In this document: positions 1 to 64,000 of the stretch, piece after piece | Numbering within the stretch: position 1 is the stretch's first letter | How the letters are laid out: the number at the start of each line of letters is the position of its first letter | Source: Minisyncoccota bacterium | Lineage (GTDB): Bacteria; Patescibacteriota; Minisyncoccia; Phycocordibacterales; UBA1550 | Assembly (NCBI GenBank): GCA_023229865.1 | Contig: JALNYL010000006.1 | Coordinates: forward strand, 5,597-69,596 | DNA length: 64,000 nt | Direction: 5' to 3' | Position numbers and translations under genes: made by a program | Notes under the pieces: generated by a model | Database searches by the model: none | Told to the model about the DNA's origin: nothing | The model's input: only the letters and a program-made list of their open reading frames with translations

Positions 1-126
1 AAATGCAAATCAATCGAGTAACCGAGACAATGTCCAGTTTTGTAGGCGAGCTACAAGCTATCGCTCAAAATGCGCTACCGCTACTGAATAATATCGAACA
101 ATTGGAATTGCCTAAAGATGAGCTCT
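1..126 (+). CDS. 3' end of an upstream ORF (frame 3, ...SFVGELQAIAQNALPLLNNIEQLELPKDEL*), truncated by window start; stop 18 nt before next gene (operon partner of ATPase)
   Basis: open frame from window edge to TGA at 124-126, tight spacing to ATG at 144. Confidence 0.3.
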
Positions 127-143
127 GATTCAATTGTGAATAA

Positions 144-2345
144 ATGCCGGGTAGTAGAAAGAAGTGGGGCGTAGAAATGAAGACTCTGAAAGTTAGGTTG
201 GAAAATTGCTATGGGATTGCTAAATTAGACGAGGAGTTCAAGTTTGAAAAGTCTTATGCAACTTTGATTTACGCGCCCAACGGCGTAATGAAAACATCTT
301 TTGCAAAGACATTCTATGCGATATCAAAAGGCAAGCAACCTGAAGAAAAGATGTTCAACAAAACACCTAGTTTTGATATCAAAGCGGATGGTGTAGACAT
401 TCTTCAAGACGACATATTAGTCATCAATCCATTTGATAAGAACTTTGAATCAGTCAATATTTCAACTCTATTAGTAAACTTAGACAAGAAATTGCAATAC
501 GATGGTATTTTCAAAGATATCCTGAATGCAAAAAAGAAGCTTGTCATCGAACTTAACAAGATATCTAAAATACCAAAGGAAAGTATTGAATCGCAGCTAG
601 CAAAAGATTTAGGTTGTGATGATATTTTTTCTGCGATTAGAACACTTCAACAACTCGGCCTGGGCAATGAAGCTTATTTCTCGCTTCAGTATCAGACAGT
701 TTTTGATCCTAAAGTAGTCGAGTTGCTTGGTAATGAGGAGGTTAGGAATAACATTGCCGAATATGCTGAGAAATACAACTCACTATTTGAAGAATCGACT
801 GTTTTCAAGAGAGGGATATTCAATCCAGCAAAAGCGAGCTCTGTTTCTACAGAGCTTAAAAAGCAGATGTTTTTTGAAGCAAAGCACAAAGTAATTCTTG
901 ATGGCAAAGTCGATCCTATCGATGAACACAAGGTACTAGAACAATCCTTCGAAGCAGAAAAGGAGAAAATTCTTGGCAATGGCAGTTTGCAAGAAATATC
1001 AAAGAAAATCATTGGTGGCGTTGCGTCTATCAAGGCATTTCAAGATGTGCTTGAGAGTTGCCCGGAAATTGCGGCCGAACTTGCCAATGTAGACAATTTA
1101 AGAAAGATTGTTTGGTGCTCGTATTATGAAACCAACAAGGTTCTGTTTGATGACTTGCTGGCTATTTACGAGAAACACAAACAGCAGCTCATCGATATTG
1201 AAAATGCGGCAAATTTAGAATCCACCTTGTGGCACAAAGCACATAGAATTTTCAAAGAGAGATTCCAAGTTCCATTCTCAATGGAGATAGCAAATCACAC
1301 TAATGCCATTCTTGGTACAACCAAGCCGGTCGTCGTTTTTACTTTTAATAGTGAAGATGGAACGCCCATAAAGTTTAATAGAGGCGAGCTTGATTCACTC
1401 GACTTCTTATCTATGGGTGAGCGTAGGGCTATGTATCTTCTCTATGTGATTTTTGAATTGCTTGCTAAGCAAGCAAGCCAAAAGCAAGCGGTTATTATCA
1501 TCGACGACATCGCCGATTCATTCGATTACAAAAATAAGTACGCAATTATTGAATATCTTAAGGAGCTTGCGCATCAAGATTTATTCCGGCTAATTGTTCT
1601 AACGCACAATTTTGACTTCTATCGCACGTTTCAAGGCCGAGTTCTAGATAATGCACAATGGGAAAATTCATTTATCGCTCAGAAAACTGAAGGCAGTATC
1701 AAGCTGTTAAGGGGTGGGGACAAAGATGTTTCAAATCCATTTACATTGTGGAAAAAGAACTATCATAAAAATGGAGTAATGCTGATTTCCATGATTCCTT
1801 TTGTGAGAAATCTAATAGAGTACAGAGATGGGACAAAGTGTGATGAGTATAAGAGACTGACGTCGATGCTCCATATAAAGGATGACACATCAACTCTTAA
1901 GCTGTCAGATCTCGAGAGTCTAATTAGTGGCGTCGTAAAGGGCGAAGCACTAGATGCGACATTTGATCAAAATCTTTGTGTGCTTAATCATATATACAAT
2001 ACAGCTGACGAACTCTGCAATATCGCCAAAGAAGATGAGATATGTTTAGAAAACAAAATTGCACTTTCAATTGCCGCCAGATTGAAAGCTGAGGAATATA
2101 TGTGGTCAGTCATAAAGGACAAATCGTCAATTAGTGGATCACAAACTGGCAGGTTATATGATCGATGGATTAGTGAGAATGATCCGAACGACGTGAATTT
2201 TGTTGCGCTTAGAGGTACGCTAAGTCAGGTTATTTTAATGACCCCTGAAAATATCCATTTGAACTCATTTATGTATGAGCCGTTAATGGATATGTCTAGC
2301 CACCATTTAGTTAAGCTATATCAGGAATTGATACTATTGCACTGA
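144..2345 (+). CDS. ABC/AAA_13-type ATPase with long insert between Walker A and signature motif and a ~230-aa C-terminal domain (RloC/PrrC-like architecture); candidate defense/abortive-infection protein
   Basis: degenerate P-loop YAPNGVMKTSFAKTF; ABC signature LSMGERRAMYLL; Walker B/D-loop IIIDDIADSFD; H-loop LTHNFDF; C-terminal Rx5H (RLTSMLH) HEPN-like motif; low GC like flanking region. Confidence 0.5.
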   Translation: MPGSRKKWGVEMKTLKVRLENCYGIAKLDEEFKFEKSYATLIYAPNGVMKTSFAKTFYAISKGKQPEEKMFNKTPSFDIKADGVDILQDDILVINPFDKNFESVNISTLLVNLDKKLQYDGIFKDILNAKKKLVIELNKISKIPKESIESQLAKDLGCDDIFSAIRTLQQLGLGNEAYFSLQYQTVFDPKVVELLGNEEVRNNIAEYAEKYNSLFEESTVFKRGIFNPAKASSVSTELKKQMFFEAKHKVILDGKVDPIDEHKVLEQSFEAEKEKILGNGSLQEISKKIIGGVASIKAFQDVLESCPEIAAELANVDNLRKIVWCSYYETNKVLFDDLLAIYEKHKQQLIDIENAANLESTLWHKAHRIFKERFQVPFSMEIANHTNAILGTTKPVVVFTFNSEDGTPIKFNRGELDSLDFLSMGERRAMYLLYVIFELLAKQASQKQAVIIIDDIADSFDYKNKYAIIEYLKELAHQDLFRLIVLTHNFDFYRTFQGRVLDNAQWENSFIAQKTEGSIKLLRGGDKDVSNPFTLWKKNYHKNGVMLISMIPFVRNLIEYRDGTKCDEYKRLTSMLHIKDDTSTLKLSDLESLISGVVKGEALDATFDQNLCVLNHIYNTADELCNIAKEDEICLENKIALSIAARLKAEEYMWSVIKDKSSISGSQTGRLYDRWISENDPNDVNFVALRGTLSQVILMTPENIHLNSFMYEPLMDMSSHHLVKLYQELILLH

Positions 2346-2409
2346 ATTGCTACTGGGATTTTATTTCTTTATTCTGTGCCCCTACCTTCGCTTGACCAGA
2401 ACTACCCCG

Positions 2410-2643
2410 TTACCCCAACGACCTCTCCACAATCTCAAACACATCCCGCGACAGCCCCTTGTGGTTGCGCAGCATTTCAGGCGCGGCACGCGCATGTGCC
2501 TGGCGCGTGGCTTCAAGCCTGCGCCAGCGGTCAAAGCAGCGTGCCAGGCGCGCCGCGACTTGGGGGTTGATGCCGTCGGGGTGATATGGGGTCAGCATCG
2601 CAATAGTTTTGGGCAACGACCGGTTTGTATCGGTTGCAGACAT
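2410..2643 (-). CDS. small hypothetical protein (77 aa) downstream of XRE regulator, GC-rich
   Basis: ATG-initiated ORF co-directional with HTH gene; no SD seen. Confidence 0.3.
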   Translation of the reverse strand: MSATDTNRSLPKTIAMLTPYHPDGINPQVAARLARCFDRWRRLEATRQAHARAAPEMLRNHKGLSRDVFEIVERSLG

Positions 2644-2745
2644 CTAGCCAGTGTAGTTCGAATATCCGCTTCGGCCGAGCATCAGACACTATCTGTCTGA
2701 TAAAGATACCGTAGTTTGCACCTTGGTAAGGTCGAGCGAGTCCCC

Positions 2746-3117
2746 CTATTTGCTTGCCAGTAGCGCAACCAAAATGCCCAGCCCGATCAATAACGCGGCC
2801 TTTGCAGCATCGTTATCGTCGGTTGGTTTCTCATTAGGAACCTGAACGCCTTTTCTTGCGAGTTGCTTCGCTAGGTTATCTGCTTCGGACAGGATGCTTT
2901 CGGGAGAATCCCCGAGTGCGTGAGCCAACGAGCGAAGATGTGAGACCGTCAAGGCGGTTTGGCCGGACTCAATGCGCGAGTATGCTGATTGGGTTAACCC
3001 AAGCGCTAGGGCTATCTCCCCCTGACTCTTCTTGCGAAGATCGCGGCGCTTTTGAATAACTTGCCCAATAAGCGCGTTATAGGGAAGAACAGCGGTTGGC
3101 ATTTTAGGGGTTGACAT
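2746..3117 (-). CDS. XRE-family (Cro/CI-type) HTH transcriptional regulator with C-terminal transmembrane tail
   Basis: SQGEIALALGLTQSAYSRIESGQ HTH motif; C-terminal hydrophobic AAKAALLIGLGILVALLASK. Confidence 0.8.
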   Translation of the reverse strand: MSTPKMPTAVLPYNALIGQVIQKRRDLRKKSQGEIALALGLTQSAYSRIESGQTALTVSHLRSLAHALGDSPESILSEADNLAKQLARKGVQVPNEKPTDDNDAAKAALLIGLGILVALLASK

Positions 3118-3162
3118 AATTTACATGTATGCGTATCTTGCATATTCGTCAATTACGAATAT
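3111..3162. promoter_or_regulatory. divergent promoter/operator region: TTGACA(3111-3116)-17bp-TATCTT and perfect 8-bp inverted repeat ATATTCGT-N5-ACGAATAT (3142-3162) immediately upstream of NC-domain gene
   Basis: read directly from sequence; palindrome sits between divergent XRE and NC-domain genes. Confidence 0.45.
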
Positions 3163-3573
3163 ATGCTTATGATACCCAATAACTCCTCTGCCATCAATCC
3201 AATCTCACACCGTGCAGGTACGGTTCTATCTACAAGCCGCTTCCTGTACAGACACCTTGGAATCCTTACTGGTCGTTTCATTAATGGTTTCCCGACCGTC
3301 ATTTCAAACTCCGGGGATGGCGGCATGGTCATAGAAGAATCCCTGTCGCAATTCCAAGGAACAGGAGACCTTCAAGTGGTCGGCTATCTTGGCACACTAC
3401 CTCAAGACGTGGTACTCGCAAGAGCGCAGGCAAAACTCGGAAGCAAATATTCCCTGTTAACTTGGAACTGTGAGCATTTTGTGCGACATGCACACGGCCT
3501 CAAACAAGAAAGCCCGCAGGTGGTTGCGGCGGTGTCATTGTTTGCGCTACTGTTGGTCGTTTCTCGCCTTTAA
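3163..3573 (+). CDS. NC-domain (LRAT/H-rev107, NlpC/P60 superfamily) protein with C-terminal hydrophobic tail
   Basis: catalytic motif YSLLTWNCEHFVRHAHG (NCEHF Cys/His) typical of LRAT-like acyltransferase/papain-fold family. Confidence 0.65.
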   Translation: MLMIPNNSSAINPISHRAGTVLSTSRFLYRHLGILTGRFINGFPTVISNSGDGGMVIEESLSQFQGTGDLQVVGYLGTLPQDVVLARAQAKLGSKYSLLTWNCEHFVRHAHGLKQESPQVVAAVSLFALLLVVSRL

Positions 3574-3623
3574 GTAAGCTCACAGTTCTGGCTGGAACTA
3601 TCTGAGCGCAGACGGAGGACTCA

Positions 3624-5444
3624 ATGAACGCACAAAAAAGTGTTTCAAAGGATTCTAAACGTGTCGGTATCTGGATTCGCGTCTCCACAGAAGACCAGGT
3701 GAGAGGGGAGAGCCCCGAGACGCACGAACGCCGTGCGCGCCTCTACGCAGAAGCCAAAGGCTGGGATGTGGTCGAGGTGTACCGCCTTGACGCTCTCTCG
3801 GGCAAGACCGTCAAGGAATACCCTGAAACAAAGCGCATGCTTGCCGACATCGCCAGCGAACACATCACCGGACTCATCTTCTCCAAGCTAGCCCGACTCG
3901 CTCGAAATACCAAAGAGCTTCTCGATTTCGCTGAGATATTCCGCGACTGCAATGCAGACCTCATTTCACTTGCAGAGTCGATAGATACCTCGACCCCCGC
4001 AGGACGTCTCTTCTACACCATGATCGCAGCTATGGCCCAGTGGGAGCGCGAGGAGATAGCGTCCCGTGTTGCTGCATCAGTCCCCATCCGCGCCAAGATG
4101 GGCAAGCCCTTGGGTGGTCAATCTCCGTTTGGGTATCAATGGAAGGAAGGCAAGCTCATTCCCGATGACGCCGAAGCACCCGTCCGCAAACTCATGTATG
4201 AGCTCTTCCGCGAGAATGAAAGAAAGAAGACCGTAGCGCGACTACTCAACGAACGCGGATATCGCACGCGGAACGGTTCTCTGTTCACCGATACGACCAT
4301 CACCCGTCTCCTTCGTGATCCCACCGCTAAAGGTGTCCGCCGTGCGAACTACACCGTCTCCAAAGACAGCAAGAAATCATGGGGCCTAAAACCTGAAAAT
4401 GAATGGGTGCTTCATGAGGTAGAAGCGATCATTTCCGAAGACCTCTGGAATGAGGTCAATGCAATTCTTGATGCTCAACAAAAAAAGGGAAAGCGTGTTG
4501 CGCGTCAGGTCATCCACCTGTTTGCAGGACTCACGTATTGTGGCTGCGGGCAAAAAATGTATGTGCCATCGAACACTCCAAAGTACGTTTGCTACGACTG
4601 CCGCAACAAGATTCCTGTCGTTGATCTAGAGGGAGTATTTCACGAGCAGATCAAAAACTTTTTCTTCTCTTCGGAGGAAATTGCCGAACATCTATGCAAG
4701 GCAAACGCAACTATTCACGAGAAAGAAGAACTGCTCCAGGTTCTTCTCAACGAACAGAAGAAGCTCACTGCCGAGGTGGACAAGTTGTACGACCTCTACC
4801 AAGGGGGAGCGATTGATAAGGCGGGATTCGGGGCGAAATACTACCCGCTTGCAGAACGAGGGCGTCAGCTTGATGATGAAGTTCCTCAGGCGCAGGCAGA
4901 GCTCGATGTACTGAAAATCTCGCAGCTTTCTCAGGAAGAGATCATCACCGGCGCACGCGATCTTTACTCTCGCTGGCCGGAACTCCCCCAGGAAGAGAAA
5001 CGTCGCATCGTAGAGGCCATCACCGACCGAATCGTCATCCATCCCGACGAAGTAGAGATCAACCTCTTCTATGCGCCGGGAACCTCTACACCATCAGCGG
5101 GAACCCCGTTCACCCCAGAATCCTCAGGGGGCTCATCTACACCCCCTGTAACCCCGTCTTTAAATGGTGGCAGGAAGGCAACGGAACTTCATAGACGCGT
5201 TGCCTTTTTACCATACGTCCGCGTGTGCCTCAAATCCCTGAGAAAGAAGGATTTTGACTTTGAGCCGCGTACCCTGGGCGAGCAAATCAAGCGGCGGCGT
5301 CTGGAACTCTGCCTGTCACAAAAGGAGGTAGGGGAGATGCTGGGTGTAAGCTCGTTTACTGTGCTGAATTGGGAAAAGGGGAAGACAATGCCAAACGAGG
5401 AGGCCATGCCGCGCATTGCATCCTTTTTAAGTGGTGGTGCATAA
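3624..5444 (+). CDS. large serine recombinase (resolvase/invertase catalytic domain + recombinase domain + zinc ribbon + coiled coil) with extra C-terminal XRE-type HTH
   Basis: [12 protein letters not shown]...[10 protein letters not shown] catalytic Ser region, [23 protein letters not shown]...CYDCRNK zinc ribbon; strong SD GGAGGA 5 nt upstream; C-term [31 protein letters not shown]. Confidence 0.9.
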
Positions 5445-5469
5445 AGCACTACCGCTTGCAGAACCTGCA

Positions 5470-5781
5470 CTAGAACTCCGGCAAATTGTCGAGATTGTCA
5501 GCGGCCTTCCCGTTATCAACAGTTTTTAAGTACTCCACGCCGTTTACTTTGATGATGTATATGGACTGCCCTTTGATCCACTTCCCCTCACTGCTTTTGG
5601 TGATAGTGACGAAGGTCGTTCCCTTTTTGATAGCGGCGACGATATCTGCGCGCGCGTAGTCGGTTGAAGCACCTATCGTCTCCCCGTTATCTGGGTGAAC
5701 CCTGAGTTTGTCTATGTGCGTATGCGCACTGTTGAACCTAACTGCTGATACACAATAATCTGCCCACTTAGCCATTCCCAC
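5470..5781 (-). CDS. DUF3892-family small protein
   Basis: MAKWADYCVSAVRFNSAHTHIDKLRVHPDNGE...GTTFVT pattern typical of DUF3892 (phage/MGE associated). Confidence 0.55.
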   Translation of the reverse strand: MGMAKWADYCVSAVRFNSAHTHIDKLRVHPDNGETIGASTDYARADIVAAIKKGTTFVTITKSSEGKWIKGQSIYIIKVNGVEYLKTVDNGKAADNLDNLPEF

Positions 5782-5838
5782 TCTCCCTTTGGAAAAATAT
5801 CAGCGATAGCGATTCAATTTTGATTCGGATTAAATATT

Positions 5839-7008
5839 TCATCTTCCAATGGTCGTAACTACTCCTACAGAAGGCGGGAAGTCACTACCTGATTGCTGTT
5901 TGGAAATAAGTAAAGAAACGAGCGAGAGAGTATGCATCGATCTGTTGGGGCAAGGCTCACTAGTCCCTGTTTTCAATCGAGGGATTACATACGATTCACC
6001 TTCGTAATTAATCTCCACATATGGTTTGCCGTAGGTCTCAGAATCAGATTTCTTGGAACGCGCAAAGAATAATGTTTCGTCCTTGCAGTTTTCGTTTCCA
6101 ATAGCTAGCACTTTGTTTTCTTCTGCAGCACGCAGAATTTCACCGAGATAATAAATTACTCCTTCGGGCGATCGTAAAATAATTCTCGTTGATTTCTCGG
6201 GAATGGATGTGCCTATGGAATTATCAACAACCTCCATCAACTTTGCGACTCCATCCTCATTGGCGCACGACAGAACATATTTGCCTTTACGTTTTGAAGC
6301 AAGCTGCCATTTCCCATTACCAACCTCTTTTAAAAGCATCCCAGCCTTTTGGATTTCAATAAGACTGTTCAGTTGGTCTGGATTAGCAGTACGCATTTCA
6401 ATCTGGGGTCCAATATTGTCTTCGCCGCCCCCCGACTCACTCAATTTGCATTCATGACCACCAATTATCTCTTTTACCTTCTTTTGGAAATCTGAAAATT
6501 GATTAGAGTTTGGATAATTCAGATATGAAGTTGTCTTGCCGTTCGCATTGATTTCTTCAATTTTTGAAACAATGAGGTAAAGGAGCATTTCTTTCGGCCA
6601 CCCTTGCTCCCAAAAGTAAGCAAGGGTTTCCGGCTTGATGGGCGCCAACATTCCTTGGATGAAATCCTTCGAAGTTAGCGGTGCAACTGTATAGACTGGT
6701 GACAGCGAGAAATTTGCTTTAGGTGTGAGTGAATATGCGCCGTTATATCCATTGCCAACCTTTCCGAAAGGCAGTACTAGGTCTCCTGACATTCCATAAG
6801 TTTGGGTCTCTTTCATGTCACTGAGGGTCGTGAAATACATAGGATACCGTTTGCTTGCGCGTACAATATTCAGCAAGAGCATTTCGTTCTGAGCTTTTTC
6901 AAGGGTCTGGTTGTACTCAGTAGCCCCTAAAGCAACCTGCTCTTTGGGGAGCGTTGCACAACCTGTAAGTGCAACGATACTAAGGGACAGCATTGATAGT
7001 TTTATCAT
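5839..7008 (-). CDS. lipoprotein of unknown function (ATG at 7008, SD GAGGA; translationally coupled 9 nt after nuclease stop)
   Basis: signal peptide + lipobox MIKLSMLSLSIVALTGC; track start at 7020 is GTG, ATG at 7008 preferred. Confidence 0.6.
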   Translation of the reverse strand: MIKLSMLSLSIVALTGCATLPKEQVALGATEYNQTLEKAQNEMLLLNIVRASKRYPMYFTTLSDMKETQTYGMSGDLVLPFGKVGNGYNGAYSLTPKANFSLSPVYTVAPLTSKDFIQGMLAPIKPETLAYFWEQGWPKEMLLYLIVSKIEEINANGKTTSYLNYPNSNQFSDFQKKVKEIIGGHECKLSESGGGEDNIGPQIEMRTANPDQLNSLIEIQKAGMLLKEVGNGKWQLASKRKGKYVLSCANEDGVAKLMEVVDNSIGTSIPEKSTRIILRSPEGVIYYLGEILRAAEENKVLAIGNENCKDETLFFARSKKSDSETYGKPYVEINYEGESYVIPRLKTGTSEPCPNRSMHTLSLVSLLISKQQSGSDFPPSVGVVTTIGR

Positions 7009-7016
7009 TTCAATCC

Positions 7017-8075
7017 TCACTCCCTTCTAATAGGCTTATCTACACATGTTGGTCTTGGGGCTCCTGCGAAATTTGAATTCAACTTGGTACTAAGCTCCCA
7101 GCTGTCATCGGAAGTACGACTGCTCTCGACCTGGTTTTCAATGTCATCGGGAAGTTCAGAAAGGAAATCGATTTCCGTACGCCGTTCAATTTCATCAACA
7201 GTCGTGACAAGCTTTGAAAGCTCTGTGCCTGGCTTTGTTTGTTGTGTAAATATGACTGCAAGTACATTGGGTTTCCCGTCGGTCTCTTTTACGATGATCT
7301 TGTAAAACGCGACGGGCAACTCGACACCAGAACAAAGACGGTTGAGCCACACAGGATCAAAGATGGGGCCAGCAGTTACCCATATATTACCGACTTGTTC
7401 CGCGTATGAAGCCTCAAGCATTTCCAGCCCTAGCCACGACTTTTGGTTAAGTGAGGGAAGTTGTGGGGTGATGTTCGACATGAAGTAGGTCTCATTCTGC
7501 GAATCACATCCATGCCGTGAGCCTATGTTATCGCTTGGAGCCATGTGCCCACGGTCGTATCCCGAGCTGTTGTAGCTATCATGAGTGGTGCGAATGAGGG
7601 TGCGATCATCAGTGAGGAATCGAGATAGCCGAGGGCAATCATGCCCTTGATCTGTACCAATCTGATATGCAGACCATAGAGGGTTCGCCTTTGTTTCTGA
7701 ATACCCGACAGCGTACGCCGCGTTTTTGATGTGCGATATTTGATCGCTCACTTTGGAATCATTGGGGAGGCCACCAAAGAACACACTCCGCTCAACCCCA
7801 GGGGGATCGCCGCTGAACAAGCGAACTCGTGATTTGTATACCCACCCAGTCCCCGAACCATTGAGGAGCCGAATCTTATGGTAGCCATTTTGCAGTTTGT
7901 CACTTACGGTAAGCAGATAGATTTGCTGACTGAGCTTCTCCGGATGGACTGACTCAAGGATTGTTGCATTGCGGTCGGGGGATGCGTAGATGTTAGCGCT
8001 ACGCTTGACCTCAACATAGTTTGCCCAGGCGCAGGCTGGGAATATACACATCAGGATAAGCAGTGCCCGTCGCAT
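7017..8075 (-). CDS. secreted DNA/RNA non-specific endonuclease (Serratia NucA/Endonuclease_NS family) with N-terminal signal peptide and extra N-terminal domain
   Basis: SGYDRGHMAPSDN active-site (DRGH) motif, downstream N..TPQ region; signal peptide MRRALLILMCIFPACAWA; SD AGGAG before ATG 8075 (track start 8081 is GTG). Confidence 0.85.
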   Translation of the reverse strand: MRRALLILMCIFPACAWANYVEVKRSANIYASPDRNATILESVHPEKLSQQIYLLTVSDKLQNGYHKIRLLNGSGTGWVYKSRVRLFSGDPPGVERSVFFGGLPNDSKVSDQISHIKNAAYAVGYSETKANPLWSAYQIGTDQGHDCPRLSRFLTDDRTLIRTTHDSYNSSGYDRGHMAPSDNIGSRHGCDSQNETYFMSNITPQLPSLNQKSWLGLEMLEASYAEQVGNIWVTAGPIFDPVWLNRLCSGVELPVAFYKIIVKETDGKPNVLAVIFTQQTKPGTELSKLVTTVDEIERRTEIDFLSELPDDIENQVESSRTSDDSWELSTKLNSNFAGAPRPTCVDKPIRRE

Positions 8076-8130
8076 AACCACTCCTTCTATCTATGCTCGA
8101 TATACAAAGTTGAGTGATGCCGTGCCTGAC

Positions 8131-8550
8131 CTAAATTGTTTTTTCTAAATCCAGTTTCATCTTTGCGCTTTTAATCTCTCGTTCAGCCTTTGAGAAATCT
8201 TCATGTTCTTGCTGAGCCGAACTTTTCCAGTTCAGGAAATCCCGGAATAGCTTGATTGATCCTTTGCTTCCACCAGACACAACCCCTGCTGTAATGAGGT
8301 AACCCACGAGTGTGTTTTTCTCCTGGCTGAAGATCACCGCCATGGCATCGAATTGGTACAGGTACACAATTACAAGAGATGTGATGATGACAATGGGCTC
8401 CTTGAAGCCCTTGTTCTTCATTTTATCCAAAACCAAACGTGACTCGAATATTGGGGACAGGGCGCGTTCGACGAAGAGCGAGAGCAAAACGATTGTCCCG
8501 AGTACCTCTAAGACAACATCTCCCTTGATTCCAAAAAGTAGCGGGTCCAT
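8131..8550 (-). CDS. small membrane protein, unknown function (downstream of rSAM maturase; possible export/immunity role)
   Basis: ATG with SD GGGAGA; three hydrophobic segments. Confidence 0.5.
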   Translation of the reverse strand: MDPLLFGIKGDVVLEVLGTIVLLSLFVERALSPIFESRLVLDKMKNKGFKEPIVIITSLVIVYLYQFDAMAVIFSQEKNTLVGYLITAGVVSGGSKGSIKLFRDFLNWKSSAQQEHEDFSKAEREIKSAKMKLDLEKTI

Positions 8551-8652
8551 TCAGTATCTCCCTGTCGTGTTTTAGATTCTTCACTTTACTACAGCGTTTT
8601 AGAGCCCGTAAACAAGCCCCTCAATATACTGTCAATGTAATGTGTTCCCGAA

Positions 8653-10029
8653 TTAGCGCCCATCTGATGAATTAATTAATGCAGCCTCGGCATCTGAAAT
8701 CAGAATCGCGCGGCCAATCTTGCCCACATATTTTTCTATGTTGAATCGCACAGCATCACAGGGAGTCAGCGACTGATCCATGAAAATTCTAGGGTGAGCA
8801 CATCCCCCCATACAAAGAGGCAAAACATTGCAACTCTTGCATCGCTCATTTTCAAACGGAGAATAATCTGCCCATTGCTTATCGATATTGGAAGCAGACG
8901 AGGGCAATGGTTTATAACCCTCTGAAATATGCCCTGACTGCTCAGTAACAGCCCCTACGCTATGCCAGCAGCGACTGATTGACCCATCTGGCCCGATGAC
9001 AATCATCCTGTGCGCAGAGGCTGAACATGCTGCGGATTTAGGAGTTAACTTCCGCGCCAACATTTGCATGCCGTTATCGCTTACTGATAGTGCAAGATTT
9101 TCAAGTGTCGCGTATTCGCTCCGCCCCAGGCTGCATCCATGACCACAAGGGCCATCAGAAGGATTCCGCTTGCCGTCTGAGTTGGTTGCATACCCAGCAT
9201 CTCCCTCGTAATCATAGACGTGGGACAACACAACGGTTGGCACAGAGTTGGCGCGAAGATCATCCAAAATATTTTCAACTTCGTGCGCATTCTTGTTCGT
9301 TACATTAATCCGCACTTGAATATCCAGGTGATCTTTGGATTCCAGAAGATTCTTGTATATCCTGGAAGGCTCACCGGTGCTTGTTCGCATCCCCCGCAAC
9401 CCAGTTTGCTCTTGAAGGGAGTCAAAGCATATCTGAACATTTCTCATGCCAAGCTTGTCCAGTTCCTTCGCGGTGTCTTGGTCGAGCAGTGCTCCATTGG
9501 TGACCATAGTAACGTCGAGTTTACCGCGAGCACTTCTGACAACCTTGCGGATATCCTCAGTCAATTTGATTATTTGCGCCTTACGCAATAATGGCTCTCC
9601 GCCAAACCAGGTAACCAAGAAGCGCCGCCAGCCAAACTGGATGCACGATTCAATGTACTGCAACAATTGCTCCTCCACCTCTGGGCGCATTATGGCACTC
9701 GTGCGATACGACGCTTGAAAGCAATATTCACACGAATAATTGCAGGCGAGTGTGGGAACAAGGGTCAGGTGGAGCGTGTCTCCTCCGCGCGAAGCAAGAA
9801 AGGTTTTCTTGATGAGCTCGATTTCGTCGTCTTTGTGAAGGAATCCCATGCGGCGCAATTGTCGCGGATCGATAGCCTTTTTTAGATCACCATCCCCACG
9901 AAGAATTTCTGCATTTTCTGACGAGAGAAGAGCGAAGGTTCCTGTGCGTGCGTTATATCCAATAACACCCTCATCTCGCTCAATGAAATAATTGTAGCGC
10001 GAACGAACATAGTCGAATCGCTTAGACAT
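8653..10029 (-). CDS. radical SAM / SPASM-domain peptide-modifying enzyme (anSME/ranthipeptide-sactipeptide maturase-like)
   Basis: CNYSCEYC (CxxxCxxC) cluster; C-terminal SPASM cysteines C...CWH and CKSCNVLPLCMGGCAH; N-terminal ~100-aa peptide-recognition-like extension. Confidence 0.85.
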   Translation of the reverse strand: MSKRFDYVRSRYNYFIERDEGVIGYNARTGTFALLSSENAEILRGDGDLKKAIDPRQLRRMGFLHKDDEIELIKKTFLASRGGDTLHLTLVPTLACNYSCEYCFQASYRTSAIMRPEVEEQLLQYIESCIQFGWRRFLVTWFGGEPLLRKAQIIKLTEDIRKVVRSARGKLDVTMVTNGALLDQDTAKELDKLGMRNVQICFDSLQEQTGLRGMRTSTGEPSRIYKNLLESKDHLDIQVRINVTNKNAHEVENILDDLRANSVPTVVLSHVYDYEGDAGYATNSDGKRNPSDGPCGHGCSLGRSEYATLENLALSVSDNGMQMLARKLTPKSAACSASAHRMIVIGPDGSISRCWHSVGAVTEQSGHISEGYKPLPSSASNIDKQWADYSPFENERCKSCNVLPLCMGGCAHPRIFMDQSLTPCDAVRFNIEKYVGKIGRAILISDAEAALINSSDGR

Positions 10030-10064
10030 GGATCGCCCCCGCTACCGTATTACTGACTTGCTGA

Positions 10065-10244
10065 TTACTTGACACTGCAACTGAGAACGTCGCAGCAGAT
10101 GGATACCAAACCGCCAGGACGCGGAATTTTGGTAGTTATTCTTGAACTGAATGAACCAGTGTTAATCGCGGGGATTTTTACGACCATTTCTTTGGTCCCC
10201 GTAGCAAGTAATTTTATTGCTCCTGTCTTTGCGGTAGTAGCCAT
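10065..10244 (-). CDS. candidate RiPP precursor peptide, 59 aa: MATTAKTGAIKLLATGTKEMVVKIPAINTGSFSSRITTKIPRPGGLVSICCDVLSCSVK (not in ORF track, <60 aa)
   Basis: ATG preceded by GAGAGGAG SD at 6-nt spacing; 35 nt upstream of and co-oriented with rSAM/SPASM gene; Gly-Gly motif followed by 14-aa Cys-rich C-terminal core (3 Cys). Confidence 0.55.
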   Translation of the reverse strand: MATTAKTGAIKLLATGTKEMVVKIPAINTGSFSSRITTKIPRPGGLVSICCDVLSCSVK

Positions 10245-10592
10245 GCTGCACTCCTCTCATAAGTTGGAAAAACAATAAAGCCTTCGTACCCATTGTGGGC
10301 AGCGTGAATGGTAGGTCAAAAACAAATTTTGCGGCGCGGCTTGTCGGACTAGGCGAAGAACTAGACCAACCTGCGTCGAGGTCTATAACTTGGTCTATAT
10401 ATTCATAGCGCTGTGCAGGACACTGTGGGGGGGCTGTGTTCCGTACAACCTGGCCCCGGCAATTATTTGCCCATTGCCGGAAAAGTAATGACGCCCGACA
10501 AAGTGATTGATGGAAGAGGCGTATTGGTTGGACCCCCTCGTAACGATGGTTGAAACTGGGTTAGGCTTCCGCCTCAACTAGGAAATACGTGG

Positions 10593-11075
10593 CTAATTCT
10601 CAATGCAACCATTACTAGCTGCGAAACCACATACTCCATCAAGTAGAAGTCCCCCTGCCTGTTTTTCTCGAGTTTTTATATCGAACATCATCAAACCACG
10701 ATGAGTTGACCAGAGATACCAGATTTTCGGGCTCCCATTCTTCTCAATGACTAGTGCTGGGCGTTCTCCCCGCAATCGAATTCTTTGGATTACCTTATAT
10801 ATCGATCCATTAAATTCCCATTTGTTTTGAAGAATCGAATTTCTTGGGACAGCAAATTCAAATACTTTTGAGACAACGCAATGAAATTCATTTTCTGCAT
10901 CACAAAATTTTGCGTCATATCCAACGTCTCCAACAATGACAGAGTTTGTTGTTCTGTCAATGGCGAAGCCGGGACCCTTTGATGGTATACGGATATATTC
11001 CGCAATTTGTTCAGCAAAACAGCACGTGGTAATAGTCCACGTAAAGAAGATAATTGGTATTGTTTTTACTTGCAT
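10593..11075 (-). CDS. exported hypothetical protein; candidate immunity protein for upstream Rhs-CT toxin (overlaps toxin stop by ~10 nt)
   Basis: N-terminal hydrophobic signal-like segment; position immediately downstream of toxin cassette; track start 11081 is TTG, ATG at 11075. Confidence 0.4.
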   Translation of the reverse strand: MQVKTIPIIFFTWTITTCCFAEQIAEYIRIPSKGPGFAIDRTTNSVIVGDVGYDAKFCDAENEFHCVVSKVFEFAVPRNSILQNKWEFNGSIYKVIQRIRLRGERPALVIEKNGSPKIWYLWSTHRGLMMFDIKTREKQAGGLLLDGVCGFAASNGCIEN

Positions 11076-11683
11076 GAGCAATCCCCTGAAAGGAATTTTC
11101 TAGCCCAAGCATCGGCGTCATTTTCGCCAGGTGCCTCTTTGCCAACAAGCGCGCGAGAATTATCCAAGCTATGATTTTCATTCATGAGGTGGCGGAACTC
11201 GTGCGTAAAGATTAGTGAAGGTCCGGGATCATGGGATGTGAGGTTGAAAAAGTCCCAATTAAATCGCGTTTCCTGGGTCGAATACCATGTGTCAGCAAAA
11301 CCAGTTCTAGCTCGATGAAATATATCATCTGCCTTTGGGTCAACGTAAACTTTCCAGTTATCAAATTTTGATTGGAGCGCTGCGCGATTCTTCTTGCATG
11401 TTGTATTTATCTGCGCTTGCATCAGACTGCCAAGATGCCACAAAAACGCCTCGCGCTTTCTTAATTCCGCTTCTGCGGCATCGCTAGATGGCTGCCCACG
11501 TCGTATAACATCATACAACCCATATGGGTCTGAATTGACTAACGGGTTGCTCCTTACATAGGCATACGTATTAACGCCACCTTCTAGTCCGACAGGATCG
11601 GATTGGATATATCTCGCAAGCGCATTCTCCTCATAACAAGCAAGCGCAAGAAATAGCACCACAACGTTTCTGAATCTGATCAT
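11066..11683 (-). CDS. orphan Rhs/YD-repeat C-terminal toxin module: signal peptide + Rhs core terminal junction + ~150-aa toxin domain with HExxH (putative zinc metallopeptidase toxin)
   Basis: ARYIQSDPVGLEGGVNTYAYVRSNPLVNSDPYGL matches RHS-core end motif (DPxGL...NxYxYxxNPxxxxDPxGL); toxin region contains THEFRHL; SD GGGAG before ATG 11683 (MIRFRNVVVLFLALACYEENALA). Confidence 0.7.
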   Translation of the reverse strand: MIRFRNVVVLFLALACYEENALARYIQSDPVGLEGGVNTYAYVRSNPLVNSDPYGLYDVIRRGQPSSDAAEAELRKREAFLWHLGSLMQAQINTTCKKNRAALQSKFDNWKVYVDPKADDIFHRARTGFADTWYSTQETRFNWDFFNLTSHDPGPSLIFTHEFRHLMNENHSLDNSRALVGKEAPGENDADAWARKFLSGDCSCK

Positions 11684-11693
11684 TGCCATCTCC

Positions 11694-12671
11694 CTATTGA
11701 GCCAATCTCGCACGCTCCACGACTTGCTTGTACTGTGCCTTGTAGACCTCCGTTGGCATTCTCCAACCGAGCGCTTCTGCCTTGTCGTACCAAAGTCGAC
11801 TGTTACGATCCAAGAAAGCGTAATTCGACCGCTCTTCCAGCGGAATCAAGTCTGGTCTGGGATATTTGTTGATGAAACGGTCTTTGATCAACCTCGCGTA
11901 GGATGCGCCTTTGTGAAGCATGGCATTAACTGCTTTTGGCGAATACTCCAGCACCATATCAGAAGCCTCAATGGCCTTTTCGTATTGGTGCTTGTGCATG
12001 TAATGCTCGATCAGCGTATCTGTCATTAAAGCAACAGTTTCTTTTTTGCTTAGGGGGCGGAGATAGACGCCATTTGCGATGGCTTCGTCAGTCATGGGCA
12101 TTTGCTGCCTAAGCCACACATCTCGTGCCGTGTTTGCCCCGCTGGTCGCTTCGAGATTAATCCAGCCCTCATTGTTGGCTTTGTACTTCACGAATATGTG
12201 TTCGGGCGCAGTAGCGGCAGTCACTTCGAGGCCAAGCCGTTGCCCAAGGATGATGAAGAGGAAGGGCATGGAGACGCAATTGCCTTTTCTGGACTCCAAA
12301 TAGCTGGGCAGCAATTTATGGCTTATGTCTTCCCCATAAGGATCTGCCAAGTCGTACTGGTAGGGGCGCTGTCCATTCCATGGGTTGGCGGTATAAAGAT
12401 ACGTTCTTAAAACCTGTAGTTTTTCTGGGCTGGATGCATTGAATAGAAGCCCCATTTGGATGTTTGCCACCATCGAATCAATTTTTTTGAGGTTGGCCAT
12501 AATATCAATACTTGGGTCGATCATTTTGTCGATGGTCAGTTTTGCTTTGCCAAGATCAATCTGGTTTTCCGGCAGTCTTAGCATTGCTTGAATTGGACTG
12601 AGATCGTTGGCGAACGCAGCACTGCTTGGGACGGCCATAATCAGCAACAGAATCAGAAAAATACACCGCAT
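11694..12671 (-). CDS. secreted transglutaminase-like (papain-fold Cys-His-Asp) superfamily protein
   Basis: signal peptide MRCIFLILLLIMAVPSSAAFA; RKGNCVSMPFLFIILGQRLGLEV ... PEHIFVKY ... WINLEAT motifs resembling transglutaminase-like core; track start 12827 is TTG. Confidence 0.5.
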   Translation of the reverse strand: MRCIFLILLLIMAVPSSAAFANDLSPIQAMLRLPENQIDLGKAKLTIDKMIDPSIDIMANLKKIDSMVANIQMGLLFNASSPEKLQVLRTYLYTANPWNGQRPYQYDLADPYGEDISHKLLPSYLESRKGNCVSMPFLFIILGQRLGLEVTAATAPEHIFVKYKANNEGWINLEATSGANTARDVWLRQQMPMTDEAIANGVYLRPLSKKETVALMTDTLIEHYMHKHQYEKAIEASDMVLEYSPKAVNAMLHKGASYARLIKDRFINKYPRPDLIPLEERSNYAFLDRNSRLWYDKAEALGWRMPTEVYKAQYKQVVERARLAQ

Positions 12672-12844
12672 GCCTTGCCTGTCCAAAATGCAAACCAGAA
12701 GAACCCTACAGCAAGAACTGTTTTTCGACAATATGCCATTGGGCGCATTAAGGGGAAGCTTTCTCTCGGAGGCCATCGCAGGGATTGAAGCTGGTAAATG
12801 GAGATTTAATGTCTCCACGAGGTGCAACCAGATGTGCCCATGCT

Positions 12845-13129
12845 TTAGCCAAAGCGCTTCCAGTTATCAATGAGCCACTTCTTCACATTGGCGTGACTCC
12901 GCGTATCACCTGGTAGATGCTTCTTTATCAAGCGCTCTACCTTTACTCCAGAGTCTTTTTGTTTTAAATCACATGCGGTTGCGAAGCTATTAATAAATGC
13001 CAAGACCTCGTAACCTTCATTCCGATTCAGGAACGTACTATCCGGTTTGCCGGTGACCTTGGGATCATCTGGAGCAATGGCCGTCCATGAGTAGTCGAAT
13101 TCCAAATCGCTTTTTTGAAGAAGTGGCAT
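12845..13129 (-). CDS. hypothetical protein (94 aa)
   Basis: ATG with strong SD AGAGGA; no recognisable motif. Confidence 0.4.
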   Translation of the reverse strand: MPLLQKSDLEFDYSWTAIAPDDPKVTGKPDSTFLNRNEGYEVLAFINSFATACDLKQKDSGVKVERLIKKHLPGDTRSHANVKKWLIDNWKRFG

Positions 13130-13263
13130 ATTGTCCTCTCGGTGAAAATATTGCTGAACGGCGCATGACTCTACTTCTGAAATCCAGATAAGACAATATG
13201 CCGAACTATCTAGATATCTACGCGAAAGATATAGATACCTCCATATTCCTTGCTTGGATTTGA

Positions 13264-15993
13264 TTACTGCTTCTCAGCTTTTGAGAGCGACCGCGCAATT
13301 ACCTGCGCTACCGCGCTACGTCGTTCGGCGATGTCAGAAGGGGAGAGTGCCTGACTCGTCACCTTGACCTTGTACCCACGCACGGTACTTTCTGTCGTCG
13401 TTGGCGTCGTTGAAACAACTTGGTCGAGGTGTTCGATCAAATCCTCTGGGCTGAAATACCGCACCTTGTCTCGCACTGCTTCATCCAGGTTCGCGGGAAT
13501 GAACCGTGCAAGCGATTTCAAGTGGCGCGCATTCGTGCTGACAACCAATACCTCTTCGTATCCAGCTGAAAGACACTTCTCAACGTTCTGGAGCTCCCAG
13601 TCTCGTCCCGTGGTCACGGATATTTCCACGGCGATCTTGCGTTCTCCCTGCGAGAGGTGAACATCCACCCGTCCCGCACCATCAAGGATGGGTTCTTCGA
13701 TGGATGCCTTGAATGCGCGTTCTTCTGCAAGCTGCTTTACGAGTTGCGCAAGGTACTTGTGCTGCTTCCCACCACCCCCTTGTTCCTTCACCTCATATTT
13801 CGGGCTGGGGGTAGTGGTACGGAATACACGCGGCGCGGGTAGCTCAGGGTAGGGGGAAGAGCCTGCGCCGAGGTCTTCGTGTACAGGCTCCCCCTGGGGC
13901 GCTGGTGCAATCCCTTTCGGTGCCACCATCTCCTTCTTCTCAATCCGCCTGGCTACTGGTGGGACGATCTCAATCTGCGGAATCCGTGCCTCCACGCCAT
14001 ACACTACGCGATTCCTCTCGATGAGCTCTGCATACTGGATATCGTCAAGCACTGGCTCCCGTTCTACCACCCCGAGAGGAATGGAAACGGAAAGCGCTCT
14101 GGCCGTGAAGTTCTTCACATAGCAGGCGAACTCCGTATGGTTCCCGTATTTCTTTTGCTGCAATAGGAAATTAGCATCAGTACGGAACTCTGCATCAAGT
14201 GAGTTTGCATCCTTACTACTTACGCCACCGGCGAATTTAATGGAGGTACTAGCAAGGACACTTGCGCGAAGCGCTGGGCTCAGTTGGTCGAGGTTCTGGT
14301 GACTAAAGACCAGGCCAATCTTGTATTTCCGCGTCTGGTTCACCATGCGGTCGATATTCTCGTCAAAATAGTCCTCAGCCTCGTCGATATATGCAAAGGT
14401 GGGGGTTCGCTCGTGTGCGGGCAATATCGCGCGTTGTATGGCCGCCTGCGCGATCAGGGACACGATGAATCGGCCAAATATTGAAGAACCTTCGTGCCCC
14501 AAGAAATCCTTGGCCGTATTTACTAAAATGATCTTGCCCTCCTGGGTCAGCTTGAATAGGTCAACCTTGTTCTTGGGGTGGCTGAGCATTCGTTCGAGGG
14601 TCGTGTTACTGAGTACGCCCCAGAGTCGTGCCGTGATCTGTTTTTTGTTCTCGGCGAACTGCCGATCAAAAAACTGCGTCGCAAAGAATGTGTGGGCAGT
14701 ACCTGTGAGCTTTTCCATGTAGGGGCGGTACTTCTCTCCGTTCATCATGAGCTCAAGGAGTGTATGAATGGTGGCATTAGGGATTTCCATCATGAGGCGG
14801 GCAAGGTAGCGGAATATCACCCCCTGCCTTTGGGTGAGCTCTGCGCCAAGGAGTGCCCCGAAGAAGTACTCGTAGGTCTCGACTGTTGCGTTGAGAATCA
14901 TTTCTCTGTCTTGCGCTGAAAGCGTACCCATCCGCGCCCGGTCGAAGTCGAACATATTGAGTCCAACAGGATGCTCTACATCAGTCGGGTCGATGAGGAC
15001 AAACCGATCCGCAAGACTGTTTCCCTCACTTGGGTCAAAGAGCTTCAGGTGTGCAATGGTGCGGATCATGTCTCCCTGGCTATCCATCACGATGATCGAC
15101 CTCCCATCCTCCTGTGCCTTCACGAGGTCATGATGAATGAGGAACTGGAGTAGTTGTGTTTTGCCGTGCCCTGATCCCGCAACGATATGCGTGTGTTCAA
15201 ATCGCGCCGGGAAGGGGATAGCAAAGGGAAGTGTGTAGTAGAAAAAAGAGCGAAGCGGTGTTCCCTGAAGATACCCGTCTATGAGGTACTCAGGTGCGGT
15301 GCTCTTGTTGTCGCCCGGCATGATGATCTTCTGCGCCGTACCGTGCCGCCCGCCCGGCGGAACCCCCGACATGAGCCCTACGTTTCCTTCAAGTCTTTCC
15401 CGGAGGGGATCGAAGAGATGCGCATTCACCACGTCAGCATCGTAGAACGTGAGGATGAGCCGGTCGAGTACTTCGGGCAGATTATCGCAAAGGTCCCCTA
15501 TGTGCGCCTCGGGAAGGGTAACGGCGTTGTCAGAAGCAACTCCGTTTGCTCCGATGTCGGTAAAAGCCGAGAGCGGAAAATATTCGAGCATCCCCGAGAA
15601 CAGCCATACCAGCTTATCCCGCCAGATGACGGTCAGTCGTTCGTGGTCGTGGAGGTAATGCAGGTGCCGTTTCCAAATTGCACGAAGTTGAATTCCTTCC
15701 TCAATCGTGAGTTTGGGGATTGTGGAGCGCGGGGGAAGTTCAATAATGAGCCCATCGAAGGACAGGAGACTCCTCACGGTATCGTAGAGCGCATTCCCGA
15801 GAGGAGTCGAGGGGGTGACCCCGCGCCGTTCGCAGACCTCAAAGATGATTTCAAGAATGAAGTCACCGATCTTATCTTCATCTGAAAACGGCGCGCAAGC
15901 CTGAGCATCAACTACCTGCTCATAGAGGGTAGTCATGTCTTTGATCTCGCGGCTACGCGCCGAACCACGAAACCAGTTCTTCCAGTTCGACAT
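13264..15993 (-). CDS. large FtsK/HerA-superfamily P-loop ATPase, TraG/TraD/VirD4 coupling-protein-like core (no obvious TM helices) with ~270-aa N-terminal and ~200-aa C-terminal extra domains
   Basis: Walker A AGSGHGKTQLL, DSQGD after P-loop, Walker B AYIDEAEDYF, FSHQNLDQL; translationally coupled to upstream small gene. Confidence 0.65.
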   Translation of the reverse strand: MSNWKNWFRGSARSREIKDMTTLYEQVVDAQACAPFSDEDKIGDFILEIIFEVCERRGVTPSTPLGNALYDTVRSLLSFDGLIIELPPRSTIPKLTIEEGIQLRAIWKRHLHYLHDHERLTVIWRDKLVWLFSGMLEYFPLSAFTDIGANGVASDNAVTLPEAHIGDLCDNLPEVLDRLILTFYDADVVNAHLFDPLRERLEGNVGLMSGVPPGGRHGTAQKIIMPGDNKSTAPEYLIDGYLQGTPLRSFFYYTLPFAIPFPARFEHTHIVAGSGHGKTQLLQFLIHHDLVKAQEDGRSIIVMDSQGDMIRTIAHLKLFDPSEGNSLADRFVLIDPTDVEHPVGLNMFDFDRARMGTLSAQDREMILNATVETYEYFFGALLGAELTQRQGVIFRYLARLMMEIPNATIHTLLELMMNGEKYRPYMEKLTGTAHTFFATQFFDRQFAENKKQITARLWGVLSNTTLERMLSHPKNKVDLFKLTQEGKIILVNTAKDFLGHEGSSIFGRFIVSLIAQAAIQRAILPAHERTPTFAYIDEAEDYFDENIDRMVNQTRKYKIGLVFSHQNLDQLSPALRASVLASTSIKFAGGVSSKDANSLDAEFRTDANFLLQQKKYGNHTEFACYVKNFTARALSVSIPLGVVEREPVLDDIQYAELIERNRVVYGVEARIPQIEIVPPVARRIEKKEMVAPKGIAPAPQGEPVHEDLGAGSSPYPELPAPRVFRTTTPSPKYEVKEQGGGGKQHKYLAQLVKQLAEERAFKASIEEPILDGAGRVDVHLSQGERKIAVEISVTTGRDWELQNVEKCLSAGYEEVLVVSTNARHLKSLARFIPANLDEAVRDKVRYFSPEDLIEHLDQVVSTTPTTTESTVRGYKVKVTSQALSPSDIAERRSAVAQVIARSLSKAEKQ

Positions 15994-16002
15994 GGGGACG
16001 CG

Positions 16003-16386
16003 CTAGTATTCGAGAGCTTCCTCGCCTCCAAACTGGGATGCTGCCGTGAGTACAGCCTTGAAGGTTTTGCAGGCTTCCTTGATCTGATCTTCTACGGCGA
16101 GCATTTCGACAATGTCTTTGCACTCGATCTGCTTACCCTTCGAGAGGTCATTCACCGAAAGGGAGATATTGAGAGCCTTGAGAGCGAAACGGCTTGCTGC
16201 ACCAAGGAGGCCGCTGCCAGGATCAATAACCTTGTCCCGCTCGTAGAGCATGGTTTCGCCAAGTTTGTATTTCTTGATGTGTTCTTGTTCTTCGTCGGAT
16301 AGCTCGGCACGTACATCAAGGATGAATGAGACTTTGCCCATCCCCATCATTCCGGCTTTTTGATCCCTGCGCAGCAATACTTTCAT
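16003..16386 (-). CDS. hypothetical protein (127 aa), first gene of the ATPase operon
   Basis: ATG with SD AGGAGA; stop 9 nt before the ATPase start. Confidence 0.5.
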   Translation of the reverse strand: MKVLLRRDQKAGMMGMGKVSFILDVRAELSDEEQEHIKKYKLGETMLYERDKVIDPGSGLLGAASRFALKALNISLSVNDLSKGKQIECKDIVEMLAVEDQIKEACKTFKAVLTAASQFGGEEALEY

Positions 16387-16622
16387 GGAGTTTCTCCTGT
16401 AAGGTTAGTTGAGAACTGCACAACATATGCGTTTCCTCCTAACCCAGGAAGGTCTCCATCAAGAGATGCTTCGGGTGACTCCACCTGCATCCGGTAATCG
16501 GTGTGGCGGTATTGGTATTTGTGGAGCGCTCACGAGGAGAACTCCGCCCTGCATTATGCGCTTGCTTCTTAGGTCCACTCAAGAGGAAGTCAGGGATTCA
16601 AAAATATGCGTAGAAAATGAAA

Positions 16623-16653
16623 CAGGGTTCTCGTCGTAATGACGAGAACCCTG
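16623..16653 (-). terminator. perfect 13-bp stem / 5-nt loop hairpin (CAGGGTTCTCGTC-GTAAT-GACGAGAACCCTG); T-rich tract follows on minus strand
   Basis: seen in sequence; lies in ~1-kb non-coding stretch between the two ATPase operons. Confidence 0.4.
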
Positions 16654-17359
16654 CCTATTCCGAAATGACCTAGTCATACATCGAGCGCCATGCCCAGCCT
16701 CCCGTCGGCTCACGAACTTCTGTTCGTCGTCGCCGGTCTTTCCCTGATCGCCGATTACAACATGGCATGTTGAAATTGTCGCATCTGCAGATACGTGCTT
16801 CTGCTGCGATGTCCCCAGGTGTTTTTTTCGTGTCCATAACTATCTCCTTATCCGCTCTCGCGGGTTAGATTTAGAAACCGAAAGGAACTGAATTCATGAG
16901 GGTCGCAGATCGGATTTAGTGCCATCTCTTGCAAAAGATTTGCGGAAATGCTTTACTAATCCAGTCCAGCATTACGACCATCGCTTTACTACGCTTTGAA
17001 GCAGGGAGCCTCCTTTCTTGGCTCATCAGTAGGTTGGACACTGGGACCTGTTAGCGCAGGTTCCACCAAAGCCCGCCAAAACATCGGCGGGTTTTTCTTT
17101 GCATATTCAAACTGTTCCATAAATTTCTTTCGTTTCCGATGGCAAAGAAAATGCCCGCAATAATCGCAATTTTTAAAATTCGCAATTGTGGCGGGCATTA
17201 TCGCGGCCTCAAATGGCCTTCGATCTACTCCGCTTACTTCAACCGGTGCTGCTCATCTGCGTATGTTGCATCCTGTAATTGATTGCCCCGCTTCTGCGGG
17301 TGAATGTGCTGATCGAATATTAGCCAACTTCCTGCAAACATACAACCCATGCATGGGTA

Positions 17360-18520
17360 TTAATTCCTCACCGTCGTCGCACTAAACGGCTTACTCGGTG
17401 CGCCGTCGATCATGAGCTTGAGATATATGTCATGGTTCGGAATGTTCACCAAGTCCTCAGGTGAAAACACCGGCTCGAATTCCCGTGCAAGCGTCCGCGC
17501 ATCCTCTGCTCCTACGCGAAAGGCAATGAGCGTACCGACATTGCCCAGGACTGCATGCATCACCTCTCCTTCAAGTTGGTGAAGGTGCTGATTGGCAAGC
17601 ACGAGCCCAAGTTTGAATTTGCGAAGTTCCGACACAGTGTTCGCCACAGAAAGCGTCGTGAAGTTCTGGAATTCATCGAGGTGAAGATAAAACGGCCGAC
17701 GTGAATGTTCAGGTAGTTCGCTTCTGCTGAAGGCAGCAAGGTTGAGTGTGGTTACCAAGAGCGCCCCCAAGAGATTTGCGCTGTCGTCTCCCAATCGCCC
17801 CTTGGCGAGATTCACGATGAGGATCTTCCCTGAGTCCATGATGCGGCGAAAGCTGAGATCAATTGGTGGATTCGTAAGGATGCGGAAAAGCCTTGGGTCA
17901 GCAAGGAACGCGCCGATCTTGTTCTGGATAGGGGAGATCATCTCCTGGCGGTAGCGAGGGTTGTAGTCTTTGAACTCGTGTTCCCAAAATTCGCGCACCT
18001 GCACGTTGGAAATATTTTTCACTACGTTGTGTCGATACGCAGTGTCGCTAAACATGCGCAAAATGTCGGGGAGCGTCGCATCGCCGTACTCAATCAGAGC
18101 GTAGAGCGTGTTCCTGAGCACATGCTCCATGCGCACACCCCAAGCATCATCAAAGAGTTTCTTGAGCGCCTCCATGAGTCCTGAGACGGCAAGTGGCACC
18201 TTGTCCTTCCGCACCTGTCTGAGGGGGTTGTAGCCATACGGCTGATCGATATCAGCGGCATCCAGGTAGACGAGGTCGTCAGATCGCTCCTGGGGAATCC
18301 TGGCTATGAGACGCTCCGCCATATCGCCGTGCGGATCAATGACACACACTCCGTGCCCGTGTGCAATGTCCTGCTCTGCCAATGTCTCCATGAGCGTCGT
18401 CTTGCCGGTGCCGGTTTTTCCGATGACGTACAGGTGAAACAAGCGATCATCACTCTTGATGCCGAACCGCACCTTCTTTCTTCCGTTGGTCTCCGCAAAA
18501 TAGCTGATGTTGTTCTTCAT
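17360..18520 (-). CDS. HerA/DUF87/TrwB-like P-loop ATPase (386 aa)
   Basis: Walker A VIGKTGTGKTTL followed by VIDPHGD; Walker B YLHLDEFQNF. Confidence 0.65.
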   Translation of the reverse strand: MKNNISYFAETNGRKKVRFGIKSDDRLFHLYVIGKTGTGKTTLMETLAEQDIAHGHGVCVIDPHGDMAERLIARIPQERSDDLVYLDAADIDQPYGYNPLRQVRKDKVPLAVSGLMEALKKLFDDAWGVRMEHVLRNTLYALIEYGDATLPDILRMFSDTAYRHNVVKNISNVQVREFWEHEFKDYNPRYRQEMISPIQNKIGAFLADPRLFRILTNPPIDLSFRRIMDSGKILIVNLAKGRLGDDSANLLGALLVTTLNLAAFSRSELPEHSRRPFYLHLDEFQNFTTLSVANTVSELRKFKLGLVLANQHLHQLEGEVMHAVLGNVGTLIAFRVGAEDARTLAREFEPVFSPEDLVNIPNHDIYLKLMIDGAPSKPFSATTVRN

Positions 18521-18657
18521 GCAGAGAGCCTACCCAGCCTTGCGCAATATCACACGGCGCGGATACGTGCCGTCTTGGCACATTCTCCCGTCGTGAGATT
18601 TTGTTTCGTATGGTGAACTATATAGGTCGGCTTGTTCTTTATCGAAAGGAAACCGAC

Positions 18658-19224
18658 ATGACCATGAAACGATTATCAAACCAAGAGCTACTCACCATGC
18701 TTATCGGCGAAGGGAAAGCTAAGCAGTTTTGTCGTACCGAACTCGTATCGCTTGTATTTGCAGAAGAGGGGAGCGAGGACTATGTACAAGAACTCGGTGT
18801 AGCACGCGAGCTCGTCAAGCGCTCCCTTGAAGAAACGCTTTGCAGGGGGAATGCTCTTTTGTCTCCCCAGATTGTTGCCGACTATCTCAAGGTCATCTTG
18901 AATGGCCTCGGACATGAAGTGTTTGTAGCACTCTTTCTGGATGCTCAGCATCGCCTCATTGCCGCTGAAGAGCTCTTTCGGGGAACGCTCACACAAACAT
19001 CGGTGTATCCACGCGAGGTGGTGAAACGGGCGCTCTATCACAATGCTGCAGCCGTGATCTTTGCTCACAACCACCCCTCGGGAGTTTCCGAACCAAGCAC
19101 TTCGGACGTGATGCTCACTGGGGCACTAAAGCAGGCCCTCTCGCTTGTGGACGTAAAAGCGCTCGATCATCTTGTGGTAGCAGGGAGTGACGTAGTGAGC
19201 CTTGCAGAAAGAGGGCAAGTGTGA
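18658..19224 (+). CDS. radC: RadC-like JAB/MPN domain protein (UPF0758)
   Basis: JAMM motif HNHPSGVSEPSTSD; helix-hairpin-helix-like N-terminus; SD AAGGAAA before ATG 18658 (track start 18601 is TTG). Confidence 0.85.
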   Translation: MTMKRLSNQELLTMLIGEGKAKQFCRTELVSLVFAEEGSEDYVQELGVARELVKRSLEETLCRGNALLSPQIVADYLKVILNGLGHEVFVALFLDAQHRLIAAEELFRGTLTQTSVYPREVVKRALYHNAAAVIFAHNHPSGVSEPSTSDVMLTGALKQALSLVDVKALDHLVVAGSDVVSLAERGQV

Positions 19225-19283
19225 GGGAAGGGAACATTGATAGCCGTGAAGAAATTCACGGCTATTTTCTTTGGGCGTTCTTA

Positions 19284-19299
19284 GTATAATCTGCGAATG
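19284..19299 (+). promoter_or_regulatory. perfect TATAAT (19284-19289) 7 nt upstream of the IHF-like ATG with no SD: probable leaderless transcript
   Basis: seen in sequence. Confidence 0.35.
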
Positions 19300-19614
19300 A
19301 CTCGCTCTGACCTCATCGCCCGCTTAGCCGAACTGCACCCTCGATTGCTTGCCAAGGATGCAGAACTCGCGGTCAAAGTAATCATTGATTCCATCTCTGA
19401 CTCACTAGCACATGGTGGTCGGGCAGAGATTCGTGGCTTCGGTAGTTTTGGGTTGAATTACCGACCGCCGCGCAAAGGTCGGAATCCGAAAACAGGGGCA
19501 GGTGTAAATATTCCCGCGAAGTATTCGCCGCATTTCCGGGCAGGGAAGGAATTGAGGGAGCGGGTGAATCCTTTAGACGATCAGACTAAATCCCCAGTGA
19601 ATGGGGAAAAGTAA
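19297..19614 (+). CDS. integration host factor beta / HU-family DNA-binding protein
   Basis: [15 protein letters not shown]...[47 protein letters not shown] is the classic IHF-beta/HU arm signature. Confidence 0.85.
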
Positions 19615-19785
19615 AACACTGAAGAAGCCTCAGCAAAAGCTAGGACTCAATTCTAATTTGGAAAGTATATTTTTAATCAAACATGGGAGTTAATCTAAAA
19701 TATGGCAACAACTGAATATTTATAGTATATATATACCACATATTTAGTCAAGTTAATCAAGTATTGAAACGATTGCCTGTTTGCC

Positions 19786-20583
19786 TTACTCGACCCACCT
19801 TACCTCGTAGTAATGTAAGAGTCCTGGCTTGGGAATAATCCACTTTGCCAAGCCATTTTTATCAATTTGTTTTACTTCAGAGCCAAAAGATGTTTTCGCT
19901 CCAAAATCCCCATAATGTTCACAAACAGCCTCTTTCGATGTATATGTTAAAGGTAGCTTAAGCTCCAAATGCAGCACATCTGTTGGCTCATGTATTGTTG
20001 CAGAAAATGATCGCAGTGCTTTTTGTTGTGGGTCGACAAAATCCCACACTACTTCCGCCGTGACAGTTTCGTTTTTTTGTAAATTCCTTGAAAAACGAAT
20101 ATCAAAAAAGGTCCACACGTTCCTTTGAAATGCGGTTTGTACGCACTGCCCAGGAATGGCGCTACTGATGCTAATAGATCCTTGCCCAGTCCATTGATAA
20201 CGATCTCTGTAGGCGTCAAGGCCATTTCGGAGAGCTTTCAGCTTATATCGCCTTCTGTGTTGAATCTCTGTTGCGGAACGGTACTCATGATAAATATGTT
20301 TTTCTATAAGATGAAAATCAGGTTCAAGCCGTGGAAAGGTTGGTCGATGGCGACGGAAAGCGTTGTATGCCCAATTGATTGTCAAAGTAGATATTATAAA
20401 AAATAAGGCAAAAAGAGGTAACACATATTCATTAAGGAAATTCTGAGTCTTGCCAATTGAATCTGCGCCAATAAAGGAAACTGACGATGCAGCTACGATT
20501 ACTCCAGCACCCTTGATAATTTCAATTAGTAGATTCGAACCAATATCTACAGAAAATTTTCGTTTGAAACTTTCTAGGTTCAT
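19786..20583 (-). CDS. hypothetical 2-TM membrane protein with ~190-aa soluble C-terminal domain
   Basis: ATG 20583 with SD GAGGGGA (track start is GTG); two N-terminal hydrophobic helices. Confidence 0.5.
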   Translation of the reverse strand: MNLESFKRKFSVDIGSNLLIEIIKGAGVIVAASSVSFIGADSIGKTQNFLNEYVLPLFALFFIISTLTINWAYNAFRRHRPTFPRLEPDFHLIEKHIYHEYRSATEIQHRRRYKLKALRNGLDAYRDRYQWTGQGSISISSAIPGQCVQTAFQRNVWTFFDIRFSRNLQKNETVTAEVVWDFVDPQQKALRSFSATIHEPTDVLHLELKLPLTYTSKEAVCEHYGDFGAKTSFGSEVKQIDKNGLAKWIIPKPGLLHYYEVRWVE

Positions 20584-20657
20584 TATGTCCCCTCGTTTCA
20601 GATACAGTTTGATTGGCACTCACAAGTGATTCGAATTGTGGCCGCCTGAATAATAAC

Positions 20658-21185
20658 CTAACTGTTATCTTCTCCAAACATCGTCTCTGTGAAGCCCTCA
20701 AAATATGCATGAACGCATGCTATGTGCCCAGCGACTTCATCCCTCAATTCCTTCTCTGTTGTCGAGGGAGGGAGGGCGAGCCATCGCCGCGCTTGTCTTT
20801 CAATACTCATTGAATTGGCATGTCGATCTAATACGCTTGGATGTATGCAGGCGAGTATCTCAATGGTGGCCTGGGTACGCAATTCATTGAGTGAGAATAT
20901 GTACCCGAGCATCTCTTCAGCGATTCTGTAGTACGCGTCATCACAGCCATCCTCGGCGCACCATGCCGGCAGATCAATATCGGAAAGTACGAGTTCAAGC
21001 TTCTGGTCGAATGTGAGGTGCTCAACACGGAGAACATGCCGATTTGGAACAAGATTGCGAACATATTCTTCGAGCAAAATTTCCATGCGATGATGCCCAA
21101 CGAGAATTATTTCCGTCAGGTCGTGTGCCCTTTGGAGAGCAACGTATATTGATGTCTGTTCAAAATCTTCGTCGCGGATGTTCAT
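20658..21185 (-). CDS. hypothetical all-alpha protein (175 aa) with C-terminal Rx5H motif (LRDEVAGH) - weak HEPN-like hint
   Basis: ATG start; operon with downstream 2-TM protein; motif seen, family not recognised. Confidence 0.45.
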   Translation of the reverse strand: MNIRDEDFEQTSIYVALQRAHDLTEIILVGHHRMEILLEEYVRNLVPNRHVLRVEHLTFDQKLELVLSDIDLPAWCAEDGCDDAYYRIAEEMLGYIFSLNELRTQATIEILACIHPSVLDRHANSMSIERQARRWLALPPSTTEKELRDEVAGHIACVHAYFEGFTETMFGEDNS

Positions 21186-21279
21186 TGTTGTTCTGTGCCG
21201 AAGCAGTCAGTAAAACACGTCTGCTCAATCGCAGAGTATCTCCATAGGAATTTTACGTAAAATGCTGGTGGAATTTTAA

Positions 21280-22653
21280 ATGTTTTCAGGCGCGGAGTAT
21301 CCTTCTATGACGATTATTGCTGAGCTCCTAAAGCCCTATGTGCTGTTCCTGCAAGGAGCTGCCTATAGCATTGGACAGACATTGGATGGCTTGGGAGTCC
21401 TCTCGTCAAACATAGTCGAGACAGATGTCAATGGACAGATCATAGGAAGCTATTTGTCGCCATCTGAGGCTTACATTTCTATCCTGCTTGGTTTGTTGTT
21501 GCTCTACTTAATGCTTCTAGTTGGAGCACTCTTTCTTTCTGGTTATGTTTTAGGGAAATGGAGAGGAGCCTTAATTGCCACATTCATAATTTCCCTCCCT
21601 GGAATCGCCTCACTTCTCGGGATCTTTCCAAACATAAATTACTTGCCGGATAAATTTGTAATACACGGAACAGGGACCCTTGGGAGTGTTGGGGGGATGT
21701 TCCCTCTTGTGTTGATTGGATTATTGACAGGATGGAGTCTTGTACTCCTTCTGAGTGACTTATTTGATCTGGGTGATAGATTCCGACATTACTTCGATCA
21801 CTTCTGGTACTCCATGGCAGTGCTTGCAGGAATTTTCTTTGTTGCCGACACGGGAAATTCTGATGTGTTGCGTGAACTTGACGAGGCAAATCAACTTTCC
21901 AAGCAAGCGAGCATTTATCTCCTTCGGGAAGTAAGAGCATATGACGCTCAGTGCAATAGAACGCCATCCATTGGAAAAGTGTCTTGCTCTTGGGCCTCAG
22001 ATGTGCAACAAGAGCTGAGTGATTACGTGGTGGTAAGTCCACAGTCCTTTGCTAACTGGGGACCTAAATCTGCTTCTGACATTTACGACCCCTACAGGGG
22101 AAATATCTCGTCTGATCAAATCCAGCAAATTAGGCACGAGCTTAAGGCATACAACAGCACACACTGCCCTGTGAAGGACATCGGAAGGGGTTGGTCCCAG
22201 CAGTCGCGCTCATCAAGTGTTTGCCTCAGACCCCCAAGCGCCTTCTGCACTGCGTTTCCGGAACCTCTTGATGGGGTGTCTCAGAACAATACCATATTCC
22301 GAACTGTTGCCATTTCTAACGAGTGCGTTGTCGCATCACTAGTAGCCTTGCGCGCAAGACAGGAGAAGCTCGTTAACAAGGTTTCTGAGATCGAAGAATC
22401 TAAGCACTCCCGGTGGCTCTTCTTTGCACTTTTTTCTGTAGTCGCGGGTGGCAAAGTTGCAAATGCATCTGCAAGAGTCGCGGAGCTTGATAGAAGGAAT
22501 CAGCTTGAAAAGCGGCGTCTGCTTAAGTTAGTCCGCAATCTTTTGTCCATTGCCTGGAAACTAATTCAGCGCTCAGCCTCCACCGGACGGCGGATTTTGT
22601 CTTCCTCTTTAAGATTAGTGGGCCGAGTTATTGCTGCTAGTTGGAAGCGCTAA
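21280..22653 (+). CDS. hypothetical polytopic membrane protein (457 aa) with Cys-containing loop domain and basic C-terminal tail
   Basis: multiple hydrophobic helices; no recognised motif. Confidence 0.5.
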   Translation: MFSGAEYPSMTIIAELLKPYVLFLQGAAYSIGQTLDGLGVLSSNIVETDVNGQIIGSYLSPSEAYISILLGLLLLYLMLLVGALFLSGYVLGKWRGALIATFIISLPGIASLLGIFPNINYLPDKFVIHGTGTLGSVGGMFPLVLIGLLTGWSLVLLLSDLFDLGDRFRHYFDHFWYSMAVLAGIFFVADTGNSDVLRELDEANQLSKQASIYLLREVRAYDAQCNRTPSIGKVSCSWASDVQQELSDYVVVSPQSFANWGPKSASDIYDPYRGNISSDQIQQIRHELKAYNSTHCPVKDIGRGWSQQSRSSSVCLRPPSAFCTAFPEPLDGVSQNNTIFRTVAISNECVVASLVALRARQEKLVNKVSEIEESKHSRWLFFALFSVVAGGKVANASARVAELDRRNQLEKRRLLKLVRNLLSIAWKLIQRSASTGRRILSSSLRLVGRVIAASWKR

Positions 22654-22671
22654 TTCTTCCCCATAGTTCGC

Positions 22672-23523
22672 TCACTTTGACGTAGGGGAGTTGCTATTGA
22701 GTGTTAGGTTCCCCAAGAAAGTATTCCACTCCTTTTTGCTATCTTCTTTGAGCGATCTAATGCAAGGTTGTCCTGGCTTGAACATCCACTTTGAGCTTCT
22801 GATCAAGACTCCCACGACTTTGGGAACATCATTCTTGGGTGATTCCTTTGCAATATGCACTCCAATAATTCCACGTATTGCATTCCCTTCGACTTTGAAA
22901 GTTACGATGAAAGGCTCGTTCGACATGAGCCGTACGCATCCATCAATTTGGGGATCACAGGACCACCAATATATTTCCAGTTTTGTGAGATCGAGAATCA
23001 GGTGGAGGCATATATGCAGCCACCTCCCAAATTCTGATGGGTTGATGGTCTCGTCAATTTCTTTTGCTTCGTTTGGTAGTAATTTCCTATCGATATGAGA
23101 CGATAGTTTGTTCCGCGCAATGCTCACAGGAGCCTTGAAATCATGTGGGAGCATTGCGCTGAACTGTTTGCTTATGGCCTTGATTTGCTCGTACTGCTCA
23201 TCGCTTTTCAATAACTTTGCAGTGTCCTTGTTACACAAAATATCGTTAAGAAGATCATCGATGGACATTATGAGTGAATGGAGGGGCGTTATGGCAATCT
23301 TGAGACGGCGCTTCTTCTTCGTCGCGTTCTTCTGGTGAACCGCTTCCTCTAATAGTTCCTCAAGGTCTCGCAAGCACTCAAGACATCGCCATAATTTGTG
23401 TGCCGACGAGTTTGATGGGTGCCAAGCATTTACCTCAGCTTCGCCTTCCGCAAGCGAGCTCACAACTTCTCGGTCAATGGTGTCGAGATATACTGGTATC
23501 CCTCTGTTTTCTTCTTCAGACAT
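22672..23523 (-). CDS. hypothetical soluble protein (~283 aa)
   Basis: ATG 23523 preceded by GGAGAGG (track start 23562 is TTG); no recognised motif. Confidence 0.45.
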   Translation of the reverse strand: MSEEENRGIPVYLDTIDREVVSSLAEGEAEVNAWHPSNSSAHKLWRCLECLRDLEELLEEAVHQKNATKKKRRLKIAITPLHSLIMSIDDLLNDILCNKDTAKLLKSDEQYEQIKAISKQFSAMLPHDFKAPVSIARNKLSSHIDRKLLPNEAKEIDETINPSEFGRWLHICLHLILDLTKLEIYWWSCDPQIDGCVRLMSNEPFIVTFKVEGNAIRGIIGVHIAKESPKNDVPKVVGVLIRSSKWMFKPGQPCIRSLKEDSKKEWNTFLGNLTLNSNSPTSK

Positions 23524-23966
23524 TACCTCTCCGCTCATATTGAACCGCATCACTAGTTTCAACCACTTCTATTGCCAAACCGGAACATTTCCACTTCTAC
23601 ATATCAACACTCACAGCAAGTAGCATTGTCACATGCAATATAGCAACGAAGTCATACAGAAGTTTATCGCTGCCTACGAACGCGCGCATGGAGAAACACT
23701 CACGCGTGAGGAAGCGATAGTCATGTTTGGAAGACTTGTTCGACTCTATCGCGTATTGCTAATACCTCTGCCTGATGACGATGATCAGTCTACAGGGCTT
23801 CTTCTGTAGTATCTGGCTCCAGTGCTTCGAGCACTTGTTTTTGCAGTACTCGGATATTGTGTAAGACGTGTTCTGTTTCAGTGTCTCCAGTTTCAATTAA
23901 TGTGCGAACGTACTTCATGTACCCGCACAAAACGTAAAGAAAAACAGTGCCTGCGCACTGTTTTTT

Positions 23967-24080
23967 AGTTTTGTGAACCGCAGTGATGTTTTGCGAGCAC
24001 GCAAAACCACGAGGTGGGGCCGGCAAACACTTACGTCTGTGAGGATGTAATCATCCGAAGAGACTTAGTGATTTGTGGAC
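23967..24080 (+). repeat. copy A of ~110-nt conserved intergenic element (terminator hairpin, then TAGTTTTGTG..CCGCAG, hairpin with AGCA loop, CACGAGGTGGGG, CACTTACG, CTTAGTGA)
   Basis: aligned by eye with copies at 26244 and 28227. Confidence 0.5.
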
Positions 24081-24150
24081 AAGCAAACTTTGTGCGCGTA
24101 GCGCTCGACTCCTGTCTTGTTCGTGACCGAGAGCGGTCCCCCTGCCATTA

Positions 24151-24182
24151 TAAAACAAAACCCCCCGACCTTGGTCGGGGGG
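24151..24182 (-). terminator. rho-independent terminator of exonuclease gene (CCCCCCGAC-CTTG-GTCGGGGGG + T-tract on minus strand)
   Basis: seen in sequence. Confidence 0.6.
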
Positions 24183-24189
24183 TTGGGGA

Positions 24190-24735
24190 TTACATCTGCA
24201 TCAAGCGTTTCAGGATTCGGTACGAGCTCATCGCCCCATTGAAGCCTTTGTGAGGCATCGATTCAACAGGGAGTCCGAGCCATTTGGCAACCTCGTCTTT
24301 GTTGAGCTTATCAATGCCGGAAGTCCTGAGTTTTGTCCAGCCGATAGTGAAGAGTTCAAGACGATGATAGTCCATATTGTCCGTGACCGCAGTTCTTCGG
24401 AAGGCTTCTGCAATAAAGGACCAGTCGTACGCCATGTTGTGAGCAGCAAAGAGGGCGCCTTGTGTCTTCTTCGCATATTGAGACATTGCAATACTGAGAG
24501 GGGGTGCGTCCACCCAGTCAGCTTCGTTGTAACCAGTGTGTGTGATACACTTCGCACTCGCTGTTTCGGGGTGCTCTGGTTTTACTCGCGTATCCATGGT
24601 GTCGATGATATCGAAAGTCCGTTGGTCAATGAGTACAAGTCCAATGTCGATAATTTCGTTGGTTATCGGGGAGTGTCCCGTGGTCTCGACATCAGTAATT
24701 GCGATCGGCCTATCAAGAATGCATACGTCATTCAT
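24190..24735 (-). CDS. DnaQ-like 3'-5' exonuclease (DEDDh family)
   Basis: Exo I ITDVETTG, Exo II HNMAYDWSFI, Exo III H...region; SD GAGGA. Confidence 0.8.
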   Translation of the reverse strand: MNDVCILDRPIAITDVETTGHSPITNEIIDIGLVLIDQRTFDIIDTMDTRVKPEHPETASAKCITHTGYNEADWVDAPPLSIAMSQYAKKTQGALFAAHNMAYDWSFIAEAFRRTAVTDNMDYHRLELFTIGWTKLRTSGIDKLNKDEVAKWLGLPVESMPHKGFNGAMSSYRILKRLMQM

Positions 24736-24860
24736 TTTGGAATCCTCTTCGTTTGTTTAAAGATCAGGTACTGCTTTTGATACACTCTCAAAAAGCGGGC
24801 CAAAAGTCAAACAAATAAAAACTGCCCGACTTGTGGTCGGGCAGTAGTAGTGAGGTTGAA

Positions 24861-25283
24861 TCAGTAGGGTTTCGGCTTGCCATCTTCTGTACGAATACGC
24901 ATGCGCGTTTCCGATACCGACAAGACCTTGATCAAGTTGATGTCAGGACTTGAGACGGAGCCGCTGGGAGAAATTTCCCAGACGGGCTGTTGCGCGTCTG
25001 CGAAATGGAGAGCCTCGCGGAATACTCCCGCCCCCCAGGTGCCATCACGGAAACCAAGGAAGATACCGGCGCTACAGCTCGGAAGGACGACTTCGGTGTA
25101 GTAGTCCATCCCATTACCCGTCTCGTTCTTGTACTTTTCGTAGCCCCCCGCGTGGTGACGTTGATTGGGGTTCTCGATTTCCCAGCCGGGGAAGATTTCC
25201 GCGATTTTTTCGAGAAGCTCTTGTTCAAGGGGAGTGTTGTAAACATTCACCGGGTGTCCGAAATACAATTTGCGTCCGCTCAT
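24861..25283 (-). CDS. hypothetical protein (140 aa; MSGRKLYFGHPVNVYNTPLEQELL...)
   Basis: ATG with SD AGGAGG 8 nt upstream; upstream part of track ORF unlikely translated. Confidence 0.5.
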   Translation of the reverse strand: MSGRKLYFGHPVNVYNTPLEQELLEKIAEIFPGWEIENPNQRHHAGGYEKYKNETGNGMDYYTEVVLPSCSAGIFLGFRDGTWGAGVFREALHFADAQQPVWEISPSGSVSSPDINLIKVLSVSETRMRIRTEDGKPKPY

Positions 25284-25324
25284 TTGATTGCCTCCTTGTC
25301 GTTTAAAGATCGAGATATTGCTAT

Positions 25325-25582
25325 TTGATAGCCTCTCAAAAAGGGGTGGAAAAGTCAATGCGCGGGGGGTATACTGTTTATATGATTAAATTTCCTCGGG
25401 CTGAATTTTGGGATATTTTTGGAGTTGGTGTTTTTGCCGCGATTACGCTTCTGAGCGGATGGGCCATCACGACAGGGGAGCCTATCCCTACGTGGGGGCT
25501 CGCGTTCCTGTTTTTTGTGGGGATTTTTGGGATTTTTGTTGACGGGACGATTGTAAATAAGACCTTTTTGAGGAAGAAATAG
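25325..25582 (+). CDS. small membrane protein, hypothetical
   Basis: two hydrophobic helices; start uncertain. Confidence 0.35.
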   Translation: MIASQKGVEKSMRGGYTVYMIKFPRAEFWDIFGVGVFAAITLLSGWAITTGEPIPTWGLAFLFFVGIFGIFVDGTIVNKTFLRKK

Positions 25583-25683
25583 TTTCCCTTCGGTGACTAG
25601 TTGTTGCCCGCCTTTTATGATAAAATATTAGGGTTCCTGGGGAATCCCCATTTGATAGAATTTTTAATTTCAAGATAGATACT

Positions 25684-25917
25684 ATGAAAGAAGTAACAAT
25701 TTACACAACTCCAACGTGCGGTTATTGCAAGATGGCAAAGGAGTTTTTTGTGTCGAACAATGTTCAGTTTAGCGAATACGATGTCGCAGCTGACCTTGAG
25801 AAGCGCAAGGAGATGATTGAAAAGAGTGGGCAGATGGGGGTTCCTGTTATCTTTGTTGATAACGAAATGACTGTTGGTTTTGATAAAAACCGCCTCTCAT
25901 CACTCCTTGGTTTGTAG
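25684..25917 (+). CDS. glutaredoxin-like protein (NrdH/YruB-like thioredoxin fold)
   Basis: TIYTTPTCGYCKMAKEFF CxxC motif, size 77 aa. Confidence 0.8.
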   Translation: MKEVTIYTTPTCGYCKMAKEFFVSNNVQFSEYDVAADLEKRKEMIEKSGQMGVPVIFVDNEMTVGFDKNRLSSLLGL

Positions 25918-25980
25918 TTTGATTTTAGAATAAATCTCTGTACGAAAGGCGGCCATGGCCGCCTTTCGTACAGAGAAAAT

Positions 25981-26055
25981 GCCCCTGTAGTTCAATGGAT
26001 AGAACAGTTCCGTCCTAAGGAATAGATGTAAGTTCGATTCTTACCAGAGGCACCA
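25981..26055 (+). tRNA. tRNA-Arg (anticodon CCT), CCA encoded; one C-A mismatch in acceptor stem
   Basis: cloverleaf folded by hand: D-arm TAGTTCAATGGATAGAACA, anticodon loop GTCCTAA, T-arm GTAAGTTCGATTCTTAC. Confidence 0.75.
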
Positions 26056-26056
26056 G

Positions 26057-26085
26057 AAAAATCTCTACGTTTGTAGAGATTTTTT
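26057..26085 (+). terminator. terminator hairpin after tRNA-Arg (AAAATCTCTAC-GTTT-GTAGAGATTTTTT)
   Basis: seen in sequence. Confidence 0.6.
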
Positions 26086-26243
26086 GTGCCCCTGGTAAGA
26101 ATCGAACAAGAAGGGGGCCAGGGAAACATTTGTTTCCCTGTGGAGGAAGGATTGGGAAAACCGTGGGTTTCCCAAGGGTGAGATAGTGAAGCGTCTTACC
26201 AGAGGCACAAAGCGTTAAGAAAACCTGCTCTTCTGCAGGTTTT

Positions 26244-26362
26244 TAGCTTTGTGCGACCGCAGCCATATTTCGTCAGCAGATGAAATGGCGAGGTGGGGTA
26301 GCGAGCACTTATGTAGATTGCGAGCAGGGCGAAGCAATATACTTAGTGACTCGTGACACAAG
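26244..26362 (+). repeat. copy B of conserved intergenic element (hairpin ATTTCGTC-AGCA-GATGAAAT, CGAGGTGGGG, CACTTATG, GATTGCGAGC, CTTAGTGAC)
   Basis: ~85% identical to copy C over ~105 nt. Confidence 0.55.
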
Positions 26363-26487
26363 ATAATTTAGTCGAGCTTGCTCGTCCATATTTATAGGGG
26401 TACCTTCCTCCTTGCCCTATTTCGTATTTTCTGGCAGTATGACCGAGGAAAGTTGTTTCTAATTAACATACGTAAAGGGAGATTGAT

Positions 26488-27081
26488 ATGAATCCACCTG
26501 TGTGGTGTATTGGCATTACTGGCTTCAATGGGGCAGGGAAGTCAACTGTTGCGGAATTCCTCCGCGTCCACTATTCCGTGGGCTATTACGAGGCGGACGC
26601 ATTTCTCGAGGATGAACGCATCCGTCGTGAAATGCCAAAGGGAAGTGAGTCTCTCGCGTATGTCGCAAATGATTTGCGCGAAAAACACGGCCCCGAGCAC
26701 ATCATGAAAAGCCTCTCTGAAAAGGCAATCACGATTCGTGGACGCACACCGTTCATTATTGAGTCGGTGCGCTGTGTTGGGGAGGTCCAGTATCTCGCGC
26801 GGGAGTTTGGAGATAAATTTGCCCTTATCGGCGTGGATGCTCCAATCGAAGAGAGACATCGGCGTGTGATAGGACGAAAAAACCACACAGACTCCGTTGG
26901 CTTCAGGAAGTTTCTCGAACAAGAAACGCTTGAGATGGAGCAGCGGGATCCGTGGAAGCAAAATCTCCGCGGGTGCATGGATCTCGTGCGCAAAGAATTT
27001 CTCGTATGGAATGCGAGTACGGAATCGCAACTTGCTCGCGATCTCCGTATTATTGCGCGCGCTATGAGGCTTCCGTGTTGA
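26488..27081 (+). CDS. P-loop nucleotide/nucleoside kinase-like protein (dephospho-CoA kinase / dNK-like)
   Basis: IGITGFNGAGKSTVAEFL Walker A at N-terminus; SD AAGGGAG. Confidence 0.55.
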   Translation: MNPPVWCIGITGFNGAGKSTVAEFLRVHYSVGYYEADAFLEDERIRREMPKGSESLAYVANDLREKHGPEHIMKSLSEKAITIRGRTPFIIESVRCVGEVQYLAREFGDKFALIGVDAPIEERHRRVIGRKNHTDSVGFRKFLEQETLEMEQRDPWKQNLRGCMDLVRKEFLVWNASTESQLARDLRIIARAMRLPC

Positions 27082-27249
27082 TGTATGTTTTTCAAACCAG
27101 GGCGATTTGTCGTCCTGGTTTTTTGTTGAATCGCGGATAAGCACCGAATCATGAGGGGGTTGACATCTCTGTTCCTGGTGGTATTATTATACCTAGGAAC
27201 TTCGTTCCTGAAGTCGTTCTTTTTCACAAAATTTTCGAAAGGAAAACCT

Positions 27250-27600
27250 ATGGCACAAAATGCCAAAGCAGCAAAACCCACCCTCGGCCGGAATTTCCTG
27301 AACGTCACAGCGTTCTCGAACTTTCTTAATCAACCGTCAATGGAAGCCGCCATCGGCGCCAAGGGTTACGCCAAGTCCAAAAGCTGCCTCGATCTCTGCC
27401 TGAAAGGCCAGAAGATCCAGGAAGTCATGGTCGTCGGCGTTTCCGAAGGTGGTTTGGCCACCTGTGAGTTCTATGCACGTGGTGGCCGCAAAGAGGTGTT
27501 GTTTGCCTCGGCGGGTTGTCTCTCGGCAATCAAGCCAGTGGTCGCCAAACCCGCAGTCTCCAATGTGTACCAGGAGCTTGATCGTCTGGCCTTCGCTTAA
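27250..27600 (+). CDS. hypothetical protein (116 aa, locally GC-rich)
   Basis: ATG with GGAAAA upstream; followed by tandem hairpins/terminator 27611-27656. Confidence 0.4.
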   Translation: MAQNAKAAKPTLGRNFLNVTAFSNFLNQPSMEAAIGAKGYAKSKSCLDLCLKGQKIQEVMVVGVSEGGLATCEFYARGGRKEVLFASAGCLSAIKPVVAKPAVSNVYQELDRLAFA

Positions 27601-27667
27601 GGCTCAAAACGGTGGCATTTCGCCACCAAAAGCCCGTTCTTTGTGACGGGCTTTTTCATTGGAAAAC

Positions 27668-27705
27668 TTGGAATTTTCGCCAAATCTGCTATAGTATGCG
27701 ATATG
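27668..27705 (+). promoter_or_regulatory. TTGGAA-18bp-TATAGT with ATG 6 nt after the -10: probable leaderless promoter for small membrane protein gene
   Basis: seen in sequence. Confidence 0.3.
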
Positions 27706-27990
27706 GAATTGAATGACCGCAAGATCGATGAACTCCTCGAGCTTACCCGCGAGAATAACAAGATTCTTACGGGGATGCGTCGCGCACAGCGTTGGGGCTC
27801 GTTTTTGAAGCTCATGTATTGGATGGTTATCCTTGGTTCCATTTTTGGGGTGTATTACTACTTCCAGCCAACGATTCAGAAGTATACGAAGACTCTCCAG
27901 ACATCAATCGGAATCATTCAAAATTTTGAAAAGGCAGCCGGTTCAATTCCTACTGACACACAGGCTCTCAAGAATCTGTTGAATCGATAG
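27703..27990 (+). CDS. small membrane protein, hypothetical (MELNDRKIDELLEL...)
   Basis: ATG at 27703; one TM helix. Confidence 0.4.
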   Translation: MELNDRKIDELLELTRENNKILTGMRRAQRWGSFLKLMYWMVILGSIFGVYYYFQPTIQKYTKTLQTSIGIIQNFEKAAGSIPTDTQALKNLLNR

Positions 27991-28114
27991 TAAAATTAGT
28001 CGAAAGTTAAAAGTGACAAGTCGAAAGTATTTGCCGAGGTAGCTGTTTTGGTAGGCCCAGAAGAGGGAAACAAAACAAAGTACCATGAAGGATAGGTAAG
28101 AGAAAAAAGTATAT

Positions 28115-28187
28115 GCCGAGGTAGCTCAGTTGGTAGAGCATTCGCCTGAAGAGCGAGGGGTCACCAGTTCAACCCTGGTCCTCGGCA
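28115..28187 (+). tRNA. tRNA-Phe (anticodon GAA), CCA not encoded
   Basis: GCCGAGGTAGCTCAGTTGGTAGAGC...anticodon loop CTGAAGA...GGTTCAACCC...CCTCGGCA. Confidence 0.85.
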
Positions 28188-28195
28188 CAAAATAC

Positions 28196-28227
28196 AAAAA
28201 CCGCACAACGTCGTTGTGCGGTTTTTG
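28196..28227 (+). terminator. terminator hairpin after tRNA-Phe (CCGCACAACG-T-CGTTGTGCGG + TTTTT)
   Basis: seen in sequence. Confidence 0.6.
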
Positions 28228-28390
28228 TATTTTGTGCCGAGGAAGTAAGCGGAGCTTGCGTCCAGGGTTGAAGGCCGCAGCTATATTTCGTCAACAGACG
28301 AAATAGCGAGGCGGGGGCGCAAGCACTTACGCAGATTGCGAGCTTTGCGAGGCAATATGCTTAGTGACTTGTGTCCGCCCTGATCCTCGG
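28227..28390 (+). repeat. copy C of conserved intergenic element (hairpin ATTTCGTC-AACA-GACGAAAT, CGAGGCGGGG, CACTTACG, GATTGCGAGC, CTTAGTGAC), closed by CCGAGGA...TCCTCGG long-range pairing
   Basis: aligned with copy B. Confidence 0.55.
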
Positions 28391-28402
28391 ATAAGTAGTA
28401 AA

Positions 28403-28457
28403 AGAAAAAGGACCGACTTTTGAATCATCTGATTCAAAAGTCGGTCCTTTTTCTTTT
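28403..28457. terminator. long bidirectional hairpin terminator (AAAAAGGACCGACTTTTGAATCA-TCT-GATTCAAAAGTCGGTCCTTTTT) after hsp20
   Basis: seen in sequence. Confidence 0.6.
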
Positions 28458-28465
28458 ACAATTTC

Positions 28466-28930
28466 CTACAGCGACTTAATCTTAATAGTCTGCTTGCGAT
28501 CCTTATCAATCTTTGGAAGCTTGATCGTGAGGAGACCGTGCTTTTCCGTTGCCTCTACATCCTCGGTCTCTACTTCAGCAGGGAGGAGGATCGTGCGAGA
28601 AAATGCGCCCCAGTAGAGCTCCTGATAAAAATAGTTTTCTGCGGCAACCCCTTTTGGTGCTTCGCGCTTGCCTTTGATGGTTACCATCTCGCGCGTTACT
28701 GATACGGAGAGATCTTCTGATGCGACTCCTGCGACCATTGCTTGGATTACGATAGCGTCGTTTGTCTGGTATACGTCGACAGCGAGCTCTCCCTCGGGAG
28801 CTTCTGTGGGTTCCCATGAACCAGCGTTCTCTTCTGGCATCTGCTCAACCTCAATATCTTCTTCAAAATCTGAAGAGCGATTTTTGAGCGCAATAGTCCC
28901 CGTGAGTCGTTCGAAAAAAGATCGTTTCAT
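28466..28930 (-). CDS. Hsp20/alpha-crystallin family small heat-shock protein
   Basis: alpha-crystallin domain; ...GLLTIKLPK C-terminal motif. Confidence 0.85.
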   Translation of the reverse strand: MKRSFFERLTGTIALKNRSSDFEEDIEVEQMPEENAGSWEPTEAPEGELAVDVYQTNDAIVIQAMVAGVASEDLSVSVTREMVTIKGKREAPKGVAAENYFYQELYWGAFSRTILLPAEVETEDVEATEKHGLLTIKLPKIDKDRKQTIKIKSL

Positions 28931-28943
28931 AATGGTAATGTGA

Positions 28944-29717
28944 TTAGTAAATTCTATTTGTTTTAGTGGAGAATCGTTTGATGACTGCGATCATAACGAT
29001 GATCCCCACGATTGCTGCCCAGAATTGAGAGAATACCAAAAGGGTTTTTAGTGTTCCGTCATTCTCCATTATAGATAAATTAAAGTATGCGTGCAAGAGA
29101 GTTGCGATCAAAATTCCCAGCCCGACCATGATAAATTTGATGTACTTCGGGGTATTGAAGGCGAAAGCCATGGCGATACCAATAAATGCGGAAGATACAA
29201 TGTGTACAATCGTCGCGCCAATAAAACGCATATTGCCGTTTCCAAAAACTTCCATCACCCCTCCGTGCGCGAGATCTTTTACGATGTAGAGAATATTTTC
29301 CATCGCTGCAAAGCCGAGCGCAGCCGTGATGAGGTACATGATTGCATCCATCGGCTCGTCAAAAAATTTACTTTTATATGCGATGAGAAATACGGTTGCA
29401 TATTTAGCTACTTCTTCAATAAATGCCCAGAGGGTTATTTTCGTTTCTTGCTCGGTTGGGGGAACTATTGCAAATTGCTCCGCAAGAGCGCCGACCGTAT
29501 CCATGATGGGAGAGATGGATGCAGCGACGAGTTTCTGGAGGGGGAGGACGAAGTATACAACCGCCATTCCTGCGAAGAATGAAATCGCGATAAGACCTTT
29601 CGGTTCAGGAGACTCTCTGTCTTGTCGGAGCCAAAACCAAAGCCACACAAGCGACGGGAGGATTCCTCCAAGAATCGCGTACAGGTATGACTGCCAGGTT
29701 AAAATGGTTTCGGCCAT
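28944..29717 (-). CDS. PrsW-family intramembrane protease
   Basis: multi-TM; conserved EEVAKY and FAAMENILY motifs. Confidence 0.65.
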   Translation of the reverse strand: MAETILTWQSYLYAILGGILPSLVWLWFWLRQDRESPEPKGLIAISFFAGMAVVYFVLPLQKLVAASISPIMDTVGALAEQFAIVPPTEQETKITLWAFIEEVAKYATVFLIAYKSKFFDEPMDAIMYLITAALGFAAMENILYIVKDLAHGGVMEVFGNGNMRFIGATIVHIVSSAFIGIAMAFAFNTPKYIKFIMVGLGILIATLLHAYFNLSIMENDGTLKTLLVFSQFWAAIVGIIVMIAVIKRFSTKTNRIY

Positions 29718-31843
29718 GGTTCAATAATAAGAAGCGAAGAATCCTTTTTAGGAAGAAGACTCCAGAGCTCTTCGGTCACGAACGGAATGAAAGGATGAAG
29801 CATTTTGATATTCGCCGCGAGAATCTGGAGGAGCACCCACTGCGCTGCGTCTTTTGATGCAGTGTCATCTCCCGCGAGACGAGGCTTCATTTCTTCGATG
29901 ATGGTGTCAGCAAATGTGTTCCAGAAATAGTGATAGAGTTCTTCTCCTGCGAGATGGAAGCGGAAGTTTTCATAATGATTCGTGATACTCTCGATTGCAA
30001 CATTGAGTTCGCGCAAAATTTCTTCATCGCGTTCGGTGAGTGTTGGGCGTGGTGTGTCGAGTGTCGTATCACCGATGTTTGAAAGCGTGAAGCGTGCACC
30101 GTTCCACATTTTGTTACAGAAATGTTTGTAGCCTTTGATCTTGTCTTCGGCGAGTGCGATGTCGTTGCCAGGAGTATTGCCGATGACGAGGCCAATGCGG
30201 AGCGCGTCGGCGCCGTATTTGTCGGTGAGCTCAATAGGGGAGACGACGTTACCCTTACTCTTGGACATCTTTTTGCCATGCTTGTCGTTGACCATACCGT
30301 GGAGATATACCGTGCGGAAAGGCACCTCTTTTGCGAGATAAAGCCCAAAAATGACCATACGCGGAATCCACTTAAAAATGAGGTCGCGGCCGGTTTCCAT
30401 GACGTCCGTAGGGTAGAAGCTCAAATCACGCTTCTCAGGGTATCCTAGGGCCAAAAGAGGCCATTGGCCAGATGAGAACCAGGTGTCAAAAGTGTCTGAT
30501 TCTGCCACGAGGGGCGCTCCGCAGGAAGGGCAGGCGTCGCCCGCTTTGTGGTCGGTATCGAGGGCGCCGTTATTGCATCCAGTGCAGACAAGAGCAGGGA
30601 TTTTGATACCCCAAACGATCTGGCGGGAAATGTTCCAGTCCATCGTGTTGTCCATCCAGTACAAAAAGATTTTTTCGAAATTGTCGGGAATGAATTTCAC
30701 TTTTCCTTCGCGCACAGCATCAGCTGCCATCTTTGCGAGGGGTGCCATCTTTACAAACCACTGCGGCATCACGCGTGGTTCAATAGTTGTGGCGCACTTG
30801 TAGCAGGTCGGTACTGCGTGGGTGTAGTCCTCGATTTTTTCGATGAGCCCAAGTGCCTGCAAATCTTCAACAACTTTTGTACGCGCCTCGGCGATTTTCA
30901 TCCCTTCATACTTGCCGGTTCCTTCACTTAATTTTCCAAATTGATCGATTACTTCGACGCGAGGGAGGTTGTGCCTCTCAGACATTCTGAAGTCATTGTG
31001 GTCGTGTGCAGGAGTAATCTTGAGCGCCCCAGTACCAAACTCCATATCTACTTCCTCATCACCAATAACCACGAGCGAAAGTTTCCCTTCGGGGTGCTGT
31101 ACTTCGATTGTCTGTCCGATGAATGACTTGTAGCGTGCATCGTTGGGATTCACCGCTACTGCAACGTCACCAAAGATTGTTTCAGGGCGCACCGTTGCAA
31201 CGGTAAAAGGCCCGTACTTGATGTAGTACAGCTTGTCACTCTTTTCGGCTGTCTCAGTCTCCACGTCAGAGAGGGAAGTCTGGTGTTTGGTGCACCAGTT
31301 CACCGTGCGATAACCGCGATACACGAGTCCGTCGCGATAGAGCTTGCGGAATGTTTCTTGCACCTCGGCGACGACGCTCGGGTCGAGAGTAAATTTCTCA
31401 CGTGACCAATCACATGATGCGCCGAGTGCTTTCACATCGGCTTCCATGTGCTGTTTGCTGTCGAGGGTGAATGCCATAATCTCATTGTAGAGTTCTTGGC
31501 GATCCATTTTGAAACGTGAGCGACCTTCCTTCTCGAGTTTCTTCTCGTACACCACTTGTGTCTCAAATCCCGCGTGATCGGCACCGGGGACCCAGAGAGC
31601 CTTTTTCCCCTGCATGCGCTGGTAGCGCGTCATTATGTCCTCAAGCGCAATAGTGAGTCCGTGCCCTGCGTGCAAGCGGCCGTTTGCGTTTGGTGGAGGC
31701 ATAATGATCGTGAAAGGCTCCTTATGACGCTCAGGGAGATTGTCGGGATTGAAAAAGCCACTGTCTTCCCAGAGTTTGTAAATACGCGCTTCGGTGGAAG
31801 CAGGGTCGTAAGGTTTCGTAAGTTTTTCGGGGATATCGGTCAT
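29699..31843 (-). CDS. valS: valine--tRNA ligase (short form, 714 aa)
   Basis: class I aaRS HIGH (PNANGRLHAGHGL) and KMSKS (KMSKSKGN); N-terminal KPYDPASTEARIYKLWEDSGFF typical of ValRS. Confidence 0.75.
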   Translation of the reverse strand: MTDIPEKLTKPYDPASTEARIYKLWEDSGFFNPDNLPERHKEPFTIIMPPPNANGRLHAGHGLTIALEDIMTRYQRMQGKKALWVPGADHAGFETQVVYEKKLEKEGRSRFKMDRQELYNEIMAFTLDSKQHMEADVKALGASCDWSREKFTLDPSVVAEVQETFRKLYRDGLVYRGYRTVNWCTKHQTSLSDVETETAEKSDKLYYIKYGPFTVATVRPETIFGDVAVAVNPNDARYKSFIGQTIEVQHPEGKLSLVVIGDEEVDMEFGTGALKITPAHDHNDFRMSERHNLPRVEVIDQFGKLSEGTGKYEGMKIAEARTKVVEDLQALGLIEKIEDYTHAVPTCYKCATTIEPRVMPQWFVKMAPLAKMAADAVREGKVKFIPDNFEKIFLYWMDNTMDWNISRQIVWGIKIPALVCTGCNNGALDTDHKAGDACPSCGAPLVAESDTFDTWFSSGQWPLLALGYPEKRDLSFYPTDVMETGRDLIFKWIPRMVIFGLYLAKEVPFRTVYLHGMVNDKHGKKMSKSKGNVVSPIELTDKYGADALRIGLVIGNTPGNDIALAEDKIKGYKHFCNKMWNGARFTLSNIGDTTLDTPRPTLTERDEEILRELNVAIESITNHYENFRFHLAGEELYHYFWNTFADTIIEEMKPRLAGDDTASKDAAQWVLLQILAANIKMLHPFIPFVTEELWSLLPKKDSSLLIIEPWPKPF

Positions 31844-31972
31844 AGTAGGTAGATTTTATCATAATTTTGTGGCATTTCGTAGACATTGACATTTACGCTA
31901 AAATATGCTACTCTGGTCTTAGACTGAAGTTAGGTTATGTCCTTTGTAAATCCTTAGGGAAGGAGCATTAAA

Positions 31973-32332
31973 ATGAGTAAATTTATTTTGTGGGGCTTCG
32001 CTTTGACTGTCTTTGCCCTCTTCTCAACCTTGGGTTATTCAGTTGGTGATTATGCTCTTGCAAAAGAGACAACAGGAAAAGGTGCCGTCATCGGTAAAAA
32101 ATACACAGAGGATAAGGGTTCGATAATCATAGTTAACGATATGGTCGTCCCTCTTTCTCCCCAAGGTAAATGGGGGTTGTATATCAAACGAAGTGGCTCT
32201 ACTGATTCTGGATATGTTGAAGTGCCGCAGGAAATTTACAATTCCGTTACGGATGGAACACAAGTTATCATCTCATATTCCGTGGGCCGTTGGTCAAAGG
32301 AATTGCATATTAGCGCTGTCCATATTCACTAA
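31973..32332 (+). CDS. small secreted/membrane-anchored hypothetical protein
   Basis: N-terminal hydrophobic segment; SD GGGAAGGAG upstream. Confidence 0.45.
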   Translation: MSKFILWGFALTVFALFSTLGYSVGDYALAKETTGKGAVIGKKYTEDKGSIIIVNDMVVPLSPQGKWGLYIKRSGSTDSGYVEVPQEIYNSVTDGTQVIISYSVGRWSKELHISAVHIH

Positions 32333-32406
32333 GTTTCATTTGTAGTATTCGAAGCCGCTCAATCTGAGCGGCTTTTTTCTTGACTTCGGTATTTTGAGAG
32401 GACATA

Positions 32407-32847
32407 ATGCAAAGAGAACTGAATCTTTTAAAAAGGGGGACGAATATGAATCATCCAAATTGTTATTTAACGAGAGGCAAGGATTCTATTGCATCTGCTC
32501 GCAAGAATTTGGAGCGCGTAAGGTTTATTTTTTGTCGTGACTCAAATTCATCATCACTTGATTATGCGACACTCTATTACTTTTGGGCACAACTCGAAAA
32601 GTTTTGGTGGTGGTTCAAACAGTTTAACCGGGGTGGTTGGACGCGCGAAGAAGAAGAGCTTCGTGCGGCGATGACGGTGGTCACCCTTCGACACTATCCT
32701 GATATGTCTCGGCAGCAAATCGAGGATGAAATCAAAACAGTCTTCGCCACGTTCCTTGTTGAAAGAGGGGATTTGTCCAAGATTGACGAGGAACGTCGCG
32801 TGCGCTTCCGCAGATATATCCAAAGTCTCCTTGTTTCTCTCGGATAA
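32407..32847 (+). CDS. hypothetical protein (Trp-rich FWWWFKQF segment)
   Basis: ORF followed by terminator 32855-32888. Confidence 0.4.
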   Translation: MQRELNLLKRGTNMNHPNCYLTRGKDSIASARKNLERVRFIFCRDSNSSSLDYATLYYFWAQLEKFWWWFKQFNRGGWTREEEELRAAMTVVTLRHYPDMSRQQIEDEIKTVFATFLVERGDLSKIDEERRVRFRRYIQSLLVSLG

Positions 32848-32854
32848 CAAAAAG

Positions 32855-32888
32855 AAAAGCCACCCGCGCGCGGGTGGCTTTGTTTTTT
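32855..32888 (+). terminator. rho-independent terminator (AAAGCCACCCGCG/CGCGGGTGGCTTT + T-tract)
   Basis: seen in sequence. Confidence 0.65.
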
Positions 32889-33279
32889 ACAGTAACTTAT
32901 TGAACCTGCTGACGAAACGCTGGTAGCGTTTTCCGACATCAGGGAAGGAGAGGATCTTCTTGCGACTGCGTGTTGTTGATTTAAGCTTTGGAAGCTTTTC
33001 CTTGAATTGCTCAATCGTGAAGTCGATGTGCTGCCCGCCGGGAAGTTTGTTCCAGTAGTGTGACCGCACCGCTTCGAGCCCGGGGATGTTTTCCAGCGAG
33101 CCGCGCAGAATCACCCCACCGAAATGGTCTTGGGCGAGAAGTGCGACGATCGCGCAGTGTCCCCAGAGCGGATTTTCTTTGCTCCAGCCTGCGCGGTCAT
33201 AGCTCGTGTCTTTCCTCGCTGCCTTTCTGATGAGAGCCAAAAAACGTTCAACCGTCATTTCCTCTTGCTCTTTTTGCAT
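32887..33279 (-). CDS. hypothetical protein (130 aa; start MQKEQEEM with SD AGGAGG)
   Basis: ATG 33279 with canonical SD; upstream basic part of track ORF unlikely translated. Confidence 0.45.
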   Translation of the reverse strand: MQKEQEEMTVERFLALIRKAARKDTSYDRAGWSKENPLWGHCAIVALLAQDHFGGVILRGSLENIPGLEAVRSHYWNKLPGGQHIDFTIEQFKEKLPKLKSTTRSRKKILSFPDVGKRYQRFVSRFNKLL

Positions 33280-33325
33280 AGCTGCCTCCTTGTAAGTGAA
33301 CTTGCCTCGGATGACACTATCACAA

Positions 33326-34543
33326 TTATTTCTTTTTGCGAAGCTCCGCAAGCGTTTTTGTAACGGGCTTTGCGAGGTGGAGGGTGCCCTGCGCTTTGAT
33401 GTGCTTTTTTGTCTTTCTACGGAGGAGTGCTGCGACGCCAATCATAAGTCCGTTGTCTCCTGAGAGATGAACGTCGGGGATAAAAAGGGAAGTTCCTGAA
33501 AGCTCGCGTGCAACAGTCGTCTCAAATGTTTTTCGAATTTTTTTGTTGGCCGTTACGCCACCGCCAAGAATAATTTCTTTCACTTTGTATTGTTTTGCAG
33601 CGCGAAGAGTTTTTGCGACAAGCACCTCGGTCACTGAGTCTTCAAAATCTTTTGCGATGAGTTCGCGGTCGCGGTCATCGAGTGATTCAAATTTCTTGAT
33701 GGCATACAGCACAGACGTCTTGAGTCCTGAAAAAGAAAAATCGTAGTCATCAGACTTGAGCATGGGGCGGGGGAGCGGTGCGGAAAGTTTTTGTCCCTCG
33801 GGCGCTTTTTCTGCAAGGCGAGAAACCTCGGGTCCGCCAGGGTATGCGAGCCCAAGCATGCGCGCCACCTTATCAAATGCTTCGCCGACAGCGTCGTCGC
33901 GGGTTTGTCCAAGCATCTTGTATTTACCAGCACTCGGCATGAGGACGAGCTCTGTGTGTCCACCCGAGATGAGAAGCGCAAGCGAAGGATATTGAGTGGG
34001 CTTCAACGTGTAAGCACTCTTCTTTTTTGGGACGAGTGCCATAAGGGCGGCGACGATATGTCCCTCCATGTGGTTTACGGGAATGACTGGTACACCCCAG
34101 AGTGCACCGAGGCCTTCGGCCGTGTTGATACCAACCCAGAGCGCAGGCTCGAGTCCTGGACCTGAGGTCACCGCGATAGCATCAATCTTTGGGATTCGGG
34201 AAGAAAGAAGAGACTCTTTCAAAACAGTAAAAAGCTCAGCTTCTTTGTTGAAAATCTTTGCGAGTTGACGCTCTTCTTTTTTGTCGAGCTTGCGCGGGGT
34301 CTTGAGCTTTTTGAGCATCTTTGCCTCTTTGAGTGCGTGAACAAGGAGAGGAATAATATTTTTGCCGTGCTCACGACGAGCGACACTTGGGAAGACGCCA
34401 CCAAACTGCGCGTGAAGAGCAGCCTGAGAAACAAGCGCATTCGAAAGGACGTTTATTTGTTTTGGGAGTGTACGAGTAAGTTTCGCTTCAACGATGGCGA
34501 TACCTGTTTCATCACAACTGGTCTCAATAGCGAGGATGCGCAT
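33326..34543 (-). CDS. tsaD: tRNA N6-adenosine threonylcarbamoyltransferase TsaD (Kae1/Gcp) with basic C-terminal extension
   Basis: MRILAIETSCDETGIAIVE, HMEGH..., GGVTAN motifs. Confidence 0.9.
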   Translation of the reverse strand: MRILAIETSCDETGIAIVEAKLTRTLPKQINVLSNALVSQAALHAQFGGVFPSVARREHGKNIIPLLVHALKEAKMLKKLKTPRKLDKKEERQLAKIFNKEAELFTVLKESLLSSRIPKIDAIAVTSGPGLEPALWVGINTAEGLGALWGVPVIPVNHMEGHIVAALMALVPKKKSAYTLKPTQYPSLALLISGGHTELVLMPSAGKYKMLGQTRDDAVGEAFDKVARMLGLAYPGGPEVSRLAEKAPEGQKLSAPLPRPMLKSDDYDFSFSGLKTSVLYAIKKFESLDDRDRELIAKDFEDSVTEVLVAKTLRAAKQYKVKEIILGGGVTANKKIRKTFETTVARELSGTSLFIPDVHLSGDNGLMIGVAALLRRKTKKHIKAQGTLHLAKPVTKTLAELRKKK

Positions 34544-34547
34544 AATA

Positions 34548-35147
34548 TTAGTCTTTTTTAATAAAGAGGGTTGGGTTGCCTCTTAGGACTTCGACGATGA
34601 GTACGAAGTATTCGAGGACAATAGGATCTTCTGCAATCTTGTGATGCTTACCTTCGTAAAGTTTTTCAAGACTTACGTCATTTGTTTGCCATGAACGACC
34701 CTCGTCGAGGAGGATGTTCATAATGGGGAGAAGCTTGTCGAGTGCGTAAATAAATTTACTCTCGGGGTCAGCCTTTTCATCGTAGGCACGTAGGGTTGAG
34801 ATAAGAGAAGGGAAGTCCGCGTATTTTTCTGCGAGGGTCTCGGTAGCTGCGCGCTCGAGGTCAGCCTTCTTCTGCTCCTCCTCCGCAGTGCGATGGAAAA
34901 ACATATCGCCTGCAAACACCTCTACGATGTCGTGGCAGAGTGCATATTGAATCGCTTTTTCTTTATTGAGGTCGAGTCCTTCTTTGTCGATGATGTACCA
35001 AGCGATAAATGCGAGTTGGAAACTATGCTCAGCGTCGTTTTCCATGCGGTCTTCGCCTGTTGCATAGATGCGACGGCGAATCTGCTGAAAACTATGAGTG
35101 AGTCCCACGACACTCATCAAACTCTCCAAATTGGACGTTTTTGTCAT
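34548..35147 (-). CDS. HD-domain phosphohydrolase (YfbR-like 5'-deoxynucleotidase)
   Basis: HSFQLAFIAWY...CHDIVEVFAGD HD motif. Confidence 0.75.
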   Translation of the reverse strand: MTKTSNLESLMSVVGLTHSFQQIRRRIYATGEDRMENDAEHSFQLAFIAWYIIDKEGLDLNKEKAIQYALCHDIVEVFAGDMFFHRTAEEEQKKADLERAATETLAEKYADFPSLISTLRAYDEKADPESKFIYALDKLLPIMNILLDEGRSWQTNDVSLEKLYEGKHHKIAEDPIVLEYFVLIVEVLRGNPTLFIKKD

Positions 35148-35462
35148 ACTCTGAAATCATAGCAAACTGGGACAGGGATGCCAATTAACCTTGGAATACA
35201 GCTTATTTCTCTGACTGTGTCAAAGTCTCTGGCGTTGCGTTTGGGTAATACTTGCAGTCTGCGTGAGGGAAGCAGTGACAACATCTTGCTTGAAATCCTT
35301 CTTGCTTGATGCGGTTATTGCAGGAGGTGTGAATGTTGTGAGGGAGAGCCTCTGGAGTTTTTTGTTCGTTGGTCATGTGTACAGTATATACCTTTTAAAA
35401 AAGAAATTAAGGGTCACAAAAAACAAAAGAGCGCCCTGGGTGGTGCGCTCTTTTGTTTTTTG

Positions 35463-35534
35463 TGACCCTACGGGGAATCGAACCCCGGTTACCGGCTTGA
35501 AAAGCCGATGTCCTAACCGTTAGACGATAGGGCC
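35463..35534 (-). tRNA. tRNA-Glu (anticodon TTC), CCA not encoded
   Basis: minus-strand GGCCCTATCGTCTAACGGTTAGGACATCGGCTTTTCAAGCCGG...GGGGTTCGATTCCCCGTAGGGTCA. Confidence 0.8.
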
Positions 35535-35620
35535 AAAACTGACTGGGGTAGTATATCAAATTTTGCCAAAAATGCAAAAAAATGCTACTTTATTAAGGCT
35601 CAATTGAAGCAGTTTCATCT

Positions 35621-35707
35621 GGAGATGTGGCTGAGCGGTTGAAGGCACCGCACTCGAAATGCGGCATATGGGAAACCGTATCGTGAGTTCAAATCTCACC
35701 ATCTCCG
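35621..35707 (+). tRNA. tRNA-Ser (anticodon CGA), long variable arm, CCA not encoded
   Basis: GGAGATGTGGCTGAGCGGTTGAAGGC...anticodon loop CTCGAAA...long variable arm...GTGAGTTCAAATCTCAC. Confidence 0.8.
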
Positions 35708-35757
35708 CTGTTTGAAAACAAAATAAACATTTCGCAGTTTTAAATAAATTGCAAAAT

Positions 35758-35831
35758 GGGCGATTAGCTCAGATGGTTAGAGTGCTACATTGACATTGTA
35801 GAGGTCGGAGGTTCGATTCCCCCATCGCCCA
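35758..35831 (+). tRNA. tRNA-Val (anticodon GAC), CCA not encoded
   Basis: GGGCGATTAGCTCAGATGGTTAGAGTGCTACATTGACATTGTAG...GGTTCGATTCCCCCATCGCCCA. Confidence 0.85.
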
Positions 35832-35840
35832 CAAAATCTT

Positions 35841-35878
35841 AAATCCCAAAATGAACATTTTGGGATTTCTTGATTTTG
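35841..35878 (+). terminator. terminator hairpin after tRNA-Val (AAATCCCAAAATG...CATTTTGGGATTT)
   Basis: seen in sequence. Confidence 0.55.
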
Positions 35879-36151
35879 TAAGTCGATGGGGGAATCGAAA
35901 GCGAGGGCGGGTACCCGTTCAGCAGAACGGGTCGCACGAGCAGGGTCGAGAAATTTTTACAAGCGACGGCGAGGAAAAATGTTCTTGACCGATTTTCGCC
36001 CAAGACGCGAATTTGCTAATTCGCCATCGCCCGCTGGTAAAAACATTAACACTCGCCTAGAGTGTTTTTTGTTTTGTGGGGGATGGCAGTTTTTTTGACT
36101 TCTTTTTCAAAAGTGCTAGCCTTAGAAAAGATAACCACTACGGGGGTTCAA

Positions 36152-36679
36152 ATGAAAAACTTAGTCCTTTTTATTGCCGCTTTTTCGATCGTCGCATTTT
36201 CTGGGGGAATCGAGCTTGCGCTCGCCTTTACGCTTGCGGTCGCCGCTATTGTCTACGTGATGTACACGAGGCTTACAGTAGACTTGTCGGAGTTTTACCG
36301 CAAGCTCCCGACGTCTTGGCAGGACATTTCAGAAACACTTGAGCTTGCAAACGACAGCAAGTTTTTTGAAGACGGTATTGATTCTGGCGCCATCTTTAGT
36401 TTTTACGAAATGCTTTCTGAGGAAACGGCACTCTTCGATCTTCGTGTTGATTTTGCCACGATGAATGTTTTTGAAAAAAAGTATGATGCGGCGCTTTTCA
36501 AATACCACACGGTTTCGCCGATGTTGCGTGCGAGTATCCATTACGGCATGTCGCTCGAGAAAAACCCCGAACGACTACCCGACATCGCGGGGGCACTGCT
36601 TATCCGCAAACGTCCTCAAGGACGCCTCATGAGAGTCAAGGATTTTCTTTTGTCCCTTACGAAGCCCGTGTTCAATTAA
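36152..36679 (+). CDS. membrane-anchored hypothetical protein (175 aa)
   Basis: ATG with GGGGG upstream; 2 N-terminal TM helices; terminator 36683-36712 follows. Confidence 0.45.
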   Translation: MKNLVLFIAAFSIVAFSGGIELALAFTLAVAAIVYVMYTRLTVDLSEFYRKLPTSWQDISETLELANDSKFFEDGIDSGAIFSFYEMLSEETALFDLRVDFATMNVFEKKYDAALFKYHTVSPMLRASIHYGMSLEKNPERLPDIAGALLIRKRPQGRLMRVKDFLLSLTKPVFN

Positions 36680-36682
36680 TCA

Positions 36683-36712
36683 ACAGCGTCGCCGCAAGGT
36701 GGCGCTGTTTTT
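36683..36712 (+). terminator. rho-independent terminator (CAGCGTCGCC-GCAA-GGTGGCGCTG + TTTTT)
   Basis: seen in sequence. Confidence 0.6.
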
Positions 36713-36746
36713 CCTTTATGATTTTTGTGCTAAACTCATTTTCGCA

Positions 36747-37505
36747 ATGATTAATTACGAGCTTGCCGAAAATACCGAGCGCATACTTAAGGAAAAGTAT
36801 AACGGCGTTGAGACGCCTGAGTTTTTTGCTGATATTGAAAGGCTAAAAGCAGGGGAGCCTGTTGCGTATATTCTCGGCTACGAGGATTTCTTGGGGGTGC
36901 GCGTCGACTTGTCGCATCGTCCCATGATCCCGCGCCCAGAGTCAGCACACTGGACACTACGCGCTATCGACGAGCTCAAGACGCGTGGAGATGAGCCTAT
37001 CCGTGTCATCGATCTCTTTTCTGGTTCGGGGAATATTGGCCTCGCACTTTTGAAGCATCTCTCGAATGCACAGGTTGAATTTTCTGAGCTTGATCCTGAT
37101 CTCAGTGAGCAGATCGCAAAAAGTATTCGTCTCAACAATCTCGATATGGCGCGTGCAAAAATTTTTGCAGGAGATGCGCTCGAAGGGATGGAGGGAAAGT
37201 ATGACGCAATCCTTGGTAATCCTCCCTATATCGCTCCTGAAGCAAAAGATGAGCTCGACCCCGAGATGTCATATGAACCATCACTTGCGTTCTTTGGTGA
37301 CAATCACGGCCTCTATCATCACAAGCTTGTCATCGATACCGCATGGGACTTTTTGAAAGACGGTGGCGTGGTGTATATGGAAGCGGATGAAGACCAACGA
37401 CCCCATATCGAGAAGATGCTCGAGGGCACGCCGTGGACGTATGAATTTTGGGAGGATCAGTACGGGCAAGTGAGATTCCCCGTACTTAGGAAAATAGTGA
37501 AGTAG
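36747..37505 (+). CDS. prmC: release-factor glutamine N5-methyltransferase PrmC/HemK
   Basis: GNPPYIAPEA (NPPY) motif, SAM-binding DLFSGSGNIGLAL; track start 36699 is GTG inside the terminator. Confidence 0.8.
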   Translation: MINYELAENTERILKEKYNGVETPEFFADIERLKAGEPVAYILGYEDFLGVRVDLSHRPMIPRPESAHWTLRAIDELKTRGDEPIRVIDLFSGSGNIGLALLKHLSNAQVEFSELDPDLSEQIAKSIRLNNLDMARAKIFAGDALEGMEGKYDAILGNPPYIAPEAKDELDPEMSYEPSLAFFGDNHGLYHHKLVIDTAWDFLKDGGVVYMEADEDQRPHIEKMLEGTPWTYEFWEDQYGQVRFPVLRKIVK

Positions 37506-37558
37506 CCAATTTAAAAAAACGCGCGACCATTTGGTCGCGCGTTTTTTTAAATTGGCTA
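37504..37558. terminator. long bidirectional palindrome/terminator (AGCCAATTTAAAAAAACGCGCGACCA-TTT-TGGTCGCGCGTTTTTTTAAATTGGCT)
   Basis: seen in sequence. Confidence 0.65.
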
Positions 37559-38485
37559 CTTTGAATGTAAATACTGGAAGATGTCTTCGAGTGCGCGCAC
37601 GGCATCACCTGCGGCGATGTTGTTTTGGTGATAGAGGACGTCGGTGCAGTCTCCTGCGGCCCAGATCCCTGGCACGCTCGTCTTTTGCGTGCGGGGGTCG
37701 GTGACGACATTTTTGCTCTCGTTCAAATCAACGACACCCTCGAGGAATCCTGTGTTGGGGAGCTGTCCAATTTCTATAAAGATACCACCAACAGAGAGTT
37801 CCTTTGTCTCTCCCGTTATTCTGTCGCGGATAACGATACCGTTTACAAATTGCTCGCCTTTTACTTCGAGTATTTCTACGTTTGTCGCTGCGCGCATGTT
37901 GGGGTGTGAAAGTACTTTCTCCACCGTGACGGCGTCGGCGCGATTGAACGAAGGGCTGCGATTGATGATGGTAACAGATTTTGCATACGAGAGGAGTTGG
38001 GCAGCTGTCTCAAAAGCAGCATTGCCTGCGCCGATGACCGCGAGATCTTGATCGGCAAACATTGGACCGTCGCATGATGCGCAGTAGGTGAGACCTTTGT
38101 GTTCGTATTTGTCAGCACCGAGGGCTTCGAGCTTGCGGCGATGACTTCCTGTTGATACCAGTATTGTGCGCGCGGTGTATGAGCCTTTCTCTGTGGTTAC
38201 GACAAAATTATCACCTTGTTTTTCGAGCTTCTGTACACGCTCTTCTTTCATCGTGAGCACATCAGCAGCGTATGCCTCAACGTGCGCCTTAAGTGAAGCA
38301 GCAAGCTGGGGCCCCGAGATGGCGATGGTGCCAATCCAGTTTTGGACCTCAGCTGAGTCTGTTGATTGTCCTGCGTAGACCTCAGCGAGCATGAGAGTCT
38401 TCACGCGTTTGCGCGCTGCGTATACTCCAGCAGCGGCTCCTGCGGGGCCACCACCAATAATAATAAGGTCGTAAATATCTTCCAT
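37556..38485 (-). CDS. trxB: thioredoxin-disulfide reductase
   Basis: FAD GGGPAG, redox CASCDG, NADPH GAGNAAFE motifs; coupled to ftsZ stop (TAAATG). Confidence 0.85.
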   Translation of the reverse strand: MEDIYDLIIIGGGPAGAAAGVYAARKRVKTLMLAEVYAGQSTDSAEVQNWIGTIAISGPQLAASLKAHVEAYAADVLTMKEERVQKLEKQGDNFVVTTEKGSYTARTILVSTGSHRRKLEALGADKYEHKGLTYCASCDGPMFADQDLAVIGAGNAAFETAAQLLSYAKSVTIINRSPSFNRADAVTVEKVLSHPNMRAATNVEILEVKGEQFVNGIVIRDRITGETKELSVGGIFIEIGQLPNTGFLEGVVDLNESKNVVTDPRTQKTSVPGIWAAGDCTDVLYHQNNIAAGDAVRALEDIFQYLHSK

Positions 38486-39688
38486 TTAGATTTTCTTAGG
38501 GCGACGAAGAAATGCAGGAACAGCGCTCCAGTCTTCAGCTTCTTCTGCGTCGAGGTCAATAATGGCAACAGGTTCTTTTTCGAGAATCTTTTTTGCGGGC
38601 TCGCGAGACTCTTCTTTTTTTGCAGGCTGCTCTACGAAACTATTGTTGATCTCTCCGCGCTTCTCGCGAGTTTCCTGACGCTCGATAGGCTGCTGCTTTG
38701 CGCCACCTGAAAAAAGATTGCGCTTCTCAACTCCTTCAGGGAAACCTGCGGCGATAACGGTAATCTTAATCTCATTCTTCTTGAGACGTTCATCGATGAT
38801 AGCACCAAAGATAACGCGAGCATCTGGATCGATAGCCTCGGTAATTATCTTTGCAGCTTCGTTGATCTCGTGCATGCGGAGATCTGCGCCACCAGCGATC
38901 GCAAAGAGAACTCCCTTTGCGCCAGAAATCGAGAGGTCGAGGAGGGGAGAGTTGATTGCGGCGAGTGCTGCTTCTTGTGCGCGATTTTCGCCTGTCGATG
39001 AGCCAATACCAAGGAGTGCTGAGCCTGCATTTGAAAGGACTGAACGAATATCAGCAAAGTCTACATTGATGATGCCTGGCGTGGTAATGAGGTCAGAGAT
39101 ACCCTCAACCGCCTGGCGGAGAACCTCGTCACTCATGGTGAATGCTGACTTGAACGTAGTATCCTTGTCGGCAACGCTCATGATGCGGTCGTTAGGAACA
39201 ACAATAAGTGCGTCGACATTTTTGCGGAGCTCCTCAAGTCCTTGCTCTGCGATGCGACCACGGTGTGAACCTTCAAACGTAAAGGGACGTGTCACGACAC
39301 CAATCGTGAGTGCGCCTTGCTCTTTTGCGATAGCTGCAACAACGGGAGCAGCACCAGTACCTGTGCCACCACCCATGCCACCTGAGATGAAGACCATGTC
39401 AGAGCCTTTGATGACACCCTGAATCTCTTCCTTTGTTTCTTCTGCAGCCTTGCGACCAATCTCTGGGTTCATGCCCGTACCAAGTCCACGCGTAAGATTC
39501 TTGCCGATGTGAATTTTTTTCTGCGCGAGTGAATGATGCAAATCTTGTGCATCAGTGTTCATCACAATAAATTCAACTCCTTTGATTTTTGAGTTGACCA
39601 TGTGGTTGACCGCGTTCTTTCCTGATCCACCAACACCGATAACTTTAATACGTGCGAATGCTTCTACTTCTGGTTGTACTTTTGGCAT
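38486..39688 (-). CDS. ftsZ: cell division GTPase FtsZ
   Basis: [23 protein letters not shown] tubulin signature. Confidence 0.95.
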
Positions 39689-39864
39689 GACTGATTGTCT
39701 GATTTATTATTGCTAATTACTAGTAGAATACCAAGAAGCAAGACAATTGACAACTGACACCGCTTCGCGGACATTTGACAGAAAACGTCCATTTGCCTTT
39801 GGTAGATGGACGTTTTGTTGGATCCAAGTCAAATGTCACAGGTTAATTGTTAAATGTTTTTATT

Positions 39865-41028
39865 TTATGGCAAAAACGGTTTTACCCAGCTCTTGAGCGT
39901 CTCCCAGAGATCACCAAAACCAGTATCCATACCCTCTGATGGCTTCTGGAGGGCGTATACAGCGAGTCCGTAGGCCACGAGCCATGACGAGTCTTTTACC
40001 GGGTGCTTGCCTCCGTTTGCGACGGCAGTGCTTGCGATAGCAGAAGGAAGCTTGAGGACGGCCTTTGCGAGGTCGGCGATGGTCGCGATACCCACACCAC
40101 CTCCGGTAAGAATGACTCCCGCAGGAAGGAGTCCGCTACGCCCAATTTTTTTCAAATGCGCATCGATGAGTTCAAAGATGTCATACAAACGTGCCTCAAT
40201 AATTTCTTCGAGTTTCTTTTTTGAATAAATTCCTTCGGGTCCGCCAACTTTAATTTTTTCTGCTTCTTGAAGAGGGATCTTGAGACCGAGCGCGATGTCG
40301 TTGGTAATATCTGTCGAACCAATCGGGAAGATTTGTAATGAAATAGGAATGTCGTTTTCAAAGACGGCGATAGATACGGTTTCTGCCCCGATGTTTACGA
40401 GGGCACAACCAACAGAGCGTTGCTTCTTATTGAGGGCGACTTGCCCCGCAGCAATAGGCGAAGGGAGGACTTCATCGACTTCCACACCGAGTTCTTCAAT
40501 GGTCCTAATGATGTCGTTGAGATGTTGCTCAAGGCAAGTGACGAACAACATTTTTACATCAAGCTTTGAGCCAGTCATTCCCAAAGGATTTCCAAGTACT
40601 TCTTTGTTGTCGAGTTTGTAGCGAAGAGCGGTGCGATAAATGATGCGCTTGTTAGTAAGGTGAGTGAGATTATCCTCTGCTTCAGTTTCTGCTTTTCTGA
40701 TGTCGAGCTCGCTTACTTCTCCTGATGCGCGTGAGATGATTGCGGTGCCATGTGAGATGGTTGATTCAAGTCCGATACCACCAACAGAGAGGATGGCATT
40801 TTTGACTTTGAACCCTGCCATTTTTTCTGCGGCAGCAATTGCGGTGCTGGTACTACGAATCGCCTCGGATTTGTTGATGATGTACCCGTGGCGCAATCCG
40901 CGCGTCTCGGCGACACCCGTTCCGATAATGACAGGAGCCTCGCCTTGAGTGTGTTCAACGATAACAACGCGTGTGGCGTGCGTGCCGACATCAATACCTG
41001 TTGCTATGCGTTTCGTGCGAGGATTCAT
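39865..41028 (-). CDS. ftsA: cell division protein FtsA (actin-like ATPase)
   Basis: N-terminal IATGIDVGTHATRVVIVE actin fold; position upstream of ftsZ. Confidence 0.9.
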   Translation of the reverse strand: MNPRTKRIATGIDVGTHATRVVIVEHTQGEAPVIIGTGVAETRGLRHGYIINKSEAIRSTSTAIAAAEKMAGFKVKNAILSVGGIGLESTISHGTAIISRASGEVSELDIRKAETEAEDNLTHLTNKRIIYRTALRYKLDNKEVLGNPLGMTGSKLDVKMLFVTCLEQHLNDIIRTIEELGVEVDEVLPSPIAAGQVALNKKQRSVGCALVNIGAETVSIAVFENDIPISLQIFPIGSTDITNDIALGLKIPLQEAEKIKVGGPEGIYSKKKLEEIIEARLYDIFELIDAHLKKIGRSGLLPAGVILTGGGVGIATIADLAKAVLKLPSAIASTAVANGGKHPVKDSSWLVAYGLAVYALQKPSEGMDTGFGDLWETLKSWVKPFLP

Positions 41029-41152
41029 AATAATGTTAAAGGTGCCCCTATTGTACCAAAAAAATCTTTAGTATCAAACCTTTTTAAGCACTACGACCGC
41101 TTTTGTCGTGGAGACAAAAGCGGTCGTAGTGAAGCACGAACACTCGTTGGTG

Positions 41153-41530
41153 TTAAATTTTGAACATTGCACGGATTTTCTTTTCCGCGTTTTCCATCTT
41201 GGTGCCATGGTCGAGACCTTTGAGATGAAGGAGTCCGTGTATAAAAAGGAAGCCGACGAAGTTTGTGTATGAGCGATCAAAGAGAGGTGCCTCGGTCCGA
41301 GCTTTCGCAAGGTCGATAAAAATTTCTCCTTCGTCATCGCTCAAAGGGAACGAAAGAATGTTGGTCGAATTGTCCTTCTCGCGATAAGCGAGATTGAGCT
41401 CGCGAGATTTTTTGGGGCTCACGATGACAAGCGAACACTCGTACTCTTTACCAAGTACGGCTTCGGTCATTTTAGCAAAAGGCAAGCGGGGAAGCTTGCC
41501 TTTTGTGGTGTTGGTTATCGATAGCGACAT
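41153..41530 (-). CDS. ybeY: rRNA maturation endoribonuclease YbeY
   Basis: HGLLHLKGLDH zinc-binding HxxxHxxxxxH motif. Confidence 0.85.
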   Translation of the reverse strand: MSLSITNTTKGKLPRLPFAKMTEAVLGKEYECSLVIVSPKKSRELNLAYREKDNSTNILSFPLSDDEGEIFIDLAKARTEAPLFDRSYTNFVGFLFIHGLLHLKGLDHGTKMENAEKKIRAMFKI

Positions 41531-41551
41531 TTGAGGGGGAACAAAGGTGAA

Positions 41552-41809
41552 TTAACGACGCTTTGTTTTCTTCTCAGGGAGCTTGCCGAGCTTTTCGAGG
41601 AGCTCGTACTCCTTGCGCATACCGAGAACAACGAGCGCATCCTTCTTCATTCTTGCCTGATTAGGCTTGCGCTGACTGTAGCGGATTGAACGAACACGAG
41701 GGATAATCCCTGAACCCTGAACGCGCTTGGTAAAGCGACGAATAAGGCTGATTGCGTTTTCGTTTGGGTTCTTCTTAACTTCTGCGTTTACGGTTGACAT
41801 GTGGGCCAT
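41552..41809 (-). CDS. rpsU: probable 30S ribosomal protein S21
   Basis: LIRRFTKRVQGSGIIPRVRSIRYSQRKPNQARMKK resembles S21 consensus (RRF.R....G...E.R.R..Y.KP...RK); start among ATGs 41809/41800. Confidence 0.5.
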   Translation of the reverse strand: MAHMSTVNAEVKKNPNENAISLIRRFTKRVQGSGIIPRVRSIRYSQRKPNQARMKKDALVVLGMRKEYELLEKLGKLPEKKTKRR

Positions 41810-41883
41810 TCTAGCACAAACAGTTTTGCGACGCAAGCCTCTCTTGTCGGCTTTTAAACCTTATTTCTAAAGGGTTTTTTAAA

Positions 41884-43209
41884 CTATCGCAACTCGTCTT
41901 TTAAATGTTTTACAAAGTCGGGGAGGTCGGCGAGCTTCACGGTCTCTTGAGAGCGGGTTTCCATATTGCGGGCGATGATGGTGTTGTCGAGGGCTTCTTT
42001 CTGTCCAAAGATGATGGTGTACGGTGCGCCACTTCGCTCTGCGATAGCGAGCTGCTGTCCGAGTCCGTCTTTTGAGAGTGATTGTGCGATAGGGATGTGT
42101 GCCTTGCGAAGTGTCTCGATAATACCAAAGCTCTTAAGCTTAGCTTCGTTGCCGAGCTGAATGAAATATACTTTTGGCTTTTTCAAAATGCGCGGATTGA
42201 GCGGCTTGTGCGAAGGAGACATGATCACACGGTCAACACCGATACCACCTCCGACAGCGGGCACATCTTTTTTGCTACCGAGTGCGCGCGCGAGGAGATC
42301 GTAACGTCCACCAGAAGCAACCGTCATTGGTTCATTCATTCCTTCTGCGTTTACATAATCGAGGTCGATGATTTCAAACACGGTTCGTGTGTAGTAGTCG
42401 AGTCCGCGCACAAGGTTATTGTTGATACGATAAGGAATACCCATCTCTTCGAGATACTCAATAACTTCTTTGAAGTGATGACGGCAGTCGTTGCAGAGTG
42501 CCTCAATAGGTGTCGGACTGCCTGCTTTCAAATCTTGGCAACGCTTGTCTTTGCAGTCGAGAAGACGAAGAGGATTTGTCTTTAAACGCTCTTTACAGTG
42601 AGGGCAGAGCTCCTCAACGTGTTTCTTGTAGTAATTGGTAAGGTCTTTGATATAACCGCTGCGACATTCTTTGTCGCCGATACTGTTGACCTCTACGGAA
42701 ATATTTTTTATACCCGCTTCTTCGAGTGAAAGCGTCATTGTGCGGATGATGAGTGCGTCCGCAATACTCTTTGGTGTGCCGAGGATTTCAAAACCAAACT
42801 GACGAAACTCGCGCAAGCGTCCACGCTGAGGATTCTCGTGGCGGAAAAACGGTCCGTAGTAGTAGAGCATTACTGGCTGTGGAAGTGCCTGCATGCCTTG
42901 TTCGATGTATGCGCGCATTACGGCCGCAGTACCCTCGGGGCGCATCGCGAGATGGTCGCCACCTTTGGTCTTGAGGCTATACATTTCCTTGTCGCGGATG
43001 TCGGTACCTACGCCGAGGCTTGAGGTGAATACTGCTTCGCGTTCGAGAATAGGCGTCTCGATAGGGCGGAACCCGTAATACGTAGCAACCTCAGCTGCTT
43101 TTTCGAAAAACCCTTGATATGCATAGTACTCACTATCCTGAATATCGCGCATCCCTTTAGGGCTCGCAATATCTTCCGCACTTATTTTTTTTGGTTTTTC
43201 TGTACTCAT
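41884..43209 (-). CDS. hisS: histidine--tRNA ligase
   Basis: class II motifs: GMRDI, HLAMRPEGTA, YYYGPFFRHENPQRGRLREFRQFGFE. Confidence 0.9.
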   Translation of the reverse strand: MSTEKPKKISAEDIASPKGMRDIQDSEYYAYQGFFEKAAEVATYYGFRPIETPILEREAVFTSSLGVGTDIRDKEMYSLKTKGGDHLAMRPEGTAAVMRAYIEQGMQALPQPVMLYYYGPFFRHENPQRGRLREFRQFGFEILGTPKSIADALIIRTMTLSLEEAGIKNISVEVNSIGDKECRSGYIKDLTNYYKKHVEELCPHCKERLKTNPLRLLDCKDKRCQDLKAGSPTPIEALCNDCRHHFKEVIEYLEEMGIPYRINNNLVRGLDYYTRTVFEIIDLDYVNAEGMNEPMTVASGGRYDLLARALGSKKDVPAVGGGIGVDRVIMSPSHKPLNPRILKKPKVYFIQLGNEAKLKSFGIIETLRKAHIPIAQSLSKDGLGQQLAIAERSGAPYTIIFGQKEALDNTIIARNMETRSQETVKLADLPDFVKHLKDELR

Positions 43210-43220
43210 AATATTATTAA

Positions 43221-43814
43221 TTATTGCCTATATTCTCCCGGGAGAAAATCAATGGCGGTCACCGGGAAGAGGCGTAAAAATGCTCTTCCTACAATGAGGT
43301 CACGATCGACAGGTCCCCACGCACGAGAGTCGAAGCTCCCTGCGCGATTGTCGCCCATCATAAAATATTCTCCTTCGCCAAGAGTGCGCTCTACGGTGTC
43401 GTTTTTTGTGTAAGTTACGTAGGGCTCATCAAGGGTGAGGATGGTATCTCCATTTTTGTTTTTTATAGATACCTTCCCTTCGATGTCAGTGACGGTTTCT
43501 CCAGGGAGTCCGATGACGCGCTTGATAAAATACTGCTTGGGGTTTTTGGGATATTTAAAAATCACAACATCGCCACGTACGGGGTCACCGAGGTGATAGG
43601 AGAGTTCGTCAACGATGAGATACTGCTTGTCTTGGAAGGTAGGATCCATTGATGCGCCTGATACAATGAACGGTTGCGCGATAAACATACGGACAGGGAT
43701 GACAATAAGAAGTGCTACGCAAAGAAAACGAAATGTCTCCCACGCCTCTTCGCGGAATGAATGATTTTTTTCTGGATTAGCAACGGGAGTAGGTGTTGTG
43801 AAATCTTCGTTCAT
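43221..43814 (-). CDS. lepB: signal peptidase I
   Basis: GASMDPTF (Ser box), VVIFKYP, GDNRAGSFDSRAWG boxes. Confidence 0.9.
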   Translation of the reverse strand: MNEDFTTPTPVANPEKNHSFREEAWETFRFLCVALLIVIPVRMFIAQPFIVSGASMDPTFQDKQYLIVDELSYHLGDPVRGDVVIFKYPKNPKQYFIKRVIGLPGETVTDIEGKVSIKNKNGDTILTLDEPYVTYTKNDTVERTLGEGEYFMMGDNRAGSFDSRAWGPVDRDLIVGRAFLRLFPVTAIDFLPGEYRQ

Positions 43815-43880
43815 GTGTTGTCAATATATTAAAACACAAGAGGACTTGCTGCAAAGCCTGAATGCGTGGTGTAATTAAAT

Positions 43881-44729
43881 TTATTTGAAAGCGGAAAGAG
43901 ATTCTTTGATTGCCAAAAATACTTTGTCACCGCGGAGCTCTCCGATGTCGATGGGACCTTGCTTGCGAATGATGTCTTCAAGGATTTGAATATCTTTTTC
44001 GTAAATAGGAACAAGGTGTGGACGCTTTGTTTTGTCCGCATAGTTTTTGAAAGTATAAAGCTGAAGAAGTATTTCAGAAAGGAGCAGTCGTCTGATGGGG
44101 TGTTCATCGAGTGTTGTTGCAAGTTCTGGGTGTTCGTTTTTGTCCATCCAAAGATTTGCGAGTTTAACAACGGTGTCTTTTTCTACCCCCATAACAACCT
44201 GAGGAACATGAGAAATTTCGCCTTTTAATGTTGAGCGACTTGAACGGAAATAATTAATCTTACCAAGGTCGCCACTGTCGATATTTTCTTTAATCTTTGC
44301 AAATTTATCAGCTTCTGTGGTTGTCCCAAAAGTAACATCAACAGAAAGAGAAAGGTGAGTAAGTGCGCGTGCGGTGTCTTCGATTTCCAAAATCAAATCG
44401 CTGCCGTTTATATAGTCATCAAAAGTAGAAGTTTTAATTGCGTGAGTTTGCTCGCCGAACCATTTTCCGTTTCCGCACTGGTCAAAGATGACCGCTTCGA
44501 GGACGTCAGAGTATTCCTTGTGCGCCTCGTGGCTAAATCGTGCTTCCTTTTTTGCAACCATTGAGCGATGGAGGGCGAGTTTCTTCTCGTCGTAAAAACC
44601 ATCAAACTCGTCGATACTAATCGCGTTTTCCTTGAGAGTTTTGATTGCTTGTGGATATGCTCGTTCAATAACGGGATTTGTCTGCTCCTTTTTGTTTTCT
44701 GGAGCTCTGTTGAAGAAGTCTAATTGCAT
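43881..44729 (-). CDS. hypothetical protein (282 aa)
   Basis: ATG at 44729 (MQLDFFN...), upstream part of track ORF unlikely translated; no recognised motif. Confidence 0.45.
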   Translation of the reverse strand: MQLDFFNRAPENKKEQTNPVIERAYPQAIKTLKENAISIDEFDGFYDEKKLALHRSMVAKKEARFSHEAHKEYSDVLEAVIFDQCGNGKWFGEQTHAIKTSTFDDYINGSDLILEIEDTARALTHLSLSVDVTFGTTTEADKFAKIKENIDSGDLGKINYFRSSRSTLKGEISHVPQVVMGVEKDTVVKLANLWMDKNEHPELATTLDEHPIRRLLLSEILLQLYTFKNYADKTKRPHLVPIYEKDIQILEDIIRKQGPIDIGELRGDKVFLAIKESLSAFK

Positions 44730-44770
44730 GGTGTTTGTTCTTATTGTGGTTTCATTGTACCATATCATGT

Positions 44771-45361
44771 ATGCAGTATCTAATAGTCGGACTCGGGAAC
44801 CCAGGGGAAGAATATGAGAACACGCGGCACAACGCGGGGCGTATGGTAGTGGAAGCTTTTCGTAAAAAAAATGACTTTCCCGAGTGGACAGCCGACAAGA
44901 GTTTGAAAGCGCTCGTGTCAAAAGGCTCGCGGGGGAAGGATAAAGTAGTTCTCCTTATGCCTGACAACTTTATGAATGTCTCGGGGAAAAGCGTGGCGCC
45001 GTTCGTAAAGAATGCAAAGGATGCCGAGCGTACTATTGTGGTGTATGACGATCTTGATTTGCCACTTGGGGGGATGAAGATGTCTTTCAATAGAAGCTCA
45101 GGCGGGCACAAGGGGGTGGAGTCTATTATTAAGGCCATCAAAACAAAAGCTTTTGCACGACTCCGTGTGGGGATTTGTCCTACGACACCGACTGGTAAGC
45201 CTCGCAAGCCAAAAGGAGAGGAAGCGTTTCTTGACTTCATTGTCGGTCCATTTAAAAAAGCAGAACTCGACGAAATAAAAAAGACTGCAAAAAAGGGGGC
45301 GGAGGCACTCGGATATTTCCTTGAGGACGGAAGAGAAATCGCGACGGGAAAGGTAAACTAG
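44771..45361 (+). CDS. pth: peptidyl-tRNA hydrolase
   Basis: MQYLIVGLGNPGEEYENTRHNAG N-terminal signature. Confidence 0.9.
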   Translation: MQYLIVGLGNPGEEYENTRHNAGRMVVEAFRKKNDFPEWTADKSLKALVSKGSRGKDKVVLLMPDNFMNVSGKSVAPFVKNAKDAERTIVVYDDLDLPLGGMKMSFNRSSGGHKGVESIIKAIKTKAFARLRVGICPTTPTGKPRKPKGEEAFLDFIVGPFKKAELDEIKKTAKKGAEALGYFLEDGREIATGKVN

Positions 45362-45399
45362 GTATTAGGGTTTAGCCACTAGCCACTAGGGTTTAGCTT

Positions 45400-45436
45400 A
45401 AAAGCGGGTTTGCGCTTTGCGCAAACCCGCTTTTTC
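45400..45436. terminator. bidirectional terminator (AAAAGCGGGTTTGCGC-TTT-GCGCAAACCCGCTTTTT), flanked by GCCACTAG / CTATTGGCTA direct repeats
   Basis: seen in sequence. Confidence 0.65.
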
Positions 45437-45470
45437 TATTGGCTATTCACTATTGGCTAACCACTAATAC

Positions 45471-46655
45471 CTACTTCGTATCTTTAATCGTAAGACTAAA
45501 CCAAACTGCGGTAAACATCAGAATTCCTAAAATAAGGAAAAGGTAACGGAAGTCAATAAAGAGAAGGAGGATCGAACCGATGATCGGCGCAATGATGTAT
45601 GAAGTCGCGCGCATAGTACGCATAAAGGTAATGAGGTGCGCATCCTCGGGTCCAACTTTTTTGTAGAAATAACTCTCCGTCATTGCCTCTACACCACTCG
45701 CTCCGAAGCGGGTAATAAAGAGAAGCCCTGCCCAAAGATATATATTACTGGTGGTCATCCAAGATATTGCAGCAGTAGAAATACCCATTATGATGAATCC
45801 AATAGTAAGCATCTCTTTTTCTCCATATTTTGTGTCTGCGAGTCTTCCAAAAAAAACTTCAAAGAGCACAAAGGGGAGTAGGGCAATAGGAATAATCGTG
45901 CTCAAAATTTCATTCATCGGTATCCCTACGTAGGTGTTGAGATAGATGGGAGTATAAATAACCATCCACACAAAGAAAAACGAGAGCAGGAAATGCATGA
46001 GAATAATAGAATGCAGATCATGACTGTCGCGTACGATACGAAACGTCGCTCTAAATGGATGCACAAGATAGTGGGGGTCCTCGTAATTTTTAAAATACTT
46101 TGCAATAACAAAAAACCCAAGCGCCATAACGACTGCTGCTGCTGTCCATATCTTCCAGTAGTCATGATCAGTAAGCATAAGACCCGCAATGAAAGGAGCC
46201 ACCGCAACCGCGATGTTGAGCACGGTCATAAAGACCCCGCGCATACTCCCTGTTTTTTCGTTGTCGGTAAAATTTTCTACAAAGTAATCAAGATTGAGGA
46301 AGATAACACTACTTGTTACCAAAAATACAATAAATGCGATTATTGCAAGGATTGGACTCACTGAGGGGTCAGAACAAAGGGCAAGCGTGACAAGAGCAAT
46401 AATCTCGACGCCCATTGCGCCGAGGGTTGCCCAGTAGTTGCCAAAGCGTTTAAGGATACGAGGAAGGAGAAACGTGTAGGTGACGGTAAAGATTGCCGCA
46501 AAAGAAAAAATGAGGCCCACAACCTTCTCGCTTGTTAAAAATTGAGAAATAAAAGACGATTCAATATAGAGTGGAAGCGCATATTGAAATGAATACAAAA
46601 AACTCGTGAGGTACACGAGGAGAAACAGTGTCTTTTTTGATGCTACTTGGGTCAT
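45471..46655 (-). CDS. MFS-type transporter (12 predicted TM helices)
   Basis: hydrophobicity pattern, 394 aa. Confidence 0.75.
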   Translation of the reverse strand: MTQVASKKTLFLLVYLTSFLYSFQYALPLYIESSFISQFLTSEKVVGLIFSFAAIFTVTYTFLLPRILKRFGNYWATLGAMGVEIIALVTLALCSDPSVSPILAIIAFIVFLVTSSVIFLNLDYFVENFTDNEKTGSMRGVFMTVLNIAVAVAPFIAGLMLTDHDYWKIWTAAAVVMALGFFVIAKYFKNYEDPHYLVHPFRATFRIVRDSHDLHSIILMHFLLSFFFVWMVIYTPIYLNTYVGIPMNEILSTIIPIALLPFVLFEVFFGRLADTKYGEKEMLTIGFIIMGISTAAISWMTTSNIYLWAGLLFITRFGASGVEAMTESYFYKKVGPEDAHLITFMRTMRATSYIIAPIIGSILLLFIDFRYLFLILGILMFTAVWFSLTIKDTK

Positions 46656-46749
46656 AATCTTTTAATTGTATCACAATTGAAAGGCTCCGCCATATCGATT
46701 GAATGGCCTAAATATCTTGATAAAATAGCAATACTCGTGCATACTGAAA

Positions 46750-47409
46750 ATGTTAGTAATAATTTATAATAACATGTTTGAAAACCCTACTACCGCACAT
46801 AATACAACTGAAAAAGAAAGGATCCGTGAGATCGAGACTGAAACCATTAAGTCTCTATATAGCCCGTTTCTTCTTGACACCTTAAATAGGTGGGGTAGTA
46901 AAGAGGACGCTGAAAAGCTTGCTGGTGAAAGGCTTGATATTAAATTAGTACCACCAACTGATGTTGATTGGAAAAATTTACAAGAGCGAGGGGTGCGTGG
47001 AAGGGGTGGGGAGGTTGTGTTCAATCCCGAAACGCTTTCGATTGACTGGGAAAATACACCCGTCCAAAAGTTTAAAGCTATTGAACTAAAAGAAATGGAA
47101 GGGAAGTCCGTTGCGGAGGTTGCTAAATATGTAGTTACTACGTACGGCGATACGCACTATATCCCCGGTATTGAATATTTGAACTTTATTGTTCAAAACC
47201 CAGAAAAAGCGTCACCACTACTTCTTCTTGAGGATGGAAACACGTACTACTTTTTTGGCTCCACGATCGCAACCTTCGAGAATGTTCTTATTCCTGGAGT
47301 GGACTGTCATCCTTCTGAATACACGGATAGTCCAAAGTTTCGTCGAGCAGCGATTAGGCCGAACGATACTTGGGTGGCTAATACAAGAGTCTTCTTACTG
47401 GAGAAATAA
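46750..47409 (+). CDS. hypothetical protein (start 46750 or 46774)
   Basis: ORF with TATAAT at 46765-46770; no recognised motif. Confidence 0.4.
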   Translation: MLVIIYNNMFENPTTAHNTTEKERIREIETETIKSLYSPFLLDTLNRWGSKEDAEKLAGERLDIKLVPPTDVDWKNLQERGVRGRGGEVVFNPETLSIDWENTPVQKFKAIELKEMEGKSVAEVAKYVVTTYGDTHYIPGIEYLNFIVQNPEKASPLLLLEDGNTYYFFGSTIATFENVLIPGVDCHPSEYTDSPKFRRAAIRPNDTWVANTRVFLLEK

Positions 47410-47415
47410 CTATTT

Positions 47416-47460
47416 AAAAATCTAGCCCACTGTTTATGAAAACAGTGGGCTAGATTTTTG
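47416..47460. terminator. bidirectional terminator (AAAAATCTAGCCCACTGTTT...AAACAGTGGGCTAGATTTTT)
   Basis: seen in sequence. Confidence 0.65.
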
Positions 47461-47479
47461 TTATTATGGTTTAAATATT

Positions 47480-49564
47480 TTACACCGTAAGAATCACGGG
47501 AATCACAATTGGGCGCTTTGCGGTCTCTTGGAAGAGAAGGCGGGCGACGGCATCAGTGACATGGTCTTTCACATAGTCGAAGTCGATTTGCTTTGAACCA
47601 CCCACCATGTCCTCGACGGTCTTCTTGGTGAGGAAACGTGCTTGGCGAAGAAGGTCCTGTGATTCACGGAGGTATACGAACCCACGTGAGATAACATCAG
47701 GAGACTTAGTCACCTTACCTGTTGCGACATCAAGTGTGGTGATGACCACAAAGATACCATCTTGTGAAAGCATCTGACGATCGCGGAGGACAACTTCCTG
47801 CATATCGCCGACAGAGAATCCATCTACGAGGATGAGACCCTTTGGTGCCATTTCCTTGAGTGAGACAATCTTCTTGCCACCGTCTTGGATTTCAATAATC
47901 ATACCGTTGTCAGGAATGATGATGTTCTCATCGGGGAGTCCTGCTTCGCGCGCGATGTCAGCATGACAGCGGAGCATGTAGTGATATCCGTGCACCGGCA
48001 TAAAGAAACGTGACTTGAGTCTGTTGTGAATCCAGAGTGACTCGTCGTGGTGCGCGTGACCTGATGAGTGAACCTTTGCATTCTCGTAGTGAATGAGGTG
48101 TGCGCCCTGACGTGAGAGATTGTCTTTGAGCTTCTGAACGCTACGTTCATTGCCCGGCACAACCGATGACGAAAGAAGAATCGTGTCGCGCTTATTGATC
48201 TTCAAGTACTTGTGCGCCTTGTTTGCTGCGCGCATAAGGGATGCAAATTCGTCACCCTGTGCACCGGTCACTAAGAGAATTACGCGATCGGGTGGATACT
48301 TCTCCATATCTTCGATAGGGATGAAGGTCTCAAGCTTTGCCTTGAGGAGTCCTGACTGGCGTGCGATGTCCACGTTGTTCTTCATACTACGTCCATCGAG
48401 TACGATTTTCTTGCCGAGGATTTCTGCAACATCGATAATCTTTACGAGACGCTCAAGGAGTGATGCAAATGTCGCGACGATAATACGTCCTTCGGTGGTG
48501 CGGATAATTTCTTCAATGTTTGCAAGTACGGTGCGCTCAGGGAATGAGTATCCAGGACGCTCAACGTTGGTCGAGTCGGCCATAAGAAGAAGTGTCGGTG
48601 CGCTTTTTACAATGTTATCAAACTCATCCTCTTCTTCCATGGTAGGGACACCGTCCACGTGGTCGAGCTTGAGGTCGCCAGTGTGGATAATGTTGCCGTA
48701 GGGAGTTTCAAGAATGATACCCATCGCATCAGGAATGGTGTGGGTGACGGCAAAAAACTTCGCCTTAAAATCTCCGACCGTAATACGATCGTTCTTTTCA
48801 ATGATACGCATATCGAGCGCTGGAAGATGTGAAAATTCCTCCTGACGCTTTTGGATCATGAGTCCCGTGAGGGCGCGTGTGTAAAGTGGTGGGTTGCCGA
48901 TTTTGCCCATAAGGTAGGGGATACCACCCGTGTGGTCGAGGTGACCATGCGTAATCATAACCGCTTTTACTTTGTGCTTGCGATCCTCGAGATACTTGGT
49001 GTTTGCAAGAATGTAGTCAACACCGGGAGTGTTTTCTTCTTTAAACTGAAGACCGGCATCGATAACCACGATTGAATCTTTGTATTCAATCATAGTCATG
49101 TTGCGGCCGATTTCTTCTACACCACCGAGCGCGATGATGCGTACATCACCGTCCTTAAGAGGAGGGATAACGACATTGTCCTGATCCTTTGGATAAGGGG
49201 CCATCATGCGACGAGCGTCTGCTTTCTCACGACCTGTTGAGTGCTTCATGCGTGTTGAAGTACGAGGAGTGCTGTGAGAGTGTCCTCCGTGTGAAGCTCC
49301 TCCGCGGTTGCCGCGGAATGCGCCACCAGCGTTGCCACCTTCTCTGCGGGGCTGTGCGCTGCCAGTAGCTACTGCTCCTCCTTGGGGCTGCTGTGCTGCT
49401 CCCTGGGGGCGAGTACCATTTCGGTATGCGTTGCGATTAGCAGAGCGATTTACCGCGCTTCTTGGTCCACGAGCATTGCTGTCTTTGCGCACGAAACGGC
49501 GCGCGCTGTATCCGCCCGCTCTGTCTCCTGCACCTTCTGTTTTCTTAGGTTGTTCTTCTGTCAT
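47480..49564 (-). CDS. rnj: ribonuclease J (metallo-beta-lactamase/beta-CASP) with ~150-aa Arg/Gly-rich disordered N-terminal extension
   Basis: HxHxDH motif ITHGHLDHTGG; beta-CASP and RNase J C-terminal regions; N-terminal RGG-like low-complexity segment. Confidence 0.9.
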   Translation of the reverse strand: MTEEQPKKTEGAGDRAGGYSARRFVRKDSNARGPRSAVNRSANRNAYRNGTRPQGAAQQPQGGAVATGSAQPRREGGNAGGAFRGNRGGASHGGHSHSTPRTSTRMKHSTGREKADARRMMAPYPKDQDNVVIPPLKDGDVRIIALGGVEEIGRNMTMIEYKDSIVVIDAGLQFKEENTPGVDYILANTKYLEDRKHKVKAVMITHGHLDHTGGIPYLMGKIGNPPLYTRALTGLMIQKRQEEFSHLPALDMRIIEKNDRITVGDFKAKFFAVTHTIPDAMGIILETPYGNIIHTGDLKLDHVDGVPTMEEEDEFDNIVKSAPTLLLMADSTNVERPGYSFPERTVLANIEEIIRTTEGRIIVATFASLLERLVKIIDVAEILGKKIVLDGRSMKNNVDIARQSGLLKAKLETFIPIEDMEKYPPDRVILLVTGAQGDEFASLMRAANKAHKYLKINKRDTILLSSSVVPGNERSVQKLKDNLSRQGAHLIHYENAKVHSSGHAHHDESLWIHNRLKSRFFMPVHGYHYMLRCHADIAREAGLPDENIIIPDNGMIIEIQDGGKKIVSLKEMAPKGLILVDGFSVGDMQEVVLRDRQMLSQDGIFVVITTLDVATGKVTKSPDVISRGFVYLRESQDLLRQARFLTKKTVEDMVGGSKQIDFDYVKDHVTDAVARLLFQETAKRPIVIPVILTV

Positions 49565-49677
49565 TATAATTTTTTAATTGATTGTTAACGTGTTTTTTGT
49601 GAGAACTTATCTCAAGGATGATGACGACGGGTAGACATACTCCGTGCATCCTCATTTTTGAAACAAGTTCCTTTTGT

Positions 49678-51468
49678 TTATTTCTTTTCTTCCGCGAATA
49701 TTTTCCACACGCTATCAGTGTTGATGTACCATTCGTGAATATTCAAGAAGCGTTCAGCGGGAACAGAAATTGCCCCAAGTGCGAGACCGTGCACACTCTC
49801 AGGAAGTACATACAAGAATTCTGGTGCGTACATAAAGATCGCAGGAGTATCCTTCATCACTTCGCTGCTGAAGTTTTTGTATGCAGTTGCGCGCTTGTCG
49901 TTGTTTGCCTCGGTGCGTGCCTCGTCGAGGATTTTATCAACTTTTGTATTTGCGTATGAGGTGATGTTGAGGCCGGGGTCAAGGCGCTGACTCGAGTGCC
50001 AGAAAGGATATGGATCACTGCCTTGTCCAAGCACTTGCCCAAAGAAGAGCGCTTCAAACTTGCGTGGTCGCACGATAGTTTCCTTGAGGTCGCCCGTTGC
50101 AAATACACGCACCGTGACAGGGATACCGAGTTCTTCCCAGTTTGCTTTGAGCTCCTGCGCGACCGTTTTGAGCTCGGTTGCTTCTGACGTTGCGAGTTCA
50201 AAGTGAAGCGTCTGTGTTTCTTTCTTTACCTTTTTTGTCCAAAGTTTTTGTGTGTCGTCAAACTTCCATCCAGCCTTTTCAAGAAGTGCGCGCGCTGCAG
50301 TGAGTCGCTCAGCGCGATCCTTTTCGTCCGCATTTGCTTCATAACCAACTGCTCCTGGAGGAAGTGGGGAATTGAGAGAGACCCCATATCCAAAGAGAAC
50401 TTTGTCGATGATTGGCTGTTTGTCGGTGGCGAGGGTGAGCGCCTTGCGTACTGATGAGTCAGTAAAAAGTGGCTGCTCGTTTTGATTGAAGAAAACCGCA
50501 AGCACGCGAGGGAGAGGTGTGTGTTCAATGCGGAACCCTTCTTGAGAAAGCTTCTGCGCGTTTTCGGCGGAGATGGAATTGATTGCTTCCACACTGCCGT
50601 CAGCAAGCGCCTGAAGAAGTGATTCTTCGTTGCCAAAGAATACAAACTTCATTGTCTCAATGCGAGGCTTGCCGAGGGCAAAAGATTTGAATGCTTTGAG
50701 TGTGTATGATACAGGGATTTCATCACCGTCTTTTGTCACGGTTTCAATCTTTGAAAATTTGTACGGACCAGAACCGATTGGTTCACGATTGTATTTATTG
50801 GTATCAAAGCGATTGTAGTCGATTGTCTTCCAGATGTGCTCAGGGAGAATACCCATCGTTGTGTTTTCAAGGAATGGACCATAAGGTTTTTTGAGGGTGA
50901 AGCGTACCGTGAGGTCATCGATCTGCTCAACACCCACGCCGTCCCAATTGGCGCGCTTGGGGCTCTTCATGCGACCATCTTGTGCGGTCTTCACCGTGAA
51001 GACTACATCAGACGCGGTGATCTTTTCTCCGTCGTGCCAGACGAGATTTGGTTTTAGGGTAAAGGTATACTCGAGTCCGTTTTTTGAGATCTCATATTTT
51101 TCAGCAAGATCAGGAACAAAACCACTTTCGGCGCTTCCACGCAAAAGTCCTGAATAGATGAGCGCAGTGATATCACGATCTGCTTCGGTGCCCACTTCGC
51201 TTGTGGCAAGAAGAGGATTGATGTGCGCAGGGGTGTTGAGTACTCCCTCAACGAGAGTTCCGCCTATTGTTGGCACTTCTATAGTATACGCACGGCTCAC
51301 GCTGAGGAGCATAACAATCACTGTTCCCACAAGAACCCCCATCGCCGTAAAGAAGATTTGATTCTCGCGGTGTGAAAATGCTTTAACCGCAAGGGCAAAA
51401 CGCCCTTCAAGGGGAAAGGCGAAACGAGAATTCAAATTTTGAGAGAGTTGTGAAAGAAATTGCTTCAC
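49678..51468 (-). CDS. ABC transporter substrate-binding protein, family 5 (oligopeptide/nickel type), N-terminal membrane anchor
   Basis: length and conserved SBP_bac_5 core (…LVWHDGEK…, …RANWDG…). Confidence 0.7.
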   Translation of the reverse strand: MKQFLSQLSQNLNSRFAFPLEGRFALAVKAFSHRENQIFFTAMGVLVGTVIVMLLSVSRAYTIEVPTIGGTLVEGVLNTPAHINPLLATSEVGTEADRDITALIYSGLLRGSAESGFVPDLAEKYEISKNGLEYTFTLKPNLVWHDGEKITASDVVFTVKTAQDGRMKSPKRANWDGVGVEQIDDLTVRFTLKKPYGPFLENTTMGILPEHIWKTIDYNRFDTNKYNREPIGSGPYKFSKIETVTKDGDEIPVSYTLKAFKSFALGKPRIETMKFVFFGNEESLLQALADGSVEAINSISAENAQKLSQEGFRIEHTPLPRVLAVFFNQNEQPLFTDSSVRKALTLATDKQPIIDKVLFGYGVSLNSPLPPGAVGYEANADEKDRAERLTAARALLEKAGWKFDDTQKLWTKKVKKETQTLHFELATSEATELKTVAQELKANWEELGIPVTVRVFATGDLKETIVRPRKFEALFFGQVLGQGSDPYPFWHSSQRLDPGLNITSYANTKVDKILDEARTEANNDKRATAYKNFSSEVMKDTPAIFMYAPEFLYVLPESVHGLALGAISVPAERFLNIHEWYINTDSVWKIFAEEKK

Positions 51469-51537
51469 GAAAAAAAGTTTTTAGAGTTGAAGAATCTCAA
51501 AAGCTACGGACGGCGTATCTTGGGCGCTTAAGAAAAC

Positions 51538-51771
51538 TTACGCGCGGAGAAGAAGCATTGCGAATGCTGAAAGAGCGAACAAAATCGCAACGACAATAGA
51601 GAGGTAGAAAAGCACCTTCTCCATTCCTCGGCGTGTATAACGAATAGAATCGTCACCGCCACCAAACGCACCACCCACGCCTGCTCCAGTCTGCTGGAGG
51701 AGGATTGCTGCGGTGAGAATGATTGAGAGGATAATCTGCATCCAAGGCAGAACCGTAACCAGAAATTCCAT
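51538..51771 (-). CDS. secG: preprotein translocase subunit SecG
   Basis: MEFLVTVLPWMQIILSIILTAAILLQQTGAGVGGAFGGG...RRGMEKVLFYLSIVVAILF typical SecG. Confidence 0.75.
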   Translation of the reverse strand: MEFLVTVLPWMQIILSIILTAAILLQQTGAGVGGAFGGGDDSIRYTRRGMEKVLFYLSIVVAILFALSAFAMLLLRA

Positions 51772-51911
51772 ACTCCGTACTATAGCAGAAAACGAAAAAG
51801 GATGCAAAGGGGAGGGGACAGAATATGGAATATTGAATGTCGAATGAGGGGAAAAGAAAATGGGGGCGCAAGCTTCGCTTGCGCCCCCATACAATATGTA
51901 TAACACCCTCA

Positions 51912-52487
51912 TCAACCTTTTTGCGCCCACTTGTTTTGCTCGTCGGCAGTGGGGGCAATCGTTGGCGCTGTTTGATTGTTTGAGTGAACTTGCTGAACAG
52001 CTTTTGCGAGCGTCTCATCAATCAGATATTTCGGCGGCTCATATCCCTCGATGACTTGCGCCCATTTCTCATGAGACGAACAGCCGGTGAATTCGCAATA
52101 TGTCGAGAAGTGGTTCCCTCTGCGTTGAGTGAGACTGCACTCGCTGCAAATGATTGACCCGCCAAGGAGCCCTGGATCGCGAGCTCGCAAATGTGGCCCG
52201 AGATACCAGTAAAGCAGTTGGATCGTTTCGATAAATGAGCTCAAGAACACATCGTTCATGAAGCTTGGGCAAGGGTCGATAGCATAATTCTGATCCTTGC
52301 GCGACAAGAGGAAATGCTTCTCCTTGTATTCAACTTCGCTTACGCCCTTTTCGCTCAGTTGAGCAACTTCGTTTATTACCCTTGCACGAAGCTTTTCGGG
52401 GAGATTTGCGATTGTCCTACATTCTTCGTTGTTAAAGGTGAGTTCTGAGCCTGCGATGTTGTTCGCAATGATTTTAATCTTCAACAT
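51912..52487 (-). CDS. hypothetical Cys-rich protein
   Basis: ATG MLKIKII...; CSECS...C..TGC cluster. Confidence 0.4.
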   Translation of the reverse strand: MLKIKIIANNIAGSELTFNNEECRTIANLPEKLRARVINEVAQLSEKGVSEVEYKEKHFLLSRKDQNYAIDPCPSFMNDVFLSSFIETIQLLYWYLGPHLRARDPGLLGGSIICSECSLTQRRGNHFSTYCEFTGCSSHEKWAQVIEGYEPPKYLIDETLAKAVQQVHSNNQTAPTIAPTADEQNKWAQKG

Positions 52488-52665
52488 GATACACCCCCGT
52501 TTGGTTGATGTTTTGAGAAAGTACTCCTGTTGCCACTCTACATTATGAATAGAAAAGAGGCAATGTGTGGTAGTTATCCACACAACACCATTACTATTTC
52601 ACAAACACAATGATATACTTACCACATATCAAGTGCACGTAATTTAATAATTCAATAACAACAAC

Positions 52666-53265
52666 ATGGACCAATCAGACACACAGCCCCTTGTTTGCCC
52701 TTCACACACCACCCACTACGCCGCGATGGTCATCCTCGGTATGATCATTGGTGCCACAGCCCTTGGTGCTTACATTAAGTTCGCTCCCGTCGACGAAGCA
52801 AACACCTACCAAGCAGGCTTCGACGCAGCAAAGAAGCTCGTAGAACAAAGCAGCATTGCTCCCATGCTCCAGACGGCAGAAGACATCCGTTCTCTCTCAG
52901 GCTCTGTCACCAGTGTAGAAGGGAACCGCATCACCCTCCATACTGCTTCAATGAACCCATTTGAAGACAAAAATCTCGCTGATCGTATCGTTGTTGTTAC
53001 CGCTGATACCAAGATTCTCAAACTCACCCAAAAGGATCCCAAGACCTTCCAGTCTGAGATGGATGCATTCATAAAGAACACCCAGAAGAACACCACTGTA
53101 GCTATGAACCCCCCAGCTCCTGTAAACCAGACAGAGGGAACCGTAGCAGATATTACCTCAGGTGACTTCTTGAGTATCACTACAGCAGAGAACATTAAGA
53201 CCCTCAAAGAGTTCTCTGCATCAGAGATCAGAATCCAGCCACGCCTAACCGCAGCTATTAATTAA
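52666..53265 (+). CDS. membrane-anchored hypothetical protein
   Basis: N-terminal TM helix. Confidence 0.45.
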   Translation: MDQSDTQPLVCPSHTTHYAAMVILGMIIGATALGAYIKFAPVDEANTYQAGFDAAKKLVEQSSIAPMLQTAEDIRSLSGSVTSVEGNRITLHTASMNPFEDKNLADRIVVVTADTKILKLTQKDPKTFQSEMDAFIKNTQKNTTVAMNPPAPVNQTEGTVADITSGDFLSITTAENIKTLKEFSASEIRIQPRLTAAIN

Positions 53266-53276
53266 CCATTACCATC

Positions 53277-54344
53277 ATGCTCAAACAAATCCTTTCTGCC
53301 ACCAAGATCGTTTCCCTCGCCATCGTCCTTTCCTTCGGACTTTCTTATGCCCTCGCGTGGACAGCTCCCGCAGCAAACCCACCAGCAGGAAATGTATCTG
53401 CTCCGATTAACGCAAGTAACACCGCACAAGAAAAACTTGGTGGACTCACGGTTGGTTCACTAACAACAGCAGGGGCGGTGACGGCAGGTACTCTCCGTGT
53501 CACCACCGGCGCCGCAGCATCTCGTGTCCTCACTTCAGATGCAAGCGGTAACGCTACTTGGCAGGCAGCAGCAGGAGGCTCTGACAACCTTGGTAACCAC
53601 ACGGCTACTCAGGCACTCAATATGGCCGGGAATAATATTACGAGTGCGGGGGCCATTACAGCTTCTGGGGAAGTAGATGCAACTGGCGGTACGGGAACCG
53701 GTTATAGTACTGCACCTATTGAAGTTCGTACCACATTAACACCTCGTATCTCATTCCATTGGCCTGGCGTAGTTGCTTCACAGCTTGGAATGGACAGCGC
53801 AGGAACTATTAGAACCTATGACAACCCAGGAACAGGATATGCAAACTTTACTGCTGGAACTATCAATGCTACGAACCGCCTGAACGTCTCCGAAGCAGCT
53901 GGCGCATACTCATATATCAGTATGGCCGACGACACCTCAACAGGTGGTCCAAAGTTTGTTCATGCAAACAGCAACGTTATTGGATTTTTGAATGGGGCTG
54001 GTTCGTGGCTCTCCTACTGGAACAATGCTGGGAATCAGGTAAATACAGGAAGTGTGACAGTTGGTGGTGCTGTGGTTGCGGCAGGTACTGTCTATTCAAA
54101 TTCGGTAGCAGTGTGTCAGTCTAACGGAGTGAATTGTCCAGCTGCTGGAAACTATAATAGTTTGCCGTCTGGGGCAGCTGGGGGGAGGTGCTACACAACA
54201 GGCGGTTATCCTCTTTGTACTACTGCAGCACAGGCACCAGCCGCAGGGTGTACTGCCGCCAGTGGCTATACTTGTACGGGGACATATATTTCATCGTGTG
54301 TAGCAGGATGGTCATTGTATAACGGTATGTGCATTAAAAACTAA
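53277..54344 (+). CDS. secreted Gly/Ala/Thr-rich repeat protein with Cys-rich C-terminus (fibre/adhesin-like)
   Basis: signal peptide; GTLRVTTG...LTSDASGNATWQ...repeats; C-terminal CxxC-rich domain. Confidence 0.5.
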   Translation: MLKQILSATKIVSLAIVLSFGLSYALAWTAPAANPPAGNVSAPINASNTAQEKLGGLTVGSLTTAGAVTAGTLRVTTGAAASRVLTSDASGNATWQAAAGGSDNLGNHTATQALNMAGNNITSAGAITASGEVDATGGTGTGYSTAPIEVRTTLTPRISFHWPGVVASQLGMDSAGTIRTYDNPGTGYANFTAGTINATNRLNVSEAAGAYSYISMADDTSTGGPKFVHANSNVIGFLNGAGSWLSYWNNAGNQVNTGSVTVGGAVVAAGTVYSNSVAVCQSNGVNCPAAGNYNSLPSGAAGGRCYTTGGYPLCTTAAQAPAAGCTAASGYTCTGTYISSCVAGWSLYNGMCIKN

Positions 54345-54415
54345 GAGAAGATCCCCTTATCGTTTGTAGTACTGGCTTCGTCCTCGTCGAATGATAAAAA
54401 ACTAAATTAAATCTC

Positions 54416-54454
54416 AACCCCCGCGATTCGGCTGAATCGCGGGGGTTTCGTTTT
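54416..54454 (+). terminator. rho-independent terminator (CCCCCGCGATTC-GGCT-GAATCGCGGGGG + T-tract)
   Basis: seen in sequence. Confidence 0.65.
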
Positions 54455-54567
54455 GTTAGTTTATGATATACTATCGTAGTAATTATTAATTAAAAAACTA
54501 GTTTTTAATTGGCATGGATTGGTTGATTCCTAAAATCTAAAACCTGTCAGCTAAAACCTATTAAATC

Positions 54568-55152
54568 ATGACACCAACATACATTATTTTAGCGGTTCTC
54601 GCAGTTATTGTTTTGTGGGCCATTACGGCTTACAACGGTTTTGTTCGTCTCGTAAATCGCACCAAGGAAGCGTGGGCAGATATCGACGTTCAGCTCAAGC
54701 GTCGCTATGACCTTATCCCCAATCTCGTGGAAGCGGTCAAGGGTTATGCAACACACGAGCGTGCAACCCTCGAAGAGGTGCTCGAAGCTCGCTCAAAGGC
54801 GACACAGGTTCACATTGATCCTACCAATATTACTCCCGCACAGATCGCTGCGATGTCTGGGGTAGAAGCATCTCTTGGTCAGTCTCTCGGTAAGCTCCTT
54901 GCTGTCGCAGAGGCATACCCAGACCTCAAGGCAAACCAAAACTTCCTCTCACTTCAGGCAGAACTCGCAGACACTGAGAATAAAATTCAGGCAGCGCGTC
55001 GTTTCTATAACGGCAATGTGCGTGACTTGAGTATTGCGATTGAGTCATTCCCGGGGAACCTCATTGCAAAAATGTTTGGCTTCGTTAAGCAGGAATTCTT
55101 TGAGCTTGGCCAGGATTCTGCAGAGCGCGAGCCAGTAGCGGTAAAGTTTTAG
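54568..55152 (+). CDS. lemA: LemA family protein
   Basis: N-terminal TM + YNGFVRLVNRTKEAWADIDVQLKRRYDLIPNLVE signature. Confidence 0.85.
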   Translation: MTPTYIILAVLAVIVLWAITAYNGFVRLVNRTKEAWADIDVQLKRRYDLIPNLVEAVKGYATHERATLEEVLEARSKATQVHIDPTNITPAQIAAMSGVEASLGQSLGKLLAVAEAYPDLKANQNFLSLQAELADTENKIQAARRFYNGNVRDLSIAIESFPGNLIAKMFGFVKQEFFELGQDSAEREPVAVKF

Positions 55153-55214
55153 TGGAAATTAACGAGCGCAGCGATTATAATTTCCCTAACCCCGTTAAAT
55201 GATTTCAAATTTGT

Positions 55215-55475
55215 ATGAAATTTTACTACGTCTACGTTTTGCGTTCAGACAAAGATAAAAAGTTCTACGTTGGTTATACAGAAAATTTGAAATCACGATT
55301 TGAGCAACATCAAAAAGGACAAGTAGAGTCTACAAAAGACCGCCGTCCACTGAAAGTTGTTTACTCAGAAGCGTGTCTTGATAAACATGATGCTATGCAT
55401 CGCGAGAAATACCTAAAAACAACTTGGGGTAATCGGTTTATTCAAAACAGGCTCAAATCGTATTTAACAGGGTGA
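55215..55475 (+). CDS. GIY-YIG nuclease family small protein (UPF0213)
   Basis: FYYVYVLRSDKDKKFYVGYTENLKSRFEQH. Confidence 0.8.
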   Translation: MKFYYVYVLRSDKDKKFYVGYTENLKSRFEQHQKGQVESTKDRRPLKVVYSEACLDKHDAMHREKYLKTTWGNRFIQNRLKSYLTG

Positions 55476-55512
55476 TGGTTTTTATAGTCGTTACTCTCCT
55501 TAAAAATCAATC

Positions 55513-56418
55513 ATGGTATCACTTTATACACACCAGGCCCAAAACGTACGCAAGACATGGTTCCTCATGACTATGTTTTTCGTTGTGGTTATTGGTATTG
55601 CGTGGGCGTTTAGTTATATTCTTCAAAATCCAGCGATACTCTATATTGGTGTCATCTTTAGTATTGGAATGAACATTTGGAGCTATTGGTATTCAGATAC
55701 GTTGGTTATCAAAATGTCAGGAGCCGTGCCCATCACGCGTGAACAATATTTTGATCTCTGGAATGCGGTTGAAAATCTCTCTATTACGGCAGGGCTCCCC
55801 ATGCCCAAGGTGTACATCATCAACGATGCTTCGCCCAACGCTTTTGCAACAGGGCGCGACAAGGATCATGCTGCTGTGGCGGTGACGACAGGGCTCCTCA
55901 GTCTGCTTAATAAAAATGAGCTTGAGGGTGTCATTGCACACGAGCTCTCGCATATCGGCAATCGTGATATTCTCCTCGGTACGGTCGTTGTGGTACTCGT
56001 TGGTTTCATCGCCATTTTGTCGGACATGTTTATGAGGTCAATGTTTTTGGGTGGAGACAATCGCAATCGTGGTGACGGTCGTCTCATGATTATTCTTATG
56101 ATTGTGGGAGTTGTCCTCGCTATCCTCGCGCCTATTATTGCAAAGCTCATTCAGCTCGCCATCTCGCGCAAGCGTGAGTTTCTTGCGGACGCATCGGGAG
56201 CACTCCTTACGCGTTACCCCGAAGGACTCGCCTCCGCGCTCGAAAAGATTTCTGGATATCCACACGGACTTCAAAAGGTAAGCACTGCGACGGCACATCT
56301 CTACATTGCAAATCCGCTCAAGGACGGCAAGGCAGTGTCATTTTTGAGTAAGCTCTTTGCGACACATCCCGCCGCGGAAGATCGCATTGCGGCGCTCCGA
56401 GGAATGGAACGCAATTAG
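55513..56418 (+). CDS. htpX: HtpX-like M48 zinc metalloprotease
   Basis: HELSHIGNRD (HExxH), TM helices. Confidence 0.85.
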   Translation: MVSLYTHQAQNVRKTWFLMTMFFVVVIGIAWAFSYILQNPAILYIGVIFSIGMNIWSYWYSDTLVIKMSGAVPITREQYFDLWNAVENLSITAGLPMPKVYIINDASPNAFATGRDKDHAAVAVTTGLLSLLNKNELEGVIAHELSHIGNRDILLGTVVVVLVGFIAILSDMFMRSMFLGGDNRNRGDGRLMIILMIVGVVLAILAPIIAKLIQLAISRKREFLADASGALLTRYPEGLASALEKISGYPHGLQKVSTATAHLYIANPLKDGKAVSFLSKLFATHPAAEDRIAALRGMERN

Positions 56419-56474
56419 TTCCTCGTGTGGTTATCCGTGGACAAAGTATCCTATATTCTCTACAATACTAATAT

Positions 56475-56855
56475 ATGAACGAAAACAAAAAAATCATTCT
56501 GGTGGTGGAAGACGAAGAGCCTCTTCAACTTGTGCTTCGCGACATCCTTACAACCGAAGGATACAAAGTGTTTGAAGCGAAAAACGGAGTCGAAGGACTT
56601 GAAATTGCGCTCCATGAACACCCACATTTGATTCTCCTTGATATTCTTATGCCAAAGATGGACGGTCTTGAAATGCTCAAGAAACTCCGCGAGGATGCAT
56701 GGGGCAAGACAGCGTCGGTTATCGTACTTACTAATTTGAGTGACAATGAAGATGTGGCAAAGGCGGTAGAGAGTGATGTTTTCGAATACTTTGTAAAATC
56801 TGACATTAAGATTGATGAAGTGATTGCGCGTATCCGCGAGAAGATAGGGAAGTAG
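56475..56855 (+). CDS. single-domain response regulator (CheY-like receiver)
   Basis: KIILVVEDEE...LILLDILMPKMDG. Confidence 0.8.
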   Translation: MNENKKIILVVEDEEPLQLVLRDILTTEGYKVFEAKNGVEGLEIALHEHPHLILLDILMPKMDGLEMLKKLREDAWGKTASVIVLTNLSDNEDVAKAVESDVFEYFVKSDIKIDEVIARIREKIGK

Positions 56856-56867
56856 AAGGTGGTGACT

Positions 56868-56912
56868 AAAAACAGCGCCCGCGATTCGACCGAATCGCGG
56901 GCGCTGTTTTTA
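56868..56912. terminator. terminator hairpin (AAAACAGCGCCCGCGATTCG-AC-CGAATCGCGGGCGCTGTTTT) sharing core with the 54416 terminator
   Basis: seen in sequence. Confidence 0.65.
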
Positions 56913-56931
56913 ATACCCGACACCTGCATCA

Positions 56932-57504
56932 CTACGCCAATTTCTTTCCGAGCAAATATACTTTGTTTAAGAATTTTTTTCTTTGGTCTTCGGTTGAGTC
57001 GATGATTGGTCCGACGTAGGTAACACAACTTGTTTTGATACCGCAGAATCCGAGAACTCTGTCTTTGAGTTGGCGAACACTTGGTGAACCAAATACAAAA
57101 CGGTAAACCAAGAGGGGAGTGTTGAGGGTGAGAATGATGTGCGCAGTCTTGCCTTTCAAAAGTTTTTTCTGGAATGGATTTTTTGGAGTAAATTTGTACG
57201 CAAATCCTGGGGTGAAAATCATATCAACAAAAATCTTGAAGAGGGCAGGGAAGCTCGCCCACCAAACAGGGTGAAAGAAGACGAGGTGGTCTGCCCATGA
57301 AATATCCGCTTGCGCATTTTTAATATCGTCGCCAATCGGCCCTCTTCCGCAACAGCGCAAATAGTTTTCAAGCGCCATGTCGGTGACGTGGATAGTGCGC
57401 ACCTCTGCGCCACTTTCCTGCGCCCCTCGAACGTAGTTCTCGAGAAGTGCACTATTAAAACTATTTTTGTTGGGATGCCCGTTGATTGCCAATATTTTTT
57501 TCAT
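56932..57504 (-). CDS. flavodoxin-like NAD(P)H dehydrogenase (quinone) family protein
   Basis: MKKILAINGHPNKNSFNSAL N-terminal flavodoxin_2 signature. Confidence 0.7.
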   Translation of the reverse strand: MKKILAINGHPNKNSFNSALLENYVRGAQESGAEVRTIHVTDMALENYLRCCGRGPIGDDIKNAQADISWADHLVFFHPVWWASFPALFKIFVDMIFTPGFAYKFTPKNPFQKKLLKGKTAHIILTLNTPLLVYRFVFGSPSVRQLKDRVLGFCGIKTSCVTYVGPIIDSTEDQRKKFLNKVYLLGKKLA

Positions 57505-57576
57505 ATGCGTTCTATAATATAGAAGAGTGCGGCTCGGGTCAATGATTTTTGGGCTGCATTTGGTATTATTAGCAGT

Positions 57577-58101
57577 ATGAAATATGTCGCACTTCTCCGA
57601 GGAATAAATGTTGGGGGAAATAATAAAGTTGAGATGTCGAAGCTCAAGAAAGTATTTAAGGATTTGGGTTACGAAAATGTTTTGACTTATATAAACTCAG
57701 GCAATGTTATTTTTGACGCCGATAAAACAGATGTTTCTGTGATTGAACGAGCACTCAAAAAGAATTTCAAATTTGATATCAAGGTAGTTGTACGTGACTT
57801 AAAAAACATCCAGAAGCTTTGTAAGGCAATTCCAAAAGAGTGGGTGAATGACCCTGAGCAAAAAACAGACGTCCTCTTTTTGTGGGAGGAGTACGACAAT
57901 AAGAAATCTTTGGACCTAATCAATATCAACAAAGATGTTGATAACCTACTATACGTCTCTGGTGCTATCGTGTGGAACGTACAAAGAAAAGACTACAAAA
58001 AAAGCGGCATGAACAAATTAATCGGCACGCCAGTGTATAAACATATGACGTCGAGGAATGTAAACACAACGAGGAAGTTGCTGGAGCTGGTGGGGAAGTA
58101 A
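57577..58101 (+). CDS. DUF1697 family protein
   Basis: MKYVALLRGINVGGNNKV N-terminal signature. Confidence 0.75.
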   Translation: MKYVALLRGINVGGNNKVEMSKLKKVFKDLGYENVLTYINSGNVIFDADKTDVSVIERALKKNFKFDIKVVVRDLKNIQKLCKAIPKEWVNDPEQKTDVLFLWEEYDNKKSLDLININKDVDNLLYVSGAIVWNVQRKDYKKSGMNKLIGTPVYKHMTSRNVNTTRKLLELVGK

Positions 58102-58106
58102 TGGGA

Positions 58107-58808
58107 TTAAAAGTAATGGCTCAATAAGTAGTCAATATCATTCTTCTCGTCCCACAACTTTTTCATTCTTGGAAACATTCTTTTGTGCACAGGGTCATAA
58201 GGCTCACTTTTTGTTTTCAATATTTTTTGATAAGGTTTCCATGCTTCAATTACGAGGTTGAATGTTTCGGAAATATTCCATACATATTTTGGATTCTTGC
58301 CTTCGAATTCATCATCTTCGCTTATTCCGTATTTTGTCTTCAAATAATCGAAAAACATGAAATGAAGCATTTCGTGAGATATTGTCTGAACTCCTAGACG
58401 CGAGCTTGTGTGCAGACCGGGGAAATAAAAAATTTTATCCTGCACGTTCCTTGGGTACATGTTGAATACACTCGCATAACCAATATATTTTCCTTTTGGC
58501 CAAGGGTGATTTTTGAAAATAATGTTCACCAAATCAAAATACTTATTTTCTGCCAGTTCCCAGCCTTTTTTTATGCTCTCGGTGTCCTGAGTAATCTTTC
58601 TTTTTTCAGTTTTAAATCTCTCCTTAACGTATTTTGAGACTTCATTCTCCGCTTCTTTTTTGGAGTAATCTTTATTTAAAATATAATGCAACTTAGTTGG
58701 TAGAAACATGTCCAAGAGTTTTGTCCACGAGTACTTTCGAAAAAGGATATAATTTTTTATATCTTGACTAGCACTTATTAGAAGTCTAACTTTTGGGTTT
58801 TTCTTCAT
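58107..58808 (-). CDS. hypothetical protein with HExxH (SHEMLHF) motif; N-terminus of track ORF (to 59015) overlaps tRNA-Ser and is not translated
   Basis: ATG at 58808 just downstream of tRNA; possible metallopeptidase motif. Confidence 0.45.
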   Translation of the reverse strand: MKKNPKVRLLISASQDIKNYILFRKYSWTKLLDMFLPTKLHYILNKDYSKKEAENEVSKYVKERFKTEKRKITQDTESIKKGWELAENKYFDLVNIIFKNHPWPKGKYIGYASVFNMYPRNVQDKIFYFPGLHTSSRLGVQTISHEMLHFMFFDYLKTKYGISEDDEFEGKNPKYVWNISETFNLVIEAWKPYQKILKTKSEPYDPVHKRMFPRMKKLWDEKNDIDYLLSHYF

Positions 58809-58818
58809 AGAATTTTTG

Positions 58819-58905
58819 CGGAGGATGAGGGATTTGAACCCTCGAACGAGTTGCCCCGTTGCCACCTTTCCAAGATGGTGCACTAGACCGCTATGCGAAT
58901 CCTCC
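58819..58905 (-). tRNA. tRNA-Ser (anticodon GGA), long variable arm, CCA not encoded
   Basis: minus-strand GGAGGATTCGCATAGCGGTCTAGTGCACCATCTTGGAAAGGTGG...GAGGGTTCAAATCCCTCATCCTCCG. Confidence 0.8.
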
Positions 58906-59001
58906 CGGTACGCATGTAACTGTAACAAAAAGGGGAATAAACAGCAAAATAGGTGGGGGAGGGTTGCAAAAAACGCGCCAATCTGGTAATCTTTGCCCAT
59001 T

Positions 59002-59211
59002 ATGAAGAAAGACATCCACCCAGCATATCATCAGGAATCGGCAGTTACTTGCTCTTGTGGCGAGAAATTCACCGTTGGCTCAACAATGCCAAAGATTGAC
59101 GTTGAAATCTGTAGCTCATGTCACCCATTCTTTACGGGAGAGGAAAAGGTTCTCGACCAGGGTGGACGCGTAGAGCGTTTTAAGAAGCGCGCAGCTGCGA
59201 CAAAGAAGTAG
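59002..59211 (+). CDS. rpmE: 50S ribosomal protein L31
   Basis: [10 protein letters not shown]...CSCG...[10 protein letters not shown]. Confidence 0.85.
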
Positions 59212-59289
59212 CGAAGCAGAGAAACCCACAAGAGTTATTTCTTAGTGGGTTTTTCTTTTGCGTATAGAAATCATGCTAAACTAATCAAT

Positions 59290-60255
59290 ATGGATCCCGA
59301 AACTTTTAAAGCAAATCACAAGACAAAATATCTCGCCGATGAGTACGAGCGTCTTTTGACTGCGGAGACAGAGGTCAAAGAAATGATTGTCGCCGACCCA
59401 GCGTTTGCCGAACTTGGAGCAGAAGAGCAAACAAATCTTCGTACACAAATCGATACGCTCGAAAAGCAGATGACAGAAATCATTGAGAGAGACAAAGAGG
59501 AAGAAGTAAAACCAAAAGAAATTATTCTTGAGGTACGTGCGGGTGCAGGTGGCGAAGAAGCAGCTATTTTTGCGCAGGATCTCGCGATGATGTACGAGCG
59601 CTTTGCTGAGAAAAAAGGATGGGAATTCAAAAAGCTCGATGAACACCAGAGCGAAATGGGTGGTTACAAAGAAGCATCATTTGAAATCAAAAACAAAGAT
59701 GCCTACGAGATGCTCCGTTGGGAGACTGGCGTACATCGCGTGCAGCGCATCCCTGCTACTGAAAAGATGGGACGTGTGCATACTTCAACCGCATCAGTAG
59801 TAGTGCTTCCTATTTACCCTGTGACGAAATACGAAATAAACCCAGCAGATATTGAAATGGAGTTTTGTCGTGCGGGTGGTGCTGGTGGGCAAAACGTGAA
59901 CAAAGTTGAGACCGCCGTCCGCCTCATTCACAAGCCTACGGGTCTCGCGGTACGTTGTTCCAACGAACGCAGTCAACTCAAGAACCGCGAAACGGCGATG
60001 TCGATGCTCATCGCGCGCCTCGAGGATATCGACCGCGCAAAAAAGGAGAGTGATGTGTCCGCAGACCGTAAGGGGCAAATCGGCACCGGCGACCGCTCGG
60101 AGAAGATTCGTACCTACAACATTCTTCAGGACCGCATCACTGACCATCGCATCAAGCAGTCATGGAGCAACATTGAGAAAATTTTTGCCGGCAATATCGA
60201 ACCCATCCTTGAAGCCTGCGCCGCAGGGACAGTGGGAGATGCGGAGGAGGAGTAA
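59290..60255 (+). CDS. prfA: peptide chain release factor 1 (start 59290 or 59245)
   Basis: GGQ motif [24 protein letters not shown]; PxT-type region. Confidence 0.9.
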
Positions 60256-60340
60256 AAATTTGTAAAAAAAAAACAATAGTGTGCTACAGTGGCAAAACCT
60301 TTGCAATTTTGCATAGGCAACTGTTCTTTTGGAGGTTTAC

Positions 60341-60889
60341 ATGAAAAAGTTTCTCACTGCTGGCAAATTTTTCTTTGCCGTCTTCTGCGCTATCTTTTTG
60401 ATGGCGGGTAAAAGTTATGCTGGCTGGCATGAATTGGCTCAATCTGACAGGAATCAACGTATTGTTGCTCAAGCGCAACACGACCTCTACTTGGTTGGGG
60501 GTGAGTGCAAGGTGTGGGCTTATGATGTGGTGCGCGTAGCTTCGAATCAGGCTGGTGGTTCAGGGGTGCCGGTTCCCCTCCCTGCTACGGATAACGGGGG
60601 GTACGGCTACGCTTGGCTCTATAGCAGTAACGTTTTTTCGTACGGAGCCCTCAATCCTAGCCAGATGGTCCCCGGCATGATCGTTCAGATGCGAGTTCGT
60701 TACGCCAATGGCACCTATGGGCCACATACGGCCATTGTGTTTGCGAATTCAGCGTCTGCGCACCAGCTCACCTTTATCGAGAGTAATTATCAAGGTGACT
60801 ACACGGTGCGAATGCGAAATGTTTACTGGACTGATTTCACGGCGTCAGTAGAGCCAACGAGTCACTATACGGTGTACACCATAAAATAA
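60341..60889 (+). CDS. secreted CHAP/NlpC-P60-like putative peptidoglycan hydrolase
   Basis: signal peptide; GGECKVWAYDVV (Cys) ... PGMIVQM...YGPHTAIVF (His) CHAP-like spacing; perfect SD GGAGG. Confidence 0.5.
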   Translation: MKKFLTAGKFFFAVFCAIFLMAGKSYAGWHELAQSDRNQRIVAQAQHDLYLVGGECKVWAYDVVRVASNQAGGSGVPVPLPATDNGGYGYAWLYSSNVFSYGALNPSQMVPGMIVQMRVRYANGTYGPHTAIVFANSASAHQLTFIESNYQGDYTVRMRNVYWTDFTASVEPTSHYTVYTIK

Positions 60890-60965
60890 AGCATCCAAGC
60901 TTATTTGTATCTTTGTGATACAATGGACAGTGTAGAAACTGTCCATTTTTTATTTTTAAATTTTT

Positions 60966-61538
60966 ATGAAAAAGTATTCTCAGCTCCTAATTTTAATAAC
61001 AGCATTATTGTTCGCGTTTTCTTTATTTTTTTTATATAACAATATTAAAACAACAAAGAGAGTAGATACTGGCTGGGCGCGATATGCTAATACAGAGCTT
61101 GGCTTCTCGTTTGAGTATCCTTTTAATGAGATTAGTCCAACCCCTGATCAATCTTATGGAAACTTTGTCGTGCGGTTGGATAGTAACTCTCGCAATCCAG
61201 AGAAAAGCCTCCCAGCCGTTAGTTCTAAAATTGTTGTTATTAGCCCGATACCAGATGTCCCAGTAGGGGTGGTGTCTGTGGATGATTGGATTAATCTGAT
61301 TTCAGAAAGGAGCAAGACTAGTGTTGGGGGTAATCCATTTACTAATTTAAGATATGAAGTAATGGGCAAAAAAAGAGTAGCAATTTTTTCCCCTTCAGAA
61401 AGAGGAGCTTCTTCAGACGTGTCCATCTTGTTTTTTTACAATAAACAGCTGTATTCTTTTGTGATTAGTAATTTCCCAGTAGAAGAAACTGAGCGGATTT
61501 GGAAAAGTTTTAAATTTTTGAACAATAGTGATTTGTAA
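60966..61538 (+). CDS. secreted hypothetical protein
   Basis: signal peptide/TM anchor. Confidence 0.45.
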   Translation: MKKYSQLLILITALLFAFSLFFLYNNIKTTKRVDTGWARYANTELGFSFEYPFNEISPTPDQSYGNFVVRLDSNSRNPEKSLPAVSSKIVVISPIPDVPVGVVSVDDWINLISERSKTSVGGNPFTNLRYEVMGKKRVAIFSPSERGASSDVSILFFYNKQLYSFVISNFPVEETERIWKSFKFLNNSDL

Positions 61539-61600
61539 TTCATTTAAACATCTAGTAATATCATCGCCAGTATATTGATAGATGTGTCCAGGAGGTAATA

Positions 61601-62044
61601 ATGTTCTTTAGAATTTTTATTGTATTTGCAATTCTTCTTTTTGTTTTTAGCGGTGTTAATTTGGTGACAGATGAAGATGAACCCCCGATTTCTTTTAAGC
61701 AAGAAATAGTTCAAGTTGCGCCACGGCAGAACGAGCTGGCAAAAGTAAAAGATGAATGTAAAAGTTTCATGGCGACCCGCTCTGGTAAAGTTTGTGTTTC
61801 GTCTGGTGTGAGCCCACAAAACGAAAAGGACCTTCCCGCTAATTCTTCAACTGCAGGAATCGTACCTAGTGGAAGCGAACCTCTTTTGCAGGGGTCCTCC
61901 GAGAATCCTACTATTGATAGTACCTCTTTTAAGGAAGGGGTTGAGCCAGAAACTATTACCGAGAGAGAAAATCCAAAGATTGAACCCGGGACAATTTTTA
62001 TTCCATTTTATTACAAAAACTGCGGTTTGTTTTGCAAGCAATAA
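61601..62044 (+). CDS. secreted hypothetical protein
   Basis: signal peptide; SD GGAGG. Confidence 0.45.
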   Translation: MFFRIFIVFAILLFVFSGVNLVTDEDEPPISFKQEIVQVAPRQNELAKVKDECKSFMATRSGKVCVSSGVSPQNEKDLPANSSTAGIVPSGSEPLLQGSSENPTIDSTSFKEGVEPETITERENPKIEPGTIFIPFYYKNCGLFCKQ

Positions 62045-62252
62045 AACATTTAACCCTTGATGGCCTTAGAAAGACGTCGAGGGTTTATTTTTTGGGTCGG
62101 GGACGGTGGGGGATGCCGCAGACGAGGAATAATCTTGCCTTTTGAGGCACTTTCTGGTAAACTCAACATCTAAATAAGGAACAAGTAGATAAGGCTATGA
62201 GTGTCTTCTTGTACTTTTTAAACATTTAAAACCTAGCCAAAATAATATAATA

Positions 62253-62948
62253 ATGACAAAAACAGTAGACAACCAGCTTATTACCGAAATGTTTGCCGCA
62301 GGCGCGCATTTCGGCTACACACGTTCACGCCGTCACCCATCAGTAAAGCCATTTATTTTCGGTACCAAAAACGGTATTGAGATTATGGATCTCGAGAAGA
62401 CAAGCGTTGAACTCGAGAAGGCGAAGGAGTTTGTAAAGACACTCGCCAAGGGTGGGAAGCAGATTCTTTTTGTAGGAACGAAGAGTGAATCAAAAAAGGT
62501 TGTTGAAGACGGCGCCGCATCTATCGATATGCCGTTCGTTGTAGAGCGTTGGGTAGGTGGTGTCCTCACCAACTTCCCTGAGATCAAGAAGCGCGTCGCA
62601 CTCCTTGAGGACCTCCGCGCCAAGAAGGAAAAAGGCGAGCTCGCTATGTACACCAAGAAAGAGCGTTCACTTATCGACAAGGATATTGAGCGCCTTGAGA
62701 GAAACTTCGCCGGCGTTGTTTCAATGAAGGATGTTCCTGCTGCTCTCTTTGTTATCGACCCTCGTAAAGAAGCTATCGCTATCAAAGAAGCACAGTTCCT
62801 CAATATTCCTATTATCGCTCTTGCAAGTTCAGACTGTAATTTGAAGGAAGTTGACTTTGCCATCCCTGGCAACGACTCAGCTGTTTCAAGTGTTAGTTTC
62901 TTTGTGAATCAGATTACAAAGGCTTTCAAGGATGGACGTAACGCGTAA
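62253..62948 (+). CDS. rpsB: 30S ribosomal protein S2
   Basis: LITEMFAAGAHFGYTRSRRHPSVKPFIFGTKNGIEIMDLEKT. Confidence 0.9.
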   Translation: MTKTVDNQLITEMFAAGAHFGYTRSRRHPSVKPFIFGTKNGIEIMDLEKTSVELEKAKEFVKTLAKGGKQILFVGTKSESKKVVEDGAASIDMPFVVERWVGGVLTNFPEIKKRVALLEDLRAKKEKGELAMYTKKERSLIDKDIERLERNFAGVVSMKDVPAALFVIDPRKEAIAIKEAQFLNIPIIALASSDCNLKEVDFAIPGNDSAVSSVSFFVNQITKAFKDGRNA

Positions 62949-62981
62949 GTTTGCTTTTAACCTTTAGACTATATATTTACT

Positions 62982-63443
62982 ATGGCTACTATTACTACAG
63001 AACAAATCAAAGAATTGCGTGAATTGACGGGTATCTCTGTTATGCAGTGTAAGAAGGCGCTCGAAGAAGCCGACGGCGACAAAGAGAAGGCGCTTCTTGT
63101 TCTCCGTGAGAGAAGTGAGGCTATTGCAGAAAAGAAAGGCGACCGTGAACTCGGCGCGGGTGTTGTCGATGCATATATCCACAGCACAAAGATGATGGGA
63201 TCTCTCATCGAGCTTTCTTGTGAGACTGACTTCGTTGCACGCAACGAGGAATTCATTGGAATCGCACGTGATATTGCTATGCATATTACCGCGGTTGGGC
63301 CTGCTGATGTTGCAGAGCTCCTCGAGCAGCCATTCATCAAGAATCCAGAGATCACTATCAAGCAGGTTCTTGACGGTGGTGTACAGAAGTTTGGTGAGAA
63401 GATCGCTGTTTCTCGCTTCACACGTTTCGCAGTAGGGGAATAG
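62982..63443 (+). CDS. tsf: elongation factor Ts (short form)
   Basis: ITTEQIKELRELTGISVMQCKKALEEADGD UBA-like N-terminus; position after rpsB. Confidence 0.85.
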   Translation: MATITTEQIKELRELTGISVMQCKKALEEADGDKEKALLVLRERSEAIAEKKGDRELGAGVVDAYIHSTKMMGSLIELSCETDFVARNEEFIGIARDIAMHITAVGPADVAELLEQPFIKNPEITIKQVLDGGVQKFGEKIAVSRFTRFAVGE

Positions 63444-63522
63444 TGGAATAGTAGTTAGTCACGAGCGATTAGGACGCAAATGGGTTCCTATTAGCTATTG
63501 GCTAGCAACTAACATCTAGTCT

Positions 63523-63915
63523 ATGACTGTCATCATTACATTATTTTATCTTTCCCTTGTAACCATTATCGGAATGGTCGCGTGGAAACTTGTGTCTCTG
63601 CGCAACCTCAAGCTCTCGCTTGTGGAAGGTGTTGAGAAAGAGCTCCATGGTAAGCTCTATGAAAATATTCACCGTGCGTGGTATTTGTTTAAGGAGAAGG
63701 TGTGGGCAAGGGTAAAATATTTTTCATTGGCACTTTTCTTTACGATCGCTCACGAAGTCCTTCATTATGTAGGGGTGTGGGGGATGAAGCTCAAGCAGCG
63801 CCACGGGAAGTGGTTTGATATGGTGGAGGGCAAGGGGGTGCTTCGCAAAAAGGGTTCCGTTTCATTTTTCCTTCAAGATGTGGCGGAATACAAAAAGACG
63901 TTGAAAAGGAAATAA
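63523..63915 (+). CDS. hypothetical membrane protein
   Basis: two TM helices. Confidence 0.4.
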   Translation: MTVIITLFYLSLVTIIGMVAWKLVSLRNLKLSLVEGVEKELHGKLYENIHRAWYLFKEKVWARVKYFSLALFFTIAHEVLHYVGVWGMKLKQRHGKWFDMVEGKGVLRKKGSVSFFLQDVAEYKKTLKRK

Positions 63916-63982
63916 AAAGGGGACTGGCAGAAAAAGTTTGAGTATGCTATCTTATTAAAACTGTTTGAAGGTTAAACAGTGT

Positions 63983-64000
63983 GCCAGAATAGCTCAGTTG
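63983..64000 (+). tRNA. 5' end of a tRNA gene (GCCAGAATAGCTCAGTTG...), truncated by window end
   Basis: acceptor + D-arm consensus TAGCTCAGTTGG. Confidence 0.45.

Follow-up and report, generated by a model that had tools for sequence, protein, structure and literature searches.

A widespread three-gene cassette encoding two coupling-protein-like ATPases and a small protein, a candidate mobilisation module of integrative elements

The genes for a 386-aa ATPase (ATPase1), a 127-aa protein and a 909-aa ATPase (ATPase2) form one conserved cassette that is widespread, so far unnamed and central to integrative genomic islands. On balance, the cassette is probably the module that processes and mobilises the DNA of an integrative mobilisable element, most likely by cutting island DNA and driving the transfer of this DNA from one bacterium to another. 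This reading follows above all from a complementary distribution of relaxase genes and a C-terminal domain among ATPase2 relatives, and further from the nuclease fold of that domain, the type IV coupling protein (T4CP)-type relatives of ATPase2 and the element context.

The three-gene cassette and its host islands

The window, a 64,000-nt stretch of DNA, carries all three genes on the minus strand: ATPase1 at 17360–18520, the small-protein gene at 16003–16386 and ATPase2 at 13264–15993. The small gene always lies directly upstream of ATPase2, here with a gap of 9 nt. The cassette is seen in about 85 loci from many phyla, including Beta- and Gammaproteobacteria, Acidobacteria and Patescibacteria-labelled MAGs, and the spacing between its genes is 30–80 nt across the related loci. 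In 69 loci, the small gene is adjacent to ATPase2, at a position ∼390 nt upstream of it, and ATPase1 is mostly next door. The first-pass annotation had described a module of two ATPases separated by a 1-kb region. Its ORFs and motifs hold, but its anatomy does not, since the unit also contains the 127-aa gene and the 1-kb spacer lies outside it.

When all ORFs neighbouring the cassette were clustered de novo, RadC (22 loci) and a serine recombinase (16 loci) were the only other genes with wide conservation. This clustering yielded no recurring gene for a relaxase, Rep, T4SS or capsid, and the islands have no conserved primase or partition gene. Only the cassette is nearly universal among these islands; the serine recombinase recurs, and the remainder is variable cargo. 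Viral contigs contributed just three distant relatives among 2.9 M searched. The host labels supplied by the source are Gram-negative lineages or CPR, and the single actinobacterial label belongs to an Acidimicrobiales MAG.

The islands often sit in comM, and their cargo is highly variable. In the window, the integrase of the element family is a large serine recombinase whose C-terminal part is an HTH_3 domain (3624–5444, plus strand; assigned with Pfam). As the first reading had proposed, it belongs to the same element as the ATPases; homologues are present in related loci, where the HTH part abuts comM 3' fragments. ImmA/IrrE and HTH regulators are found among the element genes. One bounded island of 12.6 kb (L071) contains only recombinases, regulators, BsoBI restriction-modification (R-M) cargo, the small gene and ATPase2, together with a few small ORFs of no assigned function. 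Cargo near the cassette comprises R-M systems, ubiquitin-like Bil-type genes, SMC-like ATPases, a pVip-like radical SAM enzyme and an RHS fragment. The window ORFs that were scanned include no T4SS genes.

Domain structures of the cassette proteins

ATPase1 is a soluble TrwB/VirD4-like P-loop ATPase according to Pfam and a PDB profile search. It matches PF10412 (45.4 bits; cut-off 20.5), PF01935 (42.3 bits) and PF02534 (24.4 bits), thereby clearing the cut-offs of the T4CP families PF10412 and PF02534. The best PDB matches are TrwB and then DotL, and HerA scores more weakly (E value of 0.024 vs 2e-7 for T4CPs). ATPase1 and the ATPase2 core are paralogues with 26–27% identity over ∼350 aa. The initial assignment of both P-loop proteins to the FtsK/HerA superfamily is correct, and their nearest named relatives are T4CPs. 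All of the motifs originally quoted are present in the translations of ATPase1 (GKTGTGKTT, VIDPHGD and HLDEFQNF) and ATPase2 (GSGHGKT, DSQGD, IDEAEDYF, SHQNLDQL and GAGRVDVHLSQGERKIAVEISV). No FtsK_SpoIIIE Pfam match was obtained at E ≤ 0.01. Kyte-Doolittle analysis agrees with the earlier view that both ATPases lack transmembrane (TM) helices: the best 19-residue windows of ATPase1, the small protein and ATPase2 reach 1.2–1.4, below the threshold of 1.6.

ATPase2 consists of a variable N-terminal domain (residues ∼1–250) without a Pfam match, a T4CP-like P-loop core (residues ∼255–670), a low-complexity linker (residues ∼671–735) and a C-terminal domain (residues 736–909; 13267–13788, minus strand). 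Its relatives at E < 1e-30 number 1836 representatives of 50%-identity clusters, and the Walker A and Walker B residues are invariant in the alignment (A3). ATPase2 is a T4CP relative without a membrane anchor.

The C-terminal domain of ATPase2 is confidently predicted to adopt the restriction endonuclease fold of PD-(D/E)xK enzymes. The AlphaFold2 model (pLDDT 91) exhibits an α-β-β-β-α-β topology, and its top Foldseek matches in the PDB are nearly all PD-(D/E)xK nucleases, including the R2 RLE, R.BspD6I, EcoT38I, Can2, Bax1, Hjc and McrC. The region had at first been called vaguely PD-(D/E)xK-like, which the model and the matches bear out. The domain has no Pfam family and yields only scattered weak restriction endonuclease matches. 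Residues H745, E766, D777, T795, E800, K806 and G873 are invariant, and E790 is nearly so. The motif reads E-I-S, without the canonical (D/E)xK lysine, and the invariant K806 residue in the following helix would have to stand in for that lysine.

The small protein has 919 homologues with identities of 69–100% and no Pfam match. Its predicted structure (pLDDT 76) has no significant fold match in the PDB or BFVD; on this model, the protein appears to lie outside every known family or fold and is referred to here as a putative novel fold.

Relatives of ATPase2 differ in the C-terminal domain in a pattern complementary to the presence of a relaxase gene. Short forms (∼700 aa) without the C-terminal domain occur in six loci (L006, L089, L093, L094, L096 and L097), all of which contain a PF13814 (Replic_Relax) gene directly beside the pair of the small gene and ATPase2. 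No PF13814 gene is found within 10 kb of any of the 86 loci with the C-terminal domain. Of the four short forms checked, three (L096, L093 and L006) show the pair of N-terminal TM helices known from canonical T4CPs; their identity to the ATPase core of the window is 41–51%. PF13814 corresponds to the MOB_C relaxase superfamily (PMC5357655), and its fold is of the PD-(D/E)xK type (PMC3424549). ATPase2 is homologous to ATPases of the coupling-protein type that start with two TM helices and whose genes adjoin those of MOB_C relaxases. The long form in the window lacks these helices, and a PD-(D/E)xK nuclease domain is in the relaxase's place. Sequence similarity between the C-terminal domain and PF13814 is undetectable (hhalign probability of 0.1%; Pfam also negative); their link is one of position and fold only.

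The intergenic insertion and the upstream inverted repeat

The palindrome-rich spacer between ATPase1 and the small gene is, by sequence comparison, a local insertion specific to the window and external to the cassette. In blastn comparisons with L001, L003, L004 and L008–L010, homology to every related locus ends at position 17372 and restarts at 16388, which delimits an insertion of ∼980 bp (16389–17371). No homologue of the spacer was found in 97 related loci or in the rest of the window. Other loci also have insertions at this junction.

The insertion contains a small ORF, a terminator and a promoter-like site of its own. The spacer had been taken to lack convincing genes, but it is not simply non-coding: it contains a Cys-rich ORF of 55 aa (16670–16837, minus strand) that follows an AAGGAG ribosome-binding site and lacks conservation in related loci. 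The ORF is directly followed by an intrinsic-terminator-like hairpin (16620–16656, minus strand), which consists of a 16-pair stem and a T-run and includes the perfect 13-bp hairpin located previously at 16623–16653. Its DNA minimum free energy (−16.2 kcal/mol) is far better than those of shuffled sequences (z = −7.8). The imperfect palindrome described as ∼50 bp long spans ∼56 bp (17147–17202) with 28-nt arms that are 79% complementary (z = −3.4), and it overlaps the start of a 69-aa CxxC ORF (16989–17198) that was also noted previously and exists. These palindromes are not shared by related elements because the spacer exists only in this window, an outcome that the first-pass annotation had named as one half of a refutation of its transfer model; the other half, both ATPases belonging to clades with known non-transfer functions, is not observed. 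The spacer was rejected as a candidate oriT, as a window-specific insertion without a counterpart in homologous elements.

A better candidate cis site is located between RadC and ATPase1. A nested inverted repeat, CACGACG..GAGAA.GTGCC-N5-GGCAC..CGCCGTG (18553–18595, minus strand), is conserved in an alignment of 24 loci. In this alignment, 85% of the cells are paired, vs 17–50% when the partners are slid, and 19 double-sided changes are observed, a number reached by none of 500 shuffles. A covariance model applied to 1.48 Mb scored highly at essentially a single site in each element, upstream of ATPase1 (18548–18598 in the window; 54.6 bits), and gave only three marginal matches elsewhere (E values of 0.002–0.05). 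The repeat was not detected in elements without ATPase1. A −10-like TAnnnT box (TAGGCT; 18527–18532, minus strand) lies 6 nt upstream of the ATPase1 ATG, and its T69, A70 and T74 positions are invariant (alignment A5, 24 loci). The position of the box suggests a leaderless or near-leaderless ATPase1 transcript. The inverted repeat is the best cis-site candidate and could be either an oriT or an operator of the cassette promoter. Because it is tied to ATPase1 rather than ATPase2, lies a short way upstream of the −10-like box and is undetected where ATPase1 is missing, it may be an operator only.

A divergent RadC gene, sometimes accompanied by ArdC, is commonly found upstream of the cassette. 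In the window, profile and neighbourhood comparisons identify a RadC-like JAB-domain gene of 188 aa, counted from the ATG at 18658 (18658–19224, plus strand). An ArdC-like gene lies between the RadC-like gene and ATPase1 in some relatives, and both are transcribed away from the cassette. Leading-region genes next to an oriT are oriented in a like manner (PMC11541004).

Proposed role and alternative explanations

In the proposed mobilisation mechanism, the serine recombinase would excise the element, and the nuclease domain of ATPase2 would then cut or nick the circle at a specific site. The hexameric ATPase or ATPases, with the small protein, would unwind or translocate the DNA, which would be handed to the mating channel of a co-resident conjugative element. 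The divergent RadC and ArdC proteins may act in the leading region, in establishment or anti-restriction. Similar combinations are known from other elements: class 8 streptococcal IMEs combine a serine integrase, a MobC relaxase and a VirD4 coupling protein (PMC5357655), and the coupling protein of CloDF13 (MOB_C1), MobB, is encoded by CloDF13 itself (PMC7431656). Like MOB_C1 modules, the cassette pairs a VirD4/TrwB-type ATPase with a DNA cutter of PD-(D/E)xK fold in an element that is not self-transmissible and has a serine integrase; the six short-form loci reproduce this arrangement exactly, with a bona fide PF13814 gene. Unlike in MOB_C1 modules, the nuclease here is fused to the ATPase and has no sequence similarity to PF13814, ATPase2 has a soluble N-terminal domain of ∼250 aa (fold unassigned) instead of a membrane anchor, and the unit additionally includes another soluble ATPase, a paralogue, and the 127-aa protein, which is obligatory. 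The cassette ATPases share the P-loop nucleotide-binding domain of T4CPs (R388 TrwB, VirD4, TraD and DotL), although the similarity to solved T4CPs is mostly confined to the Walker A region and, unlike in T4CP systems, neither a TM domain nor a nearby cognate T4SS is seen. MobB, TrwB and PcfC all lose their function when the TM domain is deleted (PMC7431656); as both ATPases here lack a membrane anchor, it is not certain that they couple to a T4SS in the classical way.

The cassette is unlikely to be an anti-phage or anti-plasmid defence system carried as island cargo, in which HerA/FtsK-like hexamers would detect foreign DNA or thread it for degradation by the fused nuclease. The combination of ATPase and nuclease is typical of defence systems and recalls HerA-NurA, Sir2-HerA and DUF4297-HerA, ATPase1 matches DUF87 with 42 bits, and the neighbouring cargo is rich in conflict systems. 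Both ATPases also match PADLOC mad8 of MADS (E values of 6.8e-15 and 1.7e-18), in addition to weak HerA matches. However, the mad8 match is limited to the ATPase core, the MADS model has MAD6, MAD7 and MAD8 as mandatory components, no other Mad protein was matched among the 10 proteins tested, and there is no match to any other known system of PADLOC v2; this partial match does not support the HerA-defence alternative raised in the first-pass annotation. NurA, Sir2 and DUF4297 partners are absent as well. Moreover, the cassette stays constant while the surrounding defence genes vary, the opposite of what is expected for cargo; the short-form homologues are canonical TM-anchored coupling proteins beside MOB_C relaxases; and the ArdC and RadC neighbours are conjugation-associated. 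A role in replicating or maintaining the excised circle, with the nuclease as a rolling-circle-type nickase, the ATPases as a translocase/helicase or partition motor and transfer by other means, is equally improbable. It would fit islands that have no conserved Rep, primase or partition gene, soluble ATPases that need no membrane, and the single conserved inverted repeat adjoining the cassette, and ICE and IME relaxases can also serve to initiate replication, a point discussed for MobT (PMC5357655). The arrangement of ArdC and RadC, which resembles a leading region, points instead to entry into a new cell (PMC11541004), and the contexts of the characterised nearest relatives and of the short forms are conjugative. 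The replication role is nevertheless compatible with mobilisation, as both start from nicking, and the two are not strictly exclusive. No FtsK/HerA/T4CP-type ATPase is known to serve a bacterial element as its replicative helicase.

An AICE-like mechanism, put forward initially, in which a single FtsK-like translocase would form a membrane pore and, after recognising the spacer palindromes, pump dsDNA of the element into an adjacent cell, is by far the least probable. The ATPases do share the superfamily of hexameric pumping P-loop ATPases with AICE TraB, and their integrative element likewise encodes a serine recombinase. Unlike TraB, they have no FtsK_SpoIIIE domain and no TM pore domain, and the C-terminus of ATPase2 is a predicted nuclease fold rather than the wHTH of a wHTH/clt system. 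The spacer and its palindromes are missing from every homologous element, and the hosts belong to phyla other than those of mycelial actinomycetes. The AICE model is contradicted on each defining feature testable here, and the analogy is abandoned; the broader DNA-transfer role suggested with it is the best-supported reading of the cassette.

Make-up of the cassette and of its two ATPases

The cassette is encoded on the minus strand by three genes, which specify a 386-residue ATPase (ATPase1; 17360–18520), a 127-residue small protein (16003–16386) and a 909-residue ATPase (ATPase2; 13264–15993). Both ATPase ORFs lie where the first-pass annotation placed them, and every motif quoted there is present in the translations. 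Each ATPase has thousands of homologues, and the two co-occur on the same contigs. For ATPase2, a threshold of E ≤ 1e-3 gives 11,876 cluster representatives and one of E ≤ 1e-30 gives 1,836, and thousands of environmental contigs from across phyla carry the cassette, which is described nowhere in the literature searched. A single-protein query against genome contigs gave only three loci; a scan of metagenome contigs with the ATPase2 alignment added 80, and the plasmid collection contained only two moderately related matches, both short forms of ATPase2.

Neighbourhoods were read in nine distinct related loci (including L001, L003, L004 and L008–L012; L002 duplicates L001), which originate from Burkholderiales, Gallionellaceae, Gammaproteobacteria, Acidobacteria and unbinned contigs. 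The eight loci with the full cassette on the contig share one gene order, consisting of a divergent RadC gene, ATPase1 (∼395 residues), the small gene (∼127 residues) and ATPase2 (∼900–920 residues), with the cassette genes spaced 30–83 nt apart. In two loci, an ArdC-like gene is inserted beside the divergent RadC gene. In 69 loci, the small gene precedes ATPase2 by ∼390 nt. ATPase1 usually adjoins this pair, is often pushed away by inserted cargo or sits downstream, and the ATPase1/small junction is thus a recurrent insertion point. The RadC-like gene of the window was listed with a TTG start at 18601, but its start codon is most probably the ATG at 18658: an AAAGGA ribosome-binding site precedes this codon by 7 nt, and the protein then has 188 residues, the length found in all homologues. 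Immediately beyond it lies an IHF-beta-like gene (19297–19614; 131 bits against an NCBIfam cut-off of 115), which tblastn detected in none of the other loci examined and which could serve recombination or relaxosome bending. The small protein is highly conserved (69–100% identity among 919 matches), belongs to no family and has no significant fold match in the PDB or BFVD.

ATPase1 scores above the Pfam cut-offs of the type IV coupling protein (T4CP) profiles PF10412 (45.4 bits; cut-off 20.5) and PF02534 (24.4 bits; cut-off 20.1) and also matches DUF87/HerA (42 bits). In sequence and profile searches of the PDB, TrwB (2e-7) and DotL (2e-4) rank above HerA (0.02). Among the affiliations considered in the first-pass annotation, the coupling-protein clade is upheld for ATPase1, the FtsK_SpoIIIE profile is not matched, and HerA/DUF87 is matched with a PDB rank below TrwB and DotL. 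ATPase1 also matches positions 395–767 of phrog_5156 (E 1e-55), an unannotated phage-protein family of 824 positions, and related ATPases with an extra N-terminal half therefore exist in prophage-like sequences.

The core of ATPase2 is a paralogue of ATPase1, with 26–27% identity over ∼350 residues. The window protein scores 18.5 bits, just under the T4CP profile cut-off, and a precomputed PF10412 match exists for most of its homologues. ATPase2 consists of a poorly conserved N-domain of ∼250 residues, a strongly conserved P-loop core, a low-complexity linker and a conserved C-domain. A Pfam search of ten N-terminal domains of the family gave no match, and PDB sequence searches with ATPase2 and with the C-domain gave nothing informative. 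As proposed from the sequence, neither ATPase has N-terminal transmembrane (TM) helices; the best 19-residue Kyte–Doolittle windows (1.40 in ATPase1 and 1.37 in ATPase2) both lie in the core, and TM-like segments are absent from all three cassette proteins.

The C-terminal region of ATPase2, described at first as vaguely PD-(D/E)xK-like, is predicted to adopt that fold. An AlphaFold2 model of residues 735–909, built from 38 diverse sequences, has a pLDDT of 91 and an alpha-beta-beta-beta-alpha-beta core. In Foldseek searches, its best PDB folds are nearly all PD-(D/E)xK nucleases (E 5e-4 to 5e-2, probabilities about 1), with matches to R2 RLE, R.BspD6I, EcoT38I, Can2, Bax1, Hjc and McrC. Residues H745, E766, D777, T795, E800 and K806 are invariant, and E790 is at least 90% conserved. 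The C-domain belongs to no Pfam family, and neither Pfam nor hhalign detected direct homology to the Replic_Relax family (PF13814): a search of 38 C-domain sequences gave no PF13814 match at E ≤ 1, and hhalign against two Replic_Relax proteins gave a probability of 0.1%. With its conserved acidic residues, the modelled domain would nevertheless share the PD-(D/E)xK fold of MOB_C relaxases.

ATPase2 relatives occur in two architectures, a long form with the C-domain, as in the window (86 loci), and a short form of ∼700 residues that ends after the ATPase core. The short form is found in six loci with a readable downstream flank (L006, on a Sulfitobacter plasmid, L089, L093, L094, L096 and L097). 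In all six, a PF13814 gene lies directly beside the small–ATPase2 pair, in L089 in the order ATPase1, small gene, short ATPase2 and Replic_Relax, whereas none lies within 10 kb in any of the 86 long-form loci. PF13814 represents the MOB_C relaxase superfamily (PMC5357655) and has been assigned to the PD-(D/E)xK fold (PMC3424549). The C-domain of the window protein therefore occupies the place where close relatives encode a restriction-fold relaxase. Short forms in L096 (6001–8250), L093 (9232–11307) and L006 (8452–10551) have two N-terminal TM helices (residues ∼5–45), and ATPase2 is 41–51% identical to these TM-anchored proteins. No helices of this kind are present in the window protein or in 76 long forms scanned. 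The L097 short form also lacks them although a MOB_C gene is adjacent, and may be an evolutionary intermediate.

Islands that carry the cassette

The islands share the cassette as their constant core and differ in nearly all other genes. When 1,398 neighbouring ORFs were clustered de novo, the ATPases were recovered in 82 loci and the small protein in 69, followed by RadC (22 loci), a large serine recombinase (16), an HTH ORF (13) and a comM fragment (8). The clustering revealed no recurring conventional relaxase, Rep, T4SS or capsid gene, and T4SS genes were not seen among the ∼40 window ORFs scanned. Pairs of an ImmA/IrrE-type peptidase and an HTH regulator recur in the islands.

The gene for the Mg_chelatase-like competence helicase ComM is a recurrent integration target, with the junction just before the conserved CPCG(Y/F)LGH motif (L001 21332–21841, L009 18948–19529, L012 17803–18297 and some 12 others). 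A 3' fragment of comM is bordered in about 15 loci by a coding segment for HTH_3, homologous to residues 523–603 of the window recombinase, and the HTH part is all that is seen of the recombinase there. An intact recombinase–HTH fusion ORF is present in the window (3624–5444), L008/L023 and L086; the window contains no comM fragment, and the element ends are not definable there. In L071, the recombinase is split, with its catalytic part (1520–3034; 504 residues, own stop codon) at one end of a bounded 12.6-kb island and its HTH part (13882–14118) at the other, next to valS. The attachment site thus seems to lie within the serine-recombinase gene. Among integrases, a split gene is known from the archaeal SSV type and is unusual for bacterial serine recombinases. 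The L071 island contains only two serine recombinases, regulators, a BsoBI restriction–modification (R-M) system, a few small ORFs and the small–ATPase2 pair.

A phage or satellite origin was ruled out, given only three distant relatives in IMG/VR and phage tblastn matches of only 24–25% identity. The IMG/VR relative inspected, L093, is itself an island; it encodes a serine recombinase, a MOB_C relaxase and an R-M cargo and lacks structural genes.

The window cargo between ATPase2 and the recombinase (5470–12827) looks like conflict or toxin genes. It includes DUF3892 (5470–5781), Endonuclease_NS (7017–8081), a radical-SAM protein with PADLOC pVip-like matches at E 1e-15 (8653–10029), an RHS-core fragment (11066–11713) and a SirB1/transglutaminase-like protein (11694–12827). 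A 733-residue SMC_N-like ATPase is encoded at 144–2345 in a segment of 37–39% GC, compared with ∼50% GC for the island. L001 encodes an 813-residue SMC_N/AAA_15/AAA_23 protein ∼7 kb beyond RadC, on that side of the cassette. The part of the window from ∼24 kb on contains tRNA genes and a gene for an aminoacyl-tRNA synthetase. The source contig carries the label Candidatus Pacebacteria (CPR), and the cassette proteins are 75–88% identical to copies in metagenome-assembled genomes (MAGs) of Gallionellaceae and other Pseudomonadota, which indicates either recent cross-phylum transfer or mis-binning.

Proposed mobilisation role and its alternatives

The reading that the data support best, and a moderately likely one, is that the cassette is a mobilisation module, in which a coupling-protein-type motor carries a built-in restriction-fold nickase. 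Beyond the homology, architecture and context observed, we infer that the nuclease domain of ATPase2 would nick the element DNA and that the motor would hand the DNA over in dependence on a helper; docking might, speculatively, be supplied by the soluble N-domain, ATPase1 or the small protein. There are precedents for such a combination: CloDF13, a MOB_C1 plasmid, encodes its own coupling protein, MobB (PMC7431656), and class 8 streptococcal IMEs combine a serine integrase with MobC and VirD4 (PMC5357655). The cassette is best filed among these MOB_C-type coupling-protein/relaxase modules as a variant, differing from them in a distinct and fused PD-(D/E)xK domain, in the absence of a TM anchor and in two additional obligatory or near-obligatory partners. 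Compared with type IV coupling proteins, ATPase1 has the nucleotide-binding-domain profile match, both ATPases lack the N-terminal TM anchor that short-form relatives retain, and the relaxase association holds among ATPase2 relatives for the short forms only (6/6). Leading-region genes sit next to oriT, with relaxosome genes on the lagging side (PMC11541004), and the ArdC and RadC genes of the islands read away from the cassette in a similar manner. The missing membrane anchor is the main difficulty, because TM deletion inactivates MobB, TrwB and PcfC (PMC7431656). If the motor works without an anchor, it may dock onto the channels of unrelated helpers or, alternatively, use a transfer route outside current conjugation models.

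The ATPase–nuclease logic and the mad8 and HerA profile matches would also fit a defence system, which is an unlikely identity in view of the core-versus-cargo pattern of the islands and the contexts of the short forms. The published MADS model makes Mad6, Mad7 and Mad8 mandatory; only mad8 was matched, over part of its profile, and neither the small protein nor six other neighbouring ORFs tested matched any Mad protein. MADS and the other PADLOC systems were ruled out. The HerA-type defence suggested in the first-pass annotation fares no better, since the PADLOC HerA matches are weak (E 4e-6 or worse) and confined to ATPase1, and Pfam scans of the neighbours found no Sir2, DUF4297 or NurA partner of the kind present in Sir2-HerA, DUF4297-HerA and HerA-NurA. 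The cassette could instead replicate or maintain the excised circle, a role that we consider improbable and that would share the nicking step with mobilisation without being exclusive of it. AICE-like double-stranded DNA transfer, also raised at the outset, is highly improbable and fails on every feature that could be tested. A TraB/FtsK-like translocase is contradicted by the absence of an FtsK_SpoIIIE match and of a TM segment and by a C-terminus with a nuclease fold instead of a wHTH; the C-terminal wHTH of AICE TraB recognises 8-bp repeats, whereas the spacer repeats of the window are not conserved in related loci.

A broader form of the mobilisation reading is possible but doubtful. It holds that the long-form cassette is a previously undescribed DNA-transfer initiator, combining a soluble coupling-protein-like motor, a built-in restriction-fold 'relaxase', a second motor and a novel-fold small protein. 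The cassette would define a very widespread, cross-phylum family of comM-targeting integrative elements that reaches CPR/Patescibacteria-labelled genomes and in which integration would split the serine-recombinase gene and excision would restore it.

For most genomic islands, no transfer mechanism is known. Mobility typing that relies on relaxases overlooks the cassette, since no MOB profile matches its nuclease domain. Should the cassette prove to be a mobilisation module, a large class of serine-recombinase islands could be typed as mobilisable, with restriction, ubiquitin-like, SMC-like and toxin genes among their cargo and with comM, a competence gene, interrupted by many of them. The cassette would then provide a case in which a distinct PD-(D/E)xK domain, fused to the motor, has taken over the role of a relaxase, and a case of a coupling-type ATPase that works without a membrane anchor. 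The small protein, N-domain and C-domain, which have no family assignment, are concrete targets for biochemistry.

Palindromes of the spacer and the repeat upstream of ATPase1

The ∼1-kb region between ATPase1 and the small gene was at first taken to be non-coding and to contain palindromes that might act as a transfer site. The palindromes are real: a perfect 13-bp hairpin is present at 16623–16653 and folds better than dinucleotide shuffles (z = −7.8), and a palindrome with 28-nt arms spans 17147–17202 (z = −3.4). The non-coding description does not hold, as the region contains a 55-residue Cys-containing ORF (16670–16837; CRCDNFNMPCCN) with a good ribosome-binding site. The hairpin that follows this ORF is terminator-like, with 16 pairs and then a T-run, and a promoter-like site lies downstream of it. 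A 69-residue Cys-containing ORF (CxxC..CH; 16989–17198) is also located in the region, and neither ORF has homologues in related loci. DNA similarity of related loci to the window ends at 17372 and restarts at 16388, and neither the 97 loci compared nor the rest of the window contain a counterpart of the intervening ∼980 bp. The spacer is therefore an insertion private to this copy; it interrupts the operon and introduces a small ORF, a terminator and a promoter-like site of its own. With the whole 16389–17371 stretch missing from all related loci, the palindromes are not conserved and were ruled out as an oriT. A search for known RNA families in the region gave a single, chance-level match (P9, E 0.86).

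A conserved element is located instead in the 137-nt intergenic region between RadC and ATPase1. The nested inverted repeat CACGACG..GAGAA.GTGCC-N5-GGCAC..CGCCGTG (18553–18595) is a candidate cis-element that can be aligned across 24 loci. RNAalifold predicted no structure from the upstream alignment, and the repeat was therefore tested with an explicit structure. In this test, 85% of cells are paired, compared with 17–50% when the partners are slid, and the 19 double-sided changes were reached by none of 500 shuffles. A covariance model run over 1.48 Mb gave, in essence, a single high-scoring site in each element, in every case upstream of ATPase1, and three marginal matches elsewhere (E 0.002–0.05). 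The repeat moves with ATPase1 when ATPase1 is displaced and was not found in a more distant clade. Symmetric changes in a palindrome fit both a hairpin and a dimeric protein site, and the data are thus compatible with either an oriT or an operator. In the same 24 loci, a −10-like TAnnnT box (18527–18532) is invariant 6 nt before the ATPase1 start codon (18518–18520), and no Shine–Dalgarno sequence precedes that codon. This arrangement suggests that the ATPase1 transcript is leaderless, which would place the nested repeat in an operator or activator position.

Follow-up and report, generated by a model that had tools for sequence, protein, structure and literature searches.

The locus analysed here raises the question of whether four uncharacterized genes that lie side by side on a contig of Candidatus Pacebacteria (CPR) form a single defence system or are neighbours with separate histories. 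They occupy positions 19786 to 23523 of the 64 000 nt of DNA under study (the window) and adjoin a conjugative-element-like block with genes for a serine recombinase, VirB4-like and coupling-protein-like ATPases, RadC and HU. The four open reading frames proposed in the first-pass annotation are all present and intact. Gene A (19786–20583, minus strand) encodes 265 residues and has an SD sequence, GAGGGGA, 4 nt 5′ of its ATG at 20583; gene B (20658–21185, minus strand) encodes 175 residues, gene C (21307–22653, plus strand) 448 residues and gene D (22672–23523, minus strand) 283 residues. For gene C the reading frame stands but not the start that had been given at 21280 (457 residues); the start is most likely at 21307, since a GGAG sequence lies 9 nt upstream of this position and both the starts of homologues and an independent gene call agree with it. 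Hydropathy bears out the description of A as a protein with two TM segments and of C as a polytopic membrane protein. The genes are tightly packed: B ends 74 nt upstream of A, C and D converge to within 18 nt of each other, and B and C diverge from an intergenic region (21186–21306) that holds a palindrome (21241–21272, centre TTTACGTAAA; inverted repeat I4 in the repeat search) together with a predicted promoter-like site for B (minus strand, 21279–21250). This arrangement is compatible with a functional cluster. The repeat search yielded no direct repeats of att type at the edges of the region.

Comparison with other genomes argues against a single system, and we consider it probable that the stretch represents four independently acquired accessory genes, among them D as a HEPN-like toxin, with the pairing of B and A left unsupported. 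Across 25 related loci, a copy of the window aside, no two of the families A to D were found together. This result draws on tblastn searches of A to D against 21 related loci, a second tblastn search with A, B and their neighbours that added locus L025, and the gene tables of L022–L024 and L026. Relatives of C occur without A, B or D, and the 14 loci that carry D share no neighbour; for A and B the absence rests on few loci because these have only two homologues and one homologue respectively. Co-occurrence in other genomes was the test that the first-pass annotation had named for its own proposal, and it is absent. The main practical result is a negative one: neither annotation nor testing should treat A to D as one system.

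Curated resources gave little purchase on the individual genes. Searches of Pfam, NCBIfam, PADLOC and PHROGs returned no match for A, B, C or D at E ≤ 0.1 except noise, alignments of C and D and selected homologues of all four proteins gave nothing significant against Pfam, as did a few homologues against PADLOC, and sequence and profile searches of the PDB yielded no meaningful match for the genes. With regard to a phage origin, 50,697 phage records searched by tblastn gave zero matches to any of the four proteins, as did scans of IMG/VR for A, B and D. The earlier statement that none of the genes matches a family is accurate for curated libraries but not in general, since C and D belong to sizeable uncharacterized families.

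Nor does the region form the low-GC island that had been described. Its GC content of 45.1% (window, 46.9%) ranks at the 18th percentile among windows of the same size, and the GC3 of B, C and D (0.48–0.51) is that of core genes (0.45–0.57); A is the only atypical gene, with a GC content of 40% and a GC3 of 0.33. These values also bear on the proposal that the four genes and an ATPase gene at the window start (144–2345) make up one functionally linked, split defence island on the mobile element. The ATPase is matched by the PADLOC model PDC-S46 (E = 2.7e-239), the only PADLOC match among the seven window proteins scanned, D is HEPN-like, and relatives of three of the genes lie near defence genes, namely Wadjet/BrxR genes for D, a Ppl-like gene for A, and type I R-M and PDC-S08 genes for C. 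The PDC-S series, however, consists of single-gene candidate systems, and ~17 kb separates the ATPase from the four genes, a distance taken up by genes of recombinase, nuclease, radical-SAM and conjugation type (compared with Pfam only), so that nothing requires a split system. GC3 moreover differs sharply along this path, from 0.39 in the ATPase gene through 0.58–0.65 in the conjugation genes to the values given for A and for B to D, and no two of the families are found together anywhere else. A linked island is thus quite improbable; taken more loosely, as a group of independent defence genes that one element carries as cargo, the idea is plausible, and the defence flavour that had been seen in the locus is upheld by the HEPN-type motif of D and by the neighbours of A, C and D relatives, even though the claim of one system is not.

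Gene A presents two N-terminal hydrophobic segments (residues ~18–40 and 51–73 by hydropathy) followed by a C-terminal soluble domain of ~185 residues that, from its sequence, is probably β-rich. It is a near-orphan, with only two known homologues (31–33% identity), and both A and B are near-unique among 5.8 billion proteins. Each of the two homologues, in loci L002 and L025, is directly followed by a peptide deformylase gene, after a 2-nt gap in L002 and with a 4-nt overlap in L025, and no B precedes either of them; a Ppl-like defence ATPase adjoins one of the two. This context weighs on the suggestion that B and A constitute a two-gene module of abortive-infection or TA type, in which A would be the membrane effector and B a soluble sensor or antitoxin. 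B and A are likely to be co-transcribed; they share a strand, no terminator-like site is found in the 74 nt between them, and the promoter-like site lies upstream of B. The product of B is small and strongly acidic (32 D+E versus 15 K+R) and is encoded upstream of a membrane-protein gene, and the defence ATPase next to one A homologue would also suit such a module. Adjacency of the two genes was nevertheless not seen in L002 or L025, where A is coupled to the deformylase gene instead, and the difference in GC3 (A, 0.33; B, 0.49) argues for separate histories. On the B side the contig of the single homologue (P0004, 57% identity) ends 62 nt past the B homologue, so that the region downstream is not visible and an A-like gene there would not show. 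As both A homologues lack B and the two families were not found together in the related loci, a functional pairing is without comparative support, and we regard the module as unlikely.

The Rx5H string of B, previously taken as evidence for such a pair, does not help this case. Its R148, in RDEVAGH, is a lysine in P0004, and the other two Rx4-6H strings of B are likewise unconserved, one having an arginine in place of H50 in P0004 and the second terminating at position 56, which is variable; B therefore has no conserved Rx4-6H motif. Strings of this type are found by chance in 70–90% of shuffles per protein (89% for B), and two to three of them occur in every one of the four proteins. Profile comparison of B with the HEPN region of D gave an hhalign probability of 0.2%, which is not significant, and B has no family or PDB match, its best match being to JetB at a non-significant E of 0.017. 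Gene A has no PADLOC match at all, and PADLOC, Pfam, NCBIfam and PHROGs assigned neither protein significantly to an established Abi, TA or defence family. Two further identities for B were considered and set aside. A degenerate HEPN or MtlR-like domain, to which the string SLNELR[TN] might have pointed, is at odds with the non-significant comparison with the D family and with the lack of a conserved histidine. A divergent peptide deformylase, considered because A relatives pair with a deformylase, is contradicted by the absence of deformylase motifs and by the opposite gene order. B is an acidic orphan, and A would be a recently acquired two-TM protein, whose two known relatives are each followed by a peptide deformylase paralogue rather than preceded by B.

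Gene C, by comparison, belongs to a widespread uncharacterized family with 156 cluster representatives at E ≤ 1e-3 (~150 clusters), none of the 49 members compared with Pfam giving a match. In the AF2 model (pLDDT 93.2, pTM 0.84) this polytopic membrane protein has a long stalk of helices and a head domain that carries four invariant cysteines; the invariant residues are C225, C236, C296, C315, W152 and W238, numbered from the ATG at 21280. No significant match to a PDB fold was found, which makes the family an example of a confidently predicted membrane fold without a solved relative. The head would be disulfide-bonded and lie on the outer side, and, in view of the type I R-M operons that harbour a distant enterobacterial branch of the family, C may serve as a membrane effector or sensor. 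Its contexts are varied: in L007 the gene stands alone in ordinary chromosomal surroundings, while type I R-M and PDC-S08 genes adjoin other relatives. The membrane character of A and C, next to VirB4-like and coupling-protein-like genes, together with the host-like GC3 of B, C and D, would also fit proteins of the CPR envelope, housekeeping proteins or components of a conjugation apparatus (VirB6- or VirB8-like) that have escaped annotation through divergence. However, many relatives of C and D are found in Proteobacteria at 40–58% identity in contexts without conjugation genes, A and B are too nearly unique for such a role, and no T4SS family is matched by any of the four, so that this explanation appears extremely unlikely.

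Among the four genes D is the only one with a defensible function, and its Rx5H motif, noted in the first-pass annotation, is conserved, unlike that of B. The HEPN superfamily is defined by an Rx4-6H motif with N, D or H after the arginine; the domain is a bundle of four helices, the second and third of which are frequently separated by an insert (PMC3710099). In D the candidate catalytic motif is RNKLSSH (R137–H143, encoded at 23095–23115 on the minus strand), of which R137, N138 and H143 are invariant in 39 of 39 family members, and it is kept as RDKIDSH in a Scytonema homologue of 32% identity; D thus has the conserved Rx4-6H with a polar residue after the arginine. The AF2 model (pLDDT 83.9, pTM 0.80) divides the protein into an N-terminal HEPN-like helical domain (residues ~39–179) and a small β/α C-terminal domain (~185–270), with helices at 39–61, 67–97, 108–124, 132–145, which carries the motif, and 162–179. 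The arrangement to be compared is the HEPN up-down bundle of four helices, in which the motif is placed where helix 3 ends or the loop to helix 4 begins. The top Foldseek matches in the PDB include a HEPN-MNT protein (8xeh_D, probability 0.77) and a HEPN domain protein (4nqf, 0.57), although none of the matches has E < 0.1 and TM-scores range from 0.2 to 0.4. At the level of sequence, five of the 39 members weakly match HEPN_AbiU2 (best E 0.0055, below threshold) and one homologue (P0061) weakly matches Abi_C at the motif region, whereas the window protein itself has no HEPN match in Pfam, the D profile finds no HEPN chain among PDB sequences, and none of the described HEPN families was matched significantly by sequence or by profile. 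The assignment of D to the HEPN group follows from the invariance of the motif together with these sub-threshold profile and fold matches, and on the strength of sequence and model the most likely identity of D is a HEPN RNase toxin encoded by a single gene, predicted to represent a new, horizontally spread family of the superfamily.

The distribution of D accords with this prediction. The family comprises at least 60 clusters at 43–73% identity (32–73% over the family as a whole, with a mean column identity of 60% in the alignment A1 of 39 members) and is found on CPR-like metagenome contigs, in Gamma- and Betaproteobacteria, Desulfobulbales and Electrothrix, and, in the Scytonema homologue, on a plasmid. 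Many of the closest matches lie on short metagenome contigs, several below 2 kb, with few or no neighbours visible. In the 14 loci no neighbour is conserved, which makes D a solo gene, and a conserved small antitoxin beside it, which was also sought, was found in none of them. Individual copies lie beside a PIN TA module, have RelE/HTH-type genes among their neighbours (two loci), adjoin a Tn3-family transposase on an IncC plasmid, or are placed between Wadjet/BrxR and MTase/GHKL/TniQ genes. The invariant HEPN-type site and this solo lifestyle on transposons, plasmids and defence islands make D a candidate for a new RNase toxin or antiphage gene of the single-gene kind, one that can be tested at low cost. 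Mechanistically, D would be a metal-independent RNase with an active site formed by the invariant R-N-x4-H, acting as a dimer by analogy with other HEPN enzymes; the conserved C-terminal β/α domain and tail would keep the enzyme inactive in the absence of a trigger, for instance infection or stress, and once triggered D would work as a one-gene toxin of abortive-infection or addiction type. The family, ~280 residues long and well conserved across phyla, is absent from Pfam, NCBIfam and PADLOC, and its presence in a Pacebacteria genome exemplifies recent gene flow into CPR.

A bolder form of this reading, which we put forward only tentatively, is that the four genes include up to three undescribed single-gene defence families, with D as a HEPN Abi toxin that crossed from Proteobacteria-like hosts into a CPR bacterium, C as the membrane part of a helicase-nuclease system linked to R-M and A as the membrane partner in a deformylase cassette. 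On this reading, a CPR conjugative element would carry at its cargo end a small defence island of new parts.

Comparison with known systems places each of these candidates at some distance from its nearest counterpart. The layout of A, in which a soluble domain comes after two TM helices at the N terminus, is shared with two-TM, β-domain effectors that belong to signalling defence systems (CBASS Cap15, for example), which we presume to be its closest analogues. A differs from these in having no PADLOC match and in relatives that pair with peptide deformylase, and PADLOC reported no cyclase among the seven window proteins scanned. The relationship of C to type I R-M accessory modules is seen in a distant E. 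coli/Klebsiella branch of its family (30% identity, E = 8e-40), whose members always follow a 1093-residue DEAD/DEAH helicase gene placed after hsdR-M-S. The pair of helicase and C-like gene is present directly 3′ of hsdRMS in 15 of 5426 complete E. coli genomes, and the E. coli/Klebsiella modules lie in integrase islands at tRNA-Leu or tRNA-Phe; no named PADLOC system is matched by either the helicase or the membrane protein. C of the window and its 47%-identical relative P0065 differ in having no helicase neighbour. In the enterobacterial branch C would be coupled to a helicase-nuclease within type I R-M operons, and the pair behind hsdRMS provides a concrete genetic lead.

For D the HepT/MntA toxins (8xeh, 8xdj and 4nqf) are the best-ranked structural neighbours over ~135–150 residues and share the same type of Rx4-6H site, although these matches are non-significant (E 0.26–0.55, TM 0.2–0.39), and D is twice the size and has neither an MNT nucleotidyltransferase antitoxin nor any conserved partner in any locus. 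Among HEPN-domain abortive-infection proteins D is closest to AbiU2 (PF18734; Anantharaman et al. 2013, PMC3710099). The operon of AbiU2 includes either R-M genes or a gene for a Sel1-repeat protein (Table 1 of PMC3710099), and no such partner of D is conserved in the 14 loci, where a Sel1 gene occurs once, 3 kb upstream of D in L012, and an N6_N4 methylase once among 77 neighbours. D also differs from AbiU2 in its extra conserved β/α C-terminal domain and tail, and its profile hints lead only to HEPN_AbiU2 and Abi_C, with no Pfam HEPN model reaching threshold. The two nevertheless share the R-[N/D]-x4-H motif with its polar residue after the arginine, which the model of D places on a short helix in a helical bundle with an extra helix between core helices 2 and 3, and D, like the HEPN Abi proteins, is found on mobile elements and in defence islands.

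The four genes examined here are A (19786–20583, minus strand), encoding a 265-aa protein with two transmembrane segments, B (20658–21185, minus strand; 175 aa), C (21307–22653, plus strand), a polytopic membrane protein, and D (22672–23523, minus strand; 283 aa), all on a contig that by its NCBI name belongs to a Candidatus Pacebacteria MAG. An ORF scan confirmed the four long, non-overlapping reading frames of the first-pass annotation. The start codon of A is ATG 20583, with GAGGGGA in front of it, and that of D is ATG 23523, the same start being found in all its relatives. For C the most likely start is ATG 21307, with GGAG 9 nt upstream; the homologue starts agree with it, and a separate gene call likewise arrives at a protein of 448 aa. 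By hydropathy, A has two TM-like segments, and C has at least three that are strong. That none of the four belongs to a recognized family was borne out for the curated libraries, as Pfam, NCBIfam, PADLOC and PHROGs gave no match at E ≤ 0.1 beyond noise, and PDB sequences gave none either. The description of the region as a low-GC island is weak, its GC content being 45.1% vs 46.9% for the window (18th percentile among same-size windows). Third-position GC (GC3) is 0.49, 0.48 and 0.51 for B, C and D, and 0.45–0.57 for core genes, with A at 0.33. The Rx5H motif noted in B and D is uninformative by its mere presence, since Rx4-6H strings occur two or three times in each of the four proteins and arise in 70–90% of shuffles of each; the arginine of the proposed motif in B is a lysine in the only relative of B.

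The first-pass annotation suggested that the four genes may belong to one system, an idea that would fall if they failed to co-occur elsewhere. A tblastn search of A–D against 21 related loci revealed no locus with two of the families, a duplicate of the window excepted; a further locus, L025, was checked separately with A, B and their neighbours, and the gene tables of L022–L024 and L026 contain no second family. Because no related locus holds two families, the annotation's own terms refute a single system as far as C and D are concerned; for A and B, judged from very few loci, the idea is unsupported. B and A share a strand and are separated by a 74-nt gap with no terminator-like site, which makes their co-transcription probable, as had been proposed; their GC3 values lie 16 points apart. 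The further proposal that they form a novel abortive-infection pair finds no support, the relatives of A being without B. Only two such relatives were found (31–33% identity), on unrelated contigs of 51% and 64% GC, each followed directly by a paralogue of peptide deformylase, after a 2-nt gap in one (L002:1061–2463) and a 4-nt overlap in the other (L025:5971–7379), with no B-like gene at either. The first pair is bracketed by two comM-like (Mg_chelatase_C) 3′ ends (88% identity over 51 aa), an arrangement suggestive of a site-specific insertion of ~2 kb; at the second a Ppl-like PHP-ATPase lies upstream of the A relative (PADLOC E 6e-35). A may be a membrane partner of a deformylase cassette whose other member has been lost here. 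B, a strongly acidic protein, has a single relative, 57% identical to it; only 62 nt separate that gene from the end of its contig, L006, which comes from the read set SRR21285563. Between the divergently oriented genes B and C, a palindrome centred on TTTACGTAAA (21241–21272) overlaps a promoter-like site for B and is a possible operator.

C is a member of an uncharacterized family whose predicted fold is unmatched. An exhaustive HMMER search gave 156 cluster representatives. E fell below 1e-30 for 68 of these, most of which were full-length. Four cysteines are invariant in the family, and none of 49 members matched Pfam. The very confident AF2 model (pLDDT 93.2) predicts very long helices (61–112, 166–227 and 347–400) that leave the membrane segments and continue as a stalk, with a Cys-rich head (228–346) and a basic C-terminal helix, and Foldseek found no relative of it in the PDB (best E 0.4, TM < 0.2). 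A relative 47% identical to C is a solo gene amid ordinary chromosomal genes, and on three short contigs with C relatives the neighbours differ. A branch from E. coli and Klebsiella (30% identity, E 8e-40) always follows a gene for a 1093-aa DEAD/DEAH helicase (L010:3627–8326, L027:9001–13700 and L028:9001–13701 in E. coli; L011 in Klebsiella). Of 5426 complete E. coli genomes, 15 carry this pair, examples of which are WP_028132769.1 and WP_236272960.1. It is located directly after hsdR-M-S within tRNA-Leu or tRNA-Phe integrase islands and adjoins a PDC-S08 5′-nucleotidase gene; it is a candidate R-M-linked two-gene module without a PADLOC name. A C-terminal stretch of the helicase, LIHCKYS, reads as PD-(D/E)xK-like. 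C itself may serve in the membrane as a sensor or an effector; the one clue to its function is the R-M-linked helicase that accompanies its distant relatives.

The ATPase at 144–2345, with which the four genes had tentatively been joined in a split defence island, aligns over its full length (733 aa, E 2.7e-239) with PDC-S46, a candidate defence family in PADLOC, and has the highest AT content of the long genes for which composition was computed (GC 38%, GC3 0.39). It lies 17 kb from the four-gene region, and between the two is a conjugative-element-like block (3624–19614), the ends of which were not found. The block encodes a large serine recombinase with a C-terminal HTH, an Endonuclease_NS-family (non-specific DNA/RNA) nuclease, a radical-SAM protein, a transglutaminase-like protein, a VirB4-like ATPase (909 aa), a TrwB/HerA-like coupling ATPase (386 aa), RadC and HU. 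GC3 is 0.58–0.65, above that of the core, in the three conjugation-type genes measured (recombinase, VirB4-like and coupling ATPase), and host-like, at 0.50–0.51, in RadC and HU.

The D family comprises at least 60 clusters of 43–73% identity in a search of 5.8 billion proteins, with named sources in Serratia, Edaphovirga, Electrothrix, Oceanicoccus and Cellvibrio; ten more loci in species-representative genomes are all from Gamma-/Betaproteobacteria or Electrothrix. At the ten genome loci D sits amid unrelated housekeeping genes, with RelE in two neighbouring proteins, HTH in two, and one integrase and one methylase. Elsewhere it is a single gene adjoining a PIN TA pair within a nif cluster (L003–L005), adjoins a Tn3-family transposase on an IncC NDM-5 plasmid of Klebsiella and Providencia (L008), or lies between a Wadjet (JetABC)/BrxR block and an MTase/GHKL-ATPase/TniQ block (L026). 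All-against-all BLAST of the neighbours at 14 loci revealed no common gene except D, which, with these varied contexts, shows D to be a solo, mobile gene. AbiU2 has been described with Sel1 partners (PMC3710099); a Sel1 gene is near D at only one of the 14 loci, in a Thiomicrorhabdus MAG, where a Sel1-repeat protein gene (L012:1171–1962) lies ~3 kb upstream of the D homologue. L026:1–16861 is a dense defence island around a 66%-identical homologue of D, with genes for JetA, a BrxR/WYL regulator, a TPR protein, D, an N6_N4 methylase-like protein and a GHKL ATPase; JetB and JetC are on a sister contig, and the TniQ-family gene at the island edge would suggest Tn7-like cargo. In the window, two small convergent, overlapping ORFs (58 aa, plus strand; ~42 aa, minus strand) lie between D and an RNase_T-family exonuclease gene (23633–23918), neither with a family match, and are followed by a bidirectional terminator-like hairpin (23939–23966). 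Further right are a perfect 42-bp palindrome with 21-nt arms and no spacer (25935–25976), between a glutaredoxin-like gene and tRNA-Arg, and an inverted repeat of the 3′ 33 nt of tRNA-Arg(CCT), 10 nt downstream of the tRNA and 85% complementary (26032–26107), which might represent a long hairpin, what is left of a tRNA, or the scar of an attachment site.

HEPN domains are defined by an Rx4-6H motif with N, D or H after the arginine, located at the end of helix 3 of a four-helix up-down bundle that often carries an insert between helices 2 and 3 (PMC3710099). In an alignment of 39 D sequences, with mean column identity of 60%, the invariant residues include R137, N138 and H143, together with E49, D53, K69, K71, R72, K75, H170 and E203, and in a 32%-identical homologue from a Scytonema plasmid the motif is retained in the form R-D-x4-H. 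The confident AF2 model (pLDDT 83.9, pTM 0.80) has helices at 39–61, 67–97, 108–124, 132–145 (motif-bearing) and 162–179, followed by a four-stranded sheet and helix (187–243). Foldseek gave no significant match in the PDB, its sub-threshold top ten including a HEPN-MNT structure (8xeh_D, probability 0.77), a HEPN domain protein (4nqf, 0.57) and an AMPylated HEPN toxin (8xdj); weak HEPN_AbiU2 matches occur in 5 of the 39 members (best E 0.0055) and an Abi_C match covers the motif in one. No HEPN profile matched D above threshold, and neither BFVD nor a profile-based search against PDB sequences yielded a hit. This sub-threshold evidence from fold and profiles is suggestive. D would most likely act as a metal-independent RNase using R137, N138 and H143, probably as a dimer like other HEPN enzymes; its conserved C-terminal domain and tail (residues 244–270) would hold it in check, making it a one-gene toxin or abortive-infection effector. 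We consider HEPN RNase activity reasonably probable, and an antiphage role a more tentative proposal. The analysis yields leads that can be built on and speaks clearly against reading the four genes as one system. As its profile matches are only sub-threshold, it is by sequence motif and predicted architecture that D is filed as HEPN-like: a protein new to the curated libraries, yet of a known kind.

Follow-up and report, generated by a model that had tools for sequence, protein, structure and literature searches.

Structured elements in the window

Three copies of a structured element (A, B and C), together with a divergent member (D), are located on the forward strand of the window, the whole 64,000-nucleotide stretch of DNA that was analysed (Table 1). 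The components of an element follow a common order, namely X (the tRNA 3' end), a terminator hairpin, the inverted copy X', 2 nt, a scaffold running to the motif GTGAC, and the direct copy X''. A, B and C lie where a sequence-only reading had placed them, and the terminator-like hairpin that it reported is present before each.

Table 1. Features of the four element copies in the window
Feature	Position	Strand	Remarks
Copy A, tRNA-Gly 3' end remnant and trailer (X), gtacccgcacaaaac	23919-23933	+	tRNA body missing
Copy A, hairpin P0, terminator-like	23939-23966	+	CUGC tetraloop; hairpin between A-run and T-run
Copy A, scaffold	23967-24086	+	two-hairpin fold common to A, B and C; X' GTTTTGTG 23968-23975, 2 nt, P2 from 23978, P3 end 24078
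Copy A, tail and small hairpin (24079-24109)	24079-24147 (region)	+	part of 185-nt conserved unit (six-locus alignment)
Copy A, relic 3' junction, TTCGTGAC / CGAGAGC..CTGCCA	24120-24147	+	left by older element
Older cassette of other type behind tRNA-Arg	26056-26213	+	inverted-repeat evidence; homologous cargo at L072
Older cassette, terminator	26056-26085	+	
Older cassette, X'	26086-26107	+	
Older cassette, different structured cargo	26108-26194	+	
Older cassette, displaced X'', cttaccagaggcaca..	26195-26213	+	
Copy B, conserved start GTTAAG and hairpin P0	26214-26244	+	P0 26220-26244
Copy B, scaffold	26245-26365	+	two-hairpin fold; X' GCTTTGTG 26246-26253, P2 from 26257
Copy B, P3 end and tail		+	P3 ends GTGAC at 26357; tail ACAAGATA
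Copy C, perfect 32+32-nt palindrome (65 nt)	28179-28243	+	100% complementary; terminator-like hairpin
Copy C, small hairpin P0	28244-28261	+	between the two halves of X'
Copy C, scaffold	28262-28394	+	X' T-arm part CCAGGGTTGAA 28262-28272, P2 from 28275, P3 end 28375
Copy C, two-hairpin fold	28264-28383	+	
Copy C, displaced tRNA-Phe tail (X''), cgccctgatcctcggataa	28376-28394	+	direct/inverted repeat analysis
Copy D behind tRNA-Val, whole	35841-36034	+	inverted repeat score 16
Copy D, terminator	35841-35868	+	
Copy D, X' and variant scaffold	35882-35989	+	X' gtcgatgggggaatcgaa 35882-35899
Copy D, divergent member	35891-35997	+	
Copy D, degenerate tRNA-Val tail copies	35990-36000 and 36026-36034	+	

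A, B and C fold alike, with fold z-scores of -2.9 to -5.6. The model built from these copies (R1) scores A at 116, B at 130 and C at 133 bits, and the next-best sequence in the 64 kb is D, at 19 bits. With the model of 136 homologues (R2) A reaches 87 bits, B 100 bits and D 31 bits (E about 5e-6), which bears out the proposal that D is a diverged fourth copy; its second hairpin has a variant form that is also present in other genomes. The identity of B and C, put at about 85%, is 84% over 99 nt, and double changes among the three copies affect 12 of the 34 base pairs, including those of the hairpin for which covariation had been claimed. The block TAGYTTTGTG, listed as conserved, is instead a locus-specific inverted copy of the upstream trailer and lies outside the conserved core. 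In a scan of the window against Rfam 15 at the gathering threshold only the tRNAs passed; scaffolds A, B and C were unmatched there and gave nothing credible at E <= 10.

Copy A is preceded by no intact tRNA. Its X consists of the 11 terminal nt of a tRNA-Gly that has been lost, followed by 4 nt of trailer; intact tRNA-Gly genes at loci L072, L027, L085, L050 and L018, each of which is followed by the 185-nt A-type unit, have exactly this 3' end and trailer. Hairpins of the type of its P0 recur at other loci, where the CUGC loop is kept and the stem varies, while the relic junction matches the 3' end of L130-type elements. Copy B lies 190 nt from the tRNA-Arg gene and is separated from it by the inserted module 26086-26213, the cargo of which has a homologue behind the tRNA-Arg of L072; the claim that B directly follows a tRNA gene is thereby corrected. 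The sequence CGTTAAG and P0 of copy B are also found in L051, L079, L057, L087, L015 and L091. In the palindrome of copy C the terminator lies between the tRNA-Phe acceptor 3' strand and an inverted copy of that strand, and the position of P0 inside X' is common to other type-2 copies. The site occupied by C is empty in syntenic relatives. X-terminator-X' palindromes also occur at tRNA genes lacking a scaffold (window positions 35410-35469).

Distribution and fold of the family

Homologues were collected by a sequence-pattern scan, which found the motif in Patescibacteria only; 93 loci led to 136 copies in 73 assemblies. Across these copies 94.3% of cells are paired, compared with 31-47% when the partners are slid, and double changes are seen at 31 of the 34 pairs, so that the argument from covariation holds strongly; one G-U pair is near-invariant. 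G-U pairs are confined to the tRNA-sense strand, and the scaffold has a bulged A and a G-U pair as well as unpaired nucleotides that are conserved. Within a genome the copies share on average only about 68% identity, yet the fold is kept, and in old copies it is retained through compensatory changes. An inert decaying repeat or chance similarity would agree with the stumps and scars that exist, but hardly merits belief: the covariation, spread over 73 assemblies, already refutes it, and the scores of 116-133 bits stand against a background of less than 20.

BLAST searches of phage and plasmid databases gave no match. One of 19 pattern hits in viral contigs was real, and that contig looks like host DNA; exact-protein look-ups returned contigs identical to the window and none other. 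No description of the element was found in the literature, and the family of folded, gene-less cassettes at tRNA 3' ends in Patescibacteria (CPR bacteria) is widespread and apparently undescribed. The group I introns of Patescibacteria tRNAs (PMC13011429) are located in the anticodon loop and are distinct from the cassettes.

Several candidate features were considered by eye and rejected. The frame of a small ORF in B has a stop in C; kissing of the P0 CUGC loop with GCAG in P2 is contradicted by CCGGAG variants lacking covariation; the consensus does not fit hammerhead core or K-turn signatures; and a -35/-10 pair inside P3 is neither conserved nor correctly spaced.

Anatomy and relation to tRNA genes

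A tRNA gene is found within 400 nt upstream of 104 of the 136 copies, in all 104 cases on the same strand, and 18 isotypes are represented, which upholds the proposed link to tRNAs. Some copies lie behind the ends of protein-coding genes. Tandem [X-terminator-X'-scaffold] units occur, and at some loci the X'...X'' frame is occupied by other, unrelated cargos.

X' is complementary to X over up to 28 nt, agrees with the tRNA beside it at 9.3 positions in 10, and in nearly all copies ends exactly 2 nt before P2. X'' begins directly after GTGAC, at C56 of the T-loop; the resulting direct repeats, counted from C56, measure 7-22 nt, and the tRNAs are still called by ARAGORN. At G-U positions X' is the Watson-Crick complement of X rather than a copy of the tRNA 5' strand (16 vs 2), and therefore an origin of the closing stem from that strand, as an acceptor/T-arm minihelix, was rejected. 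Where X and X'' differ, X' agrees with X in 57 cases against 3, X'' being the copy that decays; this rules out the X':X'' stem (P1) as a selected closing stem. The same asymmetry is visible at single loci. At L026, behind the end of a protein-coding gene, X'' differs from X at four sites, all of them synonymous when the sequences are read by eye, and X' matches X. At L115 the working tRNA end carries CCA and is matched by X', and both displaced copies lack CCA.

The position of the scaffold bears on the possibility of a self-cleaving ribozyme that trims tRNA 3' trailers, by analogy with the theta (HDV-like) ribozymes downstream of phage tRNAs (PMC10879173). Like these, the element would be a structured RNA 3' of a tRNA on the same strand, and its compact conserved core has invariant unpaired nucleotides. 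However, it has neither an HDV fold nor a match to any known ribozyme family in Rfam even at E <= 10, it is not adjacent to the tRNA, its scaffold starting 35-90 nt beyond the tRNA end and past the terminator, and the tRNA end is buried in a perfect helix, which is an unlikely cleavage site. We regard such a ribozyme as improbable.

Gain, loss and replacement

Orthologous tRNA loci of relatives include both filled and empty sites, the latter at tRNA-Phe and tRNA-Arg. The tRNA-Phe site is found empty, with X' only, as a stump, as a scar or with a full element, and at least three subfamilies are represented. One relative, 94% identical in the neighbouring protein, has an element of a different subfamily adjoining the tRNA, and there the window-type copy is reduced to its last 10 nt, further downstream. 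Among nested insertions the newer one always lies next to the tRNA. In four genomes the 185-nt A unit follows tRNA-Gly genes of differing sequence and is itself 92-98% identical, the proteins of these genomes being 60-85% identical; the tRNA-Gly bodies are 65-85% identical, and their anticodons include TCC (L072) and CCC (L027) within one genome. Such near-identity across loci was seen for the A unit only.

The cassettes contain no ORF. When the ORFs lying up to 2.5 kb from any of the 136 copies were clustered, no family recurred, be it a recombinase, a transposase, a reverse transcriptase or another protein; the largest neighbour family (8 of 136) is housekeeping. An ordinary Phage_integrase island with a 43-nt repeat is located at a tRNA of L017.

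Given that orthologous tRNA loci show the element arriving, disappearing, nesting and giving way to other subfamilies, a MITE-like repeat comes closest to the evidence among the three possibilities originally offered. As in MITEs, REPINs and Correia-type repeats, the copies are short, non-coding, multi-copy, hairpin-forming and intergenic, after terminators. It is nevertheless not a classical MITE, because fixed terminal repeats and a transposase partner are lacking, identity within a genome is about 68%, and the flanking repeats are locus-specific copies of the element's own tRNA tail rather than element ends; the copies are old, divergent and structurally conserved. The earlier interpretation is thus supported in part, in its covariation argument and its link to tRNAs.

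Mobility also has to be weighed against a function for the host. X' and the scaffold could form a cis element of the tRNA transcript: once RNA polymerase has passed the first terminator, X' would pair with the tail or trailer of the tRNA and, jointly with the scaffold, direct processing, decay (for example by a double-strand RNase) or insulation of read-through RNA, the duplications being by-products of trailer origin. The constant co-orientation with the tRNA speaks for this, as do the compensatory changes in old copies, the complementarity that X' retains, over the site of 3' processing, with the working end of the tRNA, and the X-terminator-X' palindromes of scaffold-less tRNAs. A 32-bp X:X' helix, with P2 and P3, makes up the fold predicted for the read-through RNA (-153 kcal/mol, z = -11.8). 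On the other hand, the element accompanies only some tRNAs, is absent from the corresponding site in close relatives, and is readily lost, as stumps and scars attest; it also follows protein-coding genes and, in copy A, no gene at all; and it lies beyond a good terminator, with no promoter of its own: no promoter-like site was found before A, B or C. A host-serving element is a real but minority prospect.

The fixed 2-nt register between the variable X' and the scaffold, and the match of X' to the neighbouring tRNA, would also suit a stand-alone trans-acting small RNA, transcribed from the tRNA promoter, in which X' serves as a guide and the scaffold binds a protein, acting on tRNAs or tRNA genes; the conserved unpaired nucleotides, bulged A and G-U pair suggest a protein-contact surface. 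A target-complementary segment at a fixed distance from a core is likewise known from TnpB/IscB omega RNAs, bridge RNAs and group I/II intron guides. The elements differ from these in having no linked effector gene, catalytic core or Rfam match, and in that the putative guide is also paired in cis; in type-1 copies it pairs mostly with the trailer, not with the mature tRNA, and other cargos share the frame. A guide RNA is accordingly rather unlikely. As for other structured RNAs, the elements are about 110 nt with two hairpins, and no Intron_gpII hit or recurrent ORF indicated a terminator-targeting group II intron of class C; inverted flanks resemble those of retron ncRNAs, but a reverse transcriptase does not recur nearby; and with respect to a riboswitch or 5' leader, A and C have no co-oriented gene downstream, and type-2 copies are followed by a terminator.

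Proposed tRNA-homing cassettes

The best explanation, to which we assign a probability of about 0.5, is that the elements are small (~150-250 bp), gene-less integrative cassettes of Paceibacteria that home to tRNA 3' ends and occasionally to other strongly terminated genes. A small circle [X-terminator-X'-scaffold] would recombine within the tRNA tail in a Campbell-type manner, the junction falling in most cases at T-loop C56 or immediately past the discriminator base, and the observed layout is the product expected of this event. The X of the cassette, a copy of the tRNA tail, would become the working tRNA end, and the old tail would be pushed downstream as X''; the cassette would supply a replacement tail and terminator. 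The conserved functional part would be the fold, acting as a single strand, in which the X:X' duplex recreates the double-stranded tRNA attachment site beside the scaffold, as in folded attC or CTX-phage attP, for cutting by a trans-acting recombinase. The fold, the tRNA linkage, the constant anatomy, the X'/X'' asymmetry and the turnover of elements at orthologous sites are observations, whereas the circular or single-stranded intermediate and the enzyme are inferred, and the fold may operate as DNA or as read-through RNA.

Integrative elements that use tyrosine integrases at tRNA 3' ends likewise insert between the T-loop and the 3' end, provide a replacement tail, leave the old tail as a downstream direct repeat and stack successive insertions. 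The cassettes share with them the direct repeat of the tRNA 3' segment and the intact tRNA, but are about 200 bp long, carry no integrase or other gene, and have an inverted tail copy and a covarying fold. With integron attC sites and CTX-phage attP(+) (XerCD) they have in common inverted copies that rebuild a target-mimicking duplex, covariation specific to one strand, fixed orientation, tandem arrays and a variable apical structure. They differ in that no IntI/Xer link is shown, the primary sequence of the scaffold is strongly conserved, the target is a tRNA tail, and the fold may act as RNA.

Several observations weigh against the cassette reading. No enzyme family recurs near the copies, and no free circle or excision product was seen. 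Preservation of the fold at about 68% identity could mean that each copy has its own function, for which the host keeps it. The cassette model offers no explanation of how a lineage that changes tRNA would come by a new X with its fitting X', and a replication template-switch aided by the palindromic T-loop sequence TTCGAA could yield direct-inverted-direct copies. Finally, since unrelated cargos share the X'...X'' frame, the scaffold is perhaps a passenger rather than a recombination signal. A bolder version, which we consider possible but doubtful, is that these gene-free but autonomous-looking mobile elements form a class not known before, spreading by way of a folded single strand of DNA or RNA, with a stem copied from the tail of the host tRNA, and being inserted into that tRNA gene by a host or RNA-guided enzyme; they would represent a programmable tRNA-homing system specific to CPR bacteria.

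Significance

Patescibacteria (CPR bacteria) have tiny genomes with hardly any intergenic DNA, and despite this, folded cassettes are kept by the tens behind tRNA genes. The annotation of tRNAs, the calling of att sites and sequence assembly can all be misled by their tail duplications and long palindromes. The family combines a structure supported by covariation, and lacking a known counterpart, with a testable target rule (T-loop C56 or discriminator base) and with loci that naturally represent the empty, the filled, the nested and the decayed state. It could bring to light either a new way of inserting DNA at specific sites, by means of an RNA guide or a folded single strand, or a further level in the handling of tRNA transcripts, and such a discovery would concern a major branch of the bacteria that is uncultured.

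Structured element and its distribution

The three copies placed in the window by the sequence-only reading were recovered on the plus strand (Table); over 99 nt, B and C share 84% identity, close to its estimate of ~85%. A, B and C fold alike, with energies well under those of shuffled controls, and the covariation it had claimed is seen in their three-way alignment as both-side changes at 12 of 34 pairs. When the 64-kb window was scored with a covariance model of A, B and C, these copies reached 116-133 bits; the next-best hit was the suggested divergent fourth copy, D (behind tRNA-Val), with 19 bits. No Rfam family matched the element, either at the gathering threshold or at E <= 10. As had been noted, a terminator lies upstream of each window copy; no promoter was found for A, B or C in the window. 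Both features fit a DNA-level role, and a read-through RNA would be possible too.

An IUPAC pattern of the three most conserved blocks, scanned against 185,579 species genomes, matched 93 stretches, all 93 in Patescibacteria assemblies, of lineages including Kaiser-, Yonath-, Lloyd-, Nomura-, Wolfe-, Campbell- and Taylorbacteria. The covariance model, a tool also proposed earlier, then yielded 136 copies in 73 assemblies; many loci hold more than one copy, and some copies are tandem. In their alignment standard pairs occupy 94.3% of cells, versus 31-47% with partners slid by 1-3 columns, and both sides change at 31 of 34 pairs; one G-U pair is nearly invariant. This covariation excludes an inert repeat, and the fold is assigned to the tRNA-sense strand because the G-U pairs put it there. 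Nucleotide-conservation figures are inflated because the loci were gathered by sequence pattern; in a second locus set, gathered via a neighbouring protein, copies off the pattern still score 42-86 bits. Mean identity is 68% within a genome versus 62% between genomes, and most copies are therefore old or of distinct lineages. In one locus (L084, ~3590 onward) a long G run directly follows the element and probably arose during sequencing or assembly of the MAG.

The link to tRNA genes first drawn from the window holds family-wide, with a tRNA within 400 nt upstream of 104 of the 136 copies, on the same strand in all 104 and of 18 isotypes. For several of the others, a tRNA-like T-arm uncalled by ARAGORN lies ~90-110 nt upstream, and a few copies are located behind protein-coding genes, among them what we take by eye from the sequence of the gene ends to be L7/L12-like (L026) and FtsZ-like (L022) genes. 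A tRNA-trimming ribozyme is a less likely reading, the likeness to theta ribozymes (PMC10879173) being in position only.

Anatomy of the flanks

The loci share the order X, terminator-like hairpin, X', scaffold and X'', where X is the 3' tail of the upstream tRNA or gene, X' its reverse complement, which with few exceptions stops precisely 2 nt short of the first scaffold helix, the scaffold two hairpins (P2, P3) ending in GTGAC, and X'' a direct copy of X. In the commoner type 2 layout, to which C and D of the window belong, X starts at T-loop C56 and extends past the tRNA 3' end, X' ends in GGAWTCGAA and X'' starts with CGAWTCC directly after GTGAC. In type 1 (A and B) X comprises the last few acceptor nucleotides and ~5 trailer nucleotides, and between it and X' stands one hairpin, P0, whose CUGC tetraloop is conserved.

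The match of X' to the working tRNA end covers 9.3 of 10 positions, that of X'' 8.2. At sites of disagreement between X and X'', X' follows X in 57 cases and X'' in 3, which makes X'' a displaced copy in decay. By the same ratio an X':X'' "closing stem" was rejected as the maintained pairing. X' as a copy of the tRNA's own 5' strand was also rejected, G-U positions favouring a Watson-Crick copy of X by 16 to 2. Among tRNA-Phe orthologues (L115-L141) the encoded 3' CCA varies between close relatives (ggcacca vs ggcaca), and at those with an element X' matches whichever version is present. The guide-plus-scaffold geometry would suit a trans-acting guide-like RNA, against which stand the lack of an effector and of a promoter.

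The acceptor stem of the window tRNA-Arg(CCT) (25981-26055) has a C4-A69 mismatch; the inverted copy behind it (26086-26107) carries the base that would pair with G69, and the displaced direct copy has A69.

Gain, loss and replacement

Comparison of orthologous sites among relatives, akin to the strain comparison proposed earlier, revealed empty, partial and full sites. In two syntenic Yonathbacteria loci (L085, L027) the same tRNA-Phe is followed by a plain terminator and convergent hsp20, an empty site; L085 also has tRNA-Arg(CCT) without B. In an unbiased sample of 27 syntenic loci, gathered via the membrane-protein gene upstream of tRNA-Phe, this site is empty, holds nothing but X', a 5' stump or a direct-repeat scar of 10 nt, or is occupied by a full element, of which there are three or more subfamilies. 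Locus L115, from the window's own source sample and with a neighbouring protein 94% identical, carries next to tRNA-Phe a different subfamily, a displaced tail, the last 10 nt alone of window-type C and another displaced tail. CCA is present at the working tRNA end of L115 and matched by X', and both displaced tails are without it. L115 lacks B and has another cargo behind tRNA-Arg; after the displaced tail of this cargo comes the terminator found immediately behind tRNA-Arg in the window. Where insertions are nested, it is always the newer one that adjoins the tRNA, and exact tandem units (X-terminator-X'-scaffold) occur in L003 and L092. A host-serving trailer module that processes or disables read-through tRNA transcripts would explain why X:X' complementarity is kept across the 3' processing site, and would suit the very stable predicted fold, but not the patchy presence, stumps and non-tRNA sites.

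Behind tRNA-Gly genes of four genomes the 185-nt A unit keeps 92-98% identity; the tRNA-Gly bodies themselves are 65-85% identical, the proteins of these genomes 60-85% identical and the flanks unrelated. Within one genome it lies behind both tRNA-Gly(TCC) (L072) and tRNA-Gly(CCC) (L027); in the window the tRNA body in front of A is lost. The tRNA-Gly(CCC) site is empty in two relatives and holds type 2 elements in two others, and the relic that trails the A units corresponds to the 3' terminus of an older element of this type.

Side features were also recorded. A 35-nt repeat (24776-24810 and 25324-25358, 83% identical) just upstream of two minus-strand genes looks like a shared promoter region; in L027 neither the RNase_T-type gene nor the second ORF separates the A unit from the small membrane protein. 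A partial copy (28024-28054, 87% identical) of the tRNA-Phe 5' end and the 9 nt in front of it is located 82 nt upstream of the real gene.

Other cargos

The X'...X'' frame also holds unrelated structured sequences (Table), including a miniature one of 22 nt (L062, L054). Some tRNAs, such as the window tRNA-Glu, have X-terminator-X' alone, and an inverted tail copy is found at ~38% of scaffold-less tRNAs in the fetched loci versus 2% in shuffles. Hairpin modules such as gcgaat..attcgc are common to several cargos, copy D included. Very long perfect palindromes act as terminators at the tRNA-Glu site, 25935-25976 and 37500-37561.

Table. Coordinates of elements and associated features (window unless a locus is named)
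Feature	Position	Strand	Remark
Copy A	23967-24086	+	
Copy B	26245-26365	+	
Copy C	28264-28383	+	
RNase_T-type exonuclease	24190-24735	-	gene below 35-nt repeat
Unknown ORF	24861-25358	-	gene below 35-nt repeat
Cargo frame, inverted and direct tail copies	26086-26213		behind tRNA-Arg(CCT)
Other cargo	26108-26194		behind tRNA-Arg(CCT); homologue in L072
Cargo frame, inverted and direct tail copies	L072 151-363		behind tRNA-Arg(CCT)
Cargo frame, inverted and direct tail copies	L115 555-696		behind tRNA-Arg(CCT)
X-terminator-X' palindrome	35410-35469	-	no scaffold behind; stem takes in last 9 nt of tRNA-Glu
Ordinary tRNA-Ala island with Phage_integrase	L017 2540-5950		3.4 kb; 43-nt direct repeat at both ends

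Nature of the element

The layout, tail replacement, stacked insertions and polymorphism fit small integrative cassettes entering within the tRNA tail, which is the most likely reading. On entry, a cassette would give the tRNA a fresh tail and a terminator, and the former tail would be displaced downstream. Integron attC and CTX-phage attP recombine as folded single strands and need an inverted copy of the attachment segment, in which the cassettes resemble them; for this reason a folded single strand is favoured as the substrate, in which X:X' would rebuild the tRNA site beside the scaffold. The recombining enzyme and the intermediate are both postulated, and no recombinase, transposase or reverse transcriptase was linked to the copies. 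Replication template-switching via the palindromic T-loop (TTCGAA) could make direct-inverted-direct copies without any enzyme, but leaves unexplained the conserved scaffold recurring at the junction.

The cassettes share the logic of tail replacement with tRNA-targeting islands; unlike these, they carry no gene and have an inverted attachment segment in fixed register to a conserved, covarying fold. One ordinary island (L017, Table) is inserted upstream of a scaffold element; two further ORFs of it are, judged by eye, presumably an AAA-ATPase and RloB-like defence pair.

No description of the element was found in the full-text literature searched, and a term search in the Weinberg et al. 2017 survey of 224 candidate RNAs gave no match. 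The group I introns reported from Patescibacteria tRNAs, sited in the anticodon loop, have no relation to it. The element is described as integrative or cassette-like at tRNA 3' ends, with a core that forms a new structured-RNA-like family; the chance that it inserts by a new mechanism is substantial.
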